A DNA stretch of 61,151 nucleotides from Nostocaceae cyanobacterium (GTDB lineage: Bacteria; Cyanobacteriota; Cyanobacteriia; Cyanobacteriales; Nostocaceae). The position numbers were made by a program, and so were the translations under genes. The notes beneath the pieces were generated by a model. The model did no database searches and was not told where the DNA came from. It was given only the letters and a program-made list of their open reading frames with translations. How positions within the stretch are numbered: position 1 is the stretch's first letter; the number at the start of each line of letters is the position of its first letter. This document shows positions 1 through 61,151 of the stretch, in pieces. The stretch covers positions 1 through 61,151 of the forward strand of contig DATGXB010000028.1 in NCBI GenBank assembly GCA_035299225.1. The letters run 5' to 3'.

Positions 1-142
1 CTTATCCTCTAGGGCTTTGAGTTACCAGCAATAATTAAATCAAAGTCAAGTCTAAACCTGAGTTGCATTTAATTCGATATTTCCTATACTTCTTGCGCTG
101 TAAGCCTTGTAGCCTCGTTCTCCAAACTGTCCGAAGTATTGC

Positions 143-595
143 TTAAGATGCTACGGATAAATGAAACATTTTTAAGTGATGATCTCTAATCAAACTAAAA
201 GCTTCTGCATCTGCTTGGGCAGTTTGAGGATCAAAAAAGTAGGCAATATCTTCACGCATACCACAGCATAATTCTTGCACAGCCCAATACATTGTACCAG
301 TAGAACTTTGTAAATTAGACTCAAAAGTTGTATGGTACTGAGCCGGAGTTTTATTGGCTAATAGTTTCAGATATTCTGTAGGTAAATGACTGTTTTCCTG
401 GATATTTTTGTATTCAGCAAACTGTTTTGCGTCTTGTTCCGCAGTTTCCTGATTCACAAAATAAGCAATATGCCGACGGGATGGTAATTTTACAGTTCCA
501 TTCACCTTTTCTTGTACATCAGCAGACTCTACAACCAACCACAGTAAAGCGGTTTCTTGAGAACGATTATTTAATTTTACAGCTATGTAAACCAT
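143..595 (-). CDS. hypothetical protein with internal two-fold duplication
   Basis: 150-aa ORF with no recognisable family motif. Two related segments, IAYFVNQETAEQDAKQFAEY and IAYFFDPQTAQADAEAFSLI, suggest a tandem duplicated domain. Confidence 0.35.
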   Translation of the reverse strand: MVYIAVKLNNRSQETALLWLVVESADVQEKVNGTVKLPSRRHIAYFVNQETAEQDAKQFAEYKNIQENSHLPTEYLKLLANKTPAQYHTTFESNLQSSTGTMYWAVQELCCGMREDIAYFFDPQTAQADAEAFSLIRDHHLKMFHLSVAS

Positions 596-980
596 CCCAA
601 TTTTCTCCTAGAATAACTAGTTACTTTCTTTGGTAATACAAATTAACTGTTTTTAGCCTTGAGTCATTGGGAAAGGATATCACACACATAATAGCAGCCT
701 AACAAAATTAGATTTTGCTCAAGCAACTTAAATTATTGCTTCATTAAAATGATCGGCAGTTACCGAAGAACTTATGCATCTTATCCAAAACTTTATATTT
801 AACAGGTTTTTTGCAAAGTATTGATAAATGGATAAGCTCACAGAATTATGGGAACTGAAAATAGGTGGTAGTTTAGTACGTTGGTAACATCAGTTATTAA
901 TTCATTAAATCTATGGTGAGTTACGAAAAAACTGATATATCTTCATCAAAAATTTACATCTCTTGGGTCTTATGAAAATT

Positions 981-3317
981 TTATAAATTGAGACACAATT
1001 GGGAAGCGATCGCCTCTATGGTTGCTAGGGGTACGGTGGTAAAATACTGATGTTGAAATTGTTCTTCGCAGATGGCGGCTAAAAATTGGGAAATCGCTGT
1101 GTTAGCCAGGCTTTCGGGGCTGTTTGTGGGATGCCAAGTTATTTGTAGGTTACGGTCTTGACGTTGGACGGTAAACCCTAAGAGTTTTAAAGCTTTAAAG
1201 CCTAGTTGTAAACTTTGGGCACTAATACCCAATTTTTCTAATAGTTGTGCGCTAGTTACTGGCTTCTGAGTACGTCCCAGGTATTTAGCTACACCTACAA
1301 AAGTCAGCCACACTTGATCCGGTTCTAGGTCTTGGGGTTTTGACCAAGCGAGGGCTAATTGTTGCTGATTGTGAAGCGATCGCTTTAACCACCAGTGTAG
1401 ATCATCCCAACTTTTTGGACAATCTTTAATCATTAAAATGGCATTTTGGTCATTAAGTTTTGTGTATTGTGATGCAGGAAGATTACGCCAATCAAGAATT
1501 AAATTTGAGTGGACAGTGCTAAGTTGAGAATTACCACTAAGACGCACGGCAATTAAACGAATTTCATAACGTTTTTTAAAACTATTAAAATCAATTTCGG
1601 CGATACAATCACATTTACCGATAGGTAATTCATCTTTATAATGTCCCCACCAAATTCCAGGAAATCTACTTAAAGTAGAATCATCTCTAATGTCAAATTC
1701 GGTTTTAATATATTCTATTTTTTTGCCTTTAATATCTTCTGGTTTCCGATGCCAAGTATTCTCAAACCAGCAATTTTTAATCAGTAGTTTAGGAATAGGA
1801 TTTCCCATTCCACAAGGTTCTAATAATTTCAATTCTAAAAATAAATCTTTGCTTAAATCTGCAACTGTCACTACCAAATCAGCTTGGATAGTTGGTGTAA
1901 GGCTGATTCCACCTAAGTTCTGACGCAATTTTTGATTAATAGCATCGGTAAATAAAGGAATATTTCTTGCTAATAAACTTAATCCGGCTGCAAAAGGGTG
2001 TCCACCAAAACGATGTAATAAATGAGATTGTTCTTGGACTAATTGATATAAATCAACTGAATTAATAGAACGAGCCGAACCCCGTGCTAATAATTCAGCA
2101 TTATTAGTTGATGTTTCTGTACTTAATAAAATAGTTGGTCGTCCGGTTTCTTGGGCAACTTGCCCCGCAACTAAACCCAGCACACCCGCAGGCCATTGTG
2201 AGTCTTCTAGGACAATAACGCTAGTAGTTGATAAATCTAATTGTGCAATTTTTTGTGCTACTTGATTTTGGACATCTTTCTGTAAAGATTTGCGGCGGGA
2301 GTTGGCTAATTCTGTTTCTTCTGCTAATAAGTTGCAGCGTTGATGATTTCGACTGGTTAACAATTCGACACAAAAACTAGCATCACCATGAATCCTACTA
2401 ACTGCATTGATGCGCGGACCTAAACCAAAGGAAATATCTGTGGGGCGATCGCCATTTTTCTGGCATAATTCTAGTAAACGTCCTACACCTGGTCTTCTTC
2501 TTTCCGCAACAGGTTTTTTATAATCAGATTGTAACTGTTGGATTCCCAATTGTGCTAAATAGCGACAATCACCTTTTAATTGTACCAAATCGGCAATTAA
2601 ACCCACTGCCACTAAATCTAATAAATCTGTTAATGGGTGTTCAGGAACATCCGGTAAAGTTTGATATAAAGCCTCAACTAATTTATAAGCAACTGCGACA
2701 CCAGAGAGATGAAATAAAGGATGATCCTCTGATAAATAGCGGGGATTAATAATAGCTGTAACTGGTGGACGTTCTGCTGGTAAAGTATGATGGTCTGTAA
2801 CTATGATATCAATTCCTAACTCTTGAGCATAAATTATCTCACTAATATTAGTGCTACCGGTATCACAAGTAACGATTAATTCACAACCTTGTTTAGCTAA
2901 ACTTTCAATTCCCGCTTGATTGAGTCCATGAGATTCTGTTAAGCGATTCGGAATATAATAAATTAATTGTTGATGTTGCTCAAAAAATTCTCCTAAACCA
3001 TCCCATAACACCGCAGTAGAAGTAATTCCATCTGCATCAAAATCACCCCAAATCGCCACTTTTTCCCGGTCTATTCCCGCTTGCTGTAAACGTTTTACAG
3101 CCAAATACATTTCTGTTCCAAACTCAAACGGACTCGCAGGCTGATAATTTTTATAATCAACAAAAGCCGCTAATTGTTGTTGGTCTTTTATCCCCCGTTG
3201 CCAAAGTAATTGTGCTGCAAATATTCCCCCGTCCGGCGGTGCATACTCTTTTACAGCTTCAATAAACCACTGCGGTGGCTGTTGATTTGTGGTTAAAATC
3301 CATTGTTGTTCATTCAT
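981..3317 (-). CDS. recJ: single-stranded-DNA-specific exonuclease RecJ
   Basis: 778 aa. DHH motif (DFDADGITS), DHHA1-type C-terminal core, and a size typical of cyanobacterial RecJ. Confidence 0.88.
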   Translation of the reverse strand: MNEQQWILTTNQQPPQWFIEAVKEYAPPDGGIFAAQLLWQRGIKDQQQLAAFVDYKNYQPASPFEFGTEMYLAVKRLQQAGIDREKVAIWGDFDADGITSTAVLWDGLGEFFEQHQQLIYYIPNRLTESHGLNQAGIESLAKQGCELIVTCDTGSTNISEIIYAQELGIDIIVTDHHTLPAERPPVTAIINPRYLSEDHPLFHLSGVAVAYKLVEALYQTLPDVPEHPLTDLLDLVAVGLIADLVQLKGDCRYLAQLGIQQLQSDYKKPVAERRRPGVGRLLELCQKNGDRPTDISFGLGPRINAVSRIHGDASFCVELLTSRNHQRCNLLAEETELANSRRKSLQKDVQNQVAQKIAQLDLSTTSVIVLEDSQWPAGVLGLVAGQVAQETGRPTILLSTETSTNNAELLARGSARSINSVDLYQLVQEQSHLLHRFGGHPFAAGLSLLARNIPLFTDAINQKLRQNLGGISLTPTIQADLVVTVADLSKDLFLELKLLEPCGMGNPIPKLLIKNCWFENTWHRKPEDIKGKKIEYIKTEFDIRDDSTLSRFPGIWWGHYKDELPIGKCDCIAEIDFNSFKKRYEIRLIAVRLSGNSQLSTVHSNLILDWRNLPASQYTKLNDQNAILMIKDCPKSWDDLHWWLKRSLHNQQQLALAWSKPQDLEPDQVWLTFVGVAKYLGRTQKPVTSAQLLEKLGISAQSLQLGFKALKLLGFTVQRQDRNLQITWHPTNSPESLANTAISQFLAAICEEQFQHQYFTTVPLATIEAIASQLCLNL

Positions 3318-3686
3318 TTTTAATTACTAGCCCACCCCTAAATTATGCTCTACTGATTTGAAGTACAACGCCAGGTTCAAATTAGGAAATTTGATGGATT
3401 GGGAAATTTTCAAATTATTATATATAGCACTCCTATATTATAGGATAATATTTAGCCATGAGCTTTTATTGTTATCTCTATTGGGATTATGGTTTTTGTC
3501 TAAAGAAGTAACCCAAAATCATCTTTTAATAATATTGAATGTCATTACATATATTTTAACATTTTTATAGATTTCTTGAATAGTTGACAACATAAAATTT
3601 ACCTCTGGTTAGAAAGATAATACAACACATCGCAAGTAAATGGAGTACAAACTTTAATCAAAAAAACTTATTTTAAAGGTGCTTCA

Positions 3687-3715
3687 CCCCTGTTCCCTGT
3701 TCCCTGTTCCTTGTT
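3687..3715. repeat. heptamer STR (CCCTGTT x ~4)
   Basis: Direct reading of tandem heptamers in the recJ/flotillin intergenic region. Confidence 0.8.
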
Positions 3716-3869
3716 ATATGTGATTAGTCTTGATTGATTGGAGAGTTAGGATAGTTAATTTTGGTAACAATAATCATCTTTTCATCCTGTAAATCCTTAA
3801 ATCCTGGACATCTTGATTCAGGCATTTTCCCTAACTATAAGGATTTCTGGTTGATTTTGGAAATATACG

Positions 3870-3942
3870 TAAGGCGGGTATTTAACAGTATAATTCTCTA
3901 TAGTTACAGACTTGGGCTAAAAATACACACCCTACACATACT
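3870..3942 (+). repeat. copy A of a 70-75-bp MITE-like hairpin element (TAAGGYGGGYATTT ... AAAATRCMCACCCTACACATACT)
   Basis: Conserved arms match the copies at 33337-33409 and 40008-40080 (minus strand). The 3' arm is 21/22 identical between copies. The two arms are imperfect inverted repeats. Ends 98 bp upstream of the 4040 start codon. Confidence 0.6.
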
Positions 3943-4039
3943 GGCGAATGCAACCAAAAATTACACTAAGTTTAAGAAAAACCGGATATTTGAATTGAAG
4001 TGATAGTTTAGATAATTAGTTGCCCAAAAGGGCAAAAAT

Positions 4040-6166
4040 ATGAAAAGCTTATCATTTTCGCTTGGTCAAGTTAGAAAAAACCCAGTTTTGGGTTGGGCGG
4101 CTTCTGCTATTGCTACTTTAGCCTTAGCTGGCAGTATTAATGCTGCTAACGCCAGCACTGTAAACATTTCTACGACAAAAGAACTTAGTTCTGCATCATT
4201 ATCACTATCTCCAATTAATACCAATACTAACCAGCCCTCATTTAGTCAACCTAAATATCAACCGATGCAGTTGGCAGGGTTGGAACTAATTCCTATTGTT
4301 GTAGTTGGGGGTTTGATTATCTTTGTACCCTTGTTTTTCGGGGGGTTGGTGGTCATTGGTGAAAGGGAAGTGGGAATAGTAGTTAAAAAGTTCTCTGTGT
4401 CTGGAAAAGGACTTCCCCCTAGTCGGTTAATTGCTCTGAATAGTGAAGCTGGTTTACAGGCTGATACTCTGGCACCTGGTTGGCATTGGGGTTATTGGCC
4501 TTGGCAGTTTTCGGTGAAAAAAGAACCGGTGATTGTTGTCCCCCAAGGGCAAATTGCTTTAATTGTAGCGGCTGATGGTGCATCCAACCCACCAGAACGG
4601 ATTTTAGGCAAAATTGTGGAGTGCGATAACTTCCAAGATGCCCGGAAGTTTTTAACTAAGGGTGGGGAAAAAGGCCGACAAATGGGCTTTCTCACGGCTG
4701 GTAGTTACCGAATTAATACGGCTTTGTTTAAAGTGATTACGGCGGCTAATGCTAGTAATCATGGTATGCGTCCTGAACAGATGCACATCTATGAAATAGG
4801 CCCAGATAAGGTTGGTATTGTTACTACTTTGGATGGTTTACCAATTGCAGCAGGTGAAATTGCTGGACACATCGTTCAGGGTCATAATAATTTCCAAAAC
4901 GGTCAAAAATTTATTGATGCTGGGGGACAACGTGGTTTACAAGAACAGGTATTATTATCTGGTTCTTGGAATCTTAACCCTTGGTTTGTCAACATTGAAC
5001 AAGTACGGATGACTGAAATCCCAATCGGGTATGTGGGTGTGGTGATTTCTTTCGTAGGTGAAGAACACGAAGATGTGAGCGGGGCATCTTTCACCCACGG
5101 AAACTTAGTCAACCAAGGACATAAGGGGGTTTGGATAGAACCATTATATCCTGGGAAACACCCACTTAACAGCAAGGTAATGAAAGTGGAACTCGTGCCG
5201 ACGACAAATATCGTCTTAAACTTTACTGATAGAATTAGCGGTCAGCACGGTTATGATTCTAATTTAAAGGCACTTAAACTTCTGTCATTTGATGGTTTCA
5301 GCTTTGATTTAGAAATATTCCAAATTATTCACATTGGTGCTTCAGATGCGCCAAAAGTGATTTCCCGTTTAGGGTCGATGCAAAACGTCATTGATCAGGT
5401 GTTGCGTCCAATTGTGGGGAATTATTTCCGCAACTCGGCTCAAGAGTATACTATTTTGGATTTCTTAATTGCACGTAGCGATCGCCAAGTTGAAGCCTCA
5501 GATTATGTTAAATCTGCCTTGCGTGCTTATGATGTGCAAGCTGTGGATTCGTTGATTGGTTTGATTACCCCACCAGATGAATTAATGCACACGCTGACAG
5601 ACCGGAAAATTGCTGAAGAAAAACGTAAAACTTATGAAGTTCAGCAAATGGCAGAAACCCAACGTCAACAACTGGTACGGGAAACAGCGTTAGCTGATAT
5701 TCAACAAGAAATGGTGAAATCAGAAAAAAATGTGCAAATTTCTGACTTGAAAGCCCAAGCGGAAATTAAGGAAGCGAATGGTCAAGCGGAAGCGACCAAA
5801 CTGCGGGCGCTGGCTGAAGCTGAAGGTATCCGGGCTACAGGTAACGCGAAAGCTGAGACTTACCGCGCAGGTGTGCAGGCTTTGGGTTCTCAAGGTTATA
5901 CTGCCATGCAGTTGATGCAAATTGTCGGCGATCGCAATGTGCGTCTAATTCCTGATGTTTTAGTCGGTGGTAATAATGGCGGTGGTAATGGTTTAGTTGA
6001 TGGTTTACTATCTTTGGTTTTATGGAATCAAACCGCTAAACCTGGACAACCAGGAAAAACCCCCGCACCTCCCCCACCCCAAACACCTATCACGGCTAAA
6101 CTTGAAACCACTGCCAAAAATGGCAATCCTCCGATAGTGGTTGATATTCCTCAAGACCATTCATAA
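4040..6166 (+). CDS. flotillin-like SPFH/band-7 domain membrane protein
   Basis: 708 aa. N-terminal signal/TM segment, an SPFH-like core, then a long charged coiled-coil rich in E/A/Q (KAQAEIKEANGQAEATKLRALAEAEG) typical of bacterial flotillins. The C-terminus is Gly/Pro-rich. Confidence 0.6.
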   Translation: MKSLSFSLGQVRKNPVLGWAASAIATLALAGSINAANASTVNISTTKELSSASLSLSPINTNTNQPSFSQPKYQPMQLAGLELIPIVVVGGLIIFVPLFFGGLVVIGEREVGIVVKKFSVSGKGLPPSRLIALNSEAGLQADTLAPGWHWGYWPWQFSVKKEPVIVVPQGQIALIVAADGASNPPERILGKIVECDNFQDARKFLTKGGEKGRQMGFLTAGSYRINTALFKVITAANASNHGMRPEQMHIYEIGPDKVGIVTTLDGLPIAAGEIAGHIVQGHNNFQNGQKFIDAGGQRGLQEQVLLSGSWNLNPWFVNIEQVRMTEIPIGYVGVVISFVGEEHEDVSGASFTHGNLVNQGHKGVWIEPLYPGKHPLNSKVMKVELVPTTNIVLNFTDRISGQHGYDSNLKALKLLSFDGFSFDLEIFQIIHIGASDAPKVISRLGSMQNVIDQVLRPIVGNYFRNSAQEYTILDFLIARSDRQVEASDYVKSALRAYDVQAVDSLIGLITPPDELMHTLTDRKIAEEKRKTYEVQQMAETQRQQLVRETALADIQQEMVKSEKNVQISDLKAQAEIKEANGQAEATKLRALAEAEGIRATGNAKAETYRAGVQALGSQGYTAMQLMQIVGDRNVRLIPDVLVGGNNGGGNGLVDGLLSLVLWNQTAKPGQPGKTPAPPPPQTPITAKLETTAKNGNPPIVVDIPQDHS

Positions 6167-6179
6167 TTAATTCAAATGT

Positions 6180-6202
6180 AGCCCGGAAATCAATTTCGGG
6201 CT
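6180..6202 (+). terminator. candidate stem-loop downstream of the flotillin-like gene
   Basis: AGCCCGGAAA-TCAA-TTTCGGGCT, a 9-bp stem with one bulge. It lacks a clear U-tract, so support is weak. Confidence 0.25.
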
Positions 6203-6278
6203 AAAAGCTAAAATCATCTAAAGATGATTCTAGAGGATTGTAATAGTTTTGTCAGAAGTAGTTTATTTTTAAAAAACT

Positions 6279-8009
6279 TTGTTAATTCAAAAACGTTATC
6301 GTTTACAAAAAATAATTGCTAAAGGTGGATTTTGTCAAACTTTTTTGGCAATTGATGAAGGTAAAAATCCGGCGGAAGGTTGTATTGTTCAACAATTATC
6401 ATCACCGTGCCAAACTTCTGTACAAAAATTACAAGATATTGCTCAATATCCCCAAATCCCTAATTTAATTAATTGTTTTTCTGAAAATGGTTATTTTTAT
6501 TTGGTGCAAGAATTTATCCCCGGTAATAATTTAAAAAGTTTTTTAGCCAAACAAGGCACATTTAACGAAGTTCAAATTTGGCAAGTGTTAAAAGGTTTAT
6601 TACCAATTATCAAATTTATTCACTCGCAGCAAATTATTCATCAAAATATTAAACCGGAAAATATCATTATTAAAAATGATAATTTAATTGCAGAAAATTT
6701 AGTTTTGGTGGATTTAGCGGCTGCTAAAAGTCTGACTATACAAGAATTTCAGGGAAATAATCTCATTATTGGTAGTCCAGAATATATTGCACCTGAACAA
6801 GTCAAAGGGAAACCAGTTTTTGCCAGTGATTTATATAGTTTAGGGGTAACTTGTATTTATTTACTAACTCAAGTTTCCCCTTTTGATTTATTTGATATTG
6901 TTAATAATAATTGGATTTGGCGGGAATTTTTACAAACAGAAGTTAGCGAACATTTAGCCCAAATTTTAGATAAGTTAATTGAAAATGATTTTACAAAACG
7001 CTGGCAGAGTGCTGATGAATTAATTAAATTTATGGGAATTAAAATCCCAAATCCAAAATCTAAAATTCAAAATTCAAAATGGGAATGTTTATATAGTTTT
7101 TCTGGTGATGTTCCTAATCTAAATATTATCAATACTTTAGCTATTAGTCCCAATGGTCAAATTTTGGTTAGTGGTGATAATGATAAAAGTATTAAATTAT
7201 GGAATTTAAAAACTCAGCAGTTATTAGCGAATATTCCCGCACATAATCAGCCTGTAACATCTGTAGCTTTTAGTCCTGATGGGCAAGTTTTCGCTAGTGC
7301 TAGTGATGATAAAACTATCAAATTATGGCAAGTTGATAATTTACAAGAAATTCGCATTTTTACGGGACATAATCATTTTGTGAAATCAATTAGTTTTAGT
7401 CCTGACGGCTTAATTTTAGCTAGTGGAAGTTGGGATAAAACTATTAAAATTTGGGATGTAAAAACAGGTGTAGAACTGTGTAATTTAGCTGGACACCAAT
7501 TAAAAGTTAATACTGTGGCTTTTAGTCCCCAAGGTAATATTTTAGCGAGTGGGAGTAGCGATCGCACAATTCGCCTCTGGCAGTTACAAAACTTCACAAA
7601 TCTAGAAGAGAAGAATCACCCATGCATGAGATTACAAGGAATCTTATCAGATCATACATGGGCAGTTTTAGCAGTTGCTTTTAGTCCCGATGGGCAAATT
7701 TTAGCCACTGGTAGCCATGATAACACTATTAAATTATGGGACGTAAATACTGGCCAGTTGATTAGTACACTTTTAGGCCATTCCTGGTCTGTGGTAGCCT
7801 TAGCCTTTACAGATGATGGTAAAAATTTGATTAGTGCCAGTTGGGATCAGACAATTAAAATTTGGCAACTCAGCGCAAAAACCGAAATAGCCACACTTTC
7901 CGGTCATACAGACTCAGTAAATACTATTGCTGTTAACCCTGTTGACCAGCTAATAATTAGTGGCAGCAGGGACAAAAGCATTAAAATATGGCAACCTGTA
8001 CAAATTTAG
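6279..8009 (+). CDS. WD40-repeat protein with N-terminal Ser/Thr-kinase-like domain (predicted pseudokinase)
   Basis: TTG start in the ORF track. The N-terminal ~260 aa aligns to Hanks kinases (glycine loop KGGFCQT, APE motif SPEYIAPE, DLYSLG). All three catalytic motifs are substituted: VAIK Lys to Gln (CIVQQL), HRD to HQN (IHQNIKPEN), DFG to DLA. The C-terminal half has seven WD40 repeats (WD/W-x-V motifs between 7090 and 8009). Confidence 0.8.
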   Translation: MLIQKRYRLQKIIAKGGFCQTFLAIDEGKNPAEGCIVQQLSSPCQTSVQKLQDIAQYPQIPNLINCFSENGYFYLVQEFIPGNNLKSFLAKQGTFNEVQIWQVLKGLLPIIKFIHSQQIIHQNIKPENIIIKNDNLIAENLVLVDLAAAKSLTIQEFQGNNLIIGSPEYIAPEQVKGKPVFASDLYSLGVTCIYLLTQVSPFDLFDIVNNNWIWREFLQTEVSEHLAQILDKLIENDFTKRWQSADELIKFMGIKIPNPKSKIQNSKWECLYSFSGDVPNLNIINTLAISPNGQILVSGDNDKSIKLWNLKTQQLLANIPAHNQPVTSVAFSPDGQVFASASDDKTIKLWQVDNLQEIRIFTGHNHFVKSISFSPDGLILASGSWDKTIKIWDVKTGVELCNLAGHQLKVNTVAFSPQGNILASGSSDRTIRLWQLQNFTNLEEKNHPCMRLQGILSDHTWAVLAVAFSPDGQILATGSHDNTIKLWDVNTGQLISTLLGHSWSVVALAFTDDGKNLISASWDQTIKIWQLSAKTEIATLSGHTDSVNTIAVNPVDQLIISGSRDKSIKIWQPVQI

Positions 8010-8132
8010 GGGAACGGGGAATAGTCATTAGGGAACAGGCAACAGGCAACAGGCAACAGTCATTAGTTATTCTTTTTGACTTTTGACTTTCTCCCCTGCC
8101 TTCTGTTTCCTGCCCCCTGCCTCCTGCCTTCT
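8008..8132. repeat. bipartite STR block: G-rich heptamers (GGGAACA/AGGCAAC) then TTTTGAC x2 then C-rich heptamers (CCTGCCN)
   Basis: Read directly. Lies between convergent genes. The C-rich array ends 3 nt before the stop of the minus-strand gene at 8136. Confidence 0.85.
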
Positions 8133-8135
8133 AAA

Positions 8136-8441
8136 TCAAGCGCTACCGGTGAAAGCAACTTCAGGAAACTTCAGTTGTGCTTCGGCCATGGGTCGGTTTC
8201 TGCCTTCCTCTTGCCAGTAGTTAATGACTTCGGTGGCCTTGTTGAGTAATTCTACCCGATCTAACTCGGTAATCCAGTGCTTAGATTCTAGCTCTTTCTT
8301 GAGTTCTTCCCAAGCATCATTTCTCGGCCAGAAAAAGTATTTAGTGAGTGGGCTAGTACCCTTACCTACAATTTGATCCACTGCTAGGGCTACGTTCTCA
8401 TCTAACCAGAGAATTTTCAAGATAAATTTGGACAATGGCAC
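8136..8441 (-). CDS. ycf65: PSRP-3/Ycf65-like ribosome-associated protein
   Basis: 101 aa. [51 protein letters not shown] closely matches the conserved core of plastid-specific ribosomal protein 3 (VWMEKNIGLGLDQ...PLSPYFFWPRKDAWEELK). Confidence 0.75.
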
Positions 8442-8638
8442 CTCCGAGAAAAATCCCGTTTGAATTTACTAAGTTTGCGATCGCTTATTTTAACCCAATA
8501 ACCCACCAATTGACCAACAAACTATTATTATACAAAAGTGGAATCTTACTGGCAGCAAGACAAACAACCTGGTTTTATTAGGTTCTAGCCATTTTTGCCT
8601 TGATATAAAATATCATTATCTTCTCATCTTCCATACCC

Positions 8639-9415
8639 ATGAATGTATTTGTAGTTTTTGATATAGATGGTGTTATCCGTGATGTAGGCGGTTCTTATCG
8701 TCGCGCTTTAGCGGATACGGTGGAACATTTTACAAATCAAGGATACAGACCCACAGCAGAAGACATTGATCAATTAAAATCCGAAGGGTTATGGAATAAT
8801 GACTGGGAAGCGTCCCAAGAGTTGATTTACCGTTATTTTCAGGGTCAAGGTAAAACACGCCAAGAATTACAACTAGATTATCAGGCGATCGTTAATTATT
8901 TTCAATCTCGCTACAGAGGAACAGATCCAGTTAATTGGAATGGCTATATCTGCCATGAACCTTTATTAGTAAAATTAAGTTATTTTGAACAATTAACTCA
9001 AGCGGGGATTAGCTGGGGATTTTTTAGCGGTGCGACTCGTGCTTCTGCTATTTATATTTTAGAAAAACGTTTGGGTTTACAATCTCCTGTATTAATTGCG
9101 ATGGAAGATGCACCAGGAAAACCCGACCCCACAGGACTTTTTTCTACTGTTAATCTATTATCAAATCATAGTGAAACTAAATCACCAGTGATTTATATTG
9201 GTGACACAGTAGCAGATATGTACACTGTAGAAAAAGCCCGAAAATTAGATAGTTCTCGTCAATGGTTAGGAGTGGGAGTTTTACCACCCCATGTCCAACA
9301 AATAGTAAATCAACGTGATGCTTATGCAGAAAAATTAATTAATGCAGGTGCAGAATTAGTATTTACTAATGTGGAACATCTGAGTATAGATAAAATTAAA
9401 AACCTGATTCATTGA
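8639..9415 (+). CDS. HAD-superfamily hydrolase (subfamily IA-like)
   Basis: N-terminal motif I FVVFDIDGVIRD with Asp nucleophile. C-terminal motif GDTVADM. 258 aa. Confidence 0.7.
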   Translation: MNVFVVFDIDGVIRDVGGSYRRALADTVEHFTNQGYRPTAEDIDQLKSEGLWNNDWEASQELIYRYFQGQGKTRQELQLDYQAIVNYFQSRYRGTDPVNWNGYICHEPLLVKLSYFEQLTQAGISWGFFSGATRASAIYILEKRLGLQSPVLIAMEDAPGKPDPTGLFSTVNLLSNHSETKSPVIYIGDTVADMYTVEKARKLDSSRQWLGVGVLPPHVQQIVNQRDAYAEKLINAGAELVFTNVEHLSIDKIKNLIH

Positions 9416-9487
9416 TAGGGTAGTGCACCACGGCAAAAATAACTATTCATTTGAACCCTATCAAACATCAGTTAAATCAACTTTCTT

Positions 9488-9559
9488 ACCTCCTGCCTCC
9501 TGCCCCCTGCCTCCTGCCCCCTGCCTCCTGCCCCCTGCCCCCTGCCTCCTGCCTTCTTG
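9488..9559. repeat. C-rich heptamer STR array (CCTCCTGCC/CCCCTGCC x ~10)
   Basis: Read directly. It generates the spurious low-complexity ORF 9451-9672. Confidence 0.85.
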
Positions 9560-9870
9560 CACTAGATATTTTTGTTAAGATTTCTTTACAAATAGGTGAA
9601 TCTAGCGTTGCATTGCTTGCAAGTGATAGGTACTATAGAGAGTCACAGGGGCTTGATGCTGTGTTTACATAACTTTACAATCCAAGCCTTTTGGGGAAGC
9701 TATATTGCGTAAAGACTTTTTGGCGATGTTGCCTTGTATGGCGTAATTTGAGGCGATCGCACAATGGAAAAAAGACCAAAGTGCTTATTACATTCTTTAA
9801 AGTTATGTAGCCTTTTGATTACAGGCCATCAAGCACTGCGGTAAACTATGCCTTGATTATGATTTTTTGA

Positions 9871-10149
<279 letters not shown>

Positions 10150-10276
10150 GGAATTTAAGAAACTCAGTGTTTTCTTGCTGGGAACTGAGATTAGATAGCA
10201 GCAGTTAAACGGTTGTTTTTAATCTCAGAACTCAGCTCTAAATTTTTTGAATTTTTATATAACACAGGGGTATGTG

Positions 10277-10298
10277 GAGACGTTCAATGGAGCGTCTC
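10277..10298. repeat. imperfect palindromic element GAGACGTTCAATGGAGCGTCTC, a near-copy of the 28-bp palindrome inside the PKS gene
   Basis: Matches 51984-52011 at 25/28 positions, flanks included (GTRGAGACGTTCMATGGARCGTCTCTAY). Confidence 0.6.
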
Positions 10299-10544
10299 TA
10301 TATATTTTAGGGGAGATAACCAGCCAGGAGGCAGGGGGGAAAAAGAGGTGATTAGAACCCATCAGATTCAAGAAATTTTGGTGGTGATTTTTCTGTTTAG
10401 CAGTTGTATTATTGTGTGTGTAATGTTAGATTAAAAAAATTGCTGTGATCAGCAAATCAAAAATCAACCATTCTACGCTTATTGATGAGGTAAAGCATAC
10501 CTCTAAAGTTAACAAATAGTCCTGAAAACCAGAATCCCCTCATT

Positions 10545-13500
10545 TTGTTATTGGGGAGTGCTAATACTACCATGAACGATTTTGAAACTGAGACAATAGA
10601 ACTGCGTAACGAGTTAGCCAAGAAATACTTTGATTTATCACCACTAGGACGAAGAATTGTTCAATTATTCTCGGTAATTTACGAACCTATTAACAGAAAT
10701 TCGCTCTCCAGTTGTATTGCTTACATTGGTGAGTTAGATGAAAATAATAAACCTTTTGTTAGCAGAACCTTAAGTTATCAGGTTGATAAATTATTGTCAA
10801 TAGGCGTTTTAATTCAAGAAGGCGGAAAAAGTCCTCAATGTCATCCTTTACTGGCTGAGATTGCTACCCGTGATGCAGTCAAAGCGGGAAGGTTTGAATT
10901 ATTAGTTAAAGCATTGGAAGAAAAGATCCCTGTTAGTTATAGTTCGGCAACTGGACAAAAATATTTTAACGGCGATCGCCAATTTTTACGGGAATTTCGG
11001 ATCGGATTTTACCGTCACGACCTAGATTTTATTAATAAGCAGATTGAAGATTATTATAAAGGAGGTCGCAAAGACGAAAAACTATCAGTTAATGAAATGT
11101 TTATACGGGTGTGCAATAACCCATTTGATCCCGATTGGTTTCGCACACTACCACAAGAATTATATGATAACTGTATAACTAACATTCTCTTAGAAGCTGC
11201 CTTAAAATGCAATCTGGCAGATGAAGCTTTTGCCATGCTGCAAGAGGATTGTGCTGATAGTACAATCCATTCATCAGATTATCTACAATTAGTTTTAACC
11301 GAACAACTACTGTTGAGGGGTTGTATACAAGAAGCAGAAGACAATTTAAAGAATATTACAGAAGAATATCAAAATAATGCCCTGGTTTATGCAGGCTGGA
11401 TTAACTTTTTCAAGGGGAATATTCAACAGGCGATCGCCTATTACAACTTAGCACTCAAAACCCTGAAAAAAGGTAAAGGCAAGCGTCAGCTATACTTCAA
11501 TACTATAGGGGGCTTATTCTTTATCCTCGCACTGATCAAAGAAGGTTCACCCAATAGCCTGCAAACAGCTTTAGATTATACCAGTTCAGCCGCACGTCAA
11601 ACAGGACATTGGCTAAAACCCATTTATGTACAATTAAGTGTTTTATTGCGGATTCAATTAGGAGACATCACCCAAAAAGAATTTGTTCTTGATAAAAATA
11701 TCATTTTCCCCCAAGTCCACAACAGCCTAGAAACATTATTTTTTGCCCTTTGTCATTACTGGGTAGATGTTGACAGTGCAAAAAGCAACCTACCCAAAGT
11801 ATTAAGCCCATTCTATCAAAAAGCTGTAACATCAGGTTATCACTGGTTAGCGATGGAAAGCGCCGAACTCCTTTCCCGACTGATCCCAGATAGCACTTAT
11901 GATACACAAGCAGAAATCCTCCGGGAAGATATTGGCGTAGATAGTATAGTTGATTTAATTCAACCCCAGGAAGCTTGGGAACAATGTTTAAACGCTTTAG
12001 CTAACATCCAAAAAGAACCACAAACATCTGTAAAAGCTGAATCAGAACTGCGTTTAGGTTGGTTTATTACCTATTATTTTGGTTCATGCACCATCCAACC
12101 ACGAGAACAAAAGATTAACGCTCAAGGTGTTTGGAGTAAAGGCCGAGTTATAGCCCTCAAGCGGCTGAGTGAAGACCTAGCAGAATTTAGTTATTTAACT
12201 CCTCAAGATATCCGGGTTTGTGCTTATATTGAAACTTATAGCACGTATAATTACAGAAGTTACAGCAAAAGCGAGTATAGATTTAACGAAAAAGCCATAT
12301 CTGCATTAATTGGACATCCTTTAGTATTTTGGGAAGATTCACCCAATACCCGTGTAGAAATTGTTAAGGGAGAACTAGAACTGCTGGTAAAAAAAGGCAA
12401 AAAAGACCGATTAATTCTAGAATTATCCCCTAAATTTGAACCAATACAAAATTTACTCACCATCAAAGAAACCCCCACCAGATTAAAAGTCATTGAAATC
12501 ACCGCCGAACATCATCGGATTGCAGAAATTATTGGTAAAAATAATCGCTTAGAAGTTCCCATTGGCGCAAAAGAGCGAGTTTTGGCCGCTATTAATGCCA
12601 TATCTGGGTTAGTAACAGTACATTCGGATATTGGTGGAGGGTTAGAAGGTGCAATAGAAGTACCGGCTGACAGTAAACCTCATGTTCATTTATTACCTGC
12701 TGGTGATGGTTTAAAAGTTGCTGTATTAGTTCGTCCCTTTGCTGATGGCGGAAATTATTACCGTCCCGGTACAGGTGGAGAAACAGTAATTGCCGAAATT
12801 GACGGTAAAAGATTGCACACCACACGGGATTTACAGGCAGAAAAACAACAAGCGAAAGCAGTCATAGCAGCTTGTCCGACCTTCACCCAAGGGGAAGAAC
12901 AGGACGGAGAATGGTTAATAGAAGCACCAGAAGACTGTTTAGAACTGTTGCTAGAACTGGAAGCACTAGGAGAGACTGTAGTGCTGGAATGGCCAGAAGG
13001 GGAACAACTGCGAGTTAGTCACCAAGCAGGTTTTAGTAACTTTAGGTTAAGTATTCAACGTCAAAAAGATTGGTTTGCAGCTAGTGGTGAGTTGCAATTA
13101 GATGATGATTTGGTGTTGGATATGCAGCGTTTAATGGAACTGCTAGAAAAAACCCCCAGCAGATTTATACCTTTGGGTTCTGGTCAGTTCTTGGCTTTAA
13201 CGCAAGAATTTCGCAAACGCTTGGATGAGTTGCGGACATTTTCGGAAAAACACGGTAAAGGTGTACGTTTTCACCCCTTAGCGGCTTTCGCTTTAGAAGA
13301 TATGGTCGCGGAAGTGGAAAACTTGCAAGCGGATAAACACTGGAAAGAGCATATTCAACGGCTGAAAGAAATGCAAAATTTACAGCCAAAATTACCTTCT
13401 ACACTGCAAGCAGAATTAAGAGATTATCAAATAGATGGTTTTAACTGGTTAGCAAGGTTGGCTTATTGGGGTGTTGGCGCTTGCTTGGCTGATGATATGG

Positions 13501-14801
13501 GATTGGGGAAAACTTTACAAGCTTTAGCGGTGATTCTCACCCGTGCATCGGAAGGTGCTAGTTTAATTATTGCACCGACTTCTGTCTGTATGAACTGGGT
13601 GAGTGAAGCACAGAAATTTGCACCTACTTTAAATGTAATTCAGTTTGGGGGATTTAGTGGCAATGAACGCCAAACCGTTTTAGATAATTTACAGCCATTT
13701 GATATGCTGGTTTGCAGCTATGGTTTATTACAACAGGAAGAAGTAGCGCAGAAGTTAGCGCAGGTACAATGGCAAACCATCGTTTTAGATGAAGCCCAAG
13801 CGATTAAAAATGTTGCCACCAAACGGTCACAAGCGGCCATGAACTTACAAGGAGGTTTTAAAGTCCTGACTACAGGTACACCCATAGAAAACCATTTGGG
13901 TGAACTGTGGAATTTATTCCGCTTTATCAACCCTGGTTTACTTGGTTCATTAGAAAGCTTTAATCAGCGTTTTGCTAACCCGATTGAAAGATATCAGGAT
14001 AAACAAGCCAGAAATAAACTCAAAAAATTGATTCAACCCTTCCTGTTACGTCGTACCAAAAACCAAGTTTTAGAAGAGTTACCTTCTCGCACGGAAATAG
14101 TTTTACACGTCGAGTTAAGTCAGGAAGAGATTGCTTTGTATGAAGCACTGCGTCGGGAAGCCATAGCAAAACTGACTGATAGCGACACCCCAGCCGGTCA
14201 AAAGCATCTACAAGTGTTAGCGGAAATTATGAGATTACGTCGCGCTTGCTGTAATGCACGGTTAGTAATGCCTGATACGAATCTGAAAAGTGCGAAATTA
14301 CAGCTTTTTGGGGAAGTGCTGACGGAATTATTAGAGAACCGTCATAAGGCTTTGGTGTTTAGTCAGTTTGTAGACCATTTACAAATTATCAAGGAATATT
14401 TAGATAAGCAAAAAATATCTTATCAATATTTAGATGGTAGCACCCCCGCAGGAGAACGCAAAAAACGAGTAGATGCTTTCCAATCTGGTATAGGTGATGT
14501 ATTTTTAATCAGCCTCAAAGCCGGGGGTACGGGGTTAAATCTCACGGCTGCTGATTACGTGATTCATCTAGACCCCTGGTGGAATCCCGCAGTTGAAGAC
14601 CAGGCATCAGACCGTGCCCACCGCATCGGCCAAAAACGCCCAGTAACTATTTATAGACTGGTAGCGAAAAATACTATTGAGGAAAAAATAGTGGAATTGC
14701 ATCAACACAAGCGAGATTTAGCTGATAATCTTCTAGAGGGTGCGGATATGAGTGGTAAGATATCCACAAATGAGTTATTACAATTAATTAATGAGGGTTA
14801 A
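10545..14801 (+). CDS. SNF2-family (SWI2/SNF2) helicase with large N-terminal region
   Basis: The C-terminal ~550 aa hold SNF2_N (LRDYQIDGFNWLARL, DDMGLGKTLQ, DEAQAIKN) and HELICc (FLISLKAGGTGLNLTAADYVIHLDPWWNP, QASDRAHRIGQ) motifs. The likely true start is the ATG at 10572, in frame. Confidence 0.85.
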   Translation: MLLGSANTTMNDFETETIELRNELAKKYFDLSPLGRRIVQLFSVIYEPINRNSLSSCIAYIGELDENNKPFVSRTLSYQVDKLLSIGVLIQEGGKSPQCHPLLAEIATRDAVKAGRFELLVKALEEKIPVSYSSATGQKYFNGDRQFLREFRIGFYRHDLDFINKQIEDYYKGGRKDEKLSVNEMFIRVCNNPFDPDWFRTLPQELYDNCITNILLEAALKCNLADEAFAMLQEDCADSTIHSSDYLQLVLTEQLLLRGCIQEAEDNLKNITEEYQNNALVYAGWINFFKGNIQQAIAYYNLALKTLKKGKGKRQLYFNTIGGLFFILALIKEGSPNSLQTALDYTSSAARQTGHWLKPIYVQLSVLLRIQLGDITQKEFVLDKNIIFPQVHNSLETLFFALCHYWVDVDSAKSNLPKVLSPFYQKAVTSGYHWLAMESAELLSRLIPDSTYDTQAEILREDIGVDSIVDLIQPQEAWEQCLNALANIQKEPQTSVKAESELRLGWFITYYFGSCTIQPREQKINAQGVWSKGRVIALKRLSEDLAEFSYLTPQDIRVCAYIETYSTYNYRSYSKSEYRFNEKAISALIGHPLVFWEDSPNTRVEIVKGELELLVKKGKKDRLILELSPKFEPIQNLLTIKETPTRLKVIEITAEHHRIAEIIGKNNRLEVPIGAKERVLAAINAISGLVTVHSDIGGGLEGAIEVPADSKPHVHLLPAGDGLKVAVLVRPFADGGNYYRPGTGGETVIAEIDGKRLHTTRDLQAEKQQAKAVIAACPTFTQGEEQDGEWLIEAPEDCLELLLELEALGETVVLEWPEGEQLRVSHQAGFSNFRLSIQRQKDWFAASGELQLDDDLVLDMQRLMELLEKTPSRFIPLGSGQFLALTQEFRKRLDELRTFSEKHGKGVRFHPLAAFALEDMVAEVENLQADKHWKEHIQRLKEMQNLQPKLPSTLQAELRDYQIDGFNWLARLAYWGVGACLADDMGLGKTLQALAVILTRASEGASLIIAPTSVCMNWVSEAQKFAPTLNVIQFGGFSGNERQTVLDNLQPFDMLVCSYGLLQQEEVAQKLAQVQWQTIVLDEAQAIKNVATKRSQAAMNLQGGFKVLTTGTPIENHLGELWNLFRFINPGLLGSLESFNQRFANPIERYQDKQARNKLKKLIQPFLLRRTKNQVLEELPSRTEIVLHVELSQEEIALYEALRREAIAKLTDSDTPAGQKHLQVLAEIMRLRRACCNARLVMPDTNLKSAKLQLFGEVLTELLENRHKALVFSQFVDHLQIIKEYLDKQKISYQYLDGSTPAGERKKRVDAFQSGIGDVFLISLKAGGTGLNLTAADYVIHLDPWWNPAVEDQASDRAHRIGQKRPVTIYRLVAKNTIEEKIVELHQHKRDLADNLLEGADMSGKISTNELLQLINEG

Positions 14802-14830
14802 CATTCTTAATTATCCTCATATTTTTTAGG

Positions 14831-14876
14831 GTGGGTATTGCTAAGAAAGTTGAAAATAGATACAAAATTATTTAAG
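14831..14876 (+). repeat. 46-bp direct repeat copy A flanking the VapBC cassette
   Basis: GTGGGTATTGCTAAGAAAGTTGAAAATAGATACAAAATTATTTAAG matches 15741-15786 (GTGGGAATTGCTGAAAAAGTTAGTAATAGCTACAAAATTATTTAAA) at 39/46 positions. Confidence 0.7.
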
Positions 14877-14923
14877 AGGATGTTTGTAAAGTCAAAAAGT
14901 TTACTGAAAAACCTCTCTCCAAA

Positions 14924-14946
14924 CCTCTCTCCTGCAAGGAGAGAGG
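14924..14946. terminator. perfect 9-bp GC-rich hairpin (CCTCTCTCC-TGCAA-GGAGAGAGG), candidate bidirectional terminator
   Basis: Stem-loop read directly. T-runs follow on the minus strand, fitting a terminator for vapBC. A second hairpin TTCCCT-CGT-AGGGAA lies at 14961-14976. It is preceded by the direct repeat AACCTCTCTCC x2. Confidence 0.4.
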
Positions 14947-15091
14947 CTTTAAAACACCCATTCCCTCGTAGGGAAGGGGGGCAAGGGGGGTTAGGTTTTT
15001 CGGGCTTATTTGTTTCATCAAATACTTTTAAAACATCCTCTAAAGCAATGCCCACCTTTACCCTAATTCTTAAATTAAATTTAATAGTTTT

Positions 15092-15487
15092 TTATATTGA
15101 AACGGTAAGCAAGCCAAGATATTTAACAAATGGCAAAAAGTCTTTATCAGTAAATAGAAGAGAGTTTTGGTTTTGAATACAAAAAGTTGCAATAATTACA
15201 TCAACCGTTTTGCGAATAGTGATACCACGTTTGCGGAGAAATCTATAGTTATCAGCACTTCTGAGAGCAGTATCTAAGCCTAACATTTCAAAAATTGTTA
15301 GAGAAGTTAGTAAATCTTTTGCTGTGTGATATTCCGTATCTGATCGAAATCCCTGCAAAACTTCAGTCAAAATTAGATCACCAATTGCTATTGGTTCTAC
15401 TCCCAAAAGTGTATCTAGCTTATTAGTTTCCGGGGTTTCTATGCCATTAAAATAATCTATCCAGACACTTGAATCTATAATAATCAT
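15092..15487 (-). CDS. vapC: PIN-domain ribonuclease toxin VapC
   Basis: 131 aa starting MIIIDSSVWIDY with a PIN acidic-residue pattern. It overlaps the upstream antitoxin ORF by one base (ATGA). Confidence 0.8.
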   Translation of the reverse strand: MIIIDSSVWIDYFNGIETPETNKLDTLLGVEPIAIGDLILTEVLQGFRSDTEYHTAKDLLTSLTIFEMLGLDTALRSADNYRFLRKRGITIRKTVDVIIATFCIQNQNSLLFTDKDFLPFVKYLGLLTVSI

Positions 15488-15678
15488 TAATCTGTTCTCA
15501 TTTCTTCAAGATTGCCTTCCCATTTAAGTTTTCCCCGATACGCTTTAATTTTTTCTTGTTGCTTAAGTTTAATCAATGTTTTAAGAGCAAGTTCTATGAC
15601 TTCCTGTTTAGTCTTAAGTCCAGTTGCTTTAATAGCATTTTCTATGAGGTTTTCATCAATGGAAATATTATTGATCAT
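15487..15678 (-). CDS. vapB: type II antitoxin (VapB-like) of the VapBC pair
   Basis: 63-aa charged protein immediately upstream of vapC and translationally coupled to it. Confidence 0.6.
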   Translation of the reverse strand: MINNISIDENLIENAIKATGLKTKQEVIELALKTLIKLKQQEKIKAYRGKLKWEGNLEEMRTD

Positions 15679-15740
15679 AACATATTTATATTTAGACCTT
15701 TTATCGTAAATTATATCTCAAATTAAATCAGTATGTTGCT

Positions 15741-15786
15741 GTGGGAATTGCTGAAAAAGTTAGTAATAGCTACAAAATTATTTAAA
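15741..15786 (+). repeat. 46-bp direct repeat copy B flanking the VapBC cassette
   Basis: See copy A. Confidence 0.7.
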
Positions 15787-15808
15787 ACACTATCCATATT
15801 AACCTGAT

Positions 15809-16063
15809 TTATTCTGAATGCTTGCCTAAATAGTCTGGTAGTTCATCTAAATTCTTTTGTGTGAGTTGGCATAAACGCTTCATTTGCAGAATTGTGAGGC
15901 TGATTTCTGTAATACCTCGTTCACAACGGCTGACGGTAGAAGGGTCAATACCGATGGCCACGGCAAACTCGGCTTGAGTCATACCAAGCTGTTCGCGTAT
16001 CGCTTTTAAGGGTACTACGACCTCATCCGAGTTTTGGGGTTGACGTTTGGTTCTTTTTATCAT
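15809..16063 (-). CDS. XRE-family helix-turn-helix transcriptional regulator
   Basis: 84 aa with an HTH_3 motif (LGMTQAEFAVAIGIDPSTVSRCERG). Confidence 0.75.
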   Translation of the reverse strand: MIKRTKRQPQNSDEVVVPLKAIREQLGMTQAEFAVAIGIDPSTVSRCERGITEISLTILQMKRLCQLTQKNLDELPDYLGKHSE

Positions 16064-16109
16064 ACATTTTAACTAGGCGATTTGCCTAGCTAATTTGCTA
16101 ATAATTAGG

Positions 16110-17285
16110 TTAGGTTTTGATGTTAATTGATACTCTAACTTGGAGTTTGTTTAAGGTTTTGACGCGATCGCTATCTTGGGAATTAAGGCGTATTTTTACC
16201 TTTACTACCCGCACATCTGCCTGAGCGGTGGGGTCATCATTGACTATTCCTGGTTTATCTATTTGTAAACCAATGTGATCTACTACTCCTTTAAGTTCTC
16301 CGTCAAATCCTCCATATTCACTAACGATAGTTGATTGTTGACCAAGTTTGACATATTTAATATCACTTTCATAAACTTCTGCTAAAACATACATTTGCTG
16401 AGTCTGGCCAATGTCCAAAATGCCATTATTTCCCACATATTCGCCGACTTTAGCATTTATATTTAGGATTTGCCCAGACACGGGAGAGAAAACATAAGCT
16501 GATTCTAAATCAATTTCGGCTTTTTTAAGTTGAGCTAAGGCTTCATTTAATTCTGCTTCCGCTACTAAAATATCAGTTGGTTTAACATTTTTGAGACTAT
16601 CTAAAGTTGCTTTACCTCCCTTAATTCGCTCTCTACTGGTGCTAATTTGTTGACTGAGATTTGCTTTTGCTTCTTGCAATTTTTTTGTTTCAATTTGTAC
16701 TTGTAAACGTCTGTCTTCGGTGTCAGCCGCCGAAACTGCCCCATCTTTTAACAGTTTTTGGTAACGTTGATAATCATTTATTGCTTTGTTTAATTCTACT
16801 TCTTGACGAGCAATAATAGTTTGTTGAATTTTGACACCTTCAGATAATTCTGCTTGCATTTCTGTCACTTTATTTTGTTGGGCTGCAATTTGTCCCGACT
16901 TTTCACCGGCTCGAACTTGCGCTAAACGCGATCGCGCAACCTGCACTTTAGCTGCGGAATTTTCCACTGTTGCTTGATCCCGTTTAAAGCTGTCCATGAC
17001 AGCAATAATTTGACCTTCCCTGACTTGATCACCTTCCTTAACACGCAGTTCAGCCAAACGCTGGTTAGATGCTGGCGCTCCAAGATGAATAATTTCTCCT
17101 TGGGGTTCTATCCGTCCCAAAGCGGTAACATAAGTGACTGTTTGCTTACTAATGGGGATTTCCTGTTTACTGTCCTGTTTAGTGCTGAAAAGTTGACGTG
17201 AGTTAAAAGCAACGGTAGCAATAATAGCGATAACACTTACAGATAGTAGTATAAGATTTGCTTTATCTAATTTAATCTTGTTCAT
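16110..17285 (-). CDS. HlyD/DevB-family membrane fusion protein of ABC exporter
   Basis: 391 aa. N-terminal TM helix, a long coiled-coil, and biotinyl/lipoyl-like hairpin segments typical of DevB/HlyD periplasmic adaptor proteins. Confidence 0.8.
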   Translation of the reverse strand: MNKIKLDKANLILLSVSVIAIIATVAFNSRQLFSTKQDSKQEIPISKQTVTYVTALGRIEPQGEIIHLGAPASNQRLAELRVKEGDQVREGQIIAVMDSFKRDQATVENSAAKVQVARSRLAQVRAGEKSGQIAAQQNKVTEMQAELSEGVKIQQTIIARQEVELNKAINDYQRYQKLLKDGAVSAADTEDRRLQVQIETKKLQEAKANLSQQISTSRERIKGGKATLDSLKNVKPTDILVAEAELNEALAQLKKAEIDLESAYVFSPVSGQILNINAKVGEYVGNNGILDIGQTQQMYVLAEVYESDIKYVKLGQQSTIVSEYGGFDGELKGVVDHIGLQIDKPGIVNDDPTAQADVRVVKVKIRLNSQDSDRVKTLNKLQVRVSINIKT

Positions 17286-17377
17286 TATATTGATTGCTTA
17301 AATTTTTTTAAGTGTATTTTCTGTTAAATTTAGAACTTACTCAAATTTGTTATATCCCAAAAAAAGAAAAAGTCATT

Positions 17378-17510
17378 AGGGAACAGGGAACAGGGAACAG
17401 GGAACAGGGAATAGGCAATAGGCAATAGGCAACAGGAAATAGAGAATTAATTCTTTTATTTTCCCCCCTGCCCCTCTGCCCCCTGCCCCTCTGCCCCTCT
17501 TCTCCCCTGC
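17378..17510. repeat. bipartite STR spacer: (GGGAACA)n(AGGCAAT)n ... (CCCCTGCC/CCTCTGCC)n
   Basis: Read directly. The C-rich array ends exactly at the stop codon of the upstream minus-strand ABC ATPase gene. Confidence 0.9.
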
Positions 17511-17511
17511 G

Positions 17512-18936
17512 TCATTTTGCAATCACACCGATCACACTACAAAAAGTTTCTCGGTCAAGTACCATCAAATCAGCATCAGCCTTTGCTCCAACTCGCACTG
17601 TAAAAGGATATTCTTCCCCATCAATTAACTGAGTATTACCAAAATAATCACCTGTTTTGATTTGATAGGATGTTGAATTATTGCCGTCACTTACTAATAC
17701 TTCTGCTGTTCCTGCTAATATCAAATAGAATTTATCGGCTAATGTACCTTGTTGAACTATTGTAGAATTAGCCCCATATCTAATTACCTTGGCTTGAGAT
17801 GCGATCGCCCTGATTTGGTATGTTTCAATATTAGGTAAGGCTTTGGACAGGTAACTACTGAACAAACGTTGATGTACACGACGCACAACATCAGAATTAG
17901 TTAAATCAGAACTACTGAGGAAATTTTGAAACATTTCTTCCTCAATTACCATCACTTTAACTTCGGAATCTTTGACCACACGTACTGTAGCCGTGCGTTT
18001 ACCACCTTGTAACAAACCTACCTCACCAAAATAATCCCCACGCTTGAGATGATTAATTAATCTGGGGGGTTGGTCAGCAGATTCTTGCATAATATTAACT
18101 TCACCTTCCAACAAAATATAGAATTTATTAGCTGGATCTCCTTGCTGAACGATGACTTCTTCTGATTGATAAGTTAAAACAGTGGGTTGATTAACGGTTT
18201 GCATGAGTGCAGATTCATTAAAACCAGGTAAAGCGAGGGAAAGTTCTTGATGTAAAGCTAAACCTAATTTGCCATCTTCAACATTAATAATGCGGTCTGC
18301 TAAATCAAGTATGCGATTATCATGTGTCACCATAAGAACGGCGCTATTTTGTTCTTTGGCTAGACGTTGCATTAAAGCTACTACATTACGTCCTGATGTT
18401 CTATCTAAAGCTGCTGTCGGCTCATCAGCAAGTACCAAACTGGGACAACTCACCAACGCACTAGCGATCGCTACCCGTTGTTTTTGTCCTCCAGAAAGAT
18501 TACTAGGATAAGCATTAATTTTTTCTCTTAATCCTATTGACTCCAAAATGGCTTCTATCTTACTACGAGCTTCTTTAGGGGAAAAGTTGGAATGTAATTC
18601 CAATGACATTTGAATATTCTGTTCAACCGTCAAAAAATCTAATAAACTACTTGATTGGGTAACATAGCCAAAGTTTCGACGCATTTGTACTAATTTTTCT
18701 TTAGTAGCTCCATTTAGTTCCTGTTCCAAAATTGTAATACTTCCTTCTTGGACAGAACGCAGACAACCAATTAAACTCAGTAATGTACTTTTTCCTGAAC
18801 CTGATGGACCAGTTAAAATTACAAATTCCTTAGCTTTAATTTCCAAATTAATATCAAATAAAATTTGCTTTCGGAGTTCATCTTCTCCAAAAAAGTAATT
18901 AAGGTTTTGGATAGAAACAATTGTTTGAGCAAACAC
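17512..18936 (-). CDS. DevA-like ABC transporter ATP-binding protein fused to two C-terminal cyclic-nucleotide-binding domains
   Basis: Residues 1-230 carry Walker A GPSGSGKST, signature LSGGQKQRVAIA and Walker B LVLADEPT. Residues ~250-360 form a cNMP-binding fold (GDYFGEVGLL...RTATVRVV). Residues ~370-470 form a second, more divergent cNMP-like domain (GDYFGNTQLIDGEEYPFTVRV). Confidence 0.85.
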   Translation of the reverse strand: MFAQTIVSIQNLNYFFGEDELRKQILFDINLEIKAKEFVILTGPSGSGKSTLLSLIGCLRSVQEGSITILEQELNGATKEKLVQMRRNFGYVTQSSSLLDFLTVEQNIQMSLELHSNFSPKEARSKIEAILESIGLREKINAYPSNLSGGQKQRVAIASALVSCPSLVLADEPTAALDRTSGRNVVALMQRLAKEQNSAVLMVTHDNRILDLADRIINVEDGKLGLALHQELSLALPGFNESALMQTVNQPTVLTYQSEEVIVQQGDPANKFYILLEGEVNIMQESADQPPRLINHLKRGDYFGEVGLLQGGKRTATVRVVKDSEVKVMVIEEEMFQNFLSSSDLTNSDVVRRVHQRLFSSYLSKALPNIETYQIRAIASQAKVIRYGANSTIVQQGTLADKFYLILAGTAEVLVSDGNNSTSYQIKTGDYFGNTQLIDGEEYPFTVRVGAKADADLMVLDRETFCSVIGVIAK

Positions 18937-18970
18937 GGTGTTAATTGATAGTAGAGTGAAGTTTAGTCAA

Positions 18971-19125
18971 TAGGAAATAGGGAACAGGGAACAGGCAATA
19001 GGCAATAGGCAATAGGCAATAGGCAATAGGCAATAGGCAATAGGCAATTAGGAATTTCTTATTTTCCCCCTTGCCCCTCTGCCCCCCTGCCCCTCTGCCC
19101 TTCTGCCTCCTGTCCCCTGCCTCCT
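18971..19125. repeat. bipartite STR spacer: (GGGAACA)2(AGGCAAT)9 ... C-rich (CCCCTCTGCC)n
   Basis: Read directly. The C-rich array abuts the stop codon of the devC-like gene. Confidence 0.9.
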
Positions 19126-20291
19126 TAAAATAGGTCTGCGGGATTGGCTTCTCTGAGTTTATTTACAGCAATAATGCCAGATGTAAAACACATAATAATT
19201 GTTAACAAAAATACGAATAATGCTCTGGTTAATGTCATATACATTGCCAGAGATGTGGCATTTTGGACAACAGCATATAATATTAAAGAAGCAAATAAAC
19301 CAGGAATATAACCTAATATTGCTAAAATCAAAGCTTCTTGAAATAAGATTTTGAGAAAATAACGATGTTTATAACCTCTGGCTTTGAGGACAGCATAATC
19401 TGGTAAATGGGTAGAAACTTCACTATAAAGAATTTGATAAACAATAATCACTCCTACCAAAAAGCCAACAAAAACTCCGGTACTAAAAACAAAGCCAATG
19501 GGAGCGCTAGTAGCCCAGTAATGTTTTTCATGTTCTATAAATTCGTTTAGTGTCATTACTTGAAGATTCCCATTAAGTTGAGCTTTAAGTTTTTTTATAA
19601 TTGCTGGAATATCAACACCTGGCTTAAGCTTTATTAGCCCAATTGTAATATTTTCTGCCGAACTACCTGACACCAAATAAGTAAAAGTGGTATTACTAAC
19701 AATCAGATTACCATCATCAGCAAAGGATGCTCCCGCCAAATCTACTAATTCTCTAATCAAAACTTGCTTATTACCCACTTCTACTTGAACTGATTTTCCT
19801 GATTTCAGGATATTTAACATATTGCCATATTCTTTTAAGTTAGATTTGCCATCTAGTAAAACAACTCCTTTTGTCTTTAACAGATGAGTGACTTGCTCAA
19901 AATTGGGAATTTCAAAAGGGTTATTGTCGGGGTTAATTCCCAGAATAATAATTCCTTTTCCTCCGCTAGAATTGCCATATTTAAAAGATAATTGTCCGTG
20001 ATGAATATAGTTTATAGAATCAACTTCACTGAAATTGAGAGTGCGATATAAATATTGTCGAGGAAAATTGACGGTGCTAACTAGGGTTTTCATTCGCGGG
20101 TGAATTAAAATCAAATCCGCTTTAAGACGTTGTTGTAATGCTGTTTGGCTCTCAAACAGAGAATCTAAAAAAGCTAATTGCGTAAAAATCAAAATTGCCG
20201 CAAAAGCAATACCAAAGAGTGCTACCACTAACCGTACTTTGTTACGTGTCAGTTGTAACCAGGCTAGAGGGACTTTTCCGAGAACATTCAT
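19125..20291 (-). CDS. DevC-like ABC exporter permease (FtsX/MacB-type)
   Basis: 388 aa. N-terminal TM helix, a large periplasmic domain, and a C-terminal FtsX-like 3-TM bundle. Its position immediately upstream of the DevA-like ATPase supports the call. Confidence 0.8.
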
Positions 20292-20325
20292 GTAGTTTTG
20301 TAAACTGAAAATTCAGTGTATTGTT

Positions 20326-21675
20326 TTGTCATACCTTAACTTTACTCAGTTGGCAATGATGAAGAAAGTGCTGGCTAATAATATTTTTTTACGTAAGATT
20401 CTCAAGAATGCTAGTTGGCTGCTTGGTGGCCGAGTGATGACTGGATTAAGCAGTTTACTCTACCTAAGTTTAGTTACTCATAATCTTGGTGATACAGGAT
20501 TTGGGATGTTAGTTTTGATCCTAACTTATGTTCAAATCATTACAGATTTAACTACTTTCCAATCTTCTCAAGCACTAATTCGTTACGGTGCTATTTGTAT
20601 TGAACAGGAAAATAAATTAGCTTTACAACAGTTATTAAAGTTTACTACCATCCTTGATTTGTTAGGGGTAATAGCTGGTTTAGCGATCGCCGTTCTCATT
20701 GCTCCCTATATTGGTGTATATCTGGGATGGAATCAAGCCACAGTGAGTCAAGTGCGGTGGTATAGCTTGATTATTCTGTTTACTAGCACAGCCACCCCTA
20801 GAGGTTTATTGCAGTTGTGCGATCGCTTTGATTTACTAGCCCTACAAATTACCATTCCTACCTTAATACGAGTGTTTGGGGCGGTTTTTGCGAGTATTTT
20901 TCATGCTTCATTGTTGGTTTATTTATGGTTATGGTTTACTTCCGAAGCTTTGGGAGGATTGTTATTATTCTTTGTAGGTTGGCGAGTCGCTTGGCAACGG
21001 GAAATGCTAAAAAATATGAATTGGTCTTTCAAGAATTTAACCCAAAATCATCCCGATTTATTAAAGTTTTCCATCGTCTCTAATTTTGATTCTTCCCTAC
21101 CCATGATTATGAGACAAGCCAGCCCTTTAGTAGTAGGAATTTTTGCCACTCCCGCAGCAGCAGGACTATTTCAAGTTAGCTATGAATTATCTACCCCACT
21201 CAAAGATTTAGCGCAGATTTTGACTCAATCAGTTTATCCAGAATTAGCGCGGTTAGATAGTCAACAAAAATGGCGTTTATTTATCAATGTATTGATTAAA
21301 TCTACTTTTTTTGCCTTATTAATTGGGTTAGGAATATTGCTAATTAGTCTATTTTTTGGTAAAATAATTTTACAGTATGCCTTTGGTGAAGCGTTTATTT
21401 CTGCCCATCAAATTTTAGTATTATTGGTCATAGCAGAAGTTTTCACAATGGGAAATTGTGCTTTAGAACCAGCTTTTTATGCCATTGGTAAACCGAGTGT
21501 ACCCTTAAAAGTGAATGCTACAGCTATTTTGGGCGTTTATTTACCCTTACTGTTAATTTTAACTTCATCTTTTGGTGTAATCGGTACAGGAATAGCCACT
21601 TTATCATCTACCGCATTAATCTTTATTCTCAATTCTCTACTAATTTGGCCACAACTGCGTCGCGGGAGAAAGTAA
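20326..21675 (+). CDS. MOP-superfamily polysaccharide/lipid flippase (Wzx-like)
   Basis: 449 aa and highly hydrophobic, with about 12 predicted TM segments and a polysaccharide-biosynthesis-protein-like pattern. Divergent from the dev-like operon. Confidence 0.65.
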   Translation: MSYLNFTQLAMMKKVLANNIFLRKILKNASWLLGGRVMTGLSSLLYLSLVTHNLGDTGFGMLVLILTYVQIITDLTTFQSSQALIRYGAICIEQENKLALQQLLKFTTILDLLGVIAGLAIAVLIAPYIGVYLGWNQATVSQVRWYSLIILFTSTATPRGLLQLCDRFDLLALQITIPTLIRVFGAVFASIFHASLLVYLWLWFTSEALGGLLLFFVGWRVAWQREMLKNMNWSFKNLTQNHPDLLKFSIVSNFDSSLPMIMRQASPLVVGIFATPAAAGLFQVSYELSTPLKDLAQILTQSVYPELARLDSQQKWRLFINVLIKSTFFALLIGLGILLISLFFGKIILQYAFGEAFISAHQILVLLVIAEVFTMGNCALEPAFYAIGKPSVPLKVNATAILGVYLPLLLILTSSFGVIGTGIATLSSTALIFILNSLLIWPQLRRGRK

Positions 21676-21789
21676 TGCGGCTTTCAGCAAAGTCGAACGG
21701 GTGCAAAATGTGAGGGATTGGTGTATAGTTGAATTTGAAGAAGATAAATGACAATTAAACGATTTAAAGAAATGCGAGATTAGCAAAAG

Positions 21790-22032
21790 GTGAAACTTAT
21801 GATTGTCCCAGAACTTGAACAACAACTTTTGCAACTTTCCCCCAACGATAAACTTTATATTATCCAACTACTAGCACAAAGCCTAACTATACAAAATAAA
21901 AATAATGAAATCCTCCCAAAAGAACCAAGTAAACTTTCAGAGTTTTTTCGTCAATCTCCACTAGTAGAAGTTGCTGAAGAATTAGACCTGAGCAGAGATA
22001 CAAGTTTACCTCGTGATACTTTTATCCCATGA
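21790..22032 (+). CDS. type II antitoxin (partner of the downstream PIN toxin)
   Basis: 80 aa. Overlaps the downstream PIN gene by 4 bp (ATGA). Confidence 0.5.
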   Translation: MKLMIVPELEQQLLQLSPNDKLYIIQLLAQSLTIQNKNNEILPKEPSKLSEFFRQSPLVEVAEELDLSRDTSLPRDTFIP

Positions 22033-22451
22033 CATACCTTCTTGATACCTGCTTAATTTCTGAAATTATCGCTAAACAACCAAATCAACAAGTTTTAGAT
22101 TGGCTAGATGCTCAACTTCCAGAAACACTTTATCTTAGTGTAATCACAGTTGGCGAAATTACTAAAGGTATAAGTAAACTTCCCACATCTAAACGCAAAG
22201 AATCTCTAACAAAATGGTTAAATGAAGCCCTACCCATTCGTTTTGAAAATAGAATCTTAGGTTTGGATACTTCAACAATGATATTATGGGGAAATCTAGT
22301 TGCACAATTAGAACAAAATGGGCGACCTTTACCAGTTATGGATTCTCTAATTGCAGCCATCGCTTTGCAAAACTCTCTCTCTCTTGTTACTAGAAATGAA
22401 AAAGATTTTGCTGGCACAGGAGTTGTAATCATTAATCCCTGGTATTCTTAA
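22029..22451 (+). CDS. vapC: PIN-domain toxin VapC
   Basis: 140 aa starting MTYLLDTCLISE with a PIN fold acidic pattern (D6, E43, D102...). Confidence 0.8.
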   Translation: MTYLLDTCLISEIIAKQPNQQVLDWLDAQLPETLYLSVITVGEITKGISKLPTSKRKESLTKWLNEALPIRFENRILGLDTSTMILWGNLVAQLEQNGRPLPVMDSLIAAIALQNSLSLVTRNEKDFAGTGVVIINPWYS

Positions 22452-22511
22452 CCCAATTAAATGATTAGATATATTGATGTATAATATTAGAAACAAGTTG
22501 GATCTAAATCT

Positions 22512-23120
22512 ATGAAACTGCAAACTACTATCCAAGAAATAAAAACAGTTACCGCTTACTATACCCCAGAAGAATATTTAGAACTTGAGGAAAAAGCTGA
22601 TTTTAAAAATGAATATAGAAACGGGGAAATTATACCAATGACAGGAGGAACAACAAACCATAATAGATTGGCTGGTAATTTTTATATTTGCCTGAATTTA
22701 GCATTAAATGATTTAGAATATGAAGTTTATATTGGTGATGTAAAATTGTGGATTCCACGTTATCGGGAATTTACTTATCCTGATGTGATGGTGATTGAAG
22801 GTGAGCCTGTTTATTATGGCACAAACACTACAATAGTTACTAATCCGATATTAATTGCTGAGGTTTTATCTAAATCTACAAAAGACTATGATCGGGGTGA
22901 TAAATTTCTCTATTATCGCTCAATTCCCGAATTTAAAGAATATATTTTGATTGACCAAACTCAATATTATGTAATGCAATATGTAAAAAATGCTGAAAAT
23001 CAATGGATTTTGACAGAACATGAAACAGAAGATGCTCTATTAAATCTTTCTTCAATTAATGTGAAATTATCTTTACAGCAATTATATAAAAAAATTAATT
23101 TTCTGGAAACTATAGAATAA
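22512..23120 (+). CDS. Uma2-family (DUF820) restriction-endonuclease-like protein
   Basis: 202 aa. TPEEYLELEE...YRNGEII...GNFYICL...YPDVMV motifs characteristic of cyanobacterial Uma2 proteins. Confidence 0.75.
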   Translation: MKLQTTIQEIKTVTAYYTPEEYLELEEKADFKNEYRNGEIIPMTGGTTNHNRLAGNFYICLNLALNDLEYEVYIGDVKLWIPRYREFTYPDVMVIEGEPVYYGTNTTIVTNPILIAEVLSKSTKDYDRGDKFLYYRSIPEFKEYILIDQTQYYVMQYVKNAENQWILTEHETEDALLNLSSINVKLSLQQLYKKINFLETIE

Positions 23121-23224
23121 CTGTGGTATGGGGTGCGGAAATGTAAATCCTGATTCAGATACAGCCCGTTTCAGGTAAATGAGGTACAAATTTTTGGAAC
23201 AAACCCTTATACAAAAAGACTTTC

Positions 23225-23290
23225 AACCCTGTTCCCTGCACCGCACTGAGCGCAGTCGAAGTGTTCCCTGTTCCCTGTTCCCTACTGTAA
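23225..23290. repeat. CCCTGTT heptamer array interrupted by a 25-bp small dispersed element (23239-23263, CACCGCACTGAGCGCAGTCGAAGTG)
   Basis: The heptamer phase is broken as ccctg|element|tt. The identical 25-mer sits at the identical position in the array at 38787-38811. Confidence 0.85.
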
Positions 23291-23352
23291 TAAAAATCCT
23301 GCACATCCTTGAAAGGACATGAGGATTTATATTAATTTATTAATATCTGTAC

Positions 23353-23748
23353 CTAATCTAATTTGTGTCCAGTAAAGCGGGAATATTGTACTACTTGTGA
23401 TGGAGGTAAATTTGAAATAGCGACCATCCCTTTCAAACTTTCTTCAAAATATATCACTCCACCAATACGTTTTCCGACAAAAAAACCACCATGAATAAAT
23501 TGATATTCAGGAATGGTAACTAAAAAGAGGTTTTGGGGAGGTTCATTAAAAATCTTTTTGCTGATGATGGGTACTACATCTTCCAAAAAAGTATGTTTAA
23601 TAGGTTCTCCGATGTCGGTAAATTCTTGATGATCAGCAAAATGATCCATATAAAAATTCCAGACCTTGGACAAGTCTTTCTCTTTCTCCAGTTTTGAGTT
23701 TAGTTGTTTTAGTTTTTTAATGTCAAATACTGGTGCTGGTTGTGGCAT
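23353..23748 (-). CDS. hypothetical protein
   Basis: 131-aa ORF with no recognisable motifs. Confidence 0.4.
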   Translation of the reverse strand: MPQPAPVFDIKKLKQLNSKLEKEKDLSKVWNFYMDHFADHQEFTDIGEPIKHTFLEDVVPIISKKIFNEPPQNLFLVTIPEYQFIHGGFFVGKRIGGVIYFEESLKGMVAISNLPPSQVVQYSRFTGHKLD

Positions 23749-23953
23749 AGTTGATACATCCTTAAATTCTGTACTTCGACTTCGCGCAGTAAGCGTAATA
23801 CTATTTTACTTTAATAATGATACAAATACTGGGTAAGGGTTTAGCACTGCTTGACCCCTACGAAAAATTCATAAGTATTAGGGTTTTTGTGAATTGGTAT
23901 AAATCGTGATTCTGACAATTGCATATTTTCTGACTAATTACAAGGTTTAATGA

Positions 23954-24469
23954 TTACCACCAACGAATTTGTAAATATCCTGGTTGTTCTGTCGTTAGTT
24001 CTTCTTCTGTTTGCCAATCTGTGGGTTTATAGGTTTTAAAAACTCGATCCCAAATATCAACACCCATACCAAAATTATGATGCCATTGGTTATATTTGTG
24101 GTGGACATGGTGAACTGGCATTTTTAACCAAATACAAAGTTTGGGGTGATCGTGTTGGAGTTGATGAGCATAAGCAGAAAATACTGTATAACCTAAGCAA
24201 CCTATTAACCAACTAATTTTAATGTACCAGTTTGCATCAGCTAGTTGTAAAGCTAGAAATGTTAAAAAGATGAGAGGTAAACCACCAAGAAGATAGTCTC
24301 GAAATTCTGGGATTACTCCCTGTCCAGTTCCATCGAGGTGGTGATCAATGTGAAAGCGGCAGGTTTTGGGGAATATGTGCATCAAGCGATGTCCCCAGTA
24401 TTCAACTAGGCTGGTAATCAGCAACGCTGCGATAAAAGTAACTGTGATCTGTGCAATATTAATTAACAT
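23954..24469 (-). CDS. fatty-acid hydroxylase superfamily membrane protein (Sur2/sterol-desaturase-like)
   Basis: 171 aa and hydrophobic, with histidine boxes HRLMH, HHLDG, HQLQHDH and HHVHHKYNQWHH. Confidence 0.6.
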   Translation of the reverse strand: MLINIAQITVTFIAALLITSLVEYWGHRLMHIFPKTCRFHIDHHLDGTGQGVIPEFRDYLLGGLPLIFLTFLALQLADANWYIKISWLIGCLGYTVFSAYAHQLQHDHPKLCIWLKMPVHHVHHKYNQWHHNFGMGVDIWDRVFKTYKPTDWQTEEELTTEQPGYLQIRWW

Positions 24470-24544
24470 CGTGGGGGAAAGGGTGTAAGGTATGGTTTAA
24501 AGATTATTATTTTCTGTTGTCTATAGTATAAAAGTTTCGTTAAA

Positions 24545-26350
24545 GTGTTATCTACTTCTTTTAAATCCCTAGTTGAACTTTTGAGCGATCGCGCTCACAC
24601 CCAACCCCATGAACAGGCTTTCACTTTCCTCAAAGATGGGGAAATCGAGTCTGGTAGCCTCACCTATCAAAATTTAGACCAACAAGCACGAGCGATCGCC
24701 TCTACACTCCAATCTATCACCTCCGCAGGCGATCGCATTTTATTACTTTATCCCTTCAATGCTTGTTTAGAATTTGTTGCGGCTTTATTTGGCTGCTTAT
24801 ATGCAGGTGTGATTGCTATCCCCACCAGACCACCCCAAAACGCCGAAGAATGGGCAGATTTTAGCTTTCGTGTCCAAGAATGCCAAACAGATATTGCTTT
24901 AACTTCTGCGGCCACGATAGATAAATTAAAGGATTCATGGTTAAACTTTGCCCCAGAAAGTAAAAACCTATCTTGGATTGCAACAGATACAATTGATTTA
25001 GCTCAAGCCACAAACTGGCAACAGCCAAAAATTGATAGCGAGACTATTGGCTATTTTCAATACACCTCTGGTTCAACCGGCATTCCTAAAGCAGTGGTAA
25101 TTACTCATGGTAACGTATTACAAAACTGCGCTAATTTCCAGGAAACTTTTCCTAATTTGAAATTTCGCGGTGTAAATTGGTTGCCTTTAACCCATGATAT
25201 GGGTTTGGTGGCTGGTGTGATGCAAACCGTTTATGCTGGGGCTTTTACCGCGTTCATGTCACCAATAGCGGTGTTTCAAAATCCCTCACGTTGGATTAAA
25301 GCCGTTTCCAACTACAAAGCCACCATTAGCGGTGGGCCGAATTTTATTTATGATATTTGTGTGCAAAGGGTCAACCCCGCAGAAATTGCCGACCTGGATT
25401 TAAGTAACTGGCAAATTGCCGGGAATGGTGCTGAACCAGTGCGACCGGAAACCCTAGAACGATTTACAGAAGTATTTTCACCCTATGGCTTTCGTCAAGA
25501 AGCGTTTTATTTATCCTATGGCATGGCTGAAGCCACTTTGGTAATTTCTGGGGGTGCAGTCAATGAAACCTCAACCGTGCGATTTTTAGATGAAAAAGCT
25601 TTAGAACAAAATCGCGTGGTGTTTGTAGCCAAAGGTCAAGCGGGATCACGGACGGTAATTAATTGCGGTTGTCCCTGGCCAGGAAATCGAGTGGTAATTG
25701 TTGACCCTCAAACTTTAACACCTTGTTCACCTGATGGTGTGGGGGAAATTTGGGTACAAGGTGCGGGACTGAGTAGCAGTTATTGGCATCGGCCAGAAGA
25801 AACAGAGAAAACCTTTCAGGGTTATTTAGCAGATAGTGGTGAGGGGTCGTTTTTAAGGACTGGGGATTTAGGTTTTCTGCATCATGGCCAACTGTTTATT
25901 ACAGGTCGTCTCAAAGACATCATGATTTTTTGGGGACGTAACTTTTATCCGCAAATTTTAGAACAAACATCAGAAAAGAGTCATCCCGCTTTATCTGCTA
26001 ATGGTAGTGCGGCTTTTTCTGTGGATGTAGAGGGAGAGGAAAGATTAGTAATTGTGCAAGAGGTAAATCGTCATGCACTCCGTAAGTTAAATCCTGAACA
26101 GGTAGCCGAGATGATTGGGGCTATTCGCCAGAGTATAATTATGCAGCATTTGGTAGAAGTTTATGCGATCGCACTAATCAAACCTAGCACCCTTCCCAAA
26201 ACCACAAGCGGAAAAGTCCAACGTCGTTACTGTCGAGATTTATTTTTAACCGGAAAATTAGCATTAGTTCAACAGTGGTATTGTCCCGATTCAGAACGAT
26301 TAGATCCTACTGATTTAACAGCTGCTTTACCTGATATTGAAGATGCTTAA
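24545..26350 (+). CDS. fatty acyl-AMP ligase (FAAL)
   Basis: GTG start. 601 aa. AMP-binding core YTSGSTGIPKAVVITHGN, a FAAL-type insertion, and a C-terminal subdomain. No fused ACP. Confidence 0.85.
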   Translation: MLSTSFKSLVELLSDRAHTQPHEQAFTFLKDGEIESGSLTYQNLDQQARAIASTLQSITSAGDRILLLYPFNACLEFVAALFGCLYAGVIAIPTRPPQNAEEWADFSFRVQECQTDIALTSAATIDKLKDSWLNFAPESKNLSWIATDTIDLAQATNWQQPKIDSETIGYFQYTSGSTGIPKAVVITHGNVLQNCANFQETFPNLKFRGVNWLPLTHDMGLVAGVMQTVYAGAFTAFMSPIAVFQNPSRWIKAVSNYKATISGGPNFIYDICVQRVNPAEIADLDLSNWQIAGNGAEPVRPETLERFTEVFSPYGFRQEAFYLSYGMAEATLVISGGAVNETSTVRFLDEKALEQNRVVFVAKGQAGSRTVINCGCPWPGNRVVIVDPQTLTPCSPDGVGEIWVQGAGLSSSYWHRPEETEKTFQGYLADSGEGSFLRTGDLGFLHHGQLFITGRLKDIMIFWGRNFYPQILEQTSEKSHPALSANGSAAFSVDVEGEERLVIVQEVNRHALRKLNPEQVAEMIGAIRQSIIMQHLVEVYAIALIKPSTLPKTTSGKVQRRYCRDLFLTGKLALVQQWYCPDSERLDPTDLTAALPDIEDA

Positions 26351-26401
26351 CCCATTTTCAGATTAATACAAATAGCCAAGGGTAAAAGGGAAACTTAATT
26401 G

Positions 26402-27676
26402 ATGTCTGATACCAAAACAAAAATTTTAATTGTTTATGAACGGTCAGGAATGGGTCATGAAATCATGGCTAATATCCTGACCGAGCAAATTTTCCAAGAC
26501 CCTAACATTGAAATTTACAAATATACCATTACAGAATTATTGCAAGACCCATTAAGTGAGCTTTTAACTAAAACTTGGGTGAGTGCTTGGAACTTGTTTA
26601 TACGTCATAATTTAATCTGGTTAGCGGATGGATTAATCAATTATCTCATGCGTTTAATTTTATTACCTATTGGTGAAGTTAGTTCAGTTGCAGCCATGCA
26701 CCAAACTTTAGATAAAATTGCGCCAGATATTCTAATATGTACCGCCGATACTGCGGGAAAATGTTTAGGGAGTTGGGCTAAAGAAAAACAAATTCCCTTT
26801 TTTTTAGTGATTACAGACCTATCTATTTTTATAGATTTAGTTTCTCCCGATGCTATTCATATTTGTTACTTTCCCGAAACCGTCAAAGCTATCCAAAATT
26901 TTCCTTTTAAACTCGCTTACTGGTCTGATAATTTAACCCGTTCTAGCAAACTATCTCAGCAAATTAGTTTTATTGCTAAATACCTTTATGATTTTATCCT
27001 ATGTTATCCACAAAATCGCATTTATCGCAATATTGACCAAGATTACCAACCTCAAAATCATGCTCGTTGTCAGGTAATCGGACCCCTACGCGAAGCAAAA
27101 CATTTTACAATTAGAGAACAAAAAACCCTCCGCAAAAAATTAGAATTATCCCTAACAAATCCTTGCATTTTAATTATTAGTGGTAGTTTTGGCGGTAACT
27201 TCTGCACAAAATACTTAAAATCTTTACAAGAATTTCCTCTCAATTCTCTAGTTATAATTGTAGCTTGTGGTCGAGATGAAAATTTGCGGTTAAAGATTGA
27301 AAGAATAGCAGCAGAACAGCAAAATCTTCATATAATATCACTTGGTTTTGTAGATAATCTCCATGAATGGATGTCGGCTGTAGATGTGATTTTGGCACGT
27401 CCCTCAGCAGGAATTTTATTAGAATCTCTACTTGCTCACACACCTTTATTACTTCCCCGACAAGCAGCAGCAAACGACAGAGGAACTATCAATTTTGTAG
27501 AAAAATATCAATTAGGTGAATGCTTTAAAAATCAGCAAGATTTAAAGATAAAATTAAAGCAATTAATCGAAGAAAAAGAACTTTATCAACAGCGAATTAA
27601 AGATTTACTTAAAAATTATCCTTCTACTTTTGATGAACAACGAGAAAAATTATGCAGTATATTCTTAAAAAGATAA
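26402..27676 (+). CDS. GT-B fold glycosyltransferase (GT28 / MGDG-synthase / UgtP-like)
   Basis: 425 aa. N-terminal ILIVYERSGMGHEIMA resembles the Glyco_tran_28_N / MGDG_synth motif. The C-terminal Rossmann-like half matches too. ATG at 26402 follows an in-frame TTG at 26399. Confidence 0.5.
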   Translation: MSDTKTKILIVYERSGMGHEIMANILTEQIFQDPNIEIYKYTITELLQDPLSELLTKTWVSAWNLFIRHNLIWLADGLINYLMRLILLPIGEVSSVAAMHQTLDKIAPDILICTADTAGKCLGSWAKEKQIPFFLVITDLSIFIDLVSPDAIHICYFPETVKAIQNFPFKLAYWSDNLTRSSKLSQQISFIAKYLYDFILCYPQNRIYRNIDQDYQPQNHARCQVIGPLREAKHFTIREQKTLRKKLELSLTNPCILIISGSFGGNFCTKYLKSLQEFPLNSLVIIVACGRDENLRLKIERIAAEQQNLHIISLGFVDNLHEWMSAVDVILARPSAGILLESLLAHTPLLLPRQAAANDRGTINFVEKYQLGECFKNQQDLKIKLKQLIEEKELYQQRIKDLLKNYPSTFDEQREKLCSIFLKR

Positions 27677-28230
27677 TTTACAACACAGGAATTTAATTTT
27701 ATACAATTATTTATTAAAGTATTTTAATTATGATACAAAACCTTTCCGCAGAATTACTATATTTTTAGGGAAATACAGGCTGATCAGCATATTTCTGACT
27801 CGGAAATTAAATGATGAAAATCCAAATCCCTGCCAAATTTCTAAATTTATCATAGATAATATTTATTTTGATTGTATTGCTAGAGGTTCATTATTATTAA
27901 GACCAAAATTTATCATCATATATAATGAAAACTAAAAAACAGTAGCACAACATAAAGATAAAAGTATATAACTTCATCTATAGTTACACCTAATGATTTA
28001 ATATTGTCTAACCATAGATAGAGAATGAGTGCAGATTGACTCGATTATAGTTAGAGCAAATCTAGGTAGAATTTAACACGCTCAATTTTTTCCTAGTGAT
28101 TTTGGTTTAACTATTAAAAACCTATTTGGCAGAATTTACATTCATGTTGTGAACTCTAGATTAAACTTCAAATCAAGCCAGTAAATCTCAAGTTTCTTTC
28201 TAGAATACTGTTTCCTACTCTCATGAGGTA

Positions 28231-28297
28231 AGTAATTAGGCAGAATTAATTACTCAACTTATTTCCCTGTTCCCTGTTCCCTGTTCCCTGTTCCCTT
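28231..28297 (+). repeat. 24-bp hairpin leader (AGTAATTAGGCAGAATTAATTACT) followed by a CCCTGTT x5 array
   Basis: The same hairpin abuts heptamer arrays at 38721-38742 (+) and 36887-36908 (-) in the same relative orientation. Confidence 0.75.
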
Positions 28298-28340
28298 GCA
28301 ACACGTAGGAAATTAATTTTGCACGACTACTTACAAAATC

Positions 28341-28370
28341 ATCTGCGTTTATCTGCGTCTATCTGCGTTC
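28341..28370 (+). repeat. three tandem 10-bp units ATCTGCGTYY
   Basis: atctgcgttt atctgcgtct atctgcgttc, read directly. About 165 bp upstream of the probable start at 28537. Confidence 0.8.
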
Positions 28371-28536
28371 CATTCTTACTGCTTGTACCTCACCGGAAAA
28401 CGAGACTTTTTTAAAAATACCTAATTTTTAGGCGTGTGATCACTCTTAAAAGTTGGATTTTTCTGGACATATCGTTCCAGAAAATAGAAAGTATTTAGTT
28501 GAGATAAAATATCATCTTAAAAAATGGCAGGATAAC

Positions 28537-30543
28537 ATGAAAAAATTTACTGTAAATACAACTTTAACGGGCAAAGTTACAGATGTTCAACCAGAACAAG
28601 ACAGCTTTGTAATAAAATGCCGTAGTGGTGATGAGTTGGAGGTTCACACAGGAAAAGAAACTCAATTTAGATTTGTGAAAAATCTGGATGATATAGAGCG
28701 CGACCGTGTCCCTAGTCCTGATAACTTAAATTCCGCTTCTCCCACCGATTTAGTACGTAAATATATCCAACCTGATACCCTTGTAGTTTTACAGGGTGTA
28801 TATCAAGAAAATAATGGTAGTCGTCACTATGATGCTAAAATTATTAACTTACTGCATTCCTATCGAGGTAAAGATGAATATCTATTTGAGCAAACCCATT
28901 GGTGGCTAACACAAATTGCTCGTCTTGCAGATAGTTGGTTAGGTTATTTATTTCCAGATAAACAAGCTTATGAAATTGATGATTTTGCCCTCTATCGAAC
29001 AAATTTAAATATTATAGGTTTACCTACGGATGATACAATACAGGAATGTGCCACACTTTCTCGACTAATTTATGGTCTTTCTTCGGCTTATTTACTAACT
29101 GGTAGTGAGCGTTATATTTCCGCAGCTAGGGCTGGAGTTCAATATCAGCGCGAAACTTTCCGCAGTTTATCATCTGATGGGAAACATTGTTTTTGGGCTT
29201 TTGGTAAGCGCAAAACTATGTATAGTTATAAGTTATATATGAACTCTTTAAACGATGATGATAGAGACACAATTCCACTTTACGAGCAAATTTATGCCTT
29301 AGCTGGATTGGCTCAATATTATCGGGTTACGTTAGATTGGGAAGTGCTGGATGATATAAAGCGGACTGTTCGCACCTTTAATGATTTCTTCACTGACCCG
29401 GAATCAGAATACGGTAAAAACGCTTATGGAGATTATTTTTCTCACTTAGATTATGTTACCTTAAATTGGGATAGTCCGGCTCTGGGTAACAACCAATCTA
29501 GAAAAAATTGGAACTCTATAGGGGATCATATACCTGCCTATTTAATTAACGTGATTTTGGCATTAGAACCTTTACCAATCACTGATCATGGTAACGAAGA
29601 TATCCGCCAATTTTTAGAGACTTGTAAGAAGATTCTGAAAACAACATCCACAATTATTGTAGATAAGTTTCCCGATCCTGATCCTAATGTTCCGTTTGTG
29701 AATGAACGATTTTTTAGGAATTGGAAGCCTGACCATGAATGGAGATGGCAAAAGAACCGTGCAGTAATTGGACACAATTTAAAGATTGCGTGGAATTTAA
29801 CTCGTGTTGCTAACTATTATTACTGTTTAGCTACTAGTGAAAATGAACCAGAAAGCAAAGAATCAAAACATTTAGCTGACAAGTTGATGAAGTTGGCAGA
29901 TAAGTTAGGAATCAGGATGGCAGAGATTGGTATAGACTTATTTAGAGGGGGAATTTTCGATACTTTAGAGCGTAATCCTCAAAATGGGATGCCATTAGAT
30001 TTTCCTTGGTTCAATACTAAAGACTTTTGGCAACAGGAACAAGCTTTGTTAGCTTATCTGATTCTTCATGGTTGCAGCCAAGAAAGTCATGATCAAAAGC
30101 AGGATTATTTACGGTTAGCAAGAGAAACCGCCGCATTTTGGAATCTGTTCTTTCTCGACTTAGAAAATAAAGGTATTTTCTTCCGAGTTAGCGAAAGTGG
30201 TGATGCAATTACCTTGGGACAGTATGGCAGTAAAGGCGGACATTCTATTTCTGGATATCATGCTTTTGAACTTAATTATTTGGCTCATATTTATATCAGT
30301 GCCTATGTGACGAAAGAACCCTTTTGTTTGTATTTTAAACCTGACAGATATTGTCGCCAGCGATCGCTCAATGTTCTACCGGATTTCTTTAGACCCAATA
30401 CCCTGGAAGTCAGCAGAATCAGTATTGACGGATGCGATCGCACATCCATAGACCCGGATAATTTCCGCATTGAACTGGGAGAAACAGAATTTCAACTGGG
30501 TTCAGCCGCAGAAATCATTGTGGAATTTACACCTAAAAAATAG
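28537..30543 (+). CDS. hypothetical protein, possibly an (alpha/alpha)6-barrel AGE/glycoside-hydrolase-like enzyme
   Basis: The ORF-track start at 28453 is TTG. The in-frame ATG at 28537 has a GGCAGGA ribosome-binding site. Tentative fold assignment only, from an N-terminal beta-rich segment followed by helical-repeat sequence. Confidence 0.3.
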   Translation: MKKFTVNTTLTGKVTDVQPEQDSFVIKCRSGDELEVHTGKETQFRFVKNLDDIERDRVPSPDNLNSASPTDLVRKYIQPDTLVVLQGVYQENNGSRHYDAKIINLLHSYRGKDEYLFEQTHWWLTQIARLADSWLGYLFPDKQAYEIDDFALYRTNLNIIGLPTDDTIQECATLSRLIYGLSSAYLLTGSERYISAARAGVQYQRETFRSLSSDGKHCFWAFGKRKTMYSYKLYMNSLNDDDRDTIPLYEQIYALAGLAQYYRVTLDWEVLDDIKRTVRTFNDFFTDPESEYGKNAYGDYFSHLDYVTLNWDSPALGNNQSRKNWNSIGDHIPAYLINVILALEPLPITDHGNEDIRQFLETCKKILKTTSTIIVDKFPDPDPNVPFVNERFFRNWKPDHEWRWQKNRAVIGHNLKIAWNLTRVANYYYCLATSENEPESKESKHLADKLMKLADKLGIRMAEIGIDLFRGGIFDTLERNPQNGMPLDFPWFNTKDFWQQEQALLAYLILHGCSQESHDQKQDYLRLARETAAFWNLFFLDLENKGIFFRVSESGDAITLGQYGSKGGHSISGYHAFELNYLAHIYISAYVTKEPFCLYFKPDRYCRQRSLNVLPDFFRPNTLEVSRISIDGCDRTSIDPDNFRIELGETEFQLGSAAEIIVEFTPKK

Positions 30544-30553
30544 GCAAGCAGTT

Positions 30554-31213
30554 ATGGCCACCCGAATGCTAGAAGGACGAAAAATTGCCATTCTTGTAGA
30601 AAGTGAATTTATCCCAGAGGAAATTGCCGCCTATCAGCACCGTTTTAGCGAACTTGGGGCAACTGTGCATTTTATGTCTCGGCTATGGGGTTACGAAAGT
30701 CTGCGTTTTGTGAGTGATGTTGATAAGGTGGGCAAGTCCTTGGAATACCTAGATGTAAACATTGATTTTCAGAATGTAGACCTGAATGATTATGCTGCTG
30801 TAATTGTTTCTGCTGGTTATACCAGTGTACGTCTGCGTTATTTTCAGCCTCCGCAAGATTGTCCTATTAGTCCAGAACAGACACGCACAGCGCCAGCAGT
30901 CCAATTTTTTGCCCAAGCAATGGTAAATCCCAAAATTGTCAAAGGGGCGATTTGTCATGGATTATGGCTATTGACACCCATGCCAGAACTATTGCAAGGA
31001 AGAAAAGTTATCTGTCATGAAGTGACCCTTGCAGATATTGCTAATGCTGGTGCCGTTTATGTTCCCTCTGATTCGGGAATCGTGGTGGATGGTGACTTAG
31101 TGACAGGACGATCTGGTGATGATGTGGGTTTATTTATTGAGGCGATCGCTCAACTCATCATCCAAAAAAATGCAGAATCAGCCCAAACCCAGGAATTAGT
31201 AGCTAAATTGTGA
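30554..31213 (+). CDS. DJ-1/PfpI-family protein
   Basis: Nucleophile elbow motif AICHGLWLL plus a DJ-1/PfpI-like flavodoxin fold pattern. Start refined to ATG 30554. Paralog of 33500-34141. Confidence 0.75.
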   Translation: MATRMLEGRKIAILVESEFIPEEIAAYQHRFSELGATVHFMSRLWGYESLRFVSDVDKVGKSLEYLDVNIDFQNVDLNDYAAVIVSAGYTSVRLRYFQPPQDCPISPEQTRTAPAVQFFAQAMVNPKIVKGAICHGLWLLTPMPELLQGRKVICHEVTLADIANAGAVYVPSDSGIVVDGDLVTGRSGDDVGLFIEAIAQLIIQKNAESAQTQELVAKL

Positions 31214-31229
31214 CTTTAGGGAAAAAGAT

Positions 31230-32135
31230 ATGAGAACAGCCAATTATGCACAGCGTGACCAAGCTGCACAAGTCGTTTTTTACGTTCCTTTGTGGAAAAG
31301 AAAGGGAATTTCTTTAGAATTATTCGATGATTATTGGCGTAATGTTCACGGCCCAGTCTGCGCTCGTTTACCAGGTCAATATCAATATTGGCAATTTCAC
31401 GTCGCACACAATGAAGGTGGTATTTGGCCAACTATCGAAGGCATCAACTACAGCACCGATGAAGAAGACCAATTTGATGGCATTGCCGAGTTAACCTTTA
31501 AAACTGTCGAAGACCGTCAGACCTGGTTTCAGGCTTCTACCATTCTCATGGATGACGAACACAACTTATTTCGTCAGGCGATCGGTTATAACACCAACCC
31601 CGGTAACTCCATCACTTATATTGACGGAATTGAAAACCCCACCCCTAACGGTTTATTGGGTGTAGAAAAACTCCATGTCATGCTCAAAAAAACTGATGAT
31701 GTAAGTGTAGAAGACTTCCGCCAATATCTGAAAGAAAGCTTTGTTTCTGAATTAGTCAAAAGTGACTTAGTGCTGAAATTGCGGATACATTTGTTTGAAG
31801 AAGTAGATAATTCCCGTCCCGATGCAGCAGGTGTATCTCATTCTGAAGCACCAGAAAAAAACTATCAAGCAGCTTTGCAAATCGGCTTTTCTAATCCTCT
31901 GGAAATGGAAAGGTTCTTCACTTCCGAAATTTACACCAAAACCACAAAATCCCAAGCGAAATACATCAAACAAATTAGTACATTTCCCGAAAGAACCGCT
32001 TTTACCTTTGTCTACAATGGTCAGATGACATTAGCCGGACAACGCAGTTCTACAGTAGCAGATTTGATTATAAATATAGGAGCAATAAACCAATTACAAG
32101 ATGACATTTCTAACTTAATTCTGGGTAAACGCTAA
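31230..32135 (+). CDS. hypothetical protein, possibly a tandem EthD/Dabb-like (dimeric alpha+beta barrel) domain protein
   Basis: 301 aa. Its two halves each resemble small EthD-like stress/tailoring proteins. Assignment is tentative. Confidence 0.3.
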   Translation: MRTANYAQRDQAAQVVFYVPLWKRKGISLELFDDYWRNVHGPVCARLPGQYQYWQFHVAHNEGGIWPTIEGINYSTDEEDQFDGIAELTFKTVEDRQTWFQASTILMDDEHNLFRQAIGYNTNPGNSITYIDGIENPTPNGLLGVEKLHVMLKKTDDVSVEDFRQYLKESFVSELVKSDLVLKLRIHLFEEVDNSRPDAAGVSHSEAPEKNYQAALQIGFSNPLEMERFFTSEIYTKTTKSQAKYIKQISTFPERTAFTFVYNGQMTLAGQRSSTVADLIINIGAINQLQDDISNLILGKR

Positions 32136-32168
32136 TCAAATTAATGACTTTTTTGATAGGAGAAAATC

Positions 32169-32528
32169 GTGTCTGTCTATTCTCCCAAAAAAAATGCAGT
32201 TCTCGATGATCCACAACTGCAAGCAAATCTGAAAGCCATCAATCCTAAATTTGGAGATTTTGTGATTCGCGTCGCTGGTGAAGCTTGGGGTCTACCATTA
32301 ATTGACCAAAAAACCAAAGCTTTAATTACAATTGCTGTTGATGTAGTGAATCAGGATCATGCTGGCCCAGGAAATCCCTTTGGCGCTCATGTTCAAATGG
32401 CTATGCAGCAAGGCGCTACTCGTGAAGAAATAGAAGAACTATTTTTATTCTTATGCGTCTATGCCGGATTTAATAAAGTAGCTAGTTGTTTTGGGGCTTT
32501 GAATGAATTGTTAGATTCAACAACATAA
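32169..32528 (+). CDS. carboxymuconolactone decarboxylase (CMD/AhpD-like) family protein
   Basis: GTG start preceded by an AGGAGA ribosome-binding site. 119 aa. The AhpD-like core (AGEAWGLPLIDQKTKALITIAVDVVNQDHAGPG...HVQMAMQQGATREEI) matches the CMD family pattern. Confidence 0.65.
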   Translation: MSVYSPKKNAVLDDPQLQANLKAINPKFGDFVIRVAGEAWGLPLIDQKTKALITIAVDVVNQDHAGPGNPFGAHVQMAMQQGATREEIEELFLFLCVYAGFNKVASCFGALNELLDSTT

Positions 32529-32650
32529 TTACTAAAGGAAGTAATTGATTTTTGTAGATGGAATTTTTTACTTTTTTTCTCCAAAATCATCATCAAATTT
32601 TGTTGTCTGAATCTCACAAAAAGAGAAAATTATGAAGTTGGTAATAATTT

Positions 32651-33259
32651 ATGAAACGCTGTATCAATTATTATCAAAATTTAATCGCTGATTATTCAAA
32701 AACAGGGTTAGTTTCTCCAGAATTAGCCGAAAAGCTCATTTTTGAAGCTGAAAAATTTATTGCTTTAAAAGAAGACCATTTTCCCGAAATCACTCCCGAT
32801 TATTCATTAGAACAGATTGAACAAGAAAATAAAGCTTGGTGGCCTACTCATTGTGAGGCATTGAGACAGGGTAGAGGAGATATTTTAACTGGAGAATATC
32901 GCCAAGAATTGGTTTATTTTTGTCAAGATGGCCCATACTACGGATTAGAACAACAAAAAGAAAGGGAGCAGCATTGGTGGGCTTTAATCGCTCAACCTGG
33001 TGTAACTATGTGCTGGCCAATTGTCATGTTTCATGGTGAATTTGTTTGGTTTGAATGGAATTGTTTAGATAATGAAACTAACGAAACAATTGCTAAAGGT
33101 AGTGTTGCTTGGTTGCGTCGAGGTCATCGTGGTGGATGTTATATCAAGGGTGAACAATTGACTTTTTATCGTGATGTTTTTGCTCCTAATGAACTTTTGA
33201 AATTAATGAGTACATCTAGTACAACAAGTCAAAGGTCAAAAGTCAAAAGTCAAAAATAG
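32651..33259 (+). CDS. hypothetical protein (possible NTF2/SnoaL-like fold) with STR-encoded C-terminus
   Basis: 202 aa. The last 10 codons are encoded by GTCAAAR heptamer repeats (33228-33255). Confidence 0.3.
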   Translation: MKRCINYYQNLIADYSKTGLVSPELAEKLIFEAEKFIALKEDHFPEITPDYSLEQIEQENKAWWPTHCEALRQGRGDILTGEYRQELVYFCQDGPYYGLEQQKEREQHWWALIAQPGVTMCWPIVMFHGEFVWFEWNCLDNETNETIAKGSVAWLRRGHRGGCYIKGEQLTFYRDVFAPNELLKLMSTSSTTSQRSKVKSQK

Positions 33260-33336
33260 AAAAAGCTTGTCTAATAACCCTTTCAGACTTTTGAGGCTGG
33301 TTGCTTATTTCCACAATTCTGCACTAGGTAAATTCA

Positions 33337-33409
33337 TAAGGTGGGCATTTCCTATCATTTTTCGTTTGGAATTAGAATTTTTTTCAAAAATACCCACCCT
33401 ACACATACT
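33337..33409 (+). repeat. copy B of the MITE-like hairpin element
   Basis: TAAGGTGGGCATTT ... AAAAATACCCACCCTACACATACT. Ends 91 bp upstream of ATG 33500. A (CCCTGTT)10 array follows directly. Confidence 0.6.
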
Positions 33410-33412
33410 TTC

Positions 33413-33483
33413 ACCCCTGTTCCCTGTTCCCTGTTCCCTGTTCCCTGTTCCCTGTTCCCTGTTCCCTGTTCCCTGTTCCCTGT
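33413..33483. repeat. perfect (CCCTGTT)10 heptamer array in 5' leader
   Basis: Ten uninterrupted copies, ending 17 bp before the DJ-1 paralog start codon. Confidence 0.9.
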
Positions 33484-33499
33484 TATAAATACAAAATTA

Positions 33500-34141
33500 A
33501 TGGAGGATAATATGGCTACTAATAGTAAAGGTAAAATAGGTGTACTGATTGAAGAACATTTTGACCCCTTTGAGTTTCGGTCTTTTAATGAATACTTTCC
33601 TCAACAGGGTTATCAAGTTGAATATATTTCTCACTTATGGGGAAATAAAGCAATAACTTTTCACGCTAATTCAGAAGATGGAGTTATTAAAGAACAGGTA
33701 ACTGTAACTACAGAGGTTAATGATATTAATCCTGCCGATTATAAAGCGATAATTTGTATTGGTGCTTACGCTATGGATCGGTTGAGATATGAGGTAAATG
33801 TCAGAAAGGGTGAACCAAATCAAGCACCAGCAGTTGTGTTTATTCGTCAAGCTATGCAAGAACCTAATGTGAAAATAGGGGTAATTTGTCATGGGTTATG
33901 GCTACTTTGTGCTGCGGATATTTTGGAAAATCGGCGAGTAACTTGTGCTCATAATATTTTGGTGGATGTGGAAAATGCTGGGGCGGATATTATCTACGAA
34001 AATGATTTAGCTGCTGATATTGTGATTGATGAAAATTTAGTTACGGGCAGACATCCTGACCTTGTATATAAGTTCATGGAAACTTTGGTGAGAGAAGTTG
34101 AGAATAAGCAGCGCAGTCTTCATGCTGCTATGACTGTTTAA
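33500..34141 (+). CDS. DJ-1/PfpI-family protein (paralog of 30554-31213)
   Basis: VICHGLWLL nucleophile elbow. Shared HLWG and RLRY motifs. The ORF-track start at 33341 reads through the STR, so the ATG at 33500 is the more likely start. Confidence 0.75.
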   Translation: MEDNMATNSKGKIGVLIEEHFDPFEFRSFNEYFPQQGYQVEYISHLWGNKAITFHANSEDGVIKEQVTVTTEVNDINPADYKAIICIGAYAMDRLRYEVNVRKGEPNQAPAVVFIRQAMQEPNVKIGVICHGLWLLCAADILENRRVTCAHNILVDVENAGADIIYENDLAADIVIDENLVTGRHPDLVYKFMETLVREVENKQRSLHAAMTV

Positions 34142-34275
34142 AGTTTTTATAGCAGGGAACAGGGAACAGGGAACAGGGTTAAAAGTCTCTTGCTATAAGC
34201 TTTGTTCCAAAAATTTGTACCTCATATACCTGAAACGTGCTGTAGTTTCTGAATGCTCAAAAAGGGATATCAATT

Positions 34276-36804
34276 ATGGCTAAGATTCCCGTGCAGTTTA
34301 CCTATTTTACAGGTATTAAAAGAGCAATTTTTAGTAATCTTCGTTTAATAGGCAGTTGGGATGAAAAAGGTCGCTATTCTCAACAATGGCAATCTTTAGA
34401 TATGCAACCAATGACAGGGGAAGATGGTTGTCCCTGCTTTACAGCAACAGTGGAGTTTGATGATTCTCAAATTGGTTGGTTATTTCGCTGGGGTGTAATG
34501 CTAGATTGTCCCGCAGGTAATAATTTGTGGGGTATCCCAACGGAGATTCACGATCGCAATTCAAGCGATCGCTATCGCACTTTTTCTTTACAATCTGCTA
34601 ATGCTACTCACCCTCAACAAGAAATATATTATCTATCTGATAGTCGCCAACTAGGATCACAAAAATATTATCTTCCTGGCCAATCTCAACCAAGTATCCG
34701 CTTTGCTGTCTGGTCGCCAAATGCCCAAAATGTAGAAGTTGTATTTGGTAACACCAGTAGCGGTTATATTGCTGATGATTATTTTCACAATGATCCTGAT
34801 TTTGGCATGAATCCTGACTTGGGCCCATTTCCCATGTTCAGAAACCAGGAGGGGATTTGGCAAACTGATGTGCAAGTATCACCAGAATTAACCGATTTCT
34901 CCCGTTTTGATCATCTTCCTTATATGTTCAGAATTGTGAATGAGGGAGGACGGGTGGTTTATCGTACTGATTTATATTCTCGTTGTCAAATTGGGAAAGG
35001 TAATGTTAATCCTGATGGTAAACCTTTCTCTTCTAGATATGCAGATAAATACGGTAAACCCTTTTCAGGAGATTATCAAGATTTAGATGGGACTAAAAGT
35101 TGTTCTGTGGTGATTAATCCAGATACGGTAACTAGACAGTTTCTTGAACCGGACTGGTCAAAATTAGAATTTATCCCAGCAGAAGAGTTTTGGAGTCATG
35201 AGTTTTCACTGGAAAAACCTGTTCCCCAGCGTGTGGAAGATTTAGTTATTTATGAACTTCATGTCGGGTCATTAGGGTATGGTCATGATAAACCGGGAAA
35301 TTTTGCGGATGCGATCGCTTTATTACCCTATTTAGTCGAATTGGGAGTTAATGCTGTCGAACTTTTACCAATGGCAGAATTTCGAGATGAGGTCAACTGG
35401 GGATATGAAACATCTCACTATTTTGCCCTAGAATATAGCGCCGGTGGTCGAGATCAACTAAAGCATTTTATCAGAGAATGCCATCGTCATGGGATTGCAG
35501 TCATTTTAGATGTAGTGTACAACCATTTCAATCCTGATGGTGAACGGGCAGAATGGGCTTATGATTCGGATCTTCCCGAACATAATTTCTATTACTGGTA
35601 TGAAGGCAATTCTACTGATTACTTCTACCCAGATGGTAAACCTTTCCCGGAAGGTGGCTATGTTGATAATATGTCTACCGGTTACGCACCTCGATTTTAT
35701 GAAGAGAAGGTGCGACAAATGTTTATTAGCAGTGCAGTAGCTCTAATTGAGGAATTTCATGTAGATGGATTCCGGGTTGATCAAACCACTTCCATGCACC
35801 TATACAACCAACTGCACGCCGATGGTAGACCTGTGGGTAATGCTAATATTTTTGGGGCTAAGTTCCTGCGAGAATGGACAAGGACAATGAAGCTAATCCG
35901 ACCAAATGCCATTCTCATTGCTGAGGATCATTCTGATTGGGAAGCAGTGACTCAATTACCTGATGTTGGCGGTTTGGGCTTTGATGCGGCTTGGTATGCC
36001 AACTTTTATCATCATTTAATTGGTGATGCTAGACCAGGAACAGAATACGCCAAATTAATTCCTACTGCTGGATACGGTACAGACGAACCTCTAGCTATGG
36101 ATAAATTTGCTGGGGTGCTCGGCTGGTCTGGTCATAACAAGGTTGTCTACCATGAATCCCATGATGAAGCAGGTAATTCTTATTATGAACTAGGAGGCCA
36201 GAGAGTTGAATCTAGGCGGACGATAGTAGCGGCGGTTAATGCAGCGCCCCTGATTGGTGAAACGCGACGTTATGGTGAAGCCCGTTCTCGCTTTGCTTTT
36301 GGAATGTCTGTATTGTCGGCTGGTACGCCAATGTTTTTGATGGGTGAGGAAATTGGCGCACAACAACCCTACAGATACAGCGATTTTATCAATAACCGAG
36401 AGGATTTATTAGGCGATCGCCTAACTCATGGTCAACATCTATTCCGGTTTTACCAAGACCTGATTCACTTGCGGCTTAATCATCAAGGACTCCGTTCTCA
36501 CTGGATTGATCTGATCCATGTTCATAATGCCAATCGCGTTATTGCCTTCAAACGTTGGGACGTAAGTGAAGAATTATTGATTGTAGCTAGTTTAAATAAT
36601 CACCCCTTCCATTCAGGTTATACCATTAACAATTCCCGAATCGGAGATGGTCAATGGCGGGAAATATTCAATAGTGATGCCTCACTCTACGGAGGAGATA
36701 ATATCGGCAACTTTGGATCTTCTATTTCTGCAAATAATGGATCTATTCATCCCATCATCCCCGCTAACGGATTTGTTGTGTTCCGCAAACTCACTACCCT
36801 TTAG
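34276..36804 (+). CDS. GH13 alpha-amylase-family glycoside hydrolase with ~300-aa N-terminal extension
   Basis: GH13 conserved regions AVILDVVYNHF (region I), GFRVDQTTSMH (region II, Asp nucleophile), and a catalytic-domain Glu/Asp pattern downstream. 842 aa. Confidence 0.75.
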   Translation: MAKIPVQFTYFTGIKRAIFSNLRLIGSWDEKGRYSQQWQSLDMQPMTGEDGCPCFTATVEFDDSQIGWLFRWGVMLDCPAGNNLWGIPTEIHDRNSSDRYRTFSLQSANATHPQQEIYYLSDSRQLGSQKYYLPGQSQPSIRFAVWSPNAQNVEVVFGNTSSGYIADDYFHNDPDFGMNPDLGPFPMFRNQEGIWQTDVQVSPELTDFSRFDHLPYMFRIVNEGGRVVYRTDLYSRCQIGKGNVNPDGKPFSSRYADKYGKPFSGDYQDLDGTKSCSVVINPDTVTRQFLEPDWSKLEFIPAEEFWSHEFSLEKPVPQRVEDLVIYELHVGSLGYGHDKPGNFADAIALLPYLVELGVNAVELLPMAEFRDEVNWGYETSHYFALEYSAGGRDQLKHFIRECHRHGIAVILDVVYNHFNPDGERAEWAYDSDLPEHNFYYWYEGNSTDYFYPDGKPFPEGGYVDNMSTGYAPRFYEEKVRQMFISSAVALIEEFHVDGFRVDQTTSMHLYNQLHADGRPVGNANIFGAKFLREWTRTMKLIRPNAILIAEDHSDWEAVTQLPDVGGLGFDAAWYANFYHHLIGDARPGTEYAKLIPTAGYGTDEPLAMDKFAGVLGWSGHNKVVYHESHDEAGNSYYELGGQRVESRRTIVAAVNAAPLIGETRRYGEARSRFAFGMSVLSAGTPMFLMGEEIGAQQPYRYSDFINNREDLLGDRLTHGQHLFRFYQDLIHLRLNHQGLRSHWIDLIHVHNANRVIAFKRWDVSEELLIVASLNNHPFHSGYTINNSRIGDGQWREIFNSDASLYGGDNIGNFGSSISANNGSIHPIIPANGFVVFRKLTTL

Positions 36805-36840
36805 ATAAGCAGTTGTGCAAAATTAATTTCCTACCTGAGA

Positions 36841-37000
36841 ATAGGGAACAGGGAACAGGGAACAGGGAACAGGGGGAATAAGTTGTGTAATTAATTCTGC
36901 CTAATTACTTATTGCCAGCGCAGGGATTTTCCACTTCAGGACAAATACAGTATTCAGGTCTTCTTACCTCCTGCCTCCTGCCTTCTGCCTTCTGCCTTCT
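36841..37000. repeat. STR block: (GGGAACA)4, hairpin leader (minus orientation, 36887-36908), (CCTGCCT/CTGCCTT) array
   Basis: Read directly. The C-rich array ends 4 nt before the stop codon of the minus-strand NDH-2 gene. Confidence 0.85.
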
Positions 37001-37004
37001 GAAA

Positions 37005-38372
37005 CTAAACATTTACTGGCTGTCTATCTTTAGCTGGTGTGTAATTAGTTGTGGTATTACTGTCTTCAGCTTGAGCAAATGCTAAGGCTTCTTCACCTGT
37101 AATCAATCTCGCGCTACGTTTACGGGTGATGTAATTCCATGCCCACTGAATGATCACTAAGATTTTGTGGTCAAACTCAATCAAGAAATAGATGTGAATG
37201 ACTAACCAGAATAACCAAGCAAAGTAACCTGTCAACTTGAGAGGACCGATGTCTACAACAGCTGAATTTTTAGCAATCATCGCTAGACTGCCGTGATCAG
37301 TATATTTGAATGGTGCCAGAGTTTTCTTTTGTAGACGTTTTTGAATTAATGCAGCGACGTATTCACCTTCTTGTTTAGCAACGGGTGCAACTCCAGGTAG
37401 GGGTTGACCGGTTTGGTGAGAGAAGTTGGCCAAGTCTCCCACAACGAAAATATTTCTGTGTCCCTGAATACTTAAGTCTGGTTCAACAATTACTCGTCCA
37501 GAGCGATCGCATTCTACACCAGTCCGTTCAGCTAAAACTTTACCGATTGCTGAACCTTGCACACCTGCTGCCCACAATACAGTTTTTGAGGCAATTTCTT
37601 GGACTTTATCACCCTGTTTAAAAGTCACAACATCATTTTCAATATTGGTAACTCTGGTTTGAGTGTGCAGTTCTACACCTAACTTCCGCAAAGATTTTGC
37701 TGCTGCTTGGGATAACTCTGGGGAAATGTGTGGCAGAACTCGATCAGGCCCTTGTAGGAGTAAGATTTTTGCTTCTGAAGTGTCAATGTTGCGGAAATCT
37801 TCTTTGAGGGTTTTGTAAGCTAATTCAGCGATCGCACCCGCCAATTCTACCCCAGTAGGCCCACCCCCGACAATCACAAAAGTCAACAAAGCACGACGTT
37901 TTTCAGGATCAGTTTCTTTTTCTGCTGCTTCAAATGCTAGAAATATCCGACGACGCATTTCGATCGCATCTTCCACAGTTTTCAAGCCGGGTGCCAATTC
38001 TTTCCAGTTATCCTTACCAAAATAAGAGTGATTAGCACCTGTAGCGATAATTAATGTATCATAAGGTACTGATTTATCACCCAAAATAACTTGTTGGGCT
38101 GTGGGATCAATATCATTTACTTCTCCCAGCAAAACTTGTGTATTCTTGCTTTTGCTGAGTACACCCCGTAATGGAGAAGAAATATCAGCAGGTGATAGTG
38201 TACCTGTAGCAACTTGATATAAAAGCGGCTGGAATAAATGAAAGTTACGTTTATCAATCAAAGTAATTTCTACATTCGCTTTCTTCAAAGCCTTGGCTGC
38301 ATACAGTCCACCAAAGCCACCACCGACGATTACAACTTTATGCTTTGGATGATTCTCAAGTGAAGCTACCAT
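37005..38372 (-). CDS. ndbA: type II NAD(P)H dehydrogenase (NDH-2, FAD-dependent pyridine nucleotide-disulfide oxidoreductase)
   Basis: Two dinucleotide-binding motifs (VVIVGGGFGGLYAAKAL; FVIVGGGPTGVELAGAI) and a C-terminal membrane-anchoring helix. Confidence 0.8.
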   Translation of the reverse strand: MVASLENHPKHKVVIVGGGFGGLYAAKALKKANVEITLIDKRNFHLFQPLLYQVATGTLSPADISSPLRGVLSKSKNTQVLLGEVNDIDPTAQQVILGDKSVPYDTLIIATGANHSYFGKDNWKELAPGLKTVEDAIEMRRRIFLAFEAAEKETDPEKRRALLTFVIVGGGPTGVELAGAIAELAYKTLKEDFRNIDTSEAKILLLQGPDRVLPHISPELSQAAAKSLRKLGVELHTQTRVTNIENDVVTFKQGDKVQEIASKTVLWAAGVQGSAIGKVLAERTGVECDRSGRVIVEPDLSIQGHRNIFVVGDLANFSHQTGQPLPGVAPVAKQEGEYVAALIQKRLQKKTLAPFKYTDHGSLAMIAKNSAVVDIGPLKLTGYFAWLFWLVIHIYFLIEFDHKILVIIQWAWNYITRKRSARLITGEEALAFAQAEDSNTTTNYTPAKDRQPVNV

Positions 38373-38720
38373 AAGTAATATTTCCTTGTGTTAAGAGCGT
38401 GTAACTATTCTTAACAAAGATGTAACAAAATCATGATATTTATTGCAGCTTGATTTGAACAATTGTAAAAATCATGAAATTAATCAAAGTTACAATTAGT
38501 AAAGTGTTGACTAAAAATACCTATTACCAAAATCTTCCTTTAAAATCCTGAAACCCTAGTTTTATAAACATCTTAGGAATTAAAGGGTTAAAGCATACTT
38601 GATAAATTAGCACTTATGCCTATCGTTAAAAATGCGTTTTTATTGAGAATTAAAGATTAACTAATCAGGATTATTCCGTGAGTAACGACTCTCACAAAAT
38701 ATTAAGCCAGATGCCGTTAA

Positions 38721-38835
38721 GTAATTAAGCAGAATTAATTACCCAAACTTTTTTCCTGTTGCCTATTGCCTGTTCCCTGTTCCCTGCACCGCACTGAGCG
38801 CAGTCGAAGTGTTCCCTGTTCCCTGCTGTAAGTCT
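38721..38835. repeat. hairpin leader, then AGGCAAT/CCCTGTT array carrying the identical 25-bp dispersed element (38787-38811)
   Basis: The 25-mer is 25/25 identical to 23239-23263 and inserted at the same ccctg^tt position. Confidence 0.85.
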
Positions 38836-39999
38836 TTAAACCGGTTGCCCAGCATCAAGAATACTTTGTAAAATTTCAGCAACTTCAAATACAGCTTGAT
38901 TTTGAATTGCAGTCACATTAGTTTTATAGCGTGACCAATTTTCAGGTTTTAAAAGTTCTGTAATAGCTGGAACAATTTGCTTAAAGCTTTTAACTGTGAT
39001 ACCGACTTGTTTTTCTAAAATCCAGTCAGCATTATATTTTTCATTCATCAGTGTTGCATAATTACGATCTACAATCACAGGTAAATTCATCACTAATGCT
39101 TCACTAATACTAATAGAACCAGGTTTACCAATAAAAAAATCAGCTAAATTCATCAAATACGCTACATCTTCAGTAAAACCTTGAATATGTTGTTTTAACT
39201 GAGTGGGACGCTCTTTTAATGCTTTTGCTAATTTTTGATTATTACCACAGAGAAAAATTACCTGTATTTTGTCGCTGATAGATTCTAAAGAACGGGCTAT
39301 ATCTAAAATGGTCGCACAACCTTTAGCCCCAAATGATACTATGGCAGTAATTTTATCTGGATCTAATCCTAAACGCTGTCTTTCTGTATGACGGTTGTCA
39401 GAAATTGGCCGATAAAATTGGGGATGAACAATCAAACCTGAAGTTTTTATAATATACTCTTCCCATACACCTAAATTACGGGCTTGATTTCTGGCTTTTT
39501 CTGTCCCACAAATAACATAACTTTTAGTTTCCGGTTCAATCCAAAAATGCGGCGGACAATCTGCAAAATCAGTTAAAATTGTCACCATTGGCGTGTCGGG
39601 TTGAACACGTTGTAAACTTTCCCAAATCGCTCGATTATGTAGAGGAATTAAAGAAATTACTAAATCAATTGGTGTATGCTGTCTCCAGTGTTTTTCTCCT
39701 AATTCCACTGCTTTTGAGTACAACAAATTAATAAAAAACTTATCCAGAAACATAGTCACAGGATGAAACCATGTCCAATCCATACTTAGCATATCGTTAT
39801 ATACATCATTGGCATCTACCCCAAATAATTTTTTGTAGGGGTCTAGCAATTTTGTCAGTTCACCAATATCTGTAACTGTAATTTGCCAAGGTCGGTTTTG
39901 TTGTTGGGCAATTGCTTTTAAAGCTCTTAAAGTAGCATAATGTCCCCCACCTGCATTGAGAGTAAAAATATGTAATGAATAGATTTTTTCCGCATTCAT
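38836..39999 (-). CDS. GT-B fold glycosyltransferase (MGDG-synthase/UgtP-like, GT28 family)
   Basis: N-terminal LNAGGGHYATLRAL resembles the UgtP/YpfP ANYGNGH motif. C-terminal GKPGSISISEALVMNLPVIV. Confidence 0.55.
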   Translation of the reverse strand: MNAEKIYSLHIFTLNAGGGHYATLRALKAIAQQQNRPWQITVTDIGELTKLLDPYKKLFGVDANDVYNDMLSMDWTWFHPVTMFLDKFFINLLYSKAVELGEKHWRQHTPIDLVISLIPLHNRAIWESLQRVQPDTPMVTILTDFADCPPHFWIEPETKSYVICGTEKARNQARNLGVWEEYIIKTSGLIVHPQFYRPISDNRHTERQRLGLDPDKITAIVSFGAKGCATILDIARSLESISDKIQVIFLCGNNQKLAKALKERPTQLKQHIQGFTEDVAYLMNLADFFIGKPGSISISEALVMNLPVIVDRNYATLMNEKYNADWILEKQVGITVKSFKQIVPAITELLKPENWSRYKTNVTAIQNQAVFEVAEILQSILDAGQPV

Positions 40000-40007
40000 A
40001 ATTTAGT

Positions 40008-40080
40008 AGTATGTGTAGGGTGGGCATTTTCGGTAAAACACTGAATAAAAGCGGAAAATTTTCGGAAATGCCCACCTCAG
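40008..40080 (-). repeat. copy C of the MITE-like hairpin element (reverse orientation)
   Basis: The minus strand reads ...GAGGTGGGCATTT-loop-AAAATGCCCACCCTACACATACT, 22/23 identical to copy B. It fills the gspE-GT intergenic region and ends 9 nt upstream of the GT start codon. Confidence 0.6.
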
Positions 40081-40151
40081 TATTTTTCCAAAATCAAACC
40101 GGATTCCTATATCAGTATCATAGTTTTTAGGAAATGGTATTACCACTTTCT

Positions 40152-41849
40152 CTACAGCGCAGTAATTTGGCTTTCCATTGCTGGAACTGCTGCTACTTGT
40201 AAATGAGGTTTAAAATGGTGTTCACGATTAAAAACACTATGAGGTAAAACTCTCAAAACCTCTTCGATGGTCGTTACTCCAGTTGTCACCTTTTGCGCTG
40301 CTGCTACACCAAAAGAAGTAAAATTTATCTCCTTTAAATAACGATTTAACTGAGTCATTGTTCCTTCATAAATTAACTCTCGCACTCTATCATCTACATC
40401 TAATAATTCTACAATTGCTTCCCGTCCTAAATACCCAGAATTAAAACACTTAGGACAGCCTCGACCCCGTTTCCAACTCTTGGTTGTAGTTGGTGTTGCT
40501 TCTAATCCTAGTCTACGTAAATCTGTGGCTGTAGGTGTATAGGGTTCTGCACAGTGGGGACAAACTCGACGGACTAAACGCTGTGCCACTATGCCCAAAA
40601 GTGCATCACTAATTAAACCAGGGTCGGGGCCAATATCTTTTAACCTGGGAATTGTACCTACAGCATCATTTGTATGTAAAGTAGTAAATACTAAGTGTCC
40701 AGTTAAAGCTGCTCTAACTGCTGTTTCTGCTGTTTCTGCATCCCGAACTTCTCCCAACATAATTACATCCGGGTCTTGACGGAGAATCGCCCGTAAACCC
40801 GCAGCAAAGGTCATTCCGGCGGCTTCGTTAACTTGGGTTTGGGTAATTCCTGCTAAGACGTATTCTACTGGATCTTCTACTGTGACGACGTTAACGGATT
40901 CTTTTGCTACATATTGTAAACTGGTGTAGAGAGTGCTAGTTTTTCCTGAACCTGTGGGACCAGTGAGAATAATCATGCCCTGTGGTTCACTTAACCATCT
41001 TTTATAAGTCTCTAATGTAGAACCGGAAAAGCCAAGTTTATTCATATCGGTGAAGGGGTTACGCTGTGGTAGTAAGCGTATTACTACTTTTTCCCCACCT
41101 ACACAGGGGAGGGTGCTGACCCGCATATCTAAACCTACTTCTGCCAAATCACTGGTATTATATTTTTCACCAATGCGACCATCTTGGGGACGGCGACTTT
41201 CAGCAATATCAATTTCTGACATGACTTTGAGGGCTACTACCACTTTCCGGCTGATTTCTAGAGGCAGGGTAGTAATGTGACGTAATACACCATCAATCCG
41301 GTAGCGGACTCTTAACCCATCGGGCATGGGTTCTAGGTGGATATCACTAGCACGGTTGCGTAAAGCTCCACTGATAATGGTTTTAACTCTTTCTATTTGG
41401 TCTGAGGCTTTGGAAAGATAGAGTTCGGTGATTTCTGTGATGTTTTCTGATTCTGATTCTTTGGTGAGGGGGTTAACTAGGGAGTCGGCGCTAATTTTAC
41501 TCAGGTCTAGATTTTGGGTGATGTACCAAGCTTTGTAACTTCTTTCTGTGATGGGGATGATTTTGATTTCTGTGGAAGTGCGATCGCCTAATTTTTTAAT
41601 TTCTTCTGGTGTTAATACCACTGGACTCCCCAAATAGTAACAATTACGCCACAACAACAAGGGAATCACTGGCGGTAATTCCTGGGGATTGGGGAATAAT
41701 TTAAAAAACCGAACGCTAACTTCCGAGTCTAAAAATTCCAGATTGATTTTTCCTGTCTCATCTATTAACAGTGTCAATGCTTGTTGACAATCAATTATAC
41801 CCTTTTTTAACTCCTGCCAAGGATTTAAGGGACTATCAAATAGTTGCAT
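40152..41849 (-). CDS. type II secretion / type IV pilus assembly ATPase (GspE/PilB family)
   Basis: Walker A GPTGSGKTST, Asp and His boxes, and a tetracysteine motif CPHC...CPKC. 565 aa. Confidence 0.85.
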   Translation of the reverse strand: MQLFDSPLNPWQELKKGIIDCQQALTLLIDETGKINLEFLDSEVSVRFFKLFPNPQELPPVIPLLLWRNCYYLGSPVVLTPEEIKKLGDRTSTEIKIIPITERSYKAWYITQNLDLSKISADSLVNPLTKESESENITEITELYLSKASDQIERVKTIISGALRNRASDIHLEPMPDGLRVRYRIDGVLRHITTLPLEISRKVVVALKVMSEIDIAESRRPQDGRIGEKYNTSDLAEVGLDMRVSTLPCVGGEKVVIRLLPQRNPFTDMNKLGFSGSTLETYKRWLSEPQGMIILTGPTGSGKTSTLYTSLQYVAKESVNVVTVEDPVEYVLAGITQTQVNEAAGMTFAAGLRAILRQDPDVIMLGEVRDAETAETAVRAALTGHLVFTTLHTNDAVGTIPRLKDIGPDPGLISDALLGIVAQRLVRRVCPHCAEPYTPTATDLRRLGLEATPTTTKSWKRGRGCPKCFNSGYLGREAIVELLDVDDRVRELIYEGTMTQLNRYLKEINFTSFGVAAAQKVTTGVTTIEEVLRVLPHSVFNREHHFKPHLQVAAVPAMESQITAL

Positions 41850-41946
41850 AAATTACTTGAGTGAATATTGGTTTATCTAGTAATAATTGTTTAGCAGGAA
41901 AGAAGCAAGTAGTTTTTAATACATAAAATATTGAGGAATGTGCGAT

Positions 41947-42774
41947 TTAAAGATGATGATCAAATTCCCCATTTTTGTGCAATTTCCCCACAAGTCCATC
42001 AAAATACCATTGTAGTAGGGGAGCGAAGAGGCTGTGCAACCGCATTAATAAAGTCATTTCTAATCCCGGTGTAATTACGAAGGCTTGGCGGGTGATTTCT
42101 TGTAAAATTTTCGTTGCTACTTGTTCGGCTGTCATGGTTTGGGCTGATTGGGTAATTAGTTTGGTTTCTGGGGGTTTGGTTTGATTTTCGGCGGCTAATT
42201 GGGGTGTGTCGGTGTCTGGTGGGTAGACTATGGAAATGTGCAAATTTTTGGTTTTCAGTTCACCCCGCAATGATTCAGCTAAACCCCGGACAGCAAATTT
42301 ACTAGGGCTATAGGGTGTATAACCATACAAACCAATTAAGCCGGCTCCTGAAGAAATGACGACAATATGACCTTTTTTCTGTTGTATCATTGCGGGTAAG
42401 GCGGCTTTAATACAGTAAAGAGTACCAAAGTAATTTATGGCCATTGTTTCTTCAAAAACCGTTAGGGGGAGTTCTGTAAAATATCCAGGTTGGGCAGTAC
42501 CAGCCGAGGTGATTAATAAATCTGGTGTACCTAATTGAGTTATAGCAGAGGCGATCGCTCTTTCTGCTTCTTCCCATTGAGAAACATCGGCGGAAATGGC
42601 TAATATTCGTTGTTCTGAGTGGGTTTTTAAGCTTTCCAGTTCTTTTTGGGTAGAGTTAAGTTTGGTTTGGTTACGGGCAATAATAGAGACATTAGCACCT
42701 GTTTGGATCAGAAGAGAGGCGATCGCTTTACCAATACCACTAGAACCACCCGTAATAATTGCGTGTTTATACAT
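41947..42774 (-). CDS. 3-ketodihydrosphingosine reductase (KDSR)-like short-chain dehydrogenase
   Basis: The true start is probably the ATG at 42774, since the ORF-track N-terminal MPPASCLLPPAS is STR-derived. ITGGSSGIGKAIA...NVSIIARNQTKL matches KDSR TGGSSGIGKCIA...ITLVARNEDKL. SKFAVRGLAESLRGELK...VYPPDTDTP...ENQTKPPETKLI matches KDSR SKFAIRGLAEALQMEVK...AYPPDTDTP...ENRTKPLETRLI, as recalled from the human KDSR sequence. Confidence 0.75.
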   Translation of the reverse strand: MYKHAIITGGSSGIGKAIASLLIQTGANVSIIARNQTKLNSTQKELESLKTHSEQRILAISADVSQWEEAERAIASAITQLGTPDLLITSAGTAQPGYFTELPLTVFEETMAINYFGTLYCIKAALPAMIQQKKGHIVVISSGAGLIGLYGYTPYSPSKFAVRGLAESLRGELKTKNLHISIVYPPDTDTPQLAAENQTKPPETKLITQSAQTMTAEQVATKILQEITRQAFVITPGLEMTLLMRLHSLFAPLLQWYFDGLVGKLHKNGEFDHHL

Positions 42775-42776
42775 TA

Positions 42777-42862
42777 GGCAATAGGAGGCAGGAGGCAGGA
42801 GGCAGGAGGCAGGAGGCATAAATAATTACTTCCTCATCTCCTCTTTCCCCCTGTTCCCTGTT
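42777..42862. repeat. STR block (AGGAGGC)5 ... CCCCCTGTTCCCTGTT
   Basis: Read directly. Lies between the CHRD and KDSR-like genes and creates the spurious N-terminal extension. Confidence 0.85.
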
Positions 42863-42866
42863 GTAA

Positions 42867-43565
42867 TTAACTTTTAACTGGACTTATTTTACCGCGAATA
42901 TCTCCAAAATATGTTTGTCCTTTAGTATGTAAATTAAAGTACAATTCGCTTCTTCTAGCAAACTGTTCCATCCCAGAAACGGTTTTTACTTTTTTGGATT
43001 TATCTAATTTATCTGGTGCATTTGCTGCGTCTGATGCAATTAGACATCCTGACAGGAAAACACCTAAAGGATCATTGGGAGAATTAACAACTTTTTCTAT
43101 ATTTTCATTGGTAACTACTACTGAAAAATGATTATCAGCAAAATTCTGTTGAATGTCTCCAGACAATGCAAAATCAACTAGAATTGGACCTAATTCATCC
43201 GGTTTACCACAGTGAATATGAAACATATTGATATCTTTTATGTTTACACCTTCAATATGAACATCAACAAAAGCTTTACTTAAATCTTTGGTAAATTTTA
43301 CTGTTCCATGTCCCTTTGATTTGCGCTCACTTCTGAGTAAAGAAGGGGCTGTAGATTGAAATTTTGGTGGGATATATTTTGGTGTATCTTTCTCTTCACC
43401 TGGTTCTTGCTGAGGAGTCAAAAAAGCTTCGTAAACAGAACCAATTTCTTCACCTTTCGGTATTTTACTTTGTGCAAAAGCCTTTTTTGGTTGTAGGGGT
43501 AATACAGTTAAGCAGACAAAAGCCAGCAAACAAATCAAGACAGTGAATATATATTTACTACGCAT
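42867..43565 (-). CDS. secreted CHRD-domain protein
   Basis: N-terminal signal peptide (MRSKYIFTVLICLLAFVCLTVLP). CHRD-like motif FHIHCGKPDELGPILVDF. Confidence 0.45.
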   Translation of the reverse strand: MRSKYIFTVLICLLAFVCLTVLPLQPKKAFAQSKIPKGEEIGSVYEAFLTPQQEPGEEKDTPKYIPPKFQSTAPSLLRSERKSKGHGTVKFTKDLSKAFVDVHIEGVNIKDINMFHIHCGKPDELGPILVDFALSGDIQQNFADNHFSVVVTNENIEKVVNSPNDPLGVFLSGCLIASDAANAPDKLDKSKKVKTVSGMEQFARRSELYFNLHTKGQTYFGDIRGKISPVKS

Positions 43566-43733
43566 AACATTCTACTTTTCAAAAATTTAACAAGGATGTA
43601 AAACTTTCATTAGCTTTAGTCAGCAATATTATCACGATTGCTAAAATTACTACTGTATATTTACTAATCTTTAAATATTTCCTAATTTCTACCTCCAGCA
43701 AGAATCATTATTCAGTCATACCCTTTTTTACAG

Positions 43734-46700
43734 TTAAGAAATGTAGCATTTTTTCAAAGCCGTTATAGTTTGATTAATTTGTGTTTCTGTGTGCAAACAA
43801 CTAATAAAAAAGCGCAGACGTGCAGCATCATTAGGGACAGCAGGATAAATCATTGGTTGAACGTTGATTCCAGCTTGGAAGAGTGCGTGAGATAAGCGAA
43901 TACAGTTTAGAGAATCTCCCAAAACAATGGGAATAATCGGAGAATTTTGGCTTGTGGATGTGTTCCAACCTTGTGCTTGAGCTAGTTGCAAAAATTGATG
44001 CGATCGCTCTTGCAAAATTTTCACTCGTTCTGGTTCTGATTTCAGTAACCGCAGAGATGCTAAAGCCGCAGCAGTATTAGCAGGGGATAATCCTACACTA
44101 TAAACAAACCCGGGAGCAGTATATTTTAAATAATTTACCAAAGCCTTAGAACCAGCAATATATCCCCCACAACTAGCAAAAGCTTTGCTTAATGTCCCCA
44201 TCCACAAATCTACTTGATTTCGTTCTATATTAGAAAATTCACCAATACCCCGGCCATTTTCACCTAATACCCCAATAGAATGGGCTTCATCTACCATTAA
44301 AAAGGTTTTATGTCGTTTTTTCATTTCAATAAATCGGGGTAAATCTGGGATATCTCCATCCATACTATAAATACCTTCAATTACTATTAAAACTCGCCGA
44401 TAATTTTGGCGTTGGTTTTGTAGCATTTTATCTAAAAATTGCCAATCATTATGGGGAAAAGGTACGGATTTAGCACCAGATAAAGCACAACCTTGTAAAA
44501 TACTATTGTGACTGAAGGCATCGTAAAAAATTAAATCTTGGGAATTGAACAAATGACCGATAGTAGTAACATTGGTAGCGTGACCACTAACATATACAAT
44601 GCAATCTTCTACACCAATAAATTCTGCTAATTCTTGTTCTAATTCTTGATGTAGTAAACGTTCACCTGATGCCAAACGACTGGCACAAACTGATGTGCCA
44701 TAGCTATCAATTGCTGCCTTTGCTGCTGCGGAAACTGTCGGATTTCCTGATAAGCCTAAATAGTTGTAACTGGAATAGTTAATTAGTGTTTGTCCTTGAA
44801 TTTGTGTACAATCTCTAGTTATGGATTCCTGGATTTGAAAATAAGGATTAGGAATTTCTAAAGTTTGAATTTGGGTTAATTTTGCTTGGAGTTGGGCATA
44901 TTCTGGAAAAGATTCAATTTGATAATATTCAGAAGGAATTTGTGCTAAAGGCTGATTATGATCTTGAGAAAGTTCTTTAACTAGATATTGTGTTAAATTA
45001 GCAATTGTTTCAAATGATTGCAGTGTAGAAATATTAAGTAAATATCCAGAATAGCTTTGTAAGTCTTGAATGAATTGTGTTGCTGTCAAAGAATCTAAAC
45101 CATAAGCTGCAAAAGATTCATTTTGGTTAATAGATTGAATAGAAATATTTAATTTTTTTGCCAACCATTGACAAATCCAATCTTGGATTGATTCTAAAGC
45201 ATAATCTTGATGATGTTTTGGAGAAATATCTATTACTTCTGAAGCTATTAAAGGTAAATTTCCTGCTAAGAAAGTCTCACGACAGAGAAACCGTTGTATT
45301 TTACCACTAGAAGTTTTAGGAAGAGTTCCTGGTTTAAGTAATAAAACTTGATATACTTGTAAATCATGTTCCATTAAAACGGCTTTTCTAATAGCTTTTA
45401 CTACTTCCTCCACTTGGATATTTCGCAAATAATTCCGCTTGACTTCACAAGCTACAAAAAGACGATTTTCTCCATCTATTTCCACCACAAAAGCGGCAAT
45501 ACTATGAAAACTTAATGCTGGATGGCAAGTTTCTACGGTTTGTTCAATATCTTGAGGATAATAATTTCTTCCCCGGATAATTAATATATCTTTAATCCGT
45601 CCAGTGACAAATAAACCTGCCTCATCATCCCAAAACCCTAAATCCCCAGTTCGCAAAAATGCTCCTTCTTTTGTATCTGCTAAATAAGCATAAAATGTTT
45701 GTTTTGTTAATTCTGCTTGTTGCCAATATCCTTGGGTGACACTTTCACCTTTAACCCAAATTTCCCCGATTTCTCCTGATGAACATTTGGTTAAGGAATC
45801 AGGATTTACAATAATCACAGTTTGACCAAGGACAGGATAGCCACAACTAACAATTTTACGGGTATTTTGAGTTTCTGTAGGGGAATTAATTACTTGATTT
45901 TTTTCTAAAGCTTTAGCGTCAAATATTTTAATTATAGGTGATTTTTCTTTAATTGCACCTGTTATTAATAAAGTTGTTTCAGCCATGCCATAGGAAGGAC
46001 GGAAAGCACTGGGATTAAATCCATAGGGGGCAAATGTATCAATAAAATCTGTAATAGTTTCTGCTCGTATAGGTTCAGCCCCATTAATGGCAATTTGCCA
46101 ACTGCTAAGGTTAAAATTAGTTAATTGTTCTGGATTAATCTTTTTAAATCTTTCTACACACAGATCATAAGCAAAATTAGGGCTGACTGTGACTGTAACT
46201 TGATAATTAGAAATTACTTTTAACCACAATATTGGGTTTTGTAAAAATGCCATTGGTGACATTAATATCACCGGAAATCCTACTAACAGGGGTTGAAGTG
46301 TTCCCCCAACTAAGCCCATATCATGGTAAAGTGGTAGCCAATTTAAAACTATCCCCTCAGCACTTTCTTGATAGCTATGTTGGATAACTTGACAGTTATG
46401 AACTAAATTCTTGTGAGAAACTATTACCCCTTTAGGAGTGCCTGTAGAACCAGAAGTATATTGTAAAAATGCGGTGGTATTAGGTTCTATTTTTATATGG
46501 GTAAAATCTTCAGCTTTAGTATTTATCTGGTCGGTTAAAACCCATTGTAAATGTGTAAATATCTCTTCCTTTTGGGCAATGAGTTGAAAAATATTTGTGT
46601 TAGTTAATAATAAGTTAGCTTGGGCATCATGAACAATGGTTTGTAATCGGGATAACTTCTGGTTGCGTTTGGGTGGATAAGCTGGGACAGCAATGATTCC

Positions 46701-46979
46701 TGCATATAAACAGGCAAAAAAACTGATAACAAAATCTAATCCTGATGGATAAAGTAGTAACGCTCTATTACCTGGTGTAGAGATGGTTTGCAAATGGGCA
46801 GCAACATATTTTATTTTATCTTCTAGCTCTTGATAAGTTAAACAATCGGTTTGTATTTCTCCATCTTCGAGAAATATATAGGCTTTTTGGTGTGGTTGGT
46901 GTTTTGCCCTGTAGTGTAATAAATCTACAAGGGTTTTGTCCTGGAGAGGAAAATCAGCTTTAATTTGGGAGGTTATCAT
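43734..46979 (-). CDS. tridomain FAAL - acyl carrier protein - alpha-oxoamine synthase (serine-palmitoyltransferase/AONS-like, PLP-dependent)
   Basis: Residues 1-570 are a FAAL (YTSGSTGTPKGVIVSHKN). Residues ~585-665 are an ACP (AAYGLDSLTATQF, phosphopantetheine Ser). Residues ~700-1081 are an AONS/SPT-type aminotransferase class II (NYSSYNYLGLS, GHATNVTTIGHL, PLP-Lys motif GTLSKAFASCGG). Confidence 0.85.
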   Translation of the reverse strand: MITSQIKADFPLQDKTLVDLLHYRAKHQPHQKAYIFLEDGEIQTDCLTYQELEDKIKYVAAHLQTISTPGNRALLLYPSGLDFVISFFACLYAGIIAVPAYPPKRNQKLSRLQTIVHDAQANLLLTNTNIFQLIAQKEEIFTHLQWVLTDQINTKAEDFTHIKIEPNTTAFLQYTSGSTGTPKGVIVSHKNLVHNCQVIQHSYQESAEGIVLNWLPLYHDMGLVGGTLQPLLVGFPVILMSPMAFLQNPILWLKVISNYQVTVTVSPNFAYDLCVERFKKINPEQLTNFNLSSWQIAINGAEPIRAETITDFIDTFAPYGFNPSAFRPSYGMAETTLLITGAIKEKSPIIKIFDAKALEKNQVINSPTETQNTRKIVSCGYPVLGQTVIIVNPDSLTKCSSGEIGEIWVKGESVTQGYWQQAELTKQTFYAYLADTKEGAFLRTGDLGFWDDEAGLFVTGRIKDILIIRGRNYYPQDIEQTVETCHPALSFHSIAAFVVEIDGENRLFVACEVKRNYLRNIQVEEVVKAIRKAVLMEHDLQVYQVLLLKPGTLPKTSSGKIQRFLCRETFLAGNLPLIASEVIDISPKHHQDYALESIQDWICQWLAKKLNISIQSINQNESFAAYGLDSLTATQFIQDLQSYSGYLLNISTLQSFETIANLTQYLVKELSQDHNQPLAQIPSEYYQIESFPEYAQLQAKLTQIQTLEIPNPYFQIQESITRDCTQIQGQTLINYSSYNYLGLSGNPTVSAAAKAAIDSYGTSVCASRLASGERLLHQELEQELAEFIGVEDCIVYVSGHATNVTTIGHLFNSQDLIFYDAFSHNSILQGCALSGAKSVPFPHNDWQFLDKMLQNQRQNYRRVLIVIEGIYSMDGDIPDLPRFIEMKKRHKTFLMVDEAHSIGVLGENGRGIGEFSNIERNQVDLWMGTLSKAFASCGGYIAGSKALVNYLKYTAPGFVYSVGLSPANTAAALASLRLLKSEPERVKILQERSHQFLQLAQAQGWNTSTSQNSPIIPIVLGDSLNCIRLSHALFQAGINVQPMIYPAVPNDAARLRFFISCLHTETQINQTITALKKCYIS

Positions 46980-47200
46980 TATGACAGCTTCTTGAATAAT
47001 TGATATTACAAAACTTCATTCAATTTTTAGTTAAATATAGGCTATAGTTTACTGCTATAAACATTTTTTCGCCCGAATAGTGGTGAAATTCCTTAACTAA
47101 CAGGCTACCTCTGGTTACAATAGCATCCAAGTTCAAGCGGTTGATAATAAAATTTTTTGCCCCCTGCTGCCCTGCACTACCCTCCATTAATACTGCAAAT

Positions 47201-50200
47201 ATGCAACACTTAAAAACCTTGAAAAATAGAGAACCCATTGCGATAGTCGGTATTGGTTGCCGCTTTCCAGGTGGTGCGAATAACTCAGAAGCATTTTGGA
47301 ACTTGTTGATTAATGGTGTAGATGCGATCGCCGAAGTACCTGCAAGCCGTTGGAATATTAGTAACTTTTATCACCCTGACACCGCCAAGCCAGGGAAAAT
47401 CCGCACTCGTTGGGGTGGGTTTATTGAAGATATAGATCAATTTGACGCGCAATTTTTCGGCATTTCCCCCAGAGAAGCGGCTTGTATTGATCCCCAGCAA
47501 AGGTTATTGCTAGAGGTCGTTTGGGAAGCTTTGGAAGATGGGGGACAGGTAGCAGCAAAACTGGCTAATTCTCAAACTGGTGTATTTATCGGCATATCGG
47601 GTAGTGATTATCACCATATTCAACTCAATGTAAGCGATCGCCATTTAATCAATGCTTACACACATTTAGGGGGTGTCCACTGCATCGCTGCCAACCGGAT
47701 TTCCTATGTTTTAAATCTCCAGGGACCCAGTTTAGCAGTTGATACCGCTTGTTCTTCCTCCCTGGTAGCGGTTCATTTAGCTTGTCAAAGCATCTGGAAT
47801 GGGGAATCAAGCGCCGCTATTGCTGGGGGTGTGAATGCCATGCTCAAACCAGAAACCAGCATTGGATTTTCTAAAGCCTCCATGCTTTCACCAGATGGAC
47901 GTTGTTTTACTTTTGACGCACGCGCTAACGGATATGTCCGGGGTGAGGGTGTGGGTGTGGTATTTTTAAAGCCTTTATCTCAAGCTCAAGCTGACAAAGA
48001 TCCGATTTATGCGGTAATAAAAGCTACCGCTGTTAACCAAGATGGCCAAACCAACGGCATTACAGTTCCTAACGGCAAAGCCCAAGAAGCGGCTATTTTA
48101 TCAGCTTGTGAACAAGCGGGAATTTTACCAGAACAGGTGCAATACGTAGAAGCCCACGGCACAGGAACACCAGTAGGTGATCCCATTGAAACTAAAGCTT
48201 TAGGTCATGTTTTGGGGAAAAATCGGCCAGCAGGAGAACATTGTTTAATCGGTTCGGTAAAAACGAATATTGGGCATTTAGAGCCAGCTTCGGGCATTGC
48301 GGGTTTGATTAAAGTGGCTTTGGCGATTAAAAATGGTCAAATTCCGCCAAACTTAAATTTACAAACACCAAACCCTGAAATTCCTTTTACTGAGTTGCGG
48401 TTGCGTGTACCAACAAACCCAGAACCCTGGCCGGATGAAGAGAAGCCACGTATAGCCGGCATCAATTCTTTTGGTTTTGGGGGAACTAATGCTCATACGA
48501 TTTTAGCAGAAGTTCCTCAGCCTCCAGCCCCACTTCGACTTCGCTCTGTTACCACCGCTAAAAAATCCTATTTATTACCTTTATCAGCCCGCAGTGAAGC
48601 CGCACTGAAAGATTTAGCAGCAGCTTATAAAATATTTTTGACAAATACAAGTTTATCATTATCGGATATTTGTTATACTGCCACTTTCTACCGAGATCAT
48701 CATGACCACCGTTTAGCAGTGGTGGGAAGTTCTCCCGCAGAAATAACCGCTAACTTAGCAGGGTTTTTGGCTGAAGAAACCCGCTTGAGAATTTCTGAGG
48801 GGCGGGTTATTGTTGATAAGTTGCCTAAGTTGGCTTTTGTTTTCTCTGGAATGGGTCAACAATGGTGGGCAATGGGACGGAGTTTATTAGCAGAGGAATC
48901 AGTATTTCGAGAAAAAATACAACAGTGTGACCAATTATTGAGACAATATACCGACTGGTCACTGTGGGAGGAGTTAACAGCAAGTGAGGAAAGTTCGCGC
49001 ATTAATGAAACTCAAATCGCTCAATGTGCGATTTTTTCCGTACAAGTTGCCTTGGCCGCTTTATGGGAAAGTTGGGGTATTGTCCCAGCCGGCATAGTTG
49101 GCCATAGTGTGGGAGAAGTGGCAGCTGCTTATGTTGCGGGGGTGTTAAGTTTAGAAGATGCTGTATGTGTAATTTTCCACCGTAGCCGCTTACAAGCTAC
49201 CAGTGCCGGACAAGGAAAAATGTTAGCAGTGGGGTTATCTCTGGAAGAAGCTGAAAAGGTCATATCTGGGTATGAAGATAAAGTCGCTGTGGGTGCGGTT
49301 AACAGTCATAATTCTGTCACCCTCTCAGGAGATAGTCAGGCTTTAGGAGAAATTGCCCAAACTTTAGAACAGCAAGAGGTTTTTTGTCGTTTCCTCAAGG
49401 TAGAAGTTCCCTATCACAGCCCCTTAATGGAACATCTCAAGGCAGATTTATTACATTCTTTATCAGAAATTACACCAAAATCAGCCGCTATTCCTCTCTT
49501 TTCTACAGTCACAGGTCAGCAAGTTGCAGGAACGGAAATAGATGGAGCATACTGGGGGCAAAATATGCGAAATCCAGTATTATTTGCTGCCGCAGTAGAA
49601 GGAATGATGGAAGCTGAGTATAATTTGTTCTTAGAAATTGGTGCTCATCCAGTTTTAGCTAACTATATTTCTGAGTGTTTTACTCAAGCAAATCAAGCAG
49701 TAACGGTTTTACCTTCCCTGCGTCGGCAAGAATCTGATTTAGTAATAATGCTGGGGAGTTTTGGTAAACTTTATACTGTAGGATATGCAGTTGATTGGAA
49801 TCGGCTGGATTTAGATGGTCAGTTTGTGCGTGTTCCGTCCTATCCTTGGCAAAAAGAGCAATATTGGCATGAGTCAGAAGAATCACAACAGGCTAGAATA
49901 GGGGAAGGTTTGAGGCGATCGCTCTTAGGCAAACAAGTACATCCTTTATTGGGAAGTCGTCTAGAATCTGTACAATTGTTGTGGAATGCCACAATAGACC
50001 AAAGCAACCTCACCTATTTAAAAGACCATCGCATCCAGGGATCAGTAGTTTATCCCGGTGCAGGTTACATTGAAATGGTCTTGGCTACCGCTAAGGAGCT
50101 TTTTGGTGCAGGAAGTTGTATTTTAGAAGATGTAGAATTTTTGCAAGCTTTATTTTTACCCGATGAACCAATTACATTACAGTTAAGCGTAGAAGACCAA

Positions 50201-53200
50201 AATCAAAACAGTTTCAATATTCATAGTTTGGTTAAAGGTGAAAAACCTGCTTGGGTACGTCATGCTACAGGTAATTTACTCAAATTGCAAAATCATTTAC
50301 CTGAACCCATCATATTAAATGAGATTCGCGCTAATTGTCATCAAGAAATATCTCAACATCTTCTTTATCAACAATTCCAAGAAATCGGTTTAGAATATGG
50401 GGCAAATTTCCAAGGAATTGCAAAACTTTGGACTGGTGAAAAAGAAGCACTTGCTCAAATCAAATTACCCGAAAATCTCACAGCAGAATTACCAAATTAT
50501 CAGTTACATCCAACCTTATTAGATGCTTGTTTTCAAGTGCTAATTGGTACTGTTTCCACTAAACAAACTTATCTACCGATAAAAATTGAAAAATTCCGTT
50601 TTTACCAATCTCCTGGTTTACAAGTCTGGACTTATGCGCGGTTAGTGACAGAAAACACCAAGCAAATTACAGGAGATATACAAATAATAGATGCTAATGG
50701 TAATATATTAGTAGAAATTCAAGGTTTCTGCTGTCGTTCCCTTCCCCAAGCACAGGAATTTGTTACAAAACCAGAAAATTTACTTTATCAATATCAATGG
50801 GAATTAAAATCACGTCCTGACCAAAAATTAATTATCAATGCTGCTTATCTTCCTTCTCCTCACCAAATTACTGAAAATCTCCACAGTGAAGCTATGAGAT
50901 TAAGTCAGCAATTAGGACGTAAAATTTATTATGAACAAGTAAATTCCCAAGTAAATAATTTATCCGTTAGTTATATTATTCATGCCTTTCAACAATTAGG
51001 CTGGAAACCAGAATTACATCAACAAATTAACACAGATACCTTAATAGAACAGTTGGGTATTGCATCTCAGCATCGGCGTTTATTTGGTCGGTTGTTGGCA
51101 ATTTTAGAAAAAGAAAATATCTTAACATTAATATCTGATCAAAACTGGAAAATCAACCAAATTCCTGAAGTCAAAGAAATAAAACAACTTTGGCAAAATC
51201 TATTTACTCAATTTCCCGCATATCAAGCCGAACTGACTTTACAGCGACGTTGCGGTGAGAAATTAGCCCAAGTTTTACGCGGAGAAATTGACCCCTTACA
51301 ACTAATTTTTCCAGAAGGTTCGCTCACCGCATCAGAACAACTTTACCAAGATTCTCCTAATTATAAAATTTACAATATTTTAGTACAAAAAGCCGTTGCC
51401 TTAGCATTAGAACATTTACCAGCCGGTCGCAAAATCAGAATCTTAGAAATTGGTGCGGGTACTGGTGCGCTAACTTATTATATTTTGCCAAAATTACCAG
51501 CTAAACGCACAGAATATATATTTACAGATGTAACTCAAGTTTTTGTCAATTCTGCTCAACAAAAATTTAGCAATTATCCTTTTATTAATTATTCCGTTTT
51601 AGATATTGAAGCTGATCCAATTTCTCAAGGTTTTGATGCACATTCTTTTGATTTGATTGTAGCATCTGATGTACTGCACGCAACTACTAATTTACCTTCT
51701 ACCTTAGAAAATATTAAACAACTTTTAGCTTCCCAAGGATTATTAATATTTATAGAATTAACAAATGCACCCTATTGGGCAGATTTAGTATTTGGAATGC
51801 TTCAAGGTTGGTGGCTATTTGCAGATGAGAGAAAAATTAATCCTTTACTTTCAGCTTTACAATGGCAAGATTTACTGATAAAATGCGGATTTACAGAAGT
51901 TGATAGCCTTGCAGATAGCGACGGAACTTTTGCATCTGTGCATCAGGTATTTTTGGCTCAAACTCCCCAAATTAAAATACAAGGTAGAGACGTTCCATGG
52001 AACGTCTCTACAACCGAAAATATTCAAAACGTTTCTACAGCAGAAAATATTCAAAACATCTCTATATCTGAGAATATTAATTTACCAACTCAAAAAACGG
52101 GAACTTGGTTAATTTTTGGTGATAAATTTGGAGTTGGACAAAAGTTAGCTGAAAAATTGAAAGAAAATTCACAAACTCCCATTTTCATTTTACCCGGAAA
52201 TGAGTTTCAACAAATCGCTGATGATTGTTTCCAAATTCGTCCAGCACATCTAGAAGATATCCAAAGAATAGTACACACTAATATTACTGGTATTATTCAT
52301 CTTTGGAGTTTGGATATTCCAGCAGTTGCAGAAACAACTTTAACTGAACTAGAACAAGCTCAAAAATTAGGTTGTTTAACTATACTTTACCTAGTCCAAA
52401 CTTTAGAAAAAATCGGCATTTCCCCCCGCTTAGTATTAGTAACAGCCGACACTCAAGCTATAGGAGAAACTCCAGCTTTAGAAGTTGGTCAATCTCAATT
52501 ATGGGGTTTAGGACGGGTAATTGATAATGAGTTTCCTAATTTGCGTTGTTTAAGAATTGATATCAGTTCTAAAAAAGATATTCGAGAAATTAATGCGCTA
52601 TTTGCTGAACTGTGGTCAGAAGATAGAGAAGATGAAATTGTTTTCCGGGGTGAAGCGCGTTATGTCCATCGCTTAGTATCAGTAGTAGCAGGAGAAATTA
52701 ATTCAAAATCTGCAATTAAAAATCAACCATTTCGTTTAGAGATCACCCAACCAGGAATTTTAGACAACCTCACCTTAAAACCATTAGCAAGAAAGCAACC
52801 AGAAGCGGGAGAAGTGGAAATAGAGGTTTACGCTACAGGGTTAAACTTTAAAGATGTAGCAAAAGCAATGAACTTGCTGGCTGATGTGAACTTAGAAGGA
52901 AATTTTTCCGGGCGATCGCTTGGTTTGGAATGTGCTGGTAAAATTACAGCTATTGGTGCAGGTGTGACAAATTTTCAAATTGGTGATGAAGTTATAGCCA
53001 GCGCTCCTCACAGCTTCAGTTCCCACACTATCACAGATGCCCGTCTAGTTGTCCACAAACCCCAAAATATCAGTTTTGAAGAAGCTGCAACCATTCCGGC
53101 GGTTTTCCTCACTGCTTATTATGCCCTGCATTATTTGGGTAGAATAACTAAAGGGGAGAAAGTTCTGATTCATGCCGCAGCAGGTGGAGTTGGTCTAGCA

Positions 53201-55585
53201 GCTATCCAACTAGCGCAAAAAGCAGGTGCGGAAATATTTGCTACCGCAGGCAGTGCAGAAAAACGGGAATTACTCCAAGCTTTAGGTGTTAAATATGTCA
53301 TGGATTCCCGTAGTTTAGATTTTGCTGACCAGATCATGCAATACACCAATAATAAAGGTGTAGATATCGTCCTTAACTCTTTAGCTGGTGCAGCTATTCC
53401 CAAAAGTCTTTCTGTCTTAGCACCCTATGGACGGTTTATAGAAATTGGTAAACGGGATATTGATGATAATAATAAATTAGGTTTACGACCTTTTCAGAAA
53501 AACCTCTCATTTTTCGCGGTAGACTTAGACCGACTGTGGAAAGAACGCGCAGAGTTAGCCGGTTCTTTATTTGCTGAAGTAATGCAACTTTTCCGAGAAC
53601 AGACTTTACACCCCCTACCTCACCGAGTTTTCCCCATCTCTCAGGTAAAATCAGCTTTCCGTTACATGGCTCAAGCTAAACACATCGGTAAAGTTGTAAT
53701 TTCCTTGCAAAACCCTGATGTAATTATTCCCCCACCACAGGAAAAAATTACATTTCATCAACATGGTACTTATTTAATTACTGGCGGTTTAGGTGGATTT
53801 AGTTTAGCATTAGCTCAATGGTTAGTAGAACATGGTGCGGGAAATTTAGTGTTGATGGGCAGAAGTGGTCAAGTTTCCCCCGATGCTGAGTTAATTATTA
53901 ACAGTTTAAAAGCCGCCGGTACTAATGTTGTGGTAGCTAAAGCCGATGTTAGTCAAGCCGACCAAGTGGCACGGGTGCTTAAAGATATCAAAGAATCTCT
54001 ACCACCATTACGGGGAATATTCCATGCAGCTTTAGTATTAGATGATGCCATCTTACTGCAACTCAATCAAGAACGATTCCAAAAAGTAATTGCTCCCAAG
54101 GTTGATGGTGCTTGGAATTTACACACCCAAACTTTAGATATACCCTTAGATTGCTTTGTGCTATTTTCTTCTGTAGCCGCAACCATTGGTAATCCTGGTC
54201 AGGGTAATTATGTAGCTGCAAGTGTTTTTCTTGATACATTAGCACATTATCGCCGCAACTTAGGGTTAAAAGCCTTAAGCATTAACTGGGGAGTTATCGC
54301 TGATGTGGGTTATGCTGCTCAAAAGTCCCACATAGGAGAACATTTCCAACGTTTGGGACTAAAACCGCTACAGTCAAAACAAGCTTTACAGGTTTTAGAA
54401 AAATTGCTACAAGCGGACGCAGTACAAACCGCAGTAGCACCGGTAGATTGGTTACAATGGCATCAAGCTTATCCGGCTGGTATATCTCCCCGTTTTTCTT
54501 ACCTCACCAGCCAAGAAAGCTTAACTCAAGAAGCAAGTAACCCTAATATTGATACTGATTCTTTCCGTAATCTCCTATTAGCTGCAACAGACCGCGAACA
54601 GTTATTATCATCCCGTTTGCTGGAACAAGTTGCGAGGGTTTTGGGAACTTCTGTGGCTAAATTAGATACTTCCAAATCATTAACGAATTTGGGGTTAGAT
54701 TCCCTCATGGCCGTAGAACTGAGTAACCGCATCAAAAATGAACTAGAAGCCAAAATACCAGCCATGAAAATCATGCAGGGGTTGAATATTTCCCAACTGA
54801 CAAGCGAAATCATGGAACAGTTAACTGGAGCTGCTAAACAAAACGTTTCCGTGAAAACAGGTGACTGGTTAGTGTTCCCCCGACCAAATTCTGAAGCGCG
54901 TTTGCGGTTGTTTTGCTTCCCTTATATTAACGGTAGTAGTTCGGTATTTAGTCAATGGCCAGAGAAATTACCCCCAGATATTGAAGTTTGTGCTGTACAA
55001 TTACCAGGAGGAAGCGATCGCCTCAATGAACCACCCATCCAAACCTTAACTTCCCTCATAGAAACACTTGCAAATGCTCTCATCCCTAATTTAAACAAAC
55101 CCTTTGCCTTTTATGGTCACAGTTTAGGCGCATTAATCAGCTTTGAACTAGCTCGATATCTGCGTCAAAAAACCGGTAAAATCCCTGTTCATCTGTTTGT
55201 TGCTGCTTTACAAGCTCCCCAACTACCCCACCCTTACCCCTCTATATCTCACCTCTCCGACTCCCAAGCCTTAAAAAAAGCCTCTCTGTTGGACTTACCC
55301 GAAGCATTTGGACAAAATCCTGAGTTAATGCAGTTATTATTACCAGGTCTAAAAGCCGGAATTGCCATTTCTCAAAATTATACTTATGCACCAGATAAAC
55401 CCTTAGAATGTCCCATTACCGCTTTTGGTGGAAATCAAGATAAAGTCATCACTCAAGAGCATTTATTAGCTTGGGAAAAACAAACTTCTAGTACATTCAA
55501 TTTACAAATCTTCCCTGGTAATCATTTATTTCTACACACTGACCAAAACCTACTACTACCTTATTTAGCCACTTACTTGAATTAG
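47201..55585 (+). CDS. single-module, fully reducing type I polyketide synthase, domain order KS-AT-DH-cMT-ER-KR-ACP-TE
   Basis: The ORF opens at 47141 (MIIK), but the in-frame ATG at 47201 (MQHLKT) is the probable start. KS Cys motif DTACSSSL near 47750. AT GHSVGE near 49100. DH HxxxGxxxxP (HPLLGSRLE...YPGAGY) near 49945. SAM motif LEIGAGTGAL near 51445. ER VLIHAAAGGVGLAAIQLA near 53170. KR ITGGLGGFSLALAQW near 53770. ACP LGLDSLMAVEL near 54700. TE GHSLGALIS near 55120. Confidence 0.9.
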   Translation: MQHLKTLKNREPIAIVGIGCRFPGGANNSEAFWNLLINGVDAIAEVPASRWNISNFYHPDTAKPGKIRTRWGGFIEDIDQFDAQFFGISPREAACIDPQQRLLLEVVWEALEDGGQVAAKLANSQTGVFIGISGSDYHHIQLNVSDRHLINAYTHLGGVHCIAANRISYVLNLQGPSLAVDTACSSSLVAVHLACQSIWNGESSAAIAGGVNAMLKPETSIGFSKASMLSPDGRCFTFDARANGYVRGEGVGVVFLKPLSQAQADKDPIYAVIKATAVNQDGQTNGITVPNGKAQEAAILSACEQAGILPEQVQYVEAHGTGTPVGDPIETKALGHVLGKNRPAGEHCLIGSVKTNIGHLEPASGIAGLIKVALAIKNGQIPPNLNLQTPNPEIPFTELRLRVPTNPEPWPDEEKPRIAGINSFGFGGTNAHTILAEVPQPPAPLRLRSVTTAKKSYLLPLSARSEAALKDLAAAYKIFLTNTSLSLSDICYTATFYRDHHDHRLAVVGSSPAEITANLAGFLAEETRLRISEGRVIVDKLPKLAFVFSGMGQQWWAMGRSLLAEESVFREKIQQCDQLLRQYTDWSLWEELTASEESSRINETQIAQCAIFSVQVALAALWESWGIVPAGIVGHSVGEVAAAYVAGVLSLEDAVCVIFHRSRLQATSAGQGKMLAVGLSLEEAEKVISGYEDKVAVGAVNSHNSVTLSGDSQALGEIAQTLEQQEVFCRFLKVEVPYHSPLMEHLKADLLHSLSEITPKSAAIPLFSTVTGQQVAGTEIDGAYWGQNMRNPVLFAAAVEGMMEAEYNLFLEIGAHPVLANYISECFTQANQAVTVLPSLRRQESDLVIMLGSFGKLYTVGYAVDWNRLDLDGQFVRVPSYPWQKEQYWHESEESQQARIGEGLRRSLLGKQVHPLLGSRLESVQLLWNATIDQSNLTYLKDHRIQGSVVYPGAGYIEMVLATAKELFGAGSCILEDVEFLQALFLPDEPITLQLSVEDQNQNSFNIHSLVKGEKPAWVRHATGNLLKLQNHLPEPIILNEIRANCHQEISQHLLYQQFQEIGLEYGANFQGIAKLWTGEKEALAQIKLPENLTAELPNYQLHPTLLDACFQVLIGTVSTKQTYLPIKIEKFRFYQSPGLQVWTYARLVTENTKQITGDIQIIDANGNILVEIQGFCCRSLPQAQEFVTKPENLLYQYQWELKSRPDQKLIINAAYLPSPHQITENLHSEAMRLSQQLGRKIYYEQVNSQVNNLSVSYIIHAFQQLGWKPELHQQINTDTLIEQLGIASQHRRLFGRLLAILEKENILTLISDQNWKINQIPEVKEIKQLWQNLFTQFPAYQAELTLQRRCGEKLAQVLRGEIDPLQLIFPEGSLTASEQLYQDSPNYKIYNILVQKAVALALEHLPAGRKIRILEIGAGTGALTYYILPKLPAKRTEYIFTDVTQVFVNSAQQKFSNYPFINYSVLDIEADPISQGFDAHSFDLIVASDVLHATTNLPSTLENIKQLLASQGLLIFIELTNAPYWADLVFGMLQGWWLFADERKINPLLSALQWQDLLIKCGFTEVDSLADSDGTFASVHQVFLAQTPQIKIQGRDVPWNVSTTENIQNVSTAENIQNISISENINLPTQKTGTWLIFGDKFGVGQKLAEKLKENSQTPIFILPGNEFQQIADDCFQIRPAHLEDIQRIVHTNITGIIHLWSLDIPAVAETTLTELEQAQKLGCLTILYLVQTLEKIGISPRLVLVTADTQAIGETPALEVGQSQLWGLGRVIDNEFPNLRCLRIDISSKKDIREINALFAELWSEDREDEIVFRGEARYVHRLVSVVAGEINSKSAIKNQPFRLEITQPGILDNLTLKPLARKQPEAGEVEIEVYATGLNFKDVAKAMNLLADVNLEGNFSGRSLGLECAGKITAIGAGVTNFQIGDEVIASAPHSFSSHTITDARLVVHKPQNISFEEAATIPAVFLTAYYALHYLGRITKGEKVLIHAAAGGVGLAAIQLAQKAGAEIFATAGSAEKRELLQALGVKYVMDSRSLDFADQIMQYTNNKGVDIVLNSLAGAAIPKSLSVLAPYGRFIEIGKRDIDDNNKLGLRPFQKNLSFFAVDLDRLWKERAELAGSLFAEVMQLFREQTLHPLPHRVFPISQVKSAFRYMAQAKHIGKVVISLQNPDVIIPPPQEKITFHQHGTYLITGGLGGFSLALAQWLVEHGAGNLVLMGRSGQVSPDAELIINSLKAAGTNVVVAKADVSQADQVARVLKDIKESLPPLRGIFHAALVLDDAILLQLNQERFQKVIAPKVDGAWNLHTQTLDIPLDCFVLFSSVAATIGNPGQGNYVAASVFLDTLAHYRRNLGLKALSINWGVIADVGYAAQKSHIGEHFQRLGLKPLQSKQALQVLEKLLQADAVQTAVAPVDWLQWHQAYPAGISPRFSYLTSQESLTQEASNPNIDTDSFRNLLLAATDREQLLSSRLLEQVARVLGTSVAKLDTSKSLTNLGLDSLMAVELSNRIKNELEAKIPAMKIMQGLNISQLTSEIMEQLTGAAKQNVSVKTGDWLVFPRPNSEARLRLFCFPYINGSSSVFSQWPEKLPPDIEVCAVQLPGGSDRLNEPPIQTLTSLIETLANALIPNLNKPFAFYGHSLGALISFELARYLRQKTGKIPVHLFVAALQAPQLPHPYPSISHLSDSQALKKASLLDLPEAFGQNPELMQLLLPGLKAGIAISQNYTYAPDKPLECPITAFGGNQDKVITQEHLLAWEKQTSSTFNLQIFPGNHLFLHTDQNLLLPYLATYLN
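51984..52082 (+). repeat. 28-bp perfect palindrome (GTAGAGACGTTCCATGGAACGTCTCTAC) followed by three imperfect 27-bp tandem repeats, in-frame within the PKS cMT-ER linker
   Basis: Palindrome checked base by base (14+14, centred on CCATGG). The repeats encode VSTTENIQN / VSTAENIQN / ISISENINL. A near-copy of the palindrome is at 10277-10298. Confidence 0.85.
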
Positions 55586-55746
55586 TCAAAAAAAGAGGTA
55601 TTTAACGGCATAGGTAAAATTGTCTATTTTCTAATCTTGCTTATGTCTGGCGATAAAAAACTCCTATGAATCATCTATACATACATCCATAGGAGAAATT
55701 ATACAACTTTTTTATTTATTTTCCAAACCACATTTGATAAAATAAA

Positions 55747-57639
55747 CTATTCCACTGTCACAGATTTAGCCAAGTTTCTGGGCTGGTCTACGTCTAAACC
55801 ACGTCTAGCAGCGATATGATAAGCTAGTAGTTGCAGAGGTATAACTGTGAGAATTGGTGAGAGAATTTCCTCTACTTCTGCTACAGGAATAATATCATTA
55901 AAGATTTCTGCGGCTTCACCATGATTAACTGATGTGACACCAATTAAGCGAGAATCTCGTGCTTTGGCTTCTTGAGCGTTAGAGATGACTTTTTCGTAAA
56001 CTGTTCCCGGCATAGCGATCGCTACTACTGGTACTTTAGCATCTAACAAAGCAATGGGCCCGTGTTTCATTTCCCCTGCTGGGTATCCCTCCGCGTGAAT
56101 ATAGCTGATTTCTTTTAATTTCAAAGCCCCTTCTAAAGCGATAGGAAAATTAATTCCTCTCCCCACAAAAATGAAATCTTTGGTTTCCGCAAAGTCATGT
56201 ACTAAATTCTCAATATACTTTTCCTGAGTTTCTAAAATCGCTTCAATTTCTCCCGGAAGTTGGCGTAAACCTGCCAAAATTTCCGCTAATCTGCTATGAG
56301 ATATAGTCTGGCGACGATATGCTAAATCTAAAGCCAATGCATAAAAAGCCATTAATTGGGCAATAAAGGTTTTTGTGGCTGCAACACCAATTTCAATCCC
56401 CCCATGAGTATTAATAATATTCGCTACCATCTGTCCCAAAGTGCTTTCCGGGCGGTTGGTAATTCCTAATAGTCGCGCTTGATACTTAGCATCTTTCCCT
56501 TGTCGGCGCTCTTTTTCCATACTCAAAGCCGCTAAAGTATCCGCAGTTTCCCCAGATTGAGTTACCCCAATAGTTAAAGTATTAGCAGTCATGGGGGATG
56601 GTGCATAGCGAAATTCAGAAGCGTATTGTACTTGAGTGGGGACAAGGGCTAATTGTTCAATTAAGTATTTTCCCACTAAAGCAGCGTGCCAGCTAGTACC
56701 ACAGGCGACAATTTGGATTTGTTCTAAATCTGCGTAAAATTCTGCTGGTAAACCTAAATTTACAGGTGATTTATCAGTTTGCGTACTTCCTTCTGGGGAA
56801 AAATAAGCCTCTAAACAAGCCCGGACTACTCCCGGTTGCTCATAGATTTCCTTGAGCATAAAATGTTTGAATCCCTGCTTTTCCACCATAACGGGATTCC
56901 AGTTCAAGGTACGGGGTTGCTTTTTCAAGCGGTGGCCGCTAAAGCTGTAAACCTCAACCCCCAAAGGAGTCAAACGAGCAATTTCCCCATTTTCTAGGGG
57001 CAATACTGCGCGGGTATGGGAGACAATCGCGGGGGTATCGGAAGCACAGAAAAACTCACCCTGACCGAAACCAATCACCAACGGGGCTTGCTGGCGCACT
57101 ACAATTAACTCATCAGGGTAATCTGCGGAGATTATGGCGATCGCATAACCCCCTTCTAGCTGATTCACCGCTTCCCGCACGGCTGTATATAGTTGGTATT
57201 CTGGCTGGACTTGTTCTTTAACTGACTTTAAACATTCAGCAATTAAATTTGGGATAACTTCCGTATCTGTATCTGAGCGAAATTCATACCCCTTAGCTTT
57301 TAAACTTTCTTTTAAATCCCGATAATTTTCGATAATTCCATTTTGCACCACAGCTATCCGCATAGCTGTATCCAGATGGGGATGAGCATTATATTCTTCT
57401 GGTTTACCATGAGTTGCCCAGCGAGTATGACCGATACCGATTTGGGCATGACTTTCCATTTGTTCCAGTTTAGAACGCAGGTTATGCAGCTTACCCTTAG
57501 CCCGGATACACTGCACCTTATCCTCCCAAATCGTCGCTACTCCAGCCGAATCATACCCTCTGTACTCCAGTTTTTCCAGTCCTGCCAAAAGAATATTTGT
57601 CGCCGTTTGCGTGCCTATATATCCTACAATTCCGCACAT
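55747..57639 (-). CDS. glmS: glutamine--fructose-6-phosphate aminotransferase GlmS
   Basis: N-terminal MCGIVGYIG (Ntn Cys), two SIS domains, and C-terminal ...VDQPRNLAKSVTVE. 630 aa. Confidence 0.95.
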   Translation of the reverse strand: MCGIVGYIGTQTATNILLAGLEKLEYRGYDSAGVATIWEDKVQCIRAKGKLHNLRSKLEQMESHAQIGIGHTRWATHGKPEEYNAHPHLDTAMRIAVVQNGIIENYRDLKESLKAKGYEFRSDTDTEVIPNLIAECLKSVKEQVQPEYQLYTAVREAVNQLEGGYAIAIISADYPDELIVVRQQAPLVIGFGQGEFFCASDTPAIVSHTRAVLPLENGEIARLTPLGVEVYSFSGHRLKKQPRTLNWNPVMVEKQGFKHFMLKEIYEQPGVVRACLEAYFSPEGSTQTDKSPVNLGLPAEFYADLEQIQIVACGTSWHAALVGKYLIEQLALVPTQVQYASEFRYAPSPMTANTLTIGVTQSGETADTLAALSMEKERRQGKDAKYQARLLGITNRPESTLGQMVANIINTHGGIEIGVAATKTFIAQLMAFYALALDLAYRRQTISHSRLAEILAGLRQLPGEIEAILETQEKYIENLVHDFAETKDFIFVGRGINFPIALEGALKLKEISYIHAEGYPAGEMKHGPIALLDAKVPVVAIAMPGTVYEKVISNAQEAKARDSRLIGVTSVNHGEAAEIFNDIIPVAEVEEILSPILTVIPLQLLAYHIAARRGLDVDQPRNLAKSVTVE

Positions 57640-57734
57640 TGCTCACACCATTCTGCTAGAGGTTGATTAAATCTAAGCATAGTTGATTAGTCATAGAGGG
57701 GTCATTCTAGCAGACAATTGGCAGTTTAGTACAA

Positions 57735-57790
57735 GGAGGAAGAAGGCAGGCGTTCCGTGAGCGAAGTCGAACGGGGCAGGAGGCAGGAGG
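57735..57790. repeat. AGGCAGG-type STR interrupted by a 24-bp element (57751-57774, CGTTCCGTGAGCGAAGTCGAACGG) related to the 25-bp dispersed element
   Basis: Shares the core GCGMAGTCGAA with the copies at 23239, 38787, about 21686 and 23771 (the last on the opposite strand). Confidence 0.6.
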
Positions 57791-57996
57791 TAAGAAAGCT
57801 CAATATATAAGCCTTGTTTAGTTTTTTTACTGATTTTCGTCAATCTGCACCAGTTAATGTGGAATTAAATTAGGTGGTTAAATTTCGGCTGATTGTGTTT
57901 AGAGGTGGTATTTACCAATTCATAGAAGTTAAATTTGTGACATCACACAAAGAGCAAATTTATTTTGTGCAATTTATTCTCAAATTTCAGTAACAC

Positions 57997-60030
57997 CTAA
58001 TTTTTCTGAATTGGTAACAGTAAAGTTTGTTCTATTTCCTCACGCACTGAACGAGTAAGATGACACTCTTTGAGACAATTTACTAGAAAATTATTTGCTA
58101 AATAATAATCCCCTAGTAGCAAGTATTGTTCATCATTAAACTGCCAGTTATGACTGATATTCCGATGTTCAATTATCATTTTTCGGAGTTTATCAGTCCA
58201 GTTTTTACCATTTATTTTCCACCATATTTTAAAATTATATATATTCTCTTTAGAAATATCTGGTAGCTGTTCTTTGAGTGTTTGTAACTTCAAATATAAT
58301 ACATTATCAAATTTGTATACAAGTTCCAATAAATCATTGATAGACAGAAATTTTTCAAATTCAACATTTCGTTTGATGTGGTCATCAAACTTGTAGATAA
58401 AGCGGAGAAATTTGTAAATTTTTAACTTGAGTCTTAAATCTAAGGAGAGACAGTCACTGATTACGATTTTGGGATCAAACTTATAGAAGATATTTAAATC
58501 TAAGTCAAGACAAAGTTCTAAATAAAAAGCTCTAATAGCAGCAATTTTATAAGGTGATTTAACAGAACTAGATTTTTGCTCAAGCCATTTAAGAAAATTC
58601 TGAATTTTTTCATCATAAGCTACAATTTTATCAATTTCTTGTTTCATCAATAAAACTAGCTCATCTGCCTCTTTCAACATTCCTCCAATTAATAAAAAAA
58701 CCTCTTGCCACCGTGGTTCTAAAATGTGGCCAACTAATTTTTTTAGTTCCTGATATTGATTACGACTAGTATAAATACTTCTAGCTGTAAAATATTCGTG
58801 AAAAGTTAGATGAGAGAAAGAGTAAATATTTCTAGCTCGTTCTACAAATAAGCCATGCTGTGATTCAATAGATTTTAACACTGCTCTACTATCTACTAGT
58901 AATGCTTCCGGGTCAGTTTGTGCATCTGGTAAATTTTGAATATAATTACTAATATATTCCTCAAGTTGTCTTTGTTTAAAAAAGTAATTTCCTTCCTGAA
59001 AAGTTGTAAAAGCAATTTCGCTTAGTAAATCCTCTTTGCGCTTGGTAGGTAATTTTTTATAAACTTGATCACGTTCAATACTGCGTGTTCCATCCCATTT
59101 CCTGAGTAGTATATCTAAACCTTGTTCGTAAAGGTCAGCACGATTTTCAGGAAAATCCACCGATTCAGAAAACAGCCAGCATAAAAATGTCAATAGTAAA
59201 GGATTCGTTGATAATTCTTTAATTCTTTCATTTTCTTCTATTTTTGTAATAAATTGTTTAGCCTTTTCAGGCTTTTTATTTTGAAACCATTTAGTTACAA
59301 AATTCTTAATTTGCTTATCATCAAAATCTGCCATTTCCACATCTTTAAAATGTTCAAAGACATATTCTTTGGCAGCAATGCGACAAGTAATTATAAAATA
59401 ATTAGTATCATATTTATTGGTCAATGCCTGAATCTCTCTTAAAACTCGTTGATCATCTACTTCTCTGACTTCATCCAAACCATCTAGTAAAATTATAGCT
59501 TGACCATTTTGTAATATTTTTATAATGTTATCTTGCTCAGATATATCATTAACAGAAAATTCATTATAAATATACTGTAATAACTTAGGTTGATTTTCTG
59601 CTTCTGCAAATGCTTTCAGGGTGATAAAAATGGGTAAACGATTAGTGAAAAATTTACCGGAGTTACATTGAATAGCAATTCTTTTTAAAAAAGTGGTTTT
59701 ACCTGCTCCTGGTTTACCAAATATCATTAATTTTGGGTATCTTTCAACAGCTTCTAAACCTGGTACTCTTGCTTCTCTAATAGGATTTAAACAAAAAGGA
59801 TTAAAATCTTCTCTTTTCGATACTTCGGAAATTTGTGCTATGCTTGGAGGTCTTCGGCTGGTAATATTTTCTAAAATATTTACATCAGTATAAATATCAT
59901 CTAAGCCAATTTCTTGAGTCATATCTAAAACTTTCATTGTGCCGCATTGTTTTTTAATATAATCCCTCACTTTTTGACGCATTTCTTGAACTAAAGCATC
60001 AATATCAATTTGGTTTTCTGATTTTACCAA
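57997..60030 (-). CDS. NACHT-family NTPase (STAND), probably 5'-truncated by IS insertion
   Basis: Walker A GKPGAGKTTFLKRIA, Walker B AIILLDGLDEV, and TCR sensor-1-like motif IITCRIAA. The ORF has only a TTG start. The reading frame stays open 150 nt further upstream with no start codon, up to IS-derived sequence. Confidence 0.7.
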   Translation of the reverse strand: MVKSENQIDIDALVQEMRQKVRDYIKKQCGTMKVLDMTQEIGLDDIYTDVNILENITSRRPPSIAQISEVSKREDFNPFCLNPIREARVPGLEAVERYPKLMIFGKPGAGKTTFLKRIAIQCNSGKFFTNRLPIFITLKAFAEAENQPKLLQYIYNEFSVNDISEQDNIIKILQNGQAIILLDGLDEVREVDDQRVLREIQALTNKYDTNYFIITCRIAAKEYVFEHFKDVEMADFDDKQIKNFVTKWFQNKKPEKAKQFITKIEENERIKELSTNPLLLTFLCWLFSESVDFPENRADLYEQGLDILLRKWDGTRSIERDQVYKKLPTKRKEDLLSEIAFTTFQEGNYFFKQRQLEEYISNYIQNLPDAQTDPEALLVDSRAVLKSIESQHGLFVERARNIYSFSHLTFHEYFTARSIYTSRNQYQELKKLVGHILEPRWQEVFLLIGGMLKEADELVLLMKQEIDKIVAYDEKIQNFLKWLEQKSSSVKSPYKIAAIRAFYLELCLDLDLNIFYKFDPKIVISDCLSLDLRLKLKIYKFLRFIYKFDDHIKRNVEFEKFLSINDLLELVYKFDNVLYLKLQTLKEQLPDISKENIYNFKIWWKINGKNWTDKLRKMIIEHRNISHNWQFNDEQYLLLGDYYLANNFLVNCLKECHLTRSVREEIEQTLLLPIQKN

Positions 60031-60139
60031 ATCGGATTTTTCCGGTTCATTATTTGCTAAATCATCTATATTAGGATAATTACTTAAATCTGCTATTTCT
60101 TCCCAAGATTCAAGTTTAAGTTCTTGACCTCTGTACAGG

Positions 60140-61151
60140 ACAAAAAATAGAAAAAAGCTTGCAAAGGGGACAGGAAAGGGGTTTCATAGAAAGTTACCAC
60201 ACAATCAAAGAAACCCCTATGAACCAGATTAACCTATTACGAGAAACACTGAAACCCCATTTAGGATGGCATGGAGCGCGATTAAGTTTCTTAGCATTGT
60301 TCTTAATAGCATTATTAAGAGTAAAAACAGTCAACTTGGTAGAATTGTCCACCGGATTTCGGAATTGTGCAAAAAAAGAATCGAATTATAAACGTTTACA
60401 ACGCTTTTTCCGAGATTTTGATGTGAACTATGCAGTCATAGCAAAAATGATTGTAGCTTTGATGAATATCCCCCAACCTTGGGTATTGAGTATTGACCGT
60501 ACAGACTGGTCATTCGGTCAAACTCACTGGAATATCTTGATGTTAGGAGTAGTACATAATGGTGTTGCCTACCCTCTAGTTTGGGAGATATTGGATAAAA
60601 AGGGTAATTCCAACAGTGATGAGAGAATGAACTTATTAGACCGTTTTCAACAAATATTTCCAGATGTACAAGTTGCTAATGTGACCGCAGACCGAGAATT
60701 TGTTGGTGCAGAATGGTTAAGCTATTTGCTGTTAGAGCCGAATATCTCCTTTAGAATCAGGATTCGCCATAGTGACCTGATTCATGATGGACAAAAAGCA
60801 CTTCCTGGTTCGGTGATCTTTGCTCATCTCAAAGTTGGTGAAAGTCAGGTTTTATCTGGTCGTCGTTGGGTTTGGGGTCGATTAGTCTATGTTGCTGGTC
60901 TACGCCTAGCTGATGGCAAGTTATTAATCGTGATTTCTCCTGATTCACCAGAAACGATGATTGCTGACTATGGTCGTCGTTGGGGTATTGAAACTTTATT
61001 TGGAATGCTAAAAACTCGTGGTTTTTGCTTGGAATCCACTCATTTTATTGATGCCGAACGACTGAGTAAGTTGTTAGCTCTTCTGGCATTAGCTATGTGT
61101 TGGGCTGTCAAAACTGGAGAATGGTTACATCAACATCGACCCATCAAAATT
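60140..61151 (+). mobile_element. IS4-family insertion sequence (left end approximate, right end outside window)
   Basis: The transposase ORF plus about 80 bp of upstream sequence. The left boundary is inferred from where the NACHT-frame upstream sequence turns IS-like (about 60135-60160). The inverted repeat cannot be defined without the other end. Confidence 0.55.
60219..61151 (+). CDS. IS4-family DDE transposase (3' partial, runs off window)
   Basis: ATG at 60219 with an uninterrupted 311-codon frame to the window end. C-terminal signature YGRRWGIETLFGMLKTRGFCLE is typical of IS4/IS5-type transposases. A DDE-domain-like pattern precedes it. Confidence 0.7.
   Translation, partial: MNQINLLRETLKPHLGWHGARLSFLALFLIALLRVKTVNLVELSTGFRNCAKKESNYKRLQRFFRDFDVNYAVIAKMIVALMNIPQPWVLSIDRTDWSFGQTHWNILMLGVVHNGVAYPLVWEILDKKGNSNSDERMNLLDRFQQIFPDVQVANVTADREFVGAEWLSYLLLEPNISFRIRIRHSDLIHDGQKALPGSVIFAHLKVGESQVLSGRRWVWGRLVYVAGLRLADGKLLIVISPDSPETMIADYGRRWGIETLFGMLKTRGFCLESTHFIDAERLSKLLALLALAMCWAVKTGEWLHQHRPIKI

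Follow-up and report, generated by a model that had tools for sequence, protein, structure and literature searches.

The 61,151-nt stretch of DNA from a Nostocaceae cyanobacterium that was analysed here (the window) is a complete contig of a metagenome-assembled genome (MAG), with a G+C content of 38% and abundant HIP1 and heptamer arrays. A 73-nt hairpin unit occurs in this window exactly three times, as c1 (3870–3942, plus strand), c2 (33337–33409, plus strand) and c3 (40008–40080, minus strand), at the positions reported in the first-pass annotation. The neighbouring genes are functionally unrelated and encode RecJ, an SPFH/flotillin protein, a DJ-1/PfpI protein, a GT28-like glycosyltransferase and a T2SSE ATPase. 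The start codon of the flotillin gene lies 97 nt from c1 (98 nt had been noted) and that of the GT28 gene 8 nt from c3 (9 nt noted); the distance from c2 to the DJ-1 gene is 102 nt and not 91 nt, as the DJ-1 start is at 33512, as in relatives, and the shorter distance had been taken from an upstream in-frame ATG at 33500. The coordinates of all features are collected in Table 1.

Table 1. Positions of the three hairpin units, their parts and associated features in the window.
Feature	Position	Strand	Remark
c1, whole unit (left IS630-type terminal repeat, linker, hairpin, CTAC, tail)	3836..3942	+	also in conspecific strain (L056)
c1, left terminal-repeat remnant TATAAGGATTTCTGGTTGATTTTGGAAA, 1-nt indel relative to consensus	3836..3863	+	aligns with c3 repeat
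c1, GTAA, degenerate GTAG tag before 5' arm	3869–3872	+	
c1, 5' arm GGCGGGTATTT	3873..3883	+	conspecific strain has GGTGGGTATTT
c1, 3' arm AAATACACACC; CTAC; tail ACATACT	3921–3931; 3932–3935; 3936–3942	+	
Flotillin 5' block, including hairpin TTGCCCAAAAGGGCAA before the ATG	3956..4039	+	outside the element; kept in L057 and L059
c2, core unit only	33337..33409	+	no recognisable left terminal repeat
c2, arms; CTAC; tail	33340–33350 and 33388–33398; 33399–33402; 33403–33409	+	
Repeat block of ~265 nt containing c2	33221..33485	+	20 nt at this position in L060–L063
Make-up of c2 block: GTCAAAR heptamers, 78 nt of other sequence, c2, TTCAC, (CCCTGTT)11		+	placed between ancestral stop of 190-aa gene and DJ-1 Shine-Dalgarno region
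c3, whole unit	40008..40111	-	T2SSE-type ATPase gene stop 72 nt off, GT28 start 8 nt off
c3, left terminal repeat TATAGGAATCCGGTTTGATTTTGGAAA	40085..40111	-	fits published half-palindrome
c3, 5' arm GGTGGGCATTT	40066..40076	-	
c3, 3' arm AAATGCCCACC; CTAC; tail ACATACT	40029–40019; 40018–40015; 40014–40008	-	
c3 end, read as AGTATGT-GTAG-GGTGGGCATTT	40008..40029	+	

The three copies are well separated from background. A profile built from them recovers c1–c3 with E-values of 4e-20 to 5e-18 in a search of the 61-kb window and detects no further copy there, degenerate or otherwise; the partial arm previously placed at about 15045 is a chance resemblance, with a profile E-value of 8.4. The 16-mer CCACCCTACACATACT matches the window three times with one mismatch at most; chance would give 0.23 matches at up to three mismatches, and none of 100 shuffles gave as many as observed. 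The 12-mer arm at up to two mismatches matches 11 times, compared with 6.4 expected.

The imperfect inverted arms described previously are confirmed as the 11-nt sequences GGTGGGCATTT and AAATGCCCACC, which flank the loop, and every 73-nt unit terminates in the invariant CCCTACACATACT. Conservation is uneven along the unit: all 11 positions from CTAC to the end are identical and the arms are identical at 9–11 of 11 positions, while paralogues have 13–25 of 36 loop positions (36–69%) in common. The loop, which had been described as variable, is thus more constrained than this suggests, and its length is confined to 35–37 nt in every copy. The unit is also larger and more recognisable than was first described, since c1 and c3 share another 27–28 nt on the left, outside the coordinates annotated previously; the full extent is therefore 73–107 nt when this left repeat is counted. 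The nearest relatives in the collections searched are a conspecific strain from a Logan assembly (L056, 99% identity in flotillin), a sister MAG (GCA_035298905.1, ~90% identity) that carries a copy of its own (L001), and a JGI metagenome bin (~89–93% identity). Searches with exact proteins recovered only short Logan contigs of the source species.

On the strand opposite to the orientation chosen in the first-pass annotation, all five available sequences read AGTATGT-GTAG-GGTGGGCATTT ... AAATGCCCACC, with an unpaired GTAG directly 5' of the 11-bp stem on one strand (5/5). An unpaired GTAG beside a G+C-rich stem, together with G·T pairs on that strand, is the signature of REPs (Di Nocera et al. 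2013, PMC3733652). The folding check suggested earlier was run, and the copies do form hairpins, but clearly better on the strand opposite to the orientation used there, with z-scores of −2.8, −3.6 and −4.2 on the GTAG strand and +0.3, −0.1 and −3.0 on the other. The GTAG strand folds better because the imperfections of the stem are G·T/G·U wobbles there and A–C mismatches on the other strand; correspondingly, 92% versus 83% of cells are paired and, in the five sequences, pairing of the main helix amounts to 98% versus 95%. One stem pair varies among C-G, U·G and U-A; this covariation is not above the shuffle control (140/500) with five sequences only, and structure conservation among the copies is suggestive only. 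On the second side of the hairpin the tag is degenerate (GTAA, ATAA and CTGA), and each arm occurs once per unit with no inner partner copy, unlike in the marine-sediment contig L029 and the Fischerella plasmid element L048 described below. The conserved arms are the stem of a GTAG-tagged, REP-like hairpin and not the terminal repeats of a transposon.

A genuine terminal repeat is located further out. The left inverted terminal repeat (TIR) of c1 and c3 is 27–28 nt long and follows the pattern TATAGGAnTnnnRTTTGATTnnKGAAA. Many GTAG-15 REP dimers of A. variabilis sit inside a long host palindrome, TATAGGAnTnnnATTTGATTnnTGAAA--TTTCAnnAATCAAATnnnAnTCCTATA (Di Nocera et al. 2013, PMC3733652), and the left flank of c3 fits the left half of this palindrome, with two positions relaxed, at zero mismatches (0.03 expected by chance). 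A BLAST search with c3 and its flank against 72,556 plasmids returned 15 Nostocales plasmids, which were matched by the flank only and never by the hairpin. The c3 repeat is identical at 25 of 27 positions to the repeat of a Fischerella MITE and at 23 of 27 to an IS630 repeat of Nostoc HK-01. The complete insertion sequence on plasmid 2 of Nostoc sp. HK-01 consists of TA followed by TAGGAATCATATTTGATTTTTGAAAAA, OrfA (HTH_33/32/23), a slippery A9 run, OrfB (DDE_3), and TTTTCAAAAATCAAATACTAGTCCTA followed by TA, and is a member of the IS630 family with a TA duplication. Since the ends of this element carry the palindrome sequence, the published host palindrome of the Anabaena REP dimers is the terminal repeat pair plus TA duplication of an IS630-family element.

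Miniature elements of this kind that contain REPs are present on Nostocales plasmids. Plasmid 2 of Fischerella NIES-4106 (L048) carries TIR ... GTAG-GGTGGGCATTGCCCACC-13 nt-GGTGGGCATTGCCCACC-CTAC-GTATAT-TIR, and on four Nostoc plasmids (loci L050–L054) the same TIR frame encloses GTAG-GGTGYGTTA...TAACRCACC REP dimers. The units in the window can be aligned with these elements on both sides of the hairpin: the left junction of c1, ATATAC-GTAA-GGCGGGTA, matches ATATAC-GTAG-GGTGGGCA of Fischerella at 15 of 18 positions; AGTATGT-GTAG aligns with AGTATAT-GTAG of the plasmid MITEs; and the tail CTAC-ACATACT aligns with their CTAC-ATGTATT, CTAC-GTATATT and CTAC-ATATACT. When four of the plasmid MITEs were combined into a profile, it matched c3 and c1 (the latter at 3840–3879, E 0.0085); another match of this profile, at 36330–36398 inside the amylase gene (E 0.005), looks like chance. 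According to the summary of Zhou et al. (2008) given in PMC3184786, Nezha MITEs are IS630-family (ISNpu3-like) miniature transposons of Anabaena and Nostoc, and the size, hosts and IS family of the plasmid MITEs suggest that these are Nezha or Nezha-like. A parent design for the window units is known, namely a Nezha-like, IS630-derived MITE with head-to-head GTAG REPs.

The right half of such a parent is missing. All copies stop at the same base, where the right repeat should begin, and unrelated DNA follows; none of the copies has the right terminal repeat, and a search of the whole window revealed no second one. Both c2 and the sister-MAG copy are without an intact left repeat, of which the latter retains only the ATTTGATT core. 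A search for target-site duplications, which had been proposed as a check, found none at any copy: a TA is seen only on the left of c1 and c3, before TAGGA, and on the right the base after the boundary is G, T or A and does not belong to a TA. An 8-bp pair at c2 (TAAATTCA/TAAATACA) was considered as a target-site duplication and dropped after the protein alignment had placed the ancestral stop 115 nt farther to the left and had shown the 265-nt block to be additional in its entirety. The original description of the copies as MITE-like is correct as to their origin in mobile DNA, with empty sites in relatives, but not as to their architecture: the arms are not terminal repeats, and the true IS630-type repeat lies outside the coordinates given and on one side only.

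The empty sites were found by comparison with relatives. At the first locus, c1 sits 13 nt upstream of a conserved block, and these 85 nt before the flotillin ATG are kept in the sister MAG and in GCA_041746835.1 (L057, L059) with a different upstream gene and no element; this block (3956..4039) marks the real upstream region of the flotillin gene. At the second locus, four relatives (L060–L063) keep the order 670-aa gene, DJ-1, EthD, CMD, 190-aa gene, DJ-1, amylase, and their DJ-1 ATG follows the stop codon of the 190-aa gene after 20 nt, the Shine-Dalgarno region being that of the window. The window has ~265 extra nucleotides at this position, and its open reading frame for the 190-aa gene runs 12 codons into the c2 block, the ancestral C-terminus being residue 190 according to the protein alignment. 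The empty sites at c1 and c2 come from species that are too distant for exact insertion junctions. At the third locus, the GT28 orthologue in L005 has no c3 in front of it; the upstream region there is unrelated, and the neighbouring gene differs too.

Any insertion into intergenic DNA would be placed in this way, just before gene starts, and the sister-MAG copy points away from the nearest gene start, towards the 3' end of a convergent gene. Simple scans of the copies identified no promoter-like or terminator-like site that is common to them or above shuffle expectation, and no common intrinsic terminator (a short G+C-rich hairpin with a 3–8-nt loop and a U run), for which the counts were at shuffle level. 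Rfam 15 gave no matches in the window; in E-value mode, only generic hairpin matches of 10–22 bits appeared, far below the gathering thresholds of the families. A promoter or RBS-proximal role, which had been proposed on account of the position of the copies, is not supported by these results: the flotillin block and the DJ-1 Shine-Dalgarno region are kept without the element, a common promoter-like site is lacking, and no Rfam family fits. The units do not belong to the genes that they precede and do not form a control element common to the flotillin, DJ-1 and GT28 genes. Effects on neighbouring genes, if any, would be incidental, for example through a hairpin in a read-through transcript.

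The copies probably represent a lineage-specific, mostly decaying family of non-autonomous mobile DNA that descends from a REP-carrying IS630-type mini-transposon. On the strand used in the first-pass annotation, the anatomy of a unit is a left IS630 repeat (TA followed by TAGGAATCCGGTTTGATTTTGGAAA; c1 and c3), a linker ATATAC, a REP-like hairpin with its GGTGGGCATTT/AAATGCCCACC stem, CTAC as the complement of the GTAG tag, and a linker ACATACT. The state of c1 bears on the decay. In the conspecific strain c1 occupies the same site, and 300 aligned nucleotides differ at five positions, all of which are inside the 107-nt unit (p ~0.005 by our own rough calculation, which assumes random placement). 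The stem is perfect in the conspecific strain, GGTGGGTATTT/AAATACCCACC, and two of the five differences make it mismatched in the window. The changes are in keeping with a non-functional hairpin in decay, with mutation driven by the hairpin or with conversion among copies; the differences could also possibly have arisen from mixing of paralogous reads in metagenome assembly.

Several observations argue against a decaying mobile family. There is no transposase of any kind in the window, target-site duplications are missing and the TA is present on the left only, in c1 and c3. The copy number may be low: besides the three copies within 61 kb, the arm-plus-tail sequence was encountered once in 185,579 species genomes, as an exact match in the sister MAG, and not at all in JGI metagenomes. 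The stem is unlike every REP seen beside a REP-associated tyrosine transposase (RAYT) here, and the loop is about twice the longest described. In a comparison of two species with ~90% protein identity, the loop is much less conserved than the arms and tail, which could reflect function, and c1 is fixed in both conspecific genomes.

The shape of the copies also constrains how they could have spread. As one and the same truncated right end is found within unrelated flanks, the truncated unit must itself have been copied to new places. Transposases of the IS630 family require a repeat at either end and create TA duplications, and here both the repeat and the TA are missing on the right, so that spread by classical two-ended IS630 cut-and-paste is unlikely. 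The most plausible route, which we advance tentatively, is spread as single-stranded DNA by a RAYT. A RAYT encoded elsewhere in the genome would recognise the GTAG tag and the stem in single-stranded DNA, and its cleavage would fall in the adjacent linker ending in CT. The common tail of the window units does end in CT, and the E. coli enzyme TnpAREP requires the GTAG tag and cleaves between the C and the T of CT dinucleotides in linkers (PMC3333891).

No RAYT was found in the window with an HUH regular expression, with phmmer and eight RAYT/TIRYT sequences, taken from a published supplement, or with tblastn and two cyanobacterial RayT proteins; the same is true for the ~0.4–0.48 Mb of fetched loci, apart from two RAYT loci that were fetched deliberately. 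A weak match in L010, in hairpin-rich intergenic DNA, was not reproduced and was judged spurious, and the genes for a 256-aa Y1 transposase on Nostoc plasmids (L064–L066) have no GGTG-type REPs beside them. RAYT genes are usually single-copy, so the absence of one from 61 kb says little. The two deliberately fetched loci are REPtrons of Kovacikia (L067) and Gloeocapsa (L068), with RayT-like genes 44% and 42% identical to E. coli RayT. These genes are flanked by GTAG-GATGCGTTA...TAACGCATC and its inverse with CTAC, which are REPs of the same type as those inside the Nostoc plasmid MITEs. RAYT subclasses 2.4, 2.7 and 2.8, which are associated with long GT[AG]G REPs, have been reported in cyanobacteria (PMC6006769).

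It is conceivable, though rather unlikely, that the 73-nt unit is a still-active, undescribed REP, a single GTAG hairpin with a ~36-nt loop and a tail ending in CT, which has escaped from an IS630-type mini-transposon and is copied by a RAYT as single-stranded DNA. One class of selfish DNA would then have ridden in, and later left, another, and the unit would belong with an abundant double-hairpin family of other cyanobacteria. A tail-based scan with AAATRCNCACCCTACACATACT of the 185,579 species genomes returned a single locus, the sister-MAG copy L001, and one of the JGI metagenomes with AAATNNNCACCCTACACATACT returned nothing, the source genome being outside both collections; the arm-plus-tail family looks rare. 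When JGI metagenomes were scanned for the two arms alone, 39 loci were obtained, including about 24 distinct copies of one abundant repeat on HIP1-rich contigs with ~50% G+C (JGI12316J15309, JGI12316J15310 and Ga0207422). HIP1 enrichment is a hallmark of cyanobacteria, and on this basis the contigs are taken to be cyanobacterial.

The JGI repeat has the structure GTAG-GGTGGGCATTTCC-loop-GGAAATGCCCACC-16 nt-GGTGGGCAGTGCTC-loop-GAGCACTGCCCACC-CTACACAAAAG. GTAG precedes the arm in 20 of the 24 copies, and the repeat end is CCCACCCTACACA; 15 of 24 copies end in CCCACCCTAC ~73 nt further on and one ends in CCCACCCTACACATAAG. Since this repeat carries the GTAG, the arm and the end, large-loop GTAG hairpins with these features are not peculiar to the lineage of the window. 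A marine-sediment contig (L029) contains a compact GTAG-GGTGGGCAT-TT-ATGCCCACC as an inverted doublet. The one match in a viral scan, inside a phage gene, is due to chance, and a literature search on the arm and tail sequences yielded nothing relevant.

An exapted RNA element, in which the transcribed hairpin would act as a 3'-exonuclease barrier, a cistron processing site or a weak terminator, as proposed for many REPs, is quite improbable. Many GTAG REPs have been argued to work as RNA (Di Nocera et al., PMC3733652), and the strand-specific wobbles, the stem pair that alternates between C-G, U·G and U-A, the conservation of arms and tail around a loop that drifts at constant length, and the location of the unit 49–78 nt after a stop codon at three of four loci would all be compatible with such a function. 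However, at c2 and c3 the strand that folds better runs antisense to the genes on either side, mismatches are accumulating in the c1 stem, and relatives manage without the unit at all three loci; the covariation, which does not exceed the shuffle control in these five sequences, and the lack of a U-tract terminator in the scans or of a fitting Rfam family also weigh against an RNA role.

A classical MITE moved by an IS630-family transposase, with the conserved right end serving as a surrogate repeat (TGTAGGGTGGG resembles TATAGGAATCC), is very unlikely. Such a MITE would account for c1 and c3 beginning at the exact outer end of an IS630-type repeat, with TA-compatible sequence before it, and Nostocales plasmids commonly carry this repeat, in full IS630 copies as well as in two-ended MITEs; but the right repeat is missing throughout, the common end runs on for 8 nt past any TAGG-like motif, the right side lacks a TA duplication, and c2 and the sister-MAG copy keep the hairpin and tail without an intact left repeat.

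Least probable is a cis-regulatory element, a transcription-factor site or portable promoter that would co-regulate the flotillin, DJ-1 and GT28 genes: all three window copies point to a start codon 8–102 nt away and the tail has a weak −10-like CATACT, but the conserved flotillin block is downstream of the unit and occurs without it in two species, the DJ-1 gene follows 20 nt behind the preceding gene in relatives, the scans show no common promoter-like site, the sister-MAG copy is directed at the 3' end of a convergent gene, the genes next to the copies have unrelated functions, and the sequence of the unit is homologous to parts of transposons. Inspection by eye also gave no match of the tail to NtcA (GTA-N8-TAC) or LexA boxes, no RYYYAAC/GTTRRRY cores of an integron attC site and no reverse transcriptase nearby as expected for retron or DGR hairpins, and a tRNA-like fold was rejected in the same manner.

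The origin from a REP-carrying mini-transposon would contain nothing surprising to a specialist. It removes a false lead, the hairpins as a common control of flotillin, DJ-1 and glycosyltransferase genes, and such units should be treated as repeats and masked when Nostocales genomes are annotated. Several cyanobacterial lineages have REP-type hairpins whose loops far exceed the described lengths, and the presence of a one-ended derivative at several loci bears on how REP-like DNA spreads.

Among known systems, the units resemble GTAG REPs (GTAG-12, -15 and -16; PMC3733652) in the unpaired GTAG located 5' of a stem that starts with GGTG and ends with CACC-CTAC, in the G·T wobbles on the GTAG strand, in their intergenic location, often just after genes, and in being set in the TATAGGA...TCCTATA palindrome reported for A. 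variabilis GTAG-15 dimers. In addition, their stem core GGTGGGCA is identical to that of REPs on Fischerella and A. cylindrica plasmids. In contrast, the loops described for GTAG REPs are 2–20 nt long (up to 27 nt), so that the 35–37 nt found here are about twice the longest; and while the 11-bp stem fits the described range of 5–13 bp, the 73-nt unit does not fit a palindrome of 20–40 bp. The GTAG-15 dimers consist of two small head-to-head hairpins, whereas the unit has a single hairpin and a fixed 7-nt tail after CTAC. The likeness to GTAG REPs rests on these described features, and no numbered GTAG family is assigned to the unit. The REPs of the two cyanobacterial REPtrons, of the GATGCGTTA type, differ from the unit in their stem.

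The units share with REPINs (Bertels and Rainey 2011, PMC3116915), which are thought to be moved by a single-copy RAYT, a hairpin of ~70–100 nt with conserved arms, a less conserved middle and GTAG-type ends. However, a REPIN is made of two inverted REPs, each with its own small palindrome, whereas here the arms are not palindromic alone and the left tag is degenerate. The double-hairpin family of the JGI contigs, which as far as we could find is undescribed, has the identical 13-mer arm GGTGGGCATTTCC, a loop of ~37–41 nt and GTAG 5' of the arm, but differs in its two tandem hairpins (~200 nt), in its ~50% G+C host, in its many copies per genome and in having no IS630 repeat.

Nezha-type MITEs provide the remaining parallel. 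The 27-nt repeat of c1 and c3 matches a full IS630 element and the two-ended MITEs of 140–152 nt on Nostocales plasmids, and both kinds of element are small and non-coding, form a strong hairpin, reside in A+T-rich intergenic DNA and give filled and empty sites between relatives. The unit differs from these MITEs in having one terminal repeat, or none in c2, and no TA duplication on the right. The 73-nt unit is most likely a one-ended, large-loop derivative of a known composite, an IS630-type (Nezha-like) mini-transposon with GTAG-tagged REP hairpins, and thus decaying selfish DNA with no designed role at the adjacent gene starts.

Two heptamer arrays flank c2, one of the three copies of the GTAG-tagged hairpin repeat unit. 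The first of them, (GTCAAAR)4, supplies 12 extra codons to the ORF at 32651-33259, which continues past the stop found in relatives; the protein C-terminus has therefore been rewritten by tandem-heptamer DNA.

Heptamer arrays, dispersed repeats and genes in the window (1-based, forward strand)
Feature	Position	Remark
(GTCAAAR)4 heptamer array	33221-33259	one flank of c2
(CCCTGTT)11 heptamer array	33414-33488	other flank of c2
CCCTGTT heptamers with a 25-nt insert	23227-23277; 38775-38825	insert 100% identical between loci
~80-nt dispersed repeat	3620-3699; 23159-23238; 34201-34244 (inverted)	families D11 and I21
68-nt repeat	28229-28296; 38718-38785	87% identity
45-nt repeat	14831-14875; 15741-15785	84% identity
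PIN-domain genes (two) and Uma2-family endonuclease gene	15092-15487; 22029-22451; 22512-23120	
DJ-1/PfpI paralogues (two)	30470-31213; 33512-34141	
T2SSE/PilB-type ATPase gene	40152-41849	adjoins c3
Flotillin 5' region	3956-4039	conserved in three species
Perfect hairpin TTGCCCAAAAGGGCAA	4016-4031	within the conserved 5' region

At the corresponding locus of a conspecific strain (L056:58-163 versus window 3836-3942), all five differences over 300 nt are located in repeat unit c1. Possible reasons for this clustering are hypermutability of the hairpin, conversion among the copies and mixing during assembly. The perfect hairpin found a few bases 5' of the flotillin ATG is unrelated to the repeat unit of c1, c2 and c3, and counts as a candidate for a translational or regulatory role.

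The T2SSE/PilB-type ATPase gene is absent from the syntenic position of L005, a relative with a GT28 orthologue, where a small divergent ORF is found instead. The two DJ-1/PfpI paralogues belong to the same gene row as EthD-like and CMD-like genes, and this row is also conserved in three relatives (L060-L062). The 45-nt repeat is found near the first PIN gene.

RayT-like genes (RAYT, REP-associated tyrosine transposase) are flanked by GTAG-GATGCGTTA...TAACGCATC REPs on two cyanobacterial plasmids, Kovacikia minuta pA (L067), whose record is unannotated, and a plasmid of Gloeocapsa PCC 7428 (L068). The Gloeocapsa gene contains in-frame stops and, judging by these, is probably a pseudogene. A double-hairpin repeat ~200 nt long is abundant in metagenome contigs of JGI12316J15309, JGI12316J15310 and Ga0207422 (L007-L045), the host being a HIP1-rich organism of ~50% G+C. 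This repeat has the ends GTAG...CTAC and contains three to four GGTGGGCA boxes; no description of it was found.

Other dispersed repeats are associated with the heptamers. A CCCTGTT array adjoins the ~80-nt repeat at every one of its loci, and the 68-nt repeat (TAAGTAATTAGGCAGAATTAATTAC...) runs into heptamer arrays. The 25-nt insert, CACCGCACTGAGCGCAGTCGAAGTG, looks like a member of the very small dispersed repeats (SDRs), which Elhai et al. (2008) reportedly described in Nostoc.

What the first reader, a model, noticed from the sequence alone, without database searches (positions are those of the whole stretch)
6279..8009. Kinase-WD40 protein in which all three catalytic motifs are coordinately substituted (predicted pseudokinase)
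Cyanobacterial PkwA-type proteins normally keep VVKQL, HRDIKPDN and DFG. Here the corresponding positions read CIVQQL, HQNIKPEN and DLA, so the ATP-anchoring Lys, the catalytic Asp and the Mg-binding DFG are all lost. The substrate-binding APE motif, the DxWSLG motif and all seven WD40 blades remain intact. That pattern suggests a scaffold or decoy pseudokinase rather than a sequencing artefact.
Basis: partly seen in the sequence, partly recalled or inferred. Interest (0 to 1): 0.5.

Follow-up and report, generated by a model that had tools for sequence, protein, structure and literature searches.

The report
Dead kinase fused to WD40 propeller
This cyanobacterial gene encodes a kinase-shaped protein that has lost the residues needed to transfer phosphate but is still kept by selection; it belongs to a previously unnamed group of about 35 such "dead kinase plus WD40" genes in Nostoc-like cyanobacteria, which is a tidy but not surprising example of a known phenomenon.

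Summary
ORF 6279-8009 (+), 576 aa, has a complete Hanks-type kinase fold, a flexible linker and a 7-bladed WD40 propeller. The beta3 Lys is Gln38 and the catalytic Asp is Asn123 (HQN). The alphaC Glu, third glycine-loop Gly, DFG Gly and activation-loop Thr are also gone. One correction: "DLA" keeps the metal-binding Asp145, and Asn128 and Lys125 are kept too.

It is not strain-specific decay. The gene belongs to a monophyletic clade of 35 sequences, nearly all next to PSRP-3 and often after a flotillin gene. None has the beta3 Lys or alphaC Glu.

The losses were stepwise, not coordinated:
- Lys/Glu went once at the clade base.
- HRD-Asp (11/35 Asn, at least 5 lineages) and DFG-Asp (7/35) went repeatedly afterwards.
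- The window's D->N is private; a 92%-identical relative keeps HQD.

ORFs are mostly intact. Structural invariants are 35/35. dN/dS is about 0.2 at depth (C-lobe 0.08-0.23, WD40 0.19-0.35, catalytic/activation segment 0.5-0.74).

Best reading: a selected, non-catalytic pseudokinase-WD40 adaptor with unknown partners. It is a new member of a known kind, of moderate-low interest.

The parts
6279..8009 (+). Whole gene: pseudokinase-WD40 protein, 576 aa, TTG start, stop included
   Evidence: identical copy on Logan contig L001
6279..7046 (+). Kinase-fold (pseudokinase) domain, aa 1-256
   Evidence: Pfam PF00069 103.6 bits. AF2 pLDDT 88.8, pTM 0.88. Foldseek probability 1.0 to active kinases including PknB 5u94.
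6318..6335 (+). Degenerate glycine-rich loop A-K-G-G-F-C (canonical relatives G-Q-G-G-F-G)
6390..6392 (+). Gln38 in place of the beta3 (VAIK) Lys, codon CAA
   Evidence: Lys is present in 0 of 35 clade members.
6411..6440 (+). Shortened alphaC helix (aa 45-54). The alphaC Glu position is Ser47, and 13 aa are deleted before the helix relative to canonical relatives.
6639..6647 (+). H-Q-N in place of H-R-D. Catalytic Asp->Asn123 (AAT at 6645-6647).
   Evidence: The closest relative L008 has GAT.
6651..6662 (+). Retained catalytic-loop Lys125, Pro126 and Asn128
   Evidence: Asn128 35/35, Lys125 29/35
6711..6719 (+). D-L-A in place of D-F-G. Asp145 retained, Phe->Leu, Gly->Ala.
6756..6767 (+). Activation-loop positions 160-163 (G-N-N-L). 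Canonical relatives have the invariant G-T of T-G-T here, so the phospho-acceptor Thr is lost.
6789..6797 (+). Intact A-P-E motif
   Evidence: Glu173 35/35
6828..6845 (+). Intact D-L-Y-S-L-G (alphaF, subdomain IX)
   Evidence: Asp184 and Gly189 35/35
7041..7080 (+). Flexible inter-domain linker (about aa 255-267), encoded by a heptanucleotide tandem repeat (AAAATCC x5.7)
   Evidence: pLDDT is below 50 at aa 258-265.
7080..7997 (+). Seven-bladed WD40 beta-propeller, aa 268-573, with a loop insertion between blades 4 and 5
   Evidence: 7 WD40 stretches, 275 bits. 28 strands with pLDDT mostly above 90.

Best explanation
The gene encodes a soluble two-domain protein. An N-terminal Hanks-type kinase fold that can no longer transfer phosphate is joined by a flexible linker to a 7-bladed WD40 propeller.

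The kinase fold lacks:
- the beta3-Lys/alphaC-Glu pair that positions ATP;
- the catalytic base (Asp->Asn);
- a canonical glycine-rich loop and the DFG glycine;
- the activation-loop Thr.

It is one member of an orthologous clade in Nostocales. The clade descends from an active kinase-WD40 gene at the same chromosomal position. It lost the Lys/Glu pair once. The other catalytic residues then drifted freely, while the C-lobe docking surface (P+1/APE, alphaF, alphaG) and the propeller stayed under purifying selection.

It most likely works without catalysis. The conserved C-lobe and the propeller would serve as two protein-binding modules. They could bridge or sequester partners of the ancestral kinase, or bind and regulate an active paralogous Ser/Thr kinase.

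Shown: fold retention, loss of catalytic residues, clade-wide distribution, selection pattern.
Inferred: absence of activity, binding function, partner identity.
For: Motif losses:
- Mapped against solved kinases and 111 Lys-bearing relatives.

Fold:
- AF2 model of the kinase domain has pLDDT 88.8 and pTM 0.88, with all kinase secondary-structure elements and a short alphaC.
- Foldseek TM scores are 0.65-0.76 to active kinases.
- The full-length model has pLDDT 88.1 but pTM 0.57 with a disordered linker. That indicates two independent domains.

Phylogeny:
- The Lys-less clade is monophyletic in 94 of 100 NJ bootstraps.
- It is nested in a grade of K-retaining positional orthologs.

Clade statistics, n=35:
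- Lost or eroding: Lys 0/35, alphaC Glu 0/35, catalytic Asp 24/35, DFG Asp 28/35, DFG Gly 10/35, activation-loop Thr 7/35.
- Invariant: His121, Asn128, APE-Glu173, Asp184, Gly189 and Arg241, all 35/35.
- Asp->Asn arose in at least 5 separate lineages.

Gene integrity:
- An unbiased DNA scan of metagenomes found 27 PSRP-3-linked loci: 25 full-length ORFs of 568-635 aa counted from the kinase-domain start, plus frameshifted L037. Two further clade loci lack a PSRP-3 hit: L029 (cut at its contig end) and truncated L022.

dN/dS:
- Kinase domain 0.20-0.25 and WD40 0.19-0.22 at dS 0.65-1.1.
- Regionally, the catalytic plus activation loops give 0.50-0.74. APE to the domain end gives 0.08-0.23. WD40 gives 0.19-0.35.
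- Retention of canonical-invariant residues is 0.96 in P+1/APE-alphaF but 0.33 in the activation loop.
Against: - No biochemical data. Asp145, Asn128 and Lys125 are retained, so nucleotide or metal binding cannot be excluded.
- Most clade members gained a Lys at glycine-loop position 2 (Lys in 78% of 9 non-redundant clade members, versus Gln in 95% of canonical relatives). Its role is unknown.
- dN/dS between the two closest genomes is 0.39-0.45, higher than the neighbouring flotillin gene at 0.14.
- Several orthologs are frameshifted or truncated: L009, L012, L037, and Westiellopsis at 419 aa. The gene is therefore dispensable in some lineages.
- No partner or operon link was found.
Confidence: 0.72

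Rival explanations
1. The gene is drifting toward pseudogenisation. The kinase lost function, nothing replaced it, and the intact ORF only reflects too little elapsed time.
For: - The window's Asp->Asn is a private, very recent change.
- omega is 0.39-0.45 against the closest relative.
- Frameshifted or truncated orthologs exist: L009, L012, L011, L010, L037 and L022, and the Westiellopsis 419-aa form lacking three blades.
Against: - The Lys loss is ancient, with dS above 1 between subclades. Yet about 30 clade members keep full-length ORFs.
- omega is about 0.2 over deep comparisons, and 0.08-0.23 in the C-lobe.
- Six structural residues are invariant in 35/35.
- The broken copies first seen were a biased sample, because that protein search listed only hits under 500 aa.
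Confidence: 0.1
2. It is still an enzyme or a nucleotide-dependent switch. It would bind ATP or another ligand non-canonically, as WNK, SelO or SidJ do with altered active sites, and use that for atypical catalysis or conformational signalling.
For: - Asp145, Asn128 and Lys125 are retained in the window.
- His121 and Asn128 are 35/35 and Gly16 is 33/35 in the clade.
- A Lys was gained at glycine-loop position 2 in most members.
- The review PMC12599244 documents pseudokinases with new activities (SelO, SidJ).
Against: - Catalytic Asp and DFG Asp are lost repeatedly and independently inside the clade (11/35 and 7/35). That argues no chemistry depends on them.
- The catalytic/activation segment has the most relaxed omega.
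- His121 and Asn128 also have purely structural roles in kinase folds (established knowledge).
- Glycine-loop position 2 normally faces solvent.
Confidence: 0.12
3. It is a sequencing or assembly artefact, or a chimeric MAG sequence.
For: The Asn123 codon differs from the nearest relative by one base. The identical Logan contig (SRR5823601) may come from the same reads as the MAG.
Against: - Gln38 and DLA are identical in an independent assembly (SRR30502264, L008).
- The Lys loss is present in 34 other sequences.
- Asn at the catalytic position recurs in at least 4 other lineages.
- The reading frame is intact and synteny is conserved.
Confidence: 0.03
4. It is a single-gene anti-phage defence kinase of the PD-T4-6 type.
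For: The best PADLOC match is PD-T4-6 model PDLC04062, at 278.7 bits over aa 2-265.
Against: - The match covers only the kinase domain. It reflects a cyanobacterial STK subfamily model; 20 of the 25 listed hits are PD-T4-6 models.
- The gene sits in a conserved housekeeping neighbourhood: flotillin upstream (with atpB/atpE further upstream in relatives), then PSRP-3, HAD and psaC downstream. This is not a variable defence island.
- The catalytic residues are lost.
Confidence: 0.03

Closest known systems
Cyanobacterial kinase-WD40(7) proteins (class cbSTKII of Zhang et al. 2007, PMC2176072, e.g. Anabaena all0438, alr3119, all3169) and actinobacterial PkwA
   Same: Same architecture: an N-terminal Hanks kinase domain plus a C-terminal 7-repeat WD40. 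The nearest K-retaining relatives occupy the same chromosomal position (P0008, P0012, L035 fully canonical; L041 reads HGD).
   Different: Those proteins keep Lys, HRD, DFG and the activation-loop Thr. This clade has lost Lys and alphaC Glu in all members, and the window protein has also lost the catalytic Asp.
Described bacterial pseudokinase families ActPs1-3, GLW, CP1, DYD, DLHK (PMC12599244; bioRxiv 10.1101/2025.01.12.632604)
   Same: A Hanks-type fold with loss of the VAIK Lys and variable loss of HRD-Asp and DFG-Asp. Like CP1, it is partly cyanobacterial, cytosolic and heterogeneous in which motifs are degraded.
   Different: None of the seven families is described with a WD40 domain; the term does not occur in either paper. 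CP1 is defined by linkage to a COG3899 ATPase domain, which is absent here. This clade appears to be a sub-branch of a canonical cyanobacterial family whose relatives include GUN4-linked kinases. That may be the authors' Cyan2, but this is my inference.
Synechocystis SpkE (Slr1443)
   Same: A cyanobacterial STK homolog lacking the catalytic Asp and other conserved residues. It is reported to show no kinase activity (PMC2176072).
   Different: Different subfamily and organism. Orthology was not tested, and none is suggested by the searches.
Scaffolding pseudokinases EssB/YukC and the MviN pseudokinase domain (bacteria); Vps15/PIK3R4 (eukaryotes; the Vps15 comparison is from my own knowledge)
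   Same: A kinase fold used as a non-catalytic interaction module. Vps15 likewise combines an N-terminal degenerate kinase domain with a C-terminal WD40 propeller in a scaffold protein.
   Different: There is no homology beyond the shared folds. Those proteins have known partners and membrane or complex contexts. No partner is known here.

Membership tests
Hanks-type (eukaryotic-like) protein kinase fold, Pfam PF00069 | Sequence match above the curated threshold across both lobes | tested here: met
   103.6 bits against a cutoff of 31.7, profile positions 4-254 of 263
Hanks-type (eukaryotic-like) protein kinase fold, Pfam PF00069 | Bilobal kinase three-dimensional fold | tested here: met
   AF2 pLDDT 88.8, pTM 0.88. 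Foldseek probability 1.0, TM 0.65-0.76 to solved kinases.
Catalytically competent Ser/Thr protein kinase | beta3 (VAIK) Lys paired with the alphaC Glu | tested here: not met
   Gln38 and Ser47, with a deletion before alphaC
Catalytically competent Ser/Thr protein kinase | HRD catalytic Asp | tested here: not met
   Asn123, codon AAT
Catalytically competent Ser/Thr protein kinase | DFG metal-binding Asp and catalytic-loop Asn | tested here: met
   Asp145 and Asn128 are retained. Phe->Leu and Gly->Ala flank the Asp.
Catalytically competent Ser/Thr protein kinase | Phosphotransfer activity | not testable with these tools
   Requires an in vitro kinase assay
Pseudokinase (kinase fold lacking at least one of VAIK-Lys, HRD-Asp, DFG-Asp; definition used in PMC12599244 and the bSTK atlas) | At least one triad residue missing in an otherwise intact kinase fold | tested here: met
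   Two of three are missing and the fold is intact
Pseudokinase (kinase fold lacking at least one of VAIK-Lys, HRD-Asp, DFG-Asp; definition used in PMC12599244 and the bSTK atlas) | Evolutionary conservation of the degraded state, as opposed to a one-off mutation | tested here: met
   35-member monophyletic clade with 0/35 Lys. omega is about 0.2.
CP1 pseudokinase family (cyanobacteria/proteobacteria) | Physical linkage to a COG3899 ATPase domain, often with GAF/PAS (PMC12599244) | tested here: not met
   The only domains found are Pkinase and WD40
Seven-bladed WD40 beta-propeller | Seven WD40 repeats forming 28 strands | tested here: met
   7 Pfam stretches, 275 bits. 28 strands over aa 268-573 at high pLDDT.
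PD-T4-6 anti-phage kinase | Match to a PADLOC PD-T4-6 model | tested here: met
   PDLC04062 at 278.7 bits, kinase domain only
PD-T4-6 anti-phage kinase | Defence-island context and a functional kinase | tested here: not met
   Conserved housekeeping synteny across Nostocales. Catalytic residues are lost.

The most novel reading that the evidence does not exclude
The clade could be a ligand-responsive switch or adaptor rather than an inert scaffold. The remodelled pocket has Gln at beta3, a Lys at the alphaC Glu position in 23/35 members, a new glycine-loop Lys, and invariant His121 and Asn128. Such a pocket might bind a nucleotide or metabolite, or lock alphaC in place, and so control what the WD40 propeller and C-lobe recruit. 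The often-adjacent flotillin (SPFH) membrane-scaffold protein is one possible recruit. More broadly, WD40-linked cyanobacterial kinases may be systematically predisposed to become pseudokinases: 8/33 versus 2/85 among the nearest 50%-identity representatives, Fisher p = 5e-4.
Probability: 0.12. Interest if true: 0.6.

Novelty: new member of a known kind. Interest (0 to 1): 0.35.

Why it matters
Bacterial pseudokinases are catalogued but almost unstudied experimentally. This clade offers a natural time series. There was one ancient loss of the Lys/Glu pair. Repeated, independent losses of the other catalytic residues followed, in otherwise well-conserved orthologs at a fixed chromosomal position. 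K-retaining positional orthologs are available as controls, and the gene is present in the culturable strain Chlorogloeopsis fritschii PCC 6912.

That makes the clade a convenient system for two questions. What does a kinase fold do once catalysis is gone? And why do WD40-linked kinases appear to lose catalysis more often than others?

For annotation, the current product name 'serine/threonine-protein kinase' is probably wrong for this gene and its orthologs.

Tried and rejected
1. The word-indexed protein search returned only hits under 500 aa. It did not return the query's own cluster, although that cluster is in the collection. The clade members it gave were mostly gene fragments or frameshifted halves. 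This at first suggested widespread pseudogenisation. DNA-level scans of genomes and metagenomes then showed that full-length intact genes are the rule, so I dropped that reading.

2. Operon or functional link to neighbours. A flotillin gene lies upstream in many loci, but not all (11 of the metagenome loci). In Chlorogloeopsis PCC 6912 it is separated by an IS-like TnpB ORF. In Chlorogloeopsis ULAP02 a different gene takes its place. PSRP-3 is convergent on the other strand. The consensus scan found no terminator and no convincing promoter. No functional link could be supported.

3. WNK-like compensation by a glycine-loop Lys. The basic residue after the third glycine is ancestral in canonical relatives and is Gln in the window. 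The clade-specific Lys15 is at loop position 2, which normally points to solvent. I rejected this as compensation but noted it.

4. Fixed docking of the propeller on the kinase domain. The full-length AF2 pTM is only 0.57, with a disordered linker, so there is no support.

5. PD-T4-6 defence assignment. Rejected on genomic context.

6. No other kinase or WD40 gene lies in the 61-kb window, so no nearby active partner kinase exists.

7. A first Biopython distance run timed out. It was redone with my own distance matrix.
Full report
**What is there**

Window 6279-8009 (+) is a single ORF of 576 aa with a TTG start. It is deposited as HLP87471.1, 'serine/threonine-protein kinase', from a Nostocaceae metagenome-assembled genome. 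The contig is exactly the 61,151-bp window.

Pfam finds a protein kinase domain at 103.6 bits over aa 10-245, covering profile positions 4-254 of 263. It also finds seven WD40 repeats. The homologs begin at the same M-L-[IL]-x-x-R-Y-R-L, so the TTG start is credible.

**Checking the motifs**

I aligned the domain to solved kinases and to 125 relatives.
- CIVQQ sits on C-V-I-K-Q, so the beta3 Lys is Gln38.
- IIHQNIKPEN sits on I-H-R-D-I-K-P-E-N, giving Arg122->Gln and Asp123->Asn.
- VDLAAAK sits on V-D-F-G-A-A-K.

Among the 126 aligned sequences, 111 have Lys, 116 have HRD and 113 have DFG. Every exception belongs to the group described below.

The metal-binding Asp of DFG (Asp145) is retained, as are Asn128 and Lys125 of the catalytic loop. 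By the usual K/D/D triad, two of three residues are lost.

- The alphaC Glu is lost, with a 13-residue deletion before alphaC.
- The third glycine of the glycine-rich loop is changed (AKGGFC instead of GQGGFG).
- The DFG glycine is changed.
- The G-T of the activation loop, 100% conserved in canonical relatives and the expected phospho-acceptor, is N-L here.

APE, D-L-Y-S-L-G and the subdomain XI Arg are intact. The propeller has seven blades.

**Fold**

An AlphaFold2 model of aa 1-269 built on a 54-sequence alignment is confident (pLDDT 88.8, pTM 0.88). It has every kinase secondary-structure element, with a short alphaC at residues 45-54. Foldseek matches active kinases at probability 1.0 and TM 0.65-0.76, including M. 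tuberculosis PknB.

The full-length model is confident within each domain (pLDDT 88.1, 28 strands = 7 blades). Its pTM is only 0.57, and the linker at 258-265 is below pLDDT 50. So there are two independent modules on a flexible tether, with no predicted fixed docking.

**Is it strain-specific decay?**

No. Genome and metagenome DNA scans, analysed, recover a set of genes at the same chromosomal position. Each lies immediately upstream of the convergent PSRP-3/ycf65 gene. A flotillin (SPFH/Band 7) gene often lies upstream, and in some relatives atpB/atpE lie further upstream.

Thirty-five of these sequences lack the beta3 Lys. They include Chlorogloeopsis fritschii PCC 6912, Chlorogloeopsis sp. 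ULAP02, cyanobacterium PCC 7702, Westiellopsis prolifica, Nostoc edaphicum and several Nostocaceae MAGs.

This Lys-less group is monophyletic in 94 of 100 NJ bootstraps. In a larger tree it nests inside a grade of K-retaining positional orthologs. P0008, P0012 and L035 keep HRD and DFG as well, whereas L041, L042 and L030 have already changed the HRD Arg (and L030 the DFG Asp).

Within the clade:

| Residue | Retained | Notes |
|---|---|---|
| beta3 Lys | 0/35 | Gln 29, Tyr 3, His, Thr, Glu |
| alphaC Glu | 0/35 | Lys in 23 |
| Catalytic Asp | 24/35 | Asn in 11 |
| DFG Asp | 28/35 | |
| DFG Gly | 10/35 | |
| Activation-loop Thr | 7/35 | |
| His121, Asn128, APE Glu173, Asp184, Gly189, Arg241 | 35/35 each | fold-stabilising residues |

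On the tree, Asp->Asn at the catalytic position appears in at least five separate lineages. DFG Asp->Asn appears in several lineages as well.

The window's own Asp->Asn is private. Its 92%-identical relative (Logan contig L008 from SRR30502264) has the same CAA (Gln38) and GAT-TTA-GCG (DLA) codons, but GAT (Asp) where the window has AAT.

The substitutions are therefore sequential rather than coordinated:
1. Lys, Glu, and the glycine-loop and activation-loop changes came early.
2. HRD-Arg and DFG-Gly changes came next.
3. Catalytic Asp loss came last, and repeatedly.

**Selection**

Nei-Gojobori estimates:

| Comparison | Kinase-fold domain | WD40 | dS |
|---|---|---|---|
| Deep pairs: window-L006 / L002-L004 | 0.25 / 0.20 | 0.22 / 0.19 | 0.65-1.1 |
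| Closest pair: window-L008 | 0.39 | 0.45 | 0.04-0.10 |
| Flotillin gene, window-L008 | 0.14 (whole gene) | | |

By region, in the three non-saturated pairs:
- The catalytic-loop to activation-loop segment (aa 118-165) has omega 0.50-0.74.
- The APE-alphaF-alphaG part (166-256) has omega 0.08-0.23.
- WD40 has omega 0.19-0.35.

Retention of residues that are at least 90% conserved in canonical relatives is 0.96 in P+1/APE-alphaF and 0.90 from alphaG onward. It is 0.71 in the N-lobe and 0.33 in the activation loop.

This is the pattern expected when catalysis is no longer selected but the fold, the C-lobe surface and the propeller still are. The regional values rest on 48-93 codons and are noisy, but they agree across pairs.

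**A caveat that was resolved**

The word-indexed protein search listed only proteins shorter than 500 aa and omitted the query's own cluster. Its clade members were fragments or halves of frameshifted genes. That suggested rampant pseudogenisation.

The metagenome DNA scan does not depend on gene calls. It found 27 PSRP-3-linked loci. Of these, 25 are single ORFs of 568-635 aa measured from the kinase-domain start. L037 is frameshifted. Two further clade loci have no PSRP-3 hit: L029 is cut at a contig end and L022 is truncated.

Some lineages have nevertheless lost or damaged the gene: L009, L012, L037, and a Westiellopsis form of 419 aa lacking three blades. The function is therefore dispensable in places.

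**How common is this?**

An exhaustive HMMER search of 1.84 billion representatives allowed a survey of the nearest 150 clusters. Among single-domain proteins, 8 of 33 WD40-linked kinases are degenerate at K, D or D. Only 2 of 85 without WD40 are (Fisher p = 5e-4, or 0.002 after removing one likely alignment artefact).

Independent Lys-less kinase-WD40 representatives exist outside this clade: P0224, P0233, P0253, P0241 and P0256. Tandem multi-kinase proteins carry many degenerate domains too. Degenerate kinase domains are therefore frequent in this cyanobacterial family, which lowers the novelty of any single case.

**Literature**

Zhang et al. 2007 surveyed cyanobacterial STKs (PMC2176072). 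WD40(7) is a common accessory domain. Lys is 96% conserved and the catalytic Asp 97%. Five STKs lack the Asp, and one of them, SpkE, showed no activity.

The bacterial STK atlas and its companion review define 42 families, of which seven are pseudokinase or pseudokinase-rich: ActPs1-3, GLW, CP1, DYD and DLHK (bioRxiv 10.1101/2025.01.12.632604; PMC12599244). 'WD40' does not occur in either text. CP1, the partly cyanobacterial family, is defined by a COG3899 ATPase domain that is absent here.

I found no description of this clade. It looks like a sub-branch of a canonical cyanobacterial family whose relatives include GUN4-linked kinases.

**Most likely mechanism**

The protein is most likely a non-catalytic adaptor. 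Its conserved C-lobe (the substrate-docking side of a kinase) and its seven-bladed propeller are two interaction modules on a flexible tether. It may bind, bridge or sequester partners inherited from the ancestral active kinase-WD40. Alternatively it may bind and modulate an active paralogous kinase.

The loss of catalytic residues, the fold and the selection pattern are shown. Inactivity and the binding role are inferred. The partner is unknown.

Neighbouring genes give no reliable clue:
- Flotillin is adjacent in many loci but not all.
- PSRP-3 is convergent on the other strand.
- No other kinase or WD40 gene lies in the window.

**Rivals**

- Slow decay (about 0.10).
- A residual nucleotide-dependent or atypical activity (about 0.12). 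Asp145, Asn128 and Lys125 are kept here, and most clade members gained a Lys at glycine-loop position 2.
- Artefact (about 0.03). Only the single-base Asn123 call could be affected.
- A PD-T4-6-type defence kinase (about 0.03). The PADLOC hit is a generic kinase-domain match in a housekeeping neighbourhood.

**Verdict**

This is a new, well-delimited member of a known kind (bacterial Hanks-type pseudokinases). It is useful as a natural series of stepwise active-site erosion and as an annotation correction, but it would not surprise a specialist.

Noticed in passing
window 7041-7080 (inside the gene); also 8030-8059, 8095-8132, 9489-9554: Heptanucleotide tandem repeats of the STRR type typical of heterocystous cyanobacteria. 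One, (AAAATCC)x5.7, lies inside the coding sequence and encodes the flexible kinase-WD40 linker (K-I-P-N-P-K-S-K-I-Q-N-S-K). Slippage by one or two units would shift the frame. The 9489-9554 array (CCTCCTG x9.4) underlies the spurious 73-aa ORF 9451-9672 upstream of psaC.
   Followed up: partly
window 10545-14801 (+): A 1418-aa SNF2-family helicase (Pfam SNF2-rel_dom plus Helicase_C). It has very strong PADLOC matches to DpdE (661.7 bits) and ZorD. It could be a Dpd/Zorya-like defence component or a generic cyanobacterial SNF2 protein. The neighbours were not examined.
   Followed up: no
window 6180-6202: An imperfect inverted repeat (AGCCCGGAAAT...ATTTCGGGCT) lies 14 nt after the flotillin stop codon, in the 112-nt gap before the pseudokinase gene. 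No T-run follows, so the terminator scan did not report it.
   Followed up: partly
L002 4562-5761 (-), Chlorogloeopsis fritschii PCC 6912: A 399-aa ORF lies between the flotillin gene and the pseudokinase ortholog. I take it to be an IS200/IS605-type TnpB/OrfB-like protein from its sequence features (zinc-finger-like C-terminus). This shows the two genes need not be co-transcribed.
   Followed up: no
representative proteins P0187-P0331: Degenerate kinase domains are significantly enriched among WD40-linked single-domain kinases (8/33 versus 2/85, Fisher p = 5e-4). They are also common in tandem multi-kinase proteins; for example, P0187 has three degenerate domains.
   Followed up: partly
L013 6001-7260 (Westiellopsis prolifica IICB1); L009, L012, L011, L010, L037: The Westiellopsis ortholog is an in-frame 419-aa form that keeps only four WD40 blades. 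Several metagenomic orthologs are frameshifted within the WD40 region, including two that still have canonical K/HRD/DFG. Loss of this gene recurs in some lineages regardless of motif state.
   Followed up: partly
tool behaviour: the search for homologous proteins did not list the query's own cluster representative (P0121) or any full-length (over 500 aa) ortholog, although these are in the collection. Its hit list was biased toward fragments.
   Followed up: yes
window 981-3317 (-), 8136-8441 (-), 8639-9415 (+), 9904-10149 (+): Neighbouring genes are a RecJ-like DHH/DHHA1 exonuclease, PSRP-3/Ycf65, a TIGR01548-type HAD hydrolase and psaC. This is an ordinary housekeeping context, conserved across Nostocales.
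   Followed up: partly

Follow-up and report, generated by a model that had tools for sequence, protein, structure and literature searches.

Genes and spacers of the exporter locus

The window, i.e. the whole stretch of 61,151 nucleotides of cyanobacterial DNA analyzed here, contains three consecutive genes on the (-) strand: (i) devC (19125..20291), encoding a MacB/FtsX-type permease of 388 aa, (ii) devA-CNB-CNB (17512..18936), encoding an ABC ATPase of 474 aa plus stop that begins at a GTG start codon, and (iii) devB (16110..17285), encoding a periplasmic adaptor (membrane-fusion protein) of 391 aa. Each product scores above its curated NCBIfam cut-off: DevC matches TIGR01185 at 372.7 bits (cut-off 290.35) and PF02687 (FtsX), DevA matches TIGR02982 at 332.9 bits (cut-off 295.8), and DevB matches TIGR02971 at 321.4 bits (cut-off 129) and also HlyD_D23, HlyD_3 and Biotin_lipoyl_2. 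These matches uphold the original prediction of a DevBCA-type tripartite exporter and, judged from the sequences, the pump is a type VII (MacB/DevCA-like) tripartite ABC exporter with DevC as permease, DevA as ATPase and DevB as adaptor. A protein identical to the 474-aa DevA is present in a public protein collection (P0001). Orthologs of devC (59-73% identity) lie directly upstream of a CNB-fused ATPase gene in five homologous loci (L081, L083, L084, L085 and L088), and orthologs of devB (62-70% identity) adjoin the fused ATPase gene in L081, L083, L084 and L085 on varying strands. The window ORFs covered by the Pfam scan include no TolC/HgdD-type outer-membrane partner, and the gene for the outer-membrane duct presumably lies at another site; the Anabaena HgdD gene is located apart from the devBCA genes (PMC8277102).

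The NBD of DevA (18262..18936, (-), aa 1-225; motifs read from the translation) has an intact Walker A motif (GPSGSGKST, 43-51), Q-loop (Q94), signature (LSGGQKQR, 147-154), Walker B motif (LVLADE, with D171 and the catalytic Glu E172) and H-loop (H205), and these residues are invariant in the homolog alignment. In the AF2 model of full-length DevA (pLDDT 88.8, pTM 0.79) the domain is matched by Foldseek to the NBDs of MacB, YbbA and BceA at rmsd 1.6-1.9 Å and to LolD at rmsd 2.2-2.8 Å (~223 columns for each), all at 33-40% identity. The complete motifs and the match of residues 6-224 to positions 1-219 of the 220 in TIGR02982 agree with the prediction of a normal MacB/DevA-type NBD over the first ~230 aa.

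The predicted order permease-ATPase-adaptor also holds: the genes are arranged C-A-B on one strand and not devB-devC-devA. As a control set for gene order and for the frequency of cyclase genes (below) we used loci of plain, NBD-only DevA paralogs, obtained by scanning a genome collection with the whole of DevA; exact peptide patterns matched only such plain paralogs. The order was B-C-A in all 66 of the plain devA loci in which the three genes were visible, whereas relatives with two CNB domains are arranged as C-A-B, C-A with inverted B, A-B or C-B-A, and never as B-C-A.

The gaps between devC and devA and between devA and devB measure 188 and 226 bp. The original prediction had described them as heptamer-repeat spacers of 130-190 bp; the heptamer arrays are there, the length range is not, and each spacer has an octamer array in addition. 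Directly after the devC stop codon lies copy 1 of a composite repeat element (18980..19124, (-), TRF), the arms of which consist of a G-rich octamer (GGGGCAGA-like) and the heptamer CCTATTG in about 12 copies, and directly after the devA stop codon lies copy 2 (17383..17510, (-), TRF). The two copies are 76% identical and represent one composite element. Copy 1 forms a single long, imperfect hairpin (-71.5 kcal/mol, z = -2.57), and copy 2 forms a hairpin of -63.5 kcal/mol (z = -2.88). Within the 61-kb window the octamer pattern is confined to these two spacers and the heptamer pattern has one extra weak match at 38755. Rfam holds no family for the element and returned only sub-threshold matches to plant miRNA hairpins.

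We considered two readings of these spacers and rejected both. As intrinsic terminators or promoters they gave no more scan sites than shuffled sequence, and the U-run begins ~12 nt past the stem of the copy 2 hairpin, which is therefore not a canonical terminator. Nor do they belong to the conserved core of the pump locus: other Nostocales have different short tandem repeats at this place, and L084 (Pantanalinema), the L088 contig and a one-CNB Nostoc locus (L089) have short plain spacers. On sequence comparison, then, the repeat spacers are lineage-specific. By eye, no NtcA-type GTAN8TAC site was seen in the region between devC and the divergent flippase gene described below.

Tandem CNB domains and the spread of the fusion

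The C-terminal half of DevA contains two CNB domains, CNB1 (17902..18231, (-), aa 236-345) and CNB2 (17515..17820, (-), aa 373-474), joined by a linker helix (17821..17901, (-), aa 346-372) that DSSP places at 344-366 in the full model and at 119-141 in a model of the tandem CNB domains. Scanned alone, the two domains match PF00027 at 77.8 and 49.8 bits, respectively, each above the gathering threshold of 27.5 bits; for the whole protein PF00027 matches in two stretches with E = 2e-35 and PF00005 with E = 5e-32. In the AF2 models the CNB domains have the expected beta-barrel and helices. The tandem CNB domains predicted on the ATPase are thus borne out by the Pfam scan, and so is the division into one clear and one degenerate domain.

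The phosphate-binding cassette of CNB1 is intact (FGEVGLLQGGKRTATV; F303-GEVGLLQGGKRTATV-318, nt 17983-18030) with the pattern FGE...RTA, and it aligns with the cassettes of PKG and PKA-R. G304, E305 and R314 are invariant in 58/58 two-CNB homologs among the matches listed, a set made up of DevA and 57 further homologs, and the canonical FGE..R-x-A is present in 55 of 59 metagenomic NBD-CNB ORFs. By contrast, the CNB2 cassette is degenerate (FGNTQLIDGEEYPFTV; F432-GNTQLIDGEEYPFTV-447, nt 17596-17643), with Asn for Glu and Tyr-Pro-Phe for Arg-Thr-Ala, and its Arg is kept in only 17/58 of the two-CNB homologs among the matches listed. In the close clade the motif [Y/F/H]-P-[F/M/Y]-T is conserved at this position, whereas a distant clade retains FGEIGL..R[TS]ATV in CNB2 and has two canonical cassettes per protein, which argues that the loss in CNB2 is secondary. 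Identities within the window's clade are ~82% for the NBD, 73-75% for CNB1 and 60-65% for CNB2, i.e. CNB2 evolves faster than the other two domains. The original prediction had named loss of the cassette residues as evidence against nucleotide binding; this loss applies to CNB2, which lacks Glu and Arg, and not to CNB1, which keeps Gly, Glu and Arg. From the cassettes we infer that CNB1 binds cAMP or cGMP, between which its R-T-A motif does not discriminate, and that CNB2 has lost canonical binding of cyclic nucleotides.

The original prediction had proposed a survey of how widespread the fusion is. The database matches show that it is less unusual than implied: fusions with one to four CNB domains are common in the databases and occur across cyanobacteria and environmental bacteria, and the window's devA is an ordinary member of the two-CNB subfamily. 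ATPases with one CNB domain are found in cyanobacteria, Gammaproteobacteria, Ca. Electrothrix and many metagenomes. They share with the window's protein the NBD-CNB junction and the canonical cassette, and their operons also include DevB-like and DevC-like genes; they differ from it in the single CNB domain, in their identity of 30-55% and in gene order, most being B-C-A, B-C-C-A or with divergent B. A search of a representative library with the junction and CNB region returned mostly unrelated multi-CNB proteins and gives family size only roughly. A search of a plasmid collection recovered only DevA and DevC paralogs of 65-68% identity; on one Nostoc plasmid, an NRPS/PKS cluster includes a B-C-A set with an ATPase of 440 aa.

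Searches of the literature recovered no characterized DevA-CNB fusion, and searches of PDB and literature no structure or biochemistry of the fusion family. The fusion of ATPase and CNB domain apparently also exists in Mycobacterium tuberculosis, in which Rv2563/Rv2564 and Rv0072/Rv0073 are annotated as MacB-like systems with a type VII-like permease plus an NBD with a regulatory domain (PMC7761784) and Rv2564 is listed with PF00027 (PMC4886424). The likeness is one of annotation, and, like the window's pump, the proteins are functionally uncharacterized; unlike the window's pump, these systems are actinobacterial and are reported with no DevB-type adaptor.

Possible gating of the pump by cyclic nucleotides

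Combining the domain architecture, the conservation of CNB1 and the conserved gene neighbourhood, we suggest that the locus encodes a type VII exporter in which tandem CNB domains on the ATPase couple cyclic nucleotides to export of a lipid made by co-conserved genes. We consider this explanation as a whole to be moderately probable, and gating of the pump by cNMP to be plausible on the conserved residues of CNB1. In this model, binding of cAMP or cGMP to CNB1 would shift the C-terminal module against the NBD and in that way alter NBD dimerization and ATP turnover; the effect of the ligand could be activation or inhibition. CNB2 would act as a relay or dimerization module, or would bind another ligand.

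The gating logic follows that of MetN, MalK and ModC, ATPases with a regulatory domain at the C terminus. In ABC importers, such domains control NBD closure, and in MetN (C2 domain), MalK and ModC a ligand-binding module follows the NBD as in the window's DevA. MetN and MalK are also the best whole-chain PDB matches to the DevA model (TMq ~0.45, rmsd 9-15 Å). However, the regulatory fold of MetN C2 and MalK is a different one and only the NBD superposes, so that the analogy is functional only. Moreover, MetN, MalK and ModC are importers, the ligands of which are transport substrates and not second messengers, and they are not type VII exporters.

The best sequence and structure matches of the CNB tandem itself are the tandem CNB-A/CNB-B domains of PKA-R and PKG. 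HMMER aligns it with PKA-R in one stretch (query 28-245 versus 4din_B 156-361), the top 50 Foldseek matches to the tandem-CNB model are all PKA-R or PKG (E = 5e-21, ~250 columns), and the first cassette, FGE..RTA, is common to both. The CNB-B/CNB-C span of Plasmodium PKG, a kinase that has a degenerate CNB domain, aligns with the window's second CNB domain. The window's tandem, however, is part of an ABC ATPase and does not regulate a kinase, and the tandem-CNB model places the two domains in an arrangement unlike that of the solved PKA and PKG states (rmsd 7.7-18 Å, TM 0.41-0.48), a mismatch that may in part reflect model uncertainty (pTM 0.67). Because the geometry is unlike every solved state, a PKA-like switch cannot be assumed.

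Of the fused loci, 5/72 (L087, L091, L099, L103 and L143) have a class III cyclase gene (PF00211) no more than 8 kb away, versus 1/81 control loci (Fisher p = 0.08; per-base binomial p = 0.03-0.06), and in L099 the cyclase gene ends 4 bp ahead of the ATPase ORF. In L087, an N-acyl-amino-acid-synthase-like gene that adjoins devC likewise has a CNB domain. A search for cyclase domains found none in the 61-kb window, and there is none within 10 kb of the fused ATPase gene in the closest orthologs (L081, L083-L086). We regard cyclase proximity as weak support for coupling to cyclic nucleotides.

Alternatively, the CNB domains could sense a non-cyclic ligand such as ppGpp, GTP or a nucleoside and thus couple the pump to the nutritional state. 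The precedent is HetC of Nostoc PCC 7120, the PF00027 domain of which is required for function and the N-terminal CNB-containing domain of which bound ppGpp (Kd about 59 µM) and GTP but not cAMP (PMC10986499). HetC resembles the window's pump in being a cyanobacterial ABC exporter with a CNB domain; it belongs to another ABC family, being a full-length PCAT-type exporter of the type I-secretion type with a C39 peptidase and an N-terminal CNB. The loss of Glu and Arg in CNB2 together with the conservation of its replacement motif YPFT would also fit a different ligand, as would the presence of cAMP-independent, nucleoside-binding trypanosome PKA-R chains among the structural matches. On the other hand, all residues of the CNB1 cassette in contact with ribose and cyclic phosphate are retained and do not vary among the 58 homologs, the best sequence matches of CNB1 are cNMP-dependent kinases, and cyclase genes adjoin several family members. 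We consider a non-cyclic ligand to be unlikely.

Still less likely is that the CNB tandem is a ligand-independent appendage for dimerization or docking and that the pump is regulated only transcriptionally. The degeneracy and fast evolution of CNB2 in the window's clade, the range of one to four CNB domains across the family, and the closest orthologs being without a nearby cyclase gene are in agreement with this idea, but the strict retention of Glu and Arg in CNB1 of distant homologs is hard to explain without a ligand. We consider a purely structural role improbable and favor gating by cAMP or cGMP.

Control of ABC exporters usually acts on transcription or comes from the transported substrate. 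With a cNMP sensor built into its motor, the pump would have a switch that works after translation and ties cAMP/cGMP signaling to export of envelope lipids. Given how widespread the fusion is, one characterized member would explain a large set of genes.

Neighbouring lipid genes and candidate cargo

As predicted, a flippase gene is transcribed divergently from devC and an XRE-family gene lies downstream of the pump genes. The flippase (20326..21675, (+); Polysacc_synt, Wzx/MOP-type; PF01943, 65.9 bits) has orthologs of 57-75% identity that are likewise placed divergently in L081, L083 and L084; in L088 and L092, devC is adjoined by a gene for an MsbA-like ABC protein instead. The XRE-family HTH gene (15809..16063, (-); PF01381, 51.8 bits) lies 46 bp downstream of devB. 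We rejected it as a dedicated pump regulator because it is without a counterpart in all 13 related loci (L081-L093) and neighbours a VapBC module; it is probably outside the system.

Several genes with Pfam/NCBIfam matches to lipid enzymes lie beyond the flippase gene. These are genes for an FA_hydroxylase (23954-24469, (-)), a fatty acyl-AMP ligase (FAAL; 24545-26350, (+)) and a GT28-like glycosyltransferase (26399-27676, (+)), all three with orthologs of 70-84% identity beside the pump in L081, L083 and L084; a second glycosyltransferase (MGDG-synthase/GT28-like; 38836..39999, (-)), the ortholog of which (68%) in L084 is four genes downstream of devB; an SDR (41947-42819, (-)); a FAAL-ACP-oxoamine synthase tridomain protein (43734-46979, (-)); and a type I PKS with the domains KS-AT-DH-cMT-ER-KR-ACP-TE (47141-55585, (+)). 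In L084, devB is followed directly by orthologs of the tridomain (64%) and SDR (67%) genes, a pair that also flanks the pump in L092; the PKS ortholog (71%) abuts devB in L081. A CHRD-domain ORF between the SDR and tridomain genes (42867-43565, (-)) has no ortholog in the homolog loci. In Nostoc, Chlorogloeopsis, Pantanalinema and Jaaginema, the pump is flanked by orthologs of lipid genes found in the window. Since the lipid genes are spread over 40 kb among unrelated genes in the window, the assignment of a cargo rests on this synteny elsewhere.

Same-architecture orthologs are found in the non-heterocystous genera Pantanalinema, Jaaginema, Spirulina and Trichocoleus. They, together with the FAAL, oxoamine synthase, PKS and flippase neighbours, none of which is a heterocyst-glycolipid gene, speak against the heterocyst-glycolipid context that the original prediction had implied. 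A paralog of the heterocyst-glycolipid DevBCA that serves heterocyst envelope formation is very improbable: the three NCBIfam models are named for heterocyst DevB, DevC and DevA, the window has Nostocales-like relatives and several DevBCA paralogs of Anabaena PCC 7120 affect diazotrophic growth (PMC8277102, PMC6161253), but the non-heterocystous orthologs, the conserved neighbours and the departure from the B-C-A order of the 66 plain loci speak against it. DevBCA-HgdD of Anabaena sp. PCC 7120 and its paralogs nevertheless consist of the same three protein families and share the MacB-type NBD fold, and the window's pump, like that system, is probably a lipid exporter that uses a separately encoded TolC-like duct. 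The window's pump differs in its gene order, in its neighbourhood and in the ~250-aa tandem CNB extension of its ATPase; for the PCC 7120 paralogs, no CNB domain was mentioned in the literature we found.

Returning to the gated lipid exporter that we favor, the cargo would be a lipid made by the FAAL-ACP-oxoamine synthase, the ketoreductase, the hydroxylase, the glycosyltransferases and the PKS. The Wzx-like or MsbA-like flippase would flip this lipid across the inner membrane and DevCAB would extract it from the periplasmic side. The conserved linkage of the exporter to genes for FAAL-oxoamine synthase, PKS and flippase suggests that cyanobacteria make a lipid not yet described and offers a way to find it; our literature search recovered no paper on a cyanobacterial FAAL-ACP-oxoamine synthase pathway.

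More speculatively, the pump could be a dedicated, second-messenger-gated exporter of a sphingolipid-like lipid, a reading that we put forward as tentative and rather doubtful. Caulobacter starts sphingolipid synthesis with an acyl-ACP synthetase, a dedicated ACP and serine palmitoyltransferase, and the tridomain protein would fuse these three activities. A sphingoid-type base would arise when the SDR reduces the keto group, and the hydroxylase, the glycosyltransferase and genes for inositol-phosphate or aminoethylphosphonate head groups, which vary by genome, would decorate this base. After transfer across the inner membrane by the Wzx-like or MsbA-like flippase, DevCAB would deliver the lipid to the outer membrane or the outside at a rate set by cAMP/cGMP. 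We know of no established bacterial route by which sphingolipid-like lipids reach the outer membrane; if correct, this scenario would imply a sphingolipid-type pathway in cyanobacteria, make the pump a candidate for such a carrier and provide the first demonstration that a cyclic nucleotide directly gates an ABC exporter.

Pump genes and architecture of the ATPase

Three neighbouring minus-strand ORFs encode the pump, devC (20291..19125; 388 aa), the ATPase gene (18936..17512; 474 aa, GTG start) and devB (17285..16110; 391 aa), and all score above the NCBIfam cut-offs, i.e. TIGR01185 (372.7 versus 290.35 bits), TIGR02982 (332.9 versus 295.8 bits, residues 6-224) and TIGR02971 (321.4 versus 129 bits), respectively. 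Pfam finds ABC_tran (PF00005) and, in two stretches, cNMP_binding (PF00027) in the 474-aa middle protein; scanned separately, the cyclic-nucleotide-binding domains CNB1 and CNB2 reach 77.8 and 49.8 bits (threshold 27.5). All ATPase motifs are present (Walker A GPSGSGKST, Q94, LSGGQKQR, Walker B D171-E172 and H205), and the modelled nucleotide-binding domain (NBD) superimposes on those of MacB, YbbA and BceA at 1.6-1.9 Å over ~223 columns and on that of LolD at 2.2-2.8 Å. In total, the NCBIfam and Pfam matches, the motif set and the superposition confirm the original prediction of DevBCA-type genes with an NBD-CNB-CNB ATPase.

The AlphaFold2 model of the full ATPase, built from an alignment of 69 sequences, has a mean pLDDT of 88.8 and a pTM of 0.79. 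Its top whole-chain PDB matches are the importer ATPases MetN and MalK (TM ~0.45), whose C-terminal regulatory domains are unrelated to the CNB tandem, and an ABC NBD joined to a CNB domain is absent from the 50 PDB matches listed. The tandem was also modelled by itself (pLDDT 82, pTM 0.67); the top 50 structural matches of this second model are PKA-R and PKG tandems only (E down to 5e-21), and in HMMER searches against the PDB both domains align to PKA-R in one stretch, PKG and PKA-R being the best matches. The global rmsd is 8-18 Å, and therefore the single domains match PKA-R/PKG whereas their relative orientation in the model does not.

In the CNB fold, a Glu of the phosphate-binding cassette contacts the ribose and an Arg contacts the phosphate. 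The CNB1 cassette (F303-GEVGLLQGGKRTATV-318) is canonical and contains both residues, and its Gly, Glu and Arg are invariant in 58 two-CNB homologs. In CNB2 (FGNTQLIDGEEYPFTV) Asn replaces the Glu and Tyr-Pro-Phe replaces Arg-Thr-Ala, in agreement with the proposal of one clear and one degenerate domain. Because homologs at ~50% identity or less have, with few exceptions, a canonical second cassette (FGEIGL..R[TS]ATV) and the window's clade has [Y/F/H]-P-[F/M/Y]-T in its place, sequence comparison indicates that this loss is secondary. Within the clade CNB2 evolves faster (60-65% identity) than CNB1 (73-75%) and the NBD (~82%) and is nevertheless a confidently folded domain. The cAMP-independent, nucleoside-binding PKA-R of trypanosomes, which is among the structural matches of the tandem model, is a precedent for such a re-purposed pocket.

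Spread of the fusion and gene order

Of the 120 best protein clusters in a whole-protein search, 119 combine PF00005 with PF00027. They fall into three size classes, a two-CNB class (~490 aa; Nostoc, Desmonostoc, Chlorogloeopsis, Pantanalinema, Trichocoleus, Jaaginema, Spirulina and others), a one-CNB class (~365 aa) that extends to Gammaproteobacteria and Ca. Electrothrix, and a three- or four-CNB class (635-807 aa). Using the NBD-CNB junction as query, a metagenome scan added ~59 fused ORFs (30-44% identity), and 55/59 have the canonical FGE..R-x-A motif. NCBI names these ATPases "cyclic nucleotide-binding domain-containing protein", with one record reading "DevA-like, part of ABC transporter". 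Rv2564 of M. tuberculosis is listed with PF00027 (PMC4886424), and the MacB-like systems Rv2563/64 and Rv0072/73 are described as having a regulatory domain on the NBD (PMC7761784) and are uncharacterised. No publication on a DevA-CNB protein came up in our literature search; the fusion is therefore on database record and unstudied. The window pump is a real, correctly described member of a widespread uncharacterised subfamily.

The gene order was compared with that in 80 genomic loci of plain DevA paralogs. All three genes are visible in 66 of these; the order is B-C-A in 66/66 and C-A-B in none, bearing out that C-A-B is unusual. The one-CNB form is mostly B-C-A or B-C-C-A. In the two-/four-CNB subfamily B-C-A was never seen: the order is C-A-B on one strand in the window, in Pantanalinema (L084), Spirulina sp. 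SIO3F2 (L087), Jaaginema (L092) and locus L093, C-A with devB inverted in Nostoc (L081), Chlorogloeopsis (L083) and L085, A-B in L086 and L091, and C-B-A in L090. Thus, a non-B-C-A order is a trait of this subfamily, and the position of devB in it is unstable.

Proposed regulation of the pump

The pump is most likely a DevCAB-type lipid exporter with an ATPase regulated via its C-terminal CNB tandem; the domain architecture is observed directly, and ligand, direction of the effect and cargo are inferred. In this model, CNB1 would bind cAMP or cGMP, the degenerate CNB2 could relay the signal, mediate dimerisation or take up an alternative ligand, and ligand binding would change how the NBDs close, in analogy to the MetN, MalK and ModC regulatory domains.

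Class III cyclase genes (PF00211) lie ≤8 kb from the fused ATPase in five loci (L087, L091, L099, L103 and L143). In the Spirulina locus (L087:4606-8461) a CHASE2-class III cyclase is encoded just upstream of devC-devA(CNB)-devB and a 305-aa FeeM-like N-acyl-amino-acid synthase with its own CNB domain adjoins devC, which suggests that synthesis and export are both under cNMP control there. L091 has two cyclases near the fused ATPase, and in a metagenome contig (L099:3492-8546) a gap of 4 bp separates the end of a cyclase-AAA_16-TPR ORF (1287-aa frame) from the reading frame of a one-CNB ABC ATPase that follows it. Cyclases occur in 5/72 fused loci (710 kb) versus 1/81 control loci (911 kb) (Fisher p = 0.08; per-base binomial p = 0.03-0.06), a link to cNMP signalling that is suggestive, not conclusive. 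A cyclase-domain search found none in the 61-kb window, and there are none near the closest orthologs. Alternatively, the CNB domains may sense a ligand other than cNMP. HetC, another ABC exporter of Nostoc, has a CNB domain that can bind ppGpp and not cAMP (PMC10986499), and for this reason the alternative retains appreciable weight beside regulation by cAMP or cGMP.

Neighbouring genes, possible cargo and spacers

The divergent flippase (Polysacc_synt) reported beside the pump keeps its position in Nostoc minutum, Chlorogloeopsis and Pantanalinema (57-75% identity). In flippase-sharing genomes, orthologs of seven further window genes directly adjoin the pump: an FA hydroxylase (23954-24469; 78% identity), a fatty acyl-AMP ligase (FAAL; 24545-26350; 76-83%), a GT28-like protein (26399-27676; 70-84%), a glycosyltransferase (38836-39999; 68%), an SDR (41947-42819; 67%), a FAAL-ACP-oxoamine synthase (AOS) tridomain protein (43734-46979; 64%) and a 2814-aa type I PKS (47141-55585; 71%). 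The Jaaginema pump is flanked on one side by genes for SDR, FAAL-ACP-AOS, FAAL, inositol-1-phosphate synthase and an MsbA-like ABC protein and on the other by PEP mutase, phosphonopyruvate-decarboxylase-like, aminotransferase and nucleotidyltransferase genes; a four-CNB member lies near inositol-1-phosphate synthase, MsbA-like ABC protein and CDP-alcohol phosphatidyltransferase genes. The oxoamine-synthase domain matches BioF, Kbl and serine-palmitoyltransferase models, every score being under the equivalog cut-off. Sphingolipid synthesis in Caulobacter begins with three proteins, an acyl-ACP synthetase, a dedicated ACP and SPT (PMC9386255); the tridomain protein joins the same three activities in one.

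On the basis of synteny, we suggest that the cargo may be a sphingoid-like amino-alcohol lipid whose head groups differ by lineage. The flippase would carry this lipid over the inner membrane and the pump would then extract it on the periplasmic side, from which MacB-type pumps draw their substrates. A heterocyst-glycolipid role fits neither the neighbour genes nor the taxonomic spread. The gene set conserved across genera (tridomain, SDR, FAAL, FA hydroxylase, GT28-like glycosyltransferases, type I PKS; window 23954-27676, 38836-39999 and 41947-55585; L084:9866-15172; L092:1-8623 and 12770-17382; L088:1-2523) resembles a sphingoid-base or ceramide-like lipid pathway, with head-group genes (glycosyl, inositol-phosphate or 2-aminoethylphosphonate) that differ per genome; we found no literature on this set.

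The devC-devA and devA-devB spacers (188 and 226 bp; 76% identity) both open directly after the stop codon with a composite element (18980-19124 and 17383-17510) of about five G-rich octamers (GGGGCAGA), GGGGGAAAATAA and 10-12 heptamers (CCTATTG or CCTGTTC). Thus, the predicted heptamer repeats are present together with an octamer array, but the predicted sizes of 130-190 bp do not hold. In the window, the octamer pattern is confined to these spacers and the heptamer pattern has one weak match elsewhere (38755). Each element folds as one long imperfect hairpin (-71.5 and -63.5 kcal/mol; z ~-2.6 and -2.9); Rfam holds no relevant family, and promoter and terminator scans of the spacers were no better than chance. 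We rejected the repeats as a conserved part of the system, since the short tandem repeats found here in other Nostocales are different ones and spacers are short and plain in Pantanalinema, the L088 contig and a one-CNB Nostoc locus (L089). We regard the elements as lineage-specific STRR-like insertions, which may affect mRNA stability.

The XRE gene noted downstream is present; the idea of a dedicated regulator did not hold, as 13 related loci lack a counterpart of this gene, and because it adjoins a VapBC pair it is probably unrelated to the pump. Two toxin-antitoxin-like pairs, one of VapB and a PIN-domain VapC, the other of a small ORF and a putative second PIN-like toxin, flank the pump cluster (15092-15678 and 21790-22451), and in Chlorogloeopsis a PIN pair is inserted between devA and devB (L083:8495-9171). 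A 696-aa ORF (28453-30543, plus strand), with the FAAL/GT genes on one side and a DJ-1/EthD/CMD group on the other, has no Pfam or NCBIfam match. The window also encodes a fusion of a Ser/Thr kinase with WD40 repeats (6279-8009, plus strand), an SNF2-family helicase of 1418 aa that is much extended at its N terminus (10545-14801, plus strand) and a NACHT STAND NTPase (57997-60030, minus strand). Finally, the conjugative plasmid pC052_C of Nostoc sp. C052 carries, inside an NRPS/PKS cluster, a devBCA-like operon in B-C-A order (L173:8319-12119) with a 440-aa ATPase (~200 aa extra).

Follow-up and report, generated by a model that had tools for sequence, protein, structure and literature searches.

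The 61,151-bp contig analyzed here in its entirety (the window), from a TPA MAG labelled Nostocaceae cyanobacterium, probably carries a conserved cyanobacterial gene cluster for an exported, glycosylated lipid of the sphingoid type. The cluster spanned 16.1-47 kb of the window and was split by insertions (approximately 13 kb of unrelated genes). Its core paired a fusion made up of fatty acyl-AMP ligase (FAAL), ACP and alpha-oxoamine synthase (AOS) domains with a KDSR-like short-chain dehydrogenase (SDR). A preliminary description of this DNA had read the pair as a route to a long-chain 2-amino-3-ol, and that reading was supported, with the pairing conserved and the family profiles leading to SPT and KDSR. 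New here is the set of conserved partners: two GT28-like glycosyltransferases (GTs), a second FAAL, a fatty-acid (FA) hydroxylase, a flippase and a DevBCA exporter. What was observed directly is the gene content, the intactness of the catalytic residues, the conservation of gene order and the family affinities. The ORF and domain check covered 44 window ORFs (all of at least 100 aa, minus two overlapping annotated genes on the opposite strand). The fusion, a CHRD-domain protein, the KDSR-like SDR and a divergent polyketide synthase (PKS), as listed previously, were present and intact, and the coordinates and domain calls given for these genes and for a GT28-like gene were confirmed.

The fusion (43734..46979, minus strand; 1081 aa) was divided by Pfam and NCBIfam domains into three parts on the same (minus) strand. 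The FAAL part (approximately 45243-46937) comprised an AMP-binding domain (residues 23-419) and a FAAL-type C-terminal domain (464-579); the leading single-domain NCBIfam models for the adenylation domain were all FAAL families, scoring below cut-off (PRK05850, 452 vs. 775). Fused straight after it was a PP-binding domain (600-666; approximately 44982-45182) with the serine of a GLDSL motif, the ACP part, and the AOS part followed (approximately 43743-44903; Aminotran_1_2, 732-1075) with the lysine of a GTLSK motif. This architecture had been presented as new. That claim was not supported: thousands of homologues (at least 8000 candidates in the database search) matched across phyla, and A-CP-AOS proteins, including one from PCC 7002, were catalogued in 2013 (Milano et al. 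2013, PMC3870968).

The AOS domain had the Schiff-base lysine, PLP-stacking histidine, Asp-x-x-His motif and carboxylate-binding arginine of an alpha-oxoamine synthase (PLP fold type I). In domain-alignment numbering, H116, D189, H192, S223-K224 and R348 were invariant in 14 homologues and aligned with SPT and KBL residues. When the family profile was compared with structures, the three SPTs scored highest (S. multivorum SPT, 316 bits; SPTLC2, 300 bits; LCB2a, 293 bits), followed by KBL (292 bits), ALAS (243 bits), AONS (241 bits) and CqsA (121 bits); on this lowest profile score, a CqsA-like identity was rejected. The residue before the catalytic lysine was an invariant serine in the 14 homologues; at this position, three SPT structures have S or T, whereas KBL, AONS and two ALAS have G or A. 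The SPT-like class proposed for the domain was favored by the SPT-type Ser-Lys pair and by the best profile match, but no curated SPT model was passed (NF047600, 315 vs. 640; NF047599, 295 vs. 500; NF047603, 228 vs. 670). In a crude NJ tree, the domain formed its own clade beside LCB2/SPTLC2, with 30-37% identity to every reference. At such low identities, its SPT-type assignment is a prediction from these affinities, and the choice of serine as amino-acid substrate is a speculative one.

Should the amino acid used by the AOS be one other than serine, for instance alanine or glycine, a 1-deoxy-type amino alcohol would result, a specialized metabolite and not a sphingolipid analogue. The AOS of fumonisin biosynthesis uses alanine. 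For the window, we regard a non-serine substrate as unlikely. It would fit the single-sequence search of the PDB, in which the glycine-using KBL came first (224.6 bits vs. 215.6 bits for SPTLC2), the highest NCBIfam score, which was to bioF, the separate position of the clade at its low identity to all references, and the halogenases, radical-SAM enzyme or P450 of sister loci, as in natural-product clusters. The family profile, however, placed three SPTs above KBL, and the SPT-type serine precedes the catalytic lysine where users of glycine or alanine have G or A; moreover, the cluster's two lipid GTs, flippase and Dev exporter are consistent with a polar head group carried on a C1 hydroxyl.

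The SDR (41947..42774, minus strand; 275 aa) is the predicted 3-keto reductase of the AOS product. The longest ORF extended to 42819; the family consensus and the NCBI call placed the start at the methionine used here, as in the preliminary description. Classical SDR features were complete: T8-G15 (TGxxxGxG), N114, S141, Y155 and K159 were invariant in 24 family members, and so were R34 (the arginine after beta-2, NADPH) and the ENxTKP block. KDSR was the nearest characterized relative, including the C-terminal ENxTKP segment. The yeast-type KDSR TSC10 (8jat) was the best PDB match of the single sequence (110.7 bits), in an alignment that extended across ENxTKPxxTK, and scored 154 bits with the family profile, the following matches scoring 131 and 119 bits. 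The JGI auto-annotation of the family is 3-dehydrosphinganine reductase. Since the profile ranked KDSR first and every FabG at least 45 bits lower, a FabG identity, which had been named as the alternative to KDSR, was ruled out. The PPDTDTP...ENxTKP block noted previously was found in the SDR (PPDTDTP...ENQTKPPETKLI) and aligned with AENRTKPAVTKKI of Cryptococcus TSC10; the resemblance presumably extends to human KDSR. A 3-ketosphinganine-type substrate is predicted for the SDR from its conserved adjacency to AOS genes.

With both core enzymes described, a housekeeping explanation can be weighed, in which the AOS would be BioF of biotin synthesis or ALAS, the SDR would be FabG-type and the neighborhood would be coincidental. 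It draws on the source annotation of the fusion (8-amino-7-oxononanoate synthase) and on TIGR00858 bioF, which was the best-scoring NCBIfam model for the AOS domain. That score was below the cut-off (359 vs. 426), AONS and ALAS structures ranked well below SPT and KBL, and the fused FAAL-ACP implies a long-chain acyl donor, not pimeloyl; on these three points, a BioF or ALAS identity was rejected. Cyanobacteria also have a separate, stand-alone BioF clade (PMC8895605). Together with the profile ranking of the SDR and its conserved pairing with the AOS, these observations make the housekeeping explanation scarcely credible.

The SDR adjoined the AOS gene in 12 of the 13 cyanobacterial loci examined (numbered with the prefix L), in four architectures. 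Beside the SDR were a FAAL-ACP-AOS fusion in L001, L004, L007, L015, L018, L020, L021, L024 and L025, an ACP-AOS protein with a separate FAAL in L022 and L023, and a PKS-AOS fusion in L008, where the AOS is PKS-fed and the ACP is fused directly to it, with neither TE nor FAAL. The exception was L016, in which the SDR was missing beside the fusion. Because the cluster was present in unicellular PCC 7003 and in Pantanalinema, a heterocyst-specific role is unlikely. Nostoc punctiforme, which is without the fusion, had no sphingolipids (PMC8895605), which points to a patchy trait.

The first of the conserved partners, GT_A (38836..39999, minus strand; 387 aa), was a putative GT28/MGDG-synthase-like lipid glycosyltransferase. 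Both of its Pfam domains, Glyco_tran_28_C and MGDG_synth, were weak (24-25 bits), and its NCBIfam match, a diglucosyl-DAG synthase of the UgtP type, scored 101 against a cut-off of 500. Orthologues 68-81% identical followed the SDR in L001, L004, L007, L015, L018 and L020 and lay nearby in L016; L024 and L025 had a counterpart of the same size, position and Pfam matches. The earlier hint that this gene belongs to the system was borne out, a GT28-like gene lying beside the pair in 9/9 close loci that extended past the SDR. The remaining partners lay at 16110-27676, outside the region previously described. A second, divergent GT28-like glycosyltransferase, GT_B (26399..27676, plus strand; 425 aa; weak Glyco_tran_28_C; UgtP-type, 61 bits), had orthologues 68-83% identical beside FAAL2 in L001, L007, L015, L016, L018 and L020, and counterparts matching in size and position in L024 and L025. 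At the family level, GT_A and GT_B thus resemble GT28 lipid glycosyltransferases in sequence.

FAAL2 (24545..26350, plus strand; 601 aa) was a stand-alone fatty acyl-AMP ligase with Pfam AMP-binding and DIP2-like C-terminal domains, and its leading NCBIfam matches were FAAL families. It lay beside GT_B in L001, L007, L015, L016 and L020, and L024 and L025 had matching genes; in L021, a FAAL (45% identical) followed the SDR. A small membrane protein of the FA-hydroxylase family (23954..24469, minus strand; 171 aa; Pfam FA_hydroxylase, 52.9 bits) contained HxxxH and HxxHH boxes, matched OlsE weakly, gave no meaningful match in the PDB and had orthologues in L015, L016 and L021. A flippase of the Wzx/MOP type (20326..21675, plus strand; Pfam Polysacc_synt) had orthologues in L001, L007, L015, L020, L021 and L024. 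The tripartite ABC exporter DevBCA (16110..20291, minus strand) passed the curated NCBIfam cut-offs in all three genes: DevB (16110-17285, minus strand; 321.4 vs. 129), DevA, with two cNMP-binding domains (17512-18936, minus strand; 332.9 vs. 295.8), and DevC (19125-20291, minus strand; 372.7 vs. 290.35). DevBCA genes abutted the fusion in L020 and flanked the cluster in L001 and L015. GT_A, GT_B, FAAL2, the FA hydroxylase, the flippase and DevBCA recurred in the same order among the relatives and were all found in the window.

Three other neighbors lay among these genes. Between the fusion and the SDR lay the gene for a secreted CHRD-domain protein (42867..43565, minus strand; Pfam CHRD) with a signal-like segment at its N-terminus; this subclade-specific insert occupied the same position in L017, L007, L024 and L025 and was absent from L001, L004, L015, L018, L020 and L021. 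A GspE/PilB-type secretion ATPase (40152..41849, minus strand; Pfam T2SSE), inserted between the SDR and GT_A in the window only, had no counterpart in any related locus compared and is probably not part of the pathway. Beside GT_A was an NDH-2-type flavoprotein (37005..38372, minus strand; Pfam Pyr_redox_2 and NDH2_C), shared with L024 only, in which an 89% identical orthologue lay between GT_A and GT_B; its membership in the cluster is doubtful.

Divergent from the fusion was a single-module, fully reducing PKS (47201..55585, plus strand), in which Pfam identified all eight domains (KS-AT-DH-cMT-ER-KR-ACP-TE). Its ORF (47141-55585, plus strand) opened at a TTG at 47141; the probable ATG at 47201 leaves an intergenic spacer of 221 bp (46980..47200, sequence read), in agreement with the 220 bp reported before. 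All motifs read were intact (DTACSSS, EAHGTGT, NIGHLE, GHSVGE, HRIQGSVVYP, LEIGAGTG, HAAAGGVG, GGLGG with Y, LGLDSL and GHSLGA). Of the loci examined, the window and L017 (95% identical) alone had the PKS next to the fusion; it was absent from 11 other cyanobacterial loci, among them those with fusions 78-84% identical to that of the window (L001, L007, L015, L024 and L025). Given its 95% identity, L017 belongs to the same lineage as the window and is not independent support for a link to the PKS. When the DH-cMT region was used as query, JGI metagenomes returned a single 35% match and no close relative.

The preliminary description had assigned the PKS the role of acyl supplier, and this was not supported by the comparison of loci. 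In the form in which the PKS iteratively makes a methyl-branched acid, the TE releases it and the FAAL takes it as a dedicated substrate, so that PKS, fusion and SDR are one branched-base pathway, we consider the proposal improbable. In its favor, the PKS is complete, with a terminal TE, its divergent arrangement with the fusion across 221 bp is retained in L017, and PKS-fed AOS systems with a KDSR do exist (SgaABC, PMC12134224; L008). Against this, the PKS was missing from the 11 loci, 78-84% relatives included, L017 is of the same lineage, JGI metagenomes yielded no close relative, and in the PKS-fed systems (L008; SgaABC, PMC12134224) the AOS is joined to the ACP or receives it directly, with neither TE nor FAAL. 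Nor was the PKS of the window a conserved supplier of the SgaABC type, the fusion having its own FAAL-ACP and the PKS its TE. The synteny table ruled out the PKS as a conserved cluster member: it is a recent arrival in this lineage and is dispensable for the conserved system, although one of the FAALs may receive a methyl-branched acid from it.

For the conserved system, the following route is proposed. The FAAL domain of the fusion would adenylate a free long-chain fatty acid and load it onto its own ACP; the PLP-dependent AOS would condense an amino acid, L-serine being the likeliest, with the acyl-ACP, releasing CO2, to give a 3-keto long-chain base; and the KDSR-like SDR, with NADPH, would reduce the 3-keto group to give a sphinganine-like amino alcohol. 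These three steps are modelled on the biochemistry of AasR/AcpR/Spt and of SPT/KDSR. More speculatively, one or both GT28-like glycosyltransferases would add hexose, FAAL2 would provide a further acyl chain, possibly onto the amine, the small FA-hydroxylase-family protein would hydroxylate the lipid, and the Wzx-type flippase and the DevBCA pump would carry the product to the cell envelope. When 38.5-47.4 kb was scanned for promoters and terminators, sites were no more numerous than in shuffled sequence, so that the scan is silent on operon structure.

The bacterial pathway that starts with Spt reportedly goes on to use bCerS and CerR and not a KDSR-type SDR, and no bCerS or CerR genes were seen in the window. 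None of the 44 scanned ORFs had a TLC/LAG1 or GNAT-type ceramide synthase domain, in keeping with the preliminary description, which had noted no ceramide synthase homologue, so that the N-acyltransferase of the canonical Spt, bCerS and CerR pathway was missing among them. Nor was an N-acyltransferase or ceramide synthase conserved in the cluster, an LRAT-domain gene occurring in L020 only; a ceramide-like end product is accordingly a conjecture. The wider reading is tentative, and we place it below an even chance: many cyanobacteria, from unicellular Picosynechococcus to Nostocales, would produce, through a self-contained route, a glycosphingolipid analogue of the envelope, with FAAL-ACP-SPT and a eukaryote-like KDSR, GT28-type glycosylation, a FAAL replacing ceramide synthase for N-acylation, and export by DevBCA.

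For a long time, sphingolipids were believed to occur in only a few bacterial phyla. Among cyanobacteria, Moorea and Scytonema have yielded a cerebroside and an acetylsphingomyelin, with no sphingolipid enzyme or genetic basis known (Belton et al. 2022). No paper that addresses what FAAL-ACP-AOS fusions do, or that deals with cyanobacterial KDSR/SPT, came up in our literature searches, in line with the earlier statement that no such cyanobacterial pathway has been described; two recent FAAL surveys mention no AOS, PLP or sphingolipids (PMC11837247, PMC12820801), and the accessible part of the supplement lists of Peters et al. 2025 names no cyanobacteria. The cluster is a concrete, widely distributed candidate basis for cyanobacterial sphingolipids. 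If the proposal is true, the cyanobacterial envelope would gain a class of exported glycolipid, a single FAAL-ACP-AOS polypeptide would be seen to carry out SPT chemistry, and thousands of proteins labelled "8-amino-7-oxononanoate synthase" or "aminotransferase class I/II" could be assigned a function. Were the glycosphingolipid-analogue reading also true, bacteria would have a third sphingolipid pathway, one assembled independently, and the genetic basis so far lacking for the chemically reported cyanobacterial cerebroside and sphingomyelin-like lipids would have been found. The cluster was present in the Picosynechococcus PCC 7002/7003 lineage, and PCC 7002 serves as a model strain amenable to genetics (PMC11730487), which allows direct testing by knockout and lipidomics.

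Among known systems, SgaA/SgaB/SgaC of Pseudomonas fluorescens MYb115 (Peters et al. 2025, PMC12134224) likewise combines an SPT-type AOS and a eukaryote-like KDSR homologue in one bacterial cluster, with a type I fully reducing PKS adjacent in both cases; the AOS with SPT activity and the KDSR homologue make sphinganines by a non-canonical route. There, a stand-alone AOS is fed by an iterative PKS, whereas the AOS of the window is fused to FAAL and ACP, and the neighboring PKS, which is not conserved, terminates in a TE. The cyanobacterial cluster has in addition two GTs, a second FAAL, a hydroxylase, a flippase and DevBCA. SgaB has been proven to use serine (PMC12134224), a substrate that is predicted for the AOS of the window. 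AasR-AcpR-Spt of Caulobacter and other Rhodobacteria (PMC9386255) shares with the fusion the sequence of fatty-acid activation, a dedicated ACP and PLP-dependent condensation; its acyl-ACP synthetase, ACP and Spt function together as one unit but are three separate proteins, whereas the window has one polypeptide with a FAAL in place of the acyl-ACP synthetase.

The A-CP-PLP (AOS) proteins of Milano et al. 2013 (PMC3870968) have the domain architecture of the fusion. In that study, a model of B1XHP8 of PCC 7002 was built on S. multivorum SPT (42% identity) and serine was docked onto it, and the serine before the catalytic lysine was bonded to the hydroxyl of the docked serine; the work was purely bioinformatic and did not extend to gene neighborhood, reductase, product or function. 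The fungal clusters for fumonisin (Fum1/Fum8/Fum13) and sphingofungin (SphB/SphA/SphF) resemble the window in having a highly reducing PKS (KS-AT-DH-cMT-ER-KR-ACP), an AOS and a KDSR-like reductase (PMC12134224), but are eukaryotic, and their AOS takes the PKS product directly, without a FAAL-ACP fusion. Finally, the window genes that pass the curated cut-offs for the heterocyst-glycolipid exporter DevBCA (NCBIfam TIGR02971, TIGR01185 and TIGR02982) also lie in a glycolipid-type cluster. They differ from the heterocyst system in that the cluster occurs in unicellular and non-heterocystous cyanobacteria as well (L021 and L020), in the two cNMP-binding domains of DevA, and in the predicted cargo, which would be an amino-alcohol glycolipid and not a polyketide fatty-alcohol glycoside.

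Among 13 cyanobacterial loci compared by tblastn and Pfam, the gene encoding the alpha-oxoamine synthase (AOS) adjoined that of a short-chain dehydrogenase (SDR) resembling 3-ketodihydrosphingosine reductase (KDSR) in 12. The partner of the SDR was a fusion of fatty acyl-AMP ligase (FAAL), acyl carrier protein (ACP) and AOS in Richelia sinica, an uncultured cyanobacterium, Chlorogloeopsis PCC 6912, Fischerella PCC 9605, Desmonostoc, Pantanalinema, Picosynechococcus PCC 7003 and two JGI contigs, and an ACP-AOS protein with a separate FAAL in Moorea and Nostoc sp. C117. In an Elainellales MAG (L008, 4784-12323), KS, DH, ER, KR, ACP and AOS domains made up one 2233-aa protein, with no AT domain detected; it was followed by the SDR and preceded by a P450, and the locus appears to be a cyanobacterial equivalent of sphingoid synthesis from a PKS. 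The sole exception to the pairing was Nostoc sp. DSM 114161 (L016, 13457-16528). No such SDR was found near three planctomycete fusions in the neighbourhood comparison. Of all the evidence, the recurrence of this pairing in different architectures most strongly supports a route in two steps, in which a 2-amino-3-ketone is formed by condensation and then reduced to a 2-amino-3-ol.

At the Moorea locus (L022, 3140-10846), the KDSR-like SDR is grouped with FAAL, ACP-AOS and a B12-binding radical-SAM enzyme; this is a genus with a reported cerebroside (Belton 2022). The Nostoc sp. C117 locus (L023, 1-10828) carries in one run two flavin halogenase-like genes, FAAL, a fatty-acid desaturase, ACP, a thioesterase (TE), ACP-AOS and the KDSR-like SDR, which suggests halogenated or unsaturated amino-alcohol lipids. 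In L016, a 107-aa ORF and an RTX-repeat protein occupy the place of the SDR, and two GT28-like glycosyltransferases (GT_A and GT_B), a stand-alone FAAL (FAAL2) and a hydroxylase are kept.

The window spans an entire contig (61,151 bp) from a metagenome-assembled genome (TPA) labeled Nostocaceae cyanobacterium, and the ORFs and domains of the genes named in the preliminary description were all recovered. On the minus strand were the 1081-aa fusion (43734-46979; AMP-binding with FAAL-type C-terminal subdomain, PP-binding with GLDSL, and Aminotran_1_2), a CHRD protein whose N-terminus is signal-like (42867-43565) and the SDR (41947-42774), whose start, as originally chosen, was favored over that of a longer ORF by both the family consensus and the NCBI gene call. 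A 2.8-k-residue PKS lay on the opposite strand, its translation probably starting at the ATG at 47201, leaving a 221-bp divergent spacer. Motifs read in its sequence were intact: KS Cys-His-His, AT GHSVGE, DH HxxxGxxxxP and DxxxQ, cMT ExGxGxG, ER HAAAGGVG, KR GGxGG/Tyr/LDD, ACP LGLDSL and TE GHSLGA.

The AOS domain scored below all curated equivalog cut-offs tried (bioF, 359 vs. 426; KBL, 310/460), including three SPT models (315/640, 295/500 and 228/670). In single-sequence searches of solved structures, KBL (224.6 bits) ranked marginally above SPTLC2 (215.6) and bacterial SPT (212.5), with AONS and ALAS lower. The family profile ranked Sphingobacterium multivorum SPT first (316), followed by SPTLC2 (300), LCB2a (293), KBL (292), ALAS (243), AONS (241), cysteate acyltransferase (221) and CqsA (121). 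A crude neighbor-joining tree with five references placed the fusion clade beside LCB2/SPTLC2, at only 30-37% identity to each reference. The domain did not cluster with BioF or ALAS. The catalytic His, Asp-x-x-His, Lys and Arg were invariant in 14 homologues from several phyla. The residue preceding the Schiff-base Lys was an invariant Ser (GTLSK), compared with S or T in three aligned SPT structures, and G or A in Escherichia coli KBL, E. coli AONS and two ALAS; in a published model, the hydroxyl of docked serine was placed on this Ser (Milano et al. 2013, PMC3870968). We read the domain as a distinct, SPT-leaning AOS clade with serine as a putative substrate.

The closest solved structure to the SDR was Cryptococcus TSC10, a KDSR, with the alignment extending across the C-terminal ENxTKPxxTK block. 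A profile of 24 family members gave TSC10 154 bits vs. 131 and 119 for the next structures and at most 108 for FabGs, a wider margin than the single-sequence search, which upholds the proposed affinity to KDSR rather than FabG. The cofactor motif, catalytic tetrad and PPDTDTPQ..EN.TKP.E block were invariant in these members. The family is common across cyanobacteria (60-86% identity), and the JGI pipeline labels it 3-dehydrosphinganine reductase.

The fusion and SDR belong to a conserved cluster larger than that initially proposed, and the PKS is absent from it. In Fischerella PCC 9605, the fusion, SDR and a 385-aa GT were followed on the opposite strand by a divergent 429-aa GT and a 600-aa FAAL; next came a 171-aa FA_hydroxylase, a flippase (Polysacc_synt) and an FtsX permease accompanied by an ABC ATPase. 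Pantanalinema had the same set, with DevCAB-type genes immediately upstream of the fusion, and PCC 7003 had fusion, SDR, FAAL, a GT4, flippase and FA_hydroxylase. The window holds the complete set in the relative order and orientation of its relatives: DevB (16110-17285, minus), DevA (17512-18936, minus) and DevC (19125-20291, minus), all above NCBIfam curated cut-offs; the Pfam-assigned flippase (20326-21675, plus) and FA hydroxylase (23954-24469, minus); and, from domain searches, FAAL2 (24545-26350, plus), GT_B (26399-27676, plus) and GT_A (38836-39999, minus), then SDR and fusion. DevA carries two C-terminal cyclic-nucleotide-binding domains, as in L001 and L020 (Pantanalinema), which suggests cNMP-gated export.

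Unrelated genes break up the cluster in the window: PIN and Uma2, a ~9-kb block, a type-2 NADH dehydrogenase-like flavoprotein (NDH-2), a GspE-type ATPase and the CHRD gene. The block comprises two DJ-1 genes, EthD, CMD, an amylase-family gene and a 696-aa ORF (28453-30543, plus) matching no Pfam or NCBIfam family and lacking a counterpart in the related loci. The secreted CHRD protein lies between fusion and SDR in five loci of one subclade (window, L017, L007, L024 and L025) and not elsewhere. The GspE/PilB-type ATPase (40152-41849, minus), between SDR and GT_A, is an orphan with no further secretion genes adjoining, present in the window only among compared loci. NDH-2 (37005-38372, minus), beside GT_A, recurs in an 82%-identical relative between GT_A and GT_B (L024, 11789-13156) and may be an accessory cluster member. 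Unrelated signalling/defence-type genes (6279-8009, 10545-14801 and 57997-60030) encode a Ser/Thr kinase with WD40 repeats, a 1418-aa SNF2-family helicase and a NACHT NTPase.

Joining PKS, fusion and SDR into one pathway, as originally proposed, is unlikely to be correct. Release by the TE and re-activation by the FAAL are chemically reasonable, and in this lineage either FAAL could receive a methyl-branched acid from the PKS; what speaks for the proposal is adjacency and nothing beyond it. However, among the loci compared, the PKS adjoined the fusion only in the window and L017, a 15-kb contig that is effectively the same lineage because its fusion is 95% identical. Relatives at 78-84% identity had DevB, globin/DUF4440, SOD or unrelated ORFs upstream instead. 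Moreover, the cyanobacterial PKS that feeds an AOS, that of L008, does so through direct ACP-AOS fusion. When JGI metagenomes were scanned with the DH-cMT region, no close relative of the PKS turned up.

The fused architecture, first thought new, has at least 8000 homologues. Among the matches listed, full-length FAAL-ACP-AOS proteins came from cyanobacteria, Pirellulales, Deltaproteobacteria, Acidobacteria and Chloroflexota, usually annotated as 8-amino-7-oxononanoate synthase or class I/II aminotransferase. Milano et al. (2013, PMC3870968) catalogued 'A-CP-PLP2' proteins and modelled Synechococcus PCC 7002 B1XHP8 on Sphingobacterium SPT (42% identity) with serine docked. Our literature search found no paper assigning these fusions a function, and two recent FAAL surveys (PMC11837247, PMC12820801) mention neither AOS, PLP nor sphingolipids. 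Longer variants (among P0018-P0024, P0032 and P0047) add acyl-CoA dehydrogenase domains in Nostoc (~1700 aa) or a luciferase-like monooxygenase domain in Chloroflexota (~1550 aa). In the complete genome of Chlorogloeopsis fritschii PCC 6912 (L007, 4445-7884), the orthologue is two ORFs in different frames, broken near residue 523; the gene is frameshifted or a pseudogene, or else the assembly is wrong here.

In the proposed pathway, the fusion would activate and tether a free fatty acid and condense it with an amino acid, probably serine, and the SDR would reduce the resulting ketone. The later steps we infer from family membership and synteny. Since FAAL2 is constantly present and the cluster has no conserved N-acyltransferase, our working guess is that N-acylation would take place by or through FAAL2. 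The FA hydroxylase fits a role in lipid hydroxylation, and the two GT28/MGDG-synthase-like enzymes, flippase and DevBCA exporter point to a putative glycosylated lipid that would be carried to the envelope. The chemistry is predictable and the PKS link weak; SPT/KDSR chemistry, a PKS-linked bacterial variant (2025) and the A-CP-AOS architecture (2013) were already known. No genetic basis for cyanobacterial sphingolipids appears to have been described (Belton 2022), and the conserved cyanobacterial cluster of fusion, KDSR-like reductase, lipid GTs, second FAAL, hydroxylase and Dev-type export likewise appears to be new to the literature. Being widespread, uncharacterised and open to testing in the PCC 7002 lineage, this cluster is still of substance. 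The fusion/SDR scheme parallels the AasR/AcpR/Spt trio of Rhodobacteria (PMC9386255). The AOS and KDSR-like SDR likewise parallel the SgaB/SgaC pair of Pseudomonas fluorescens MYb115, in which SgaB is an AOS with demonstrated SPT activity specific for serine, SgaC is a eukaryote-like KDSR homologue, and C24-C28 sphinganines are made from an iterative PKS (PMC12134224).
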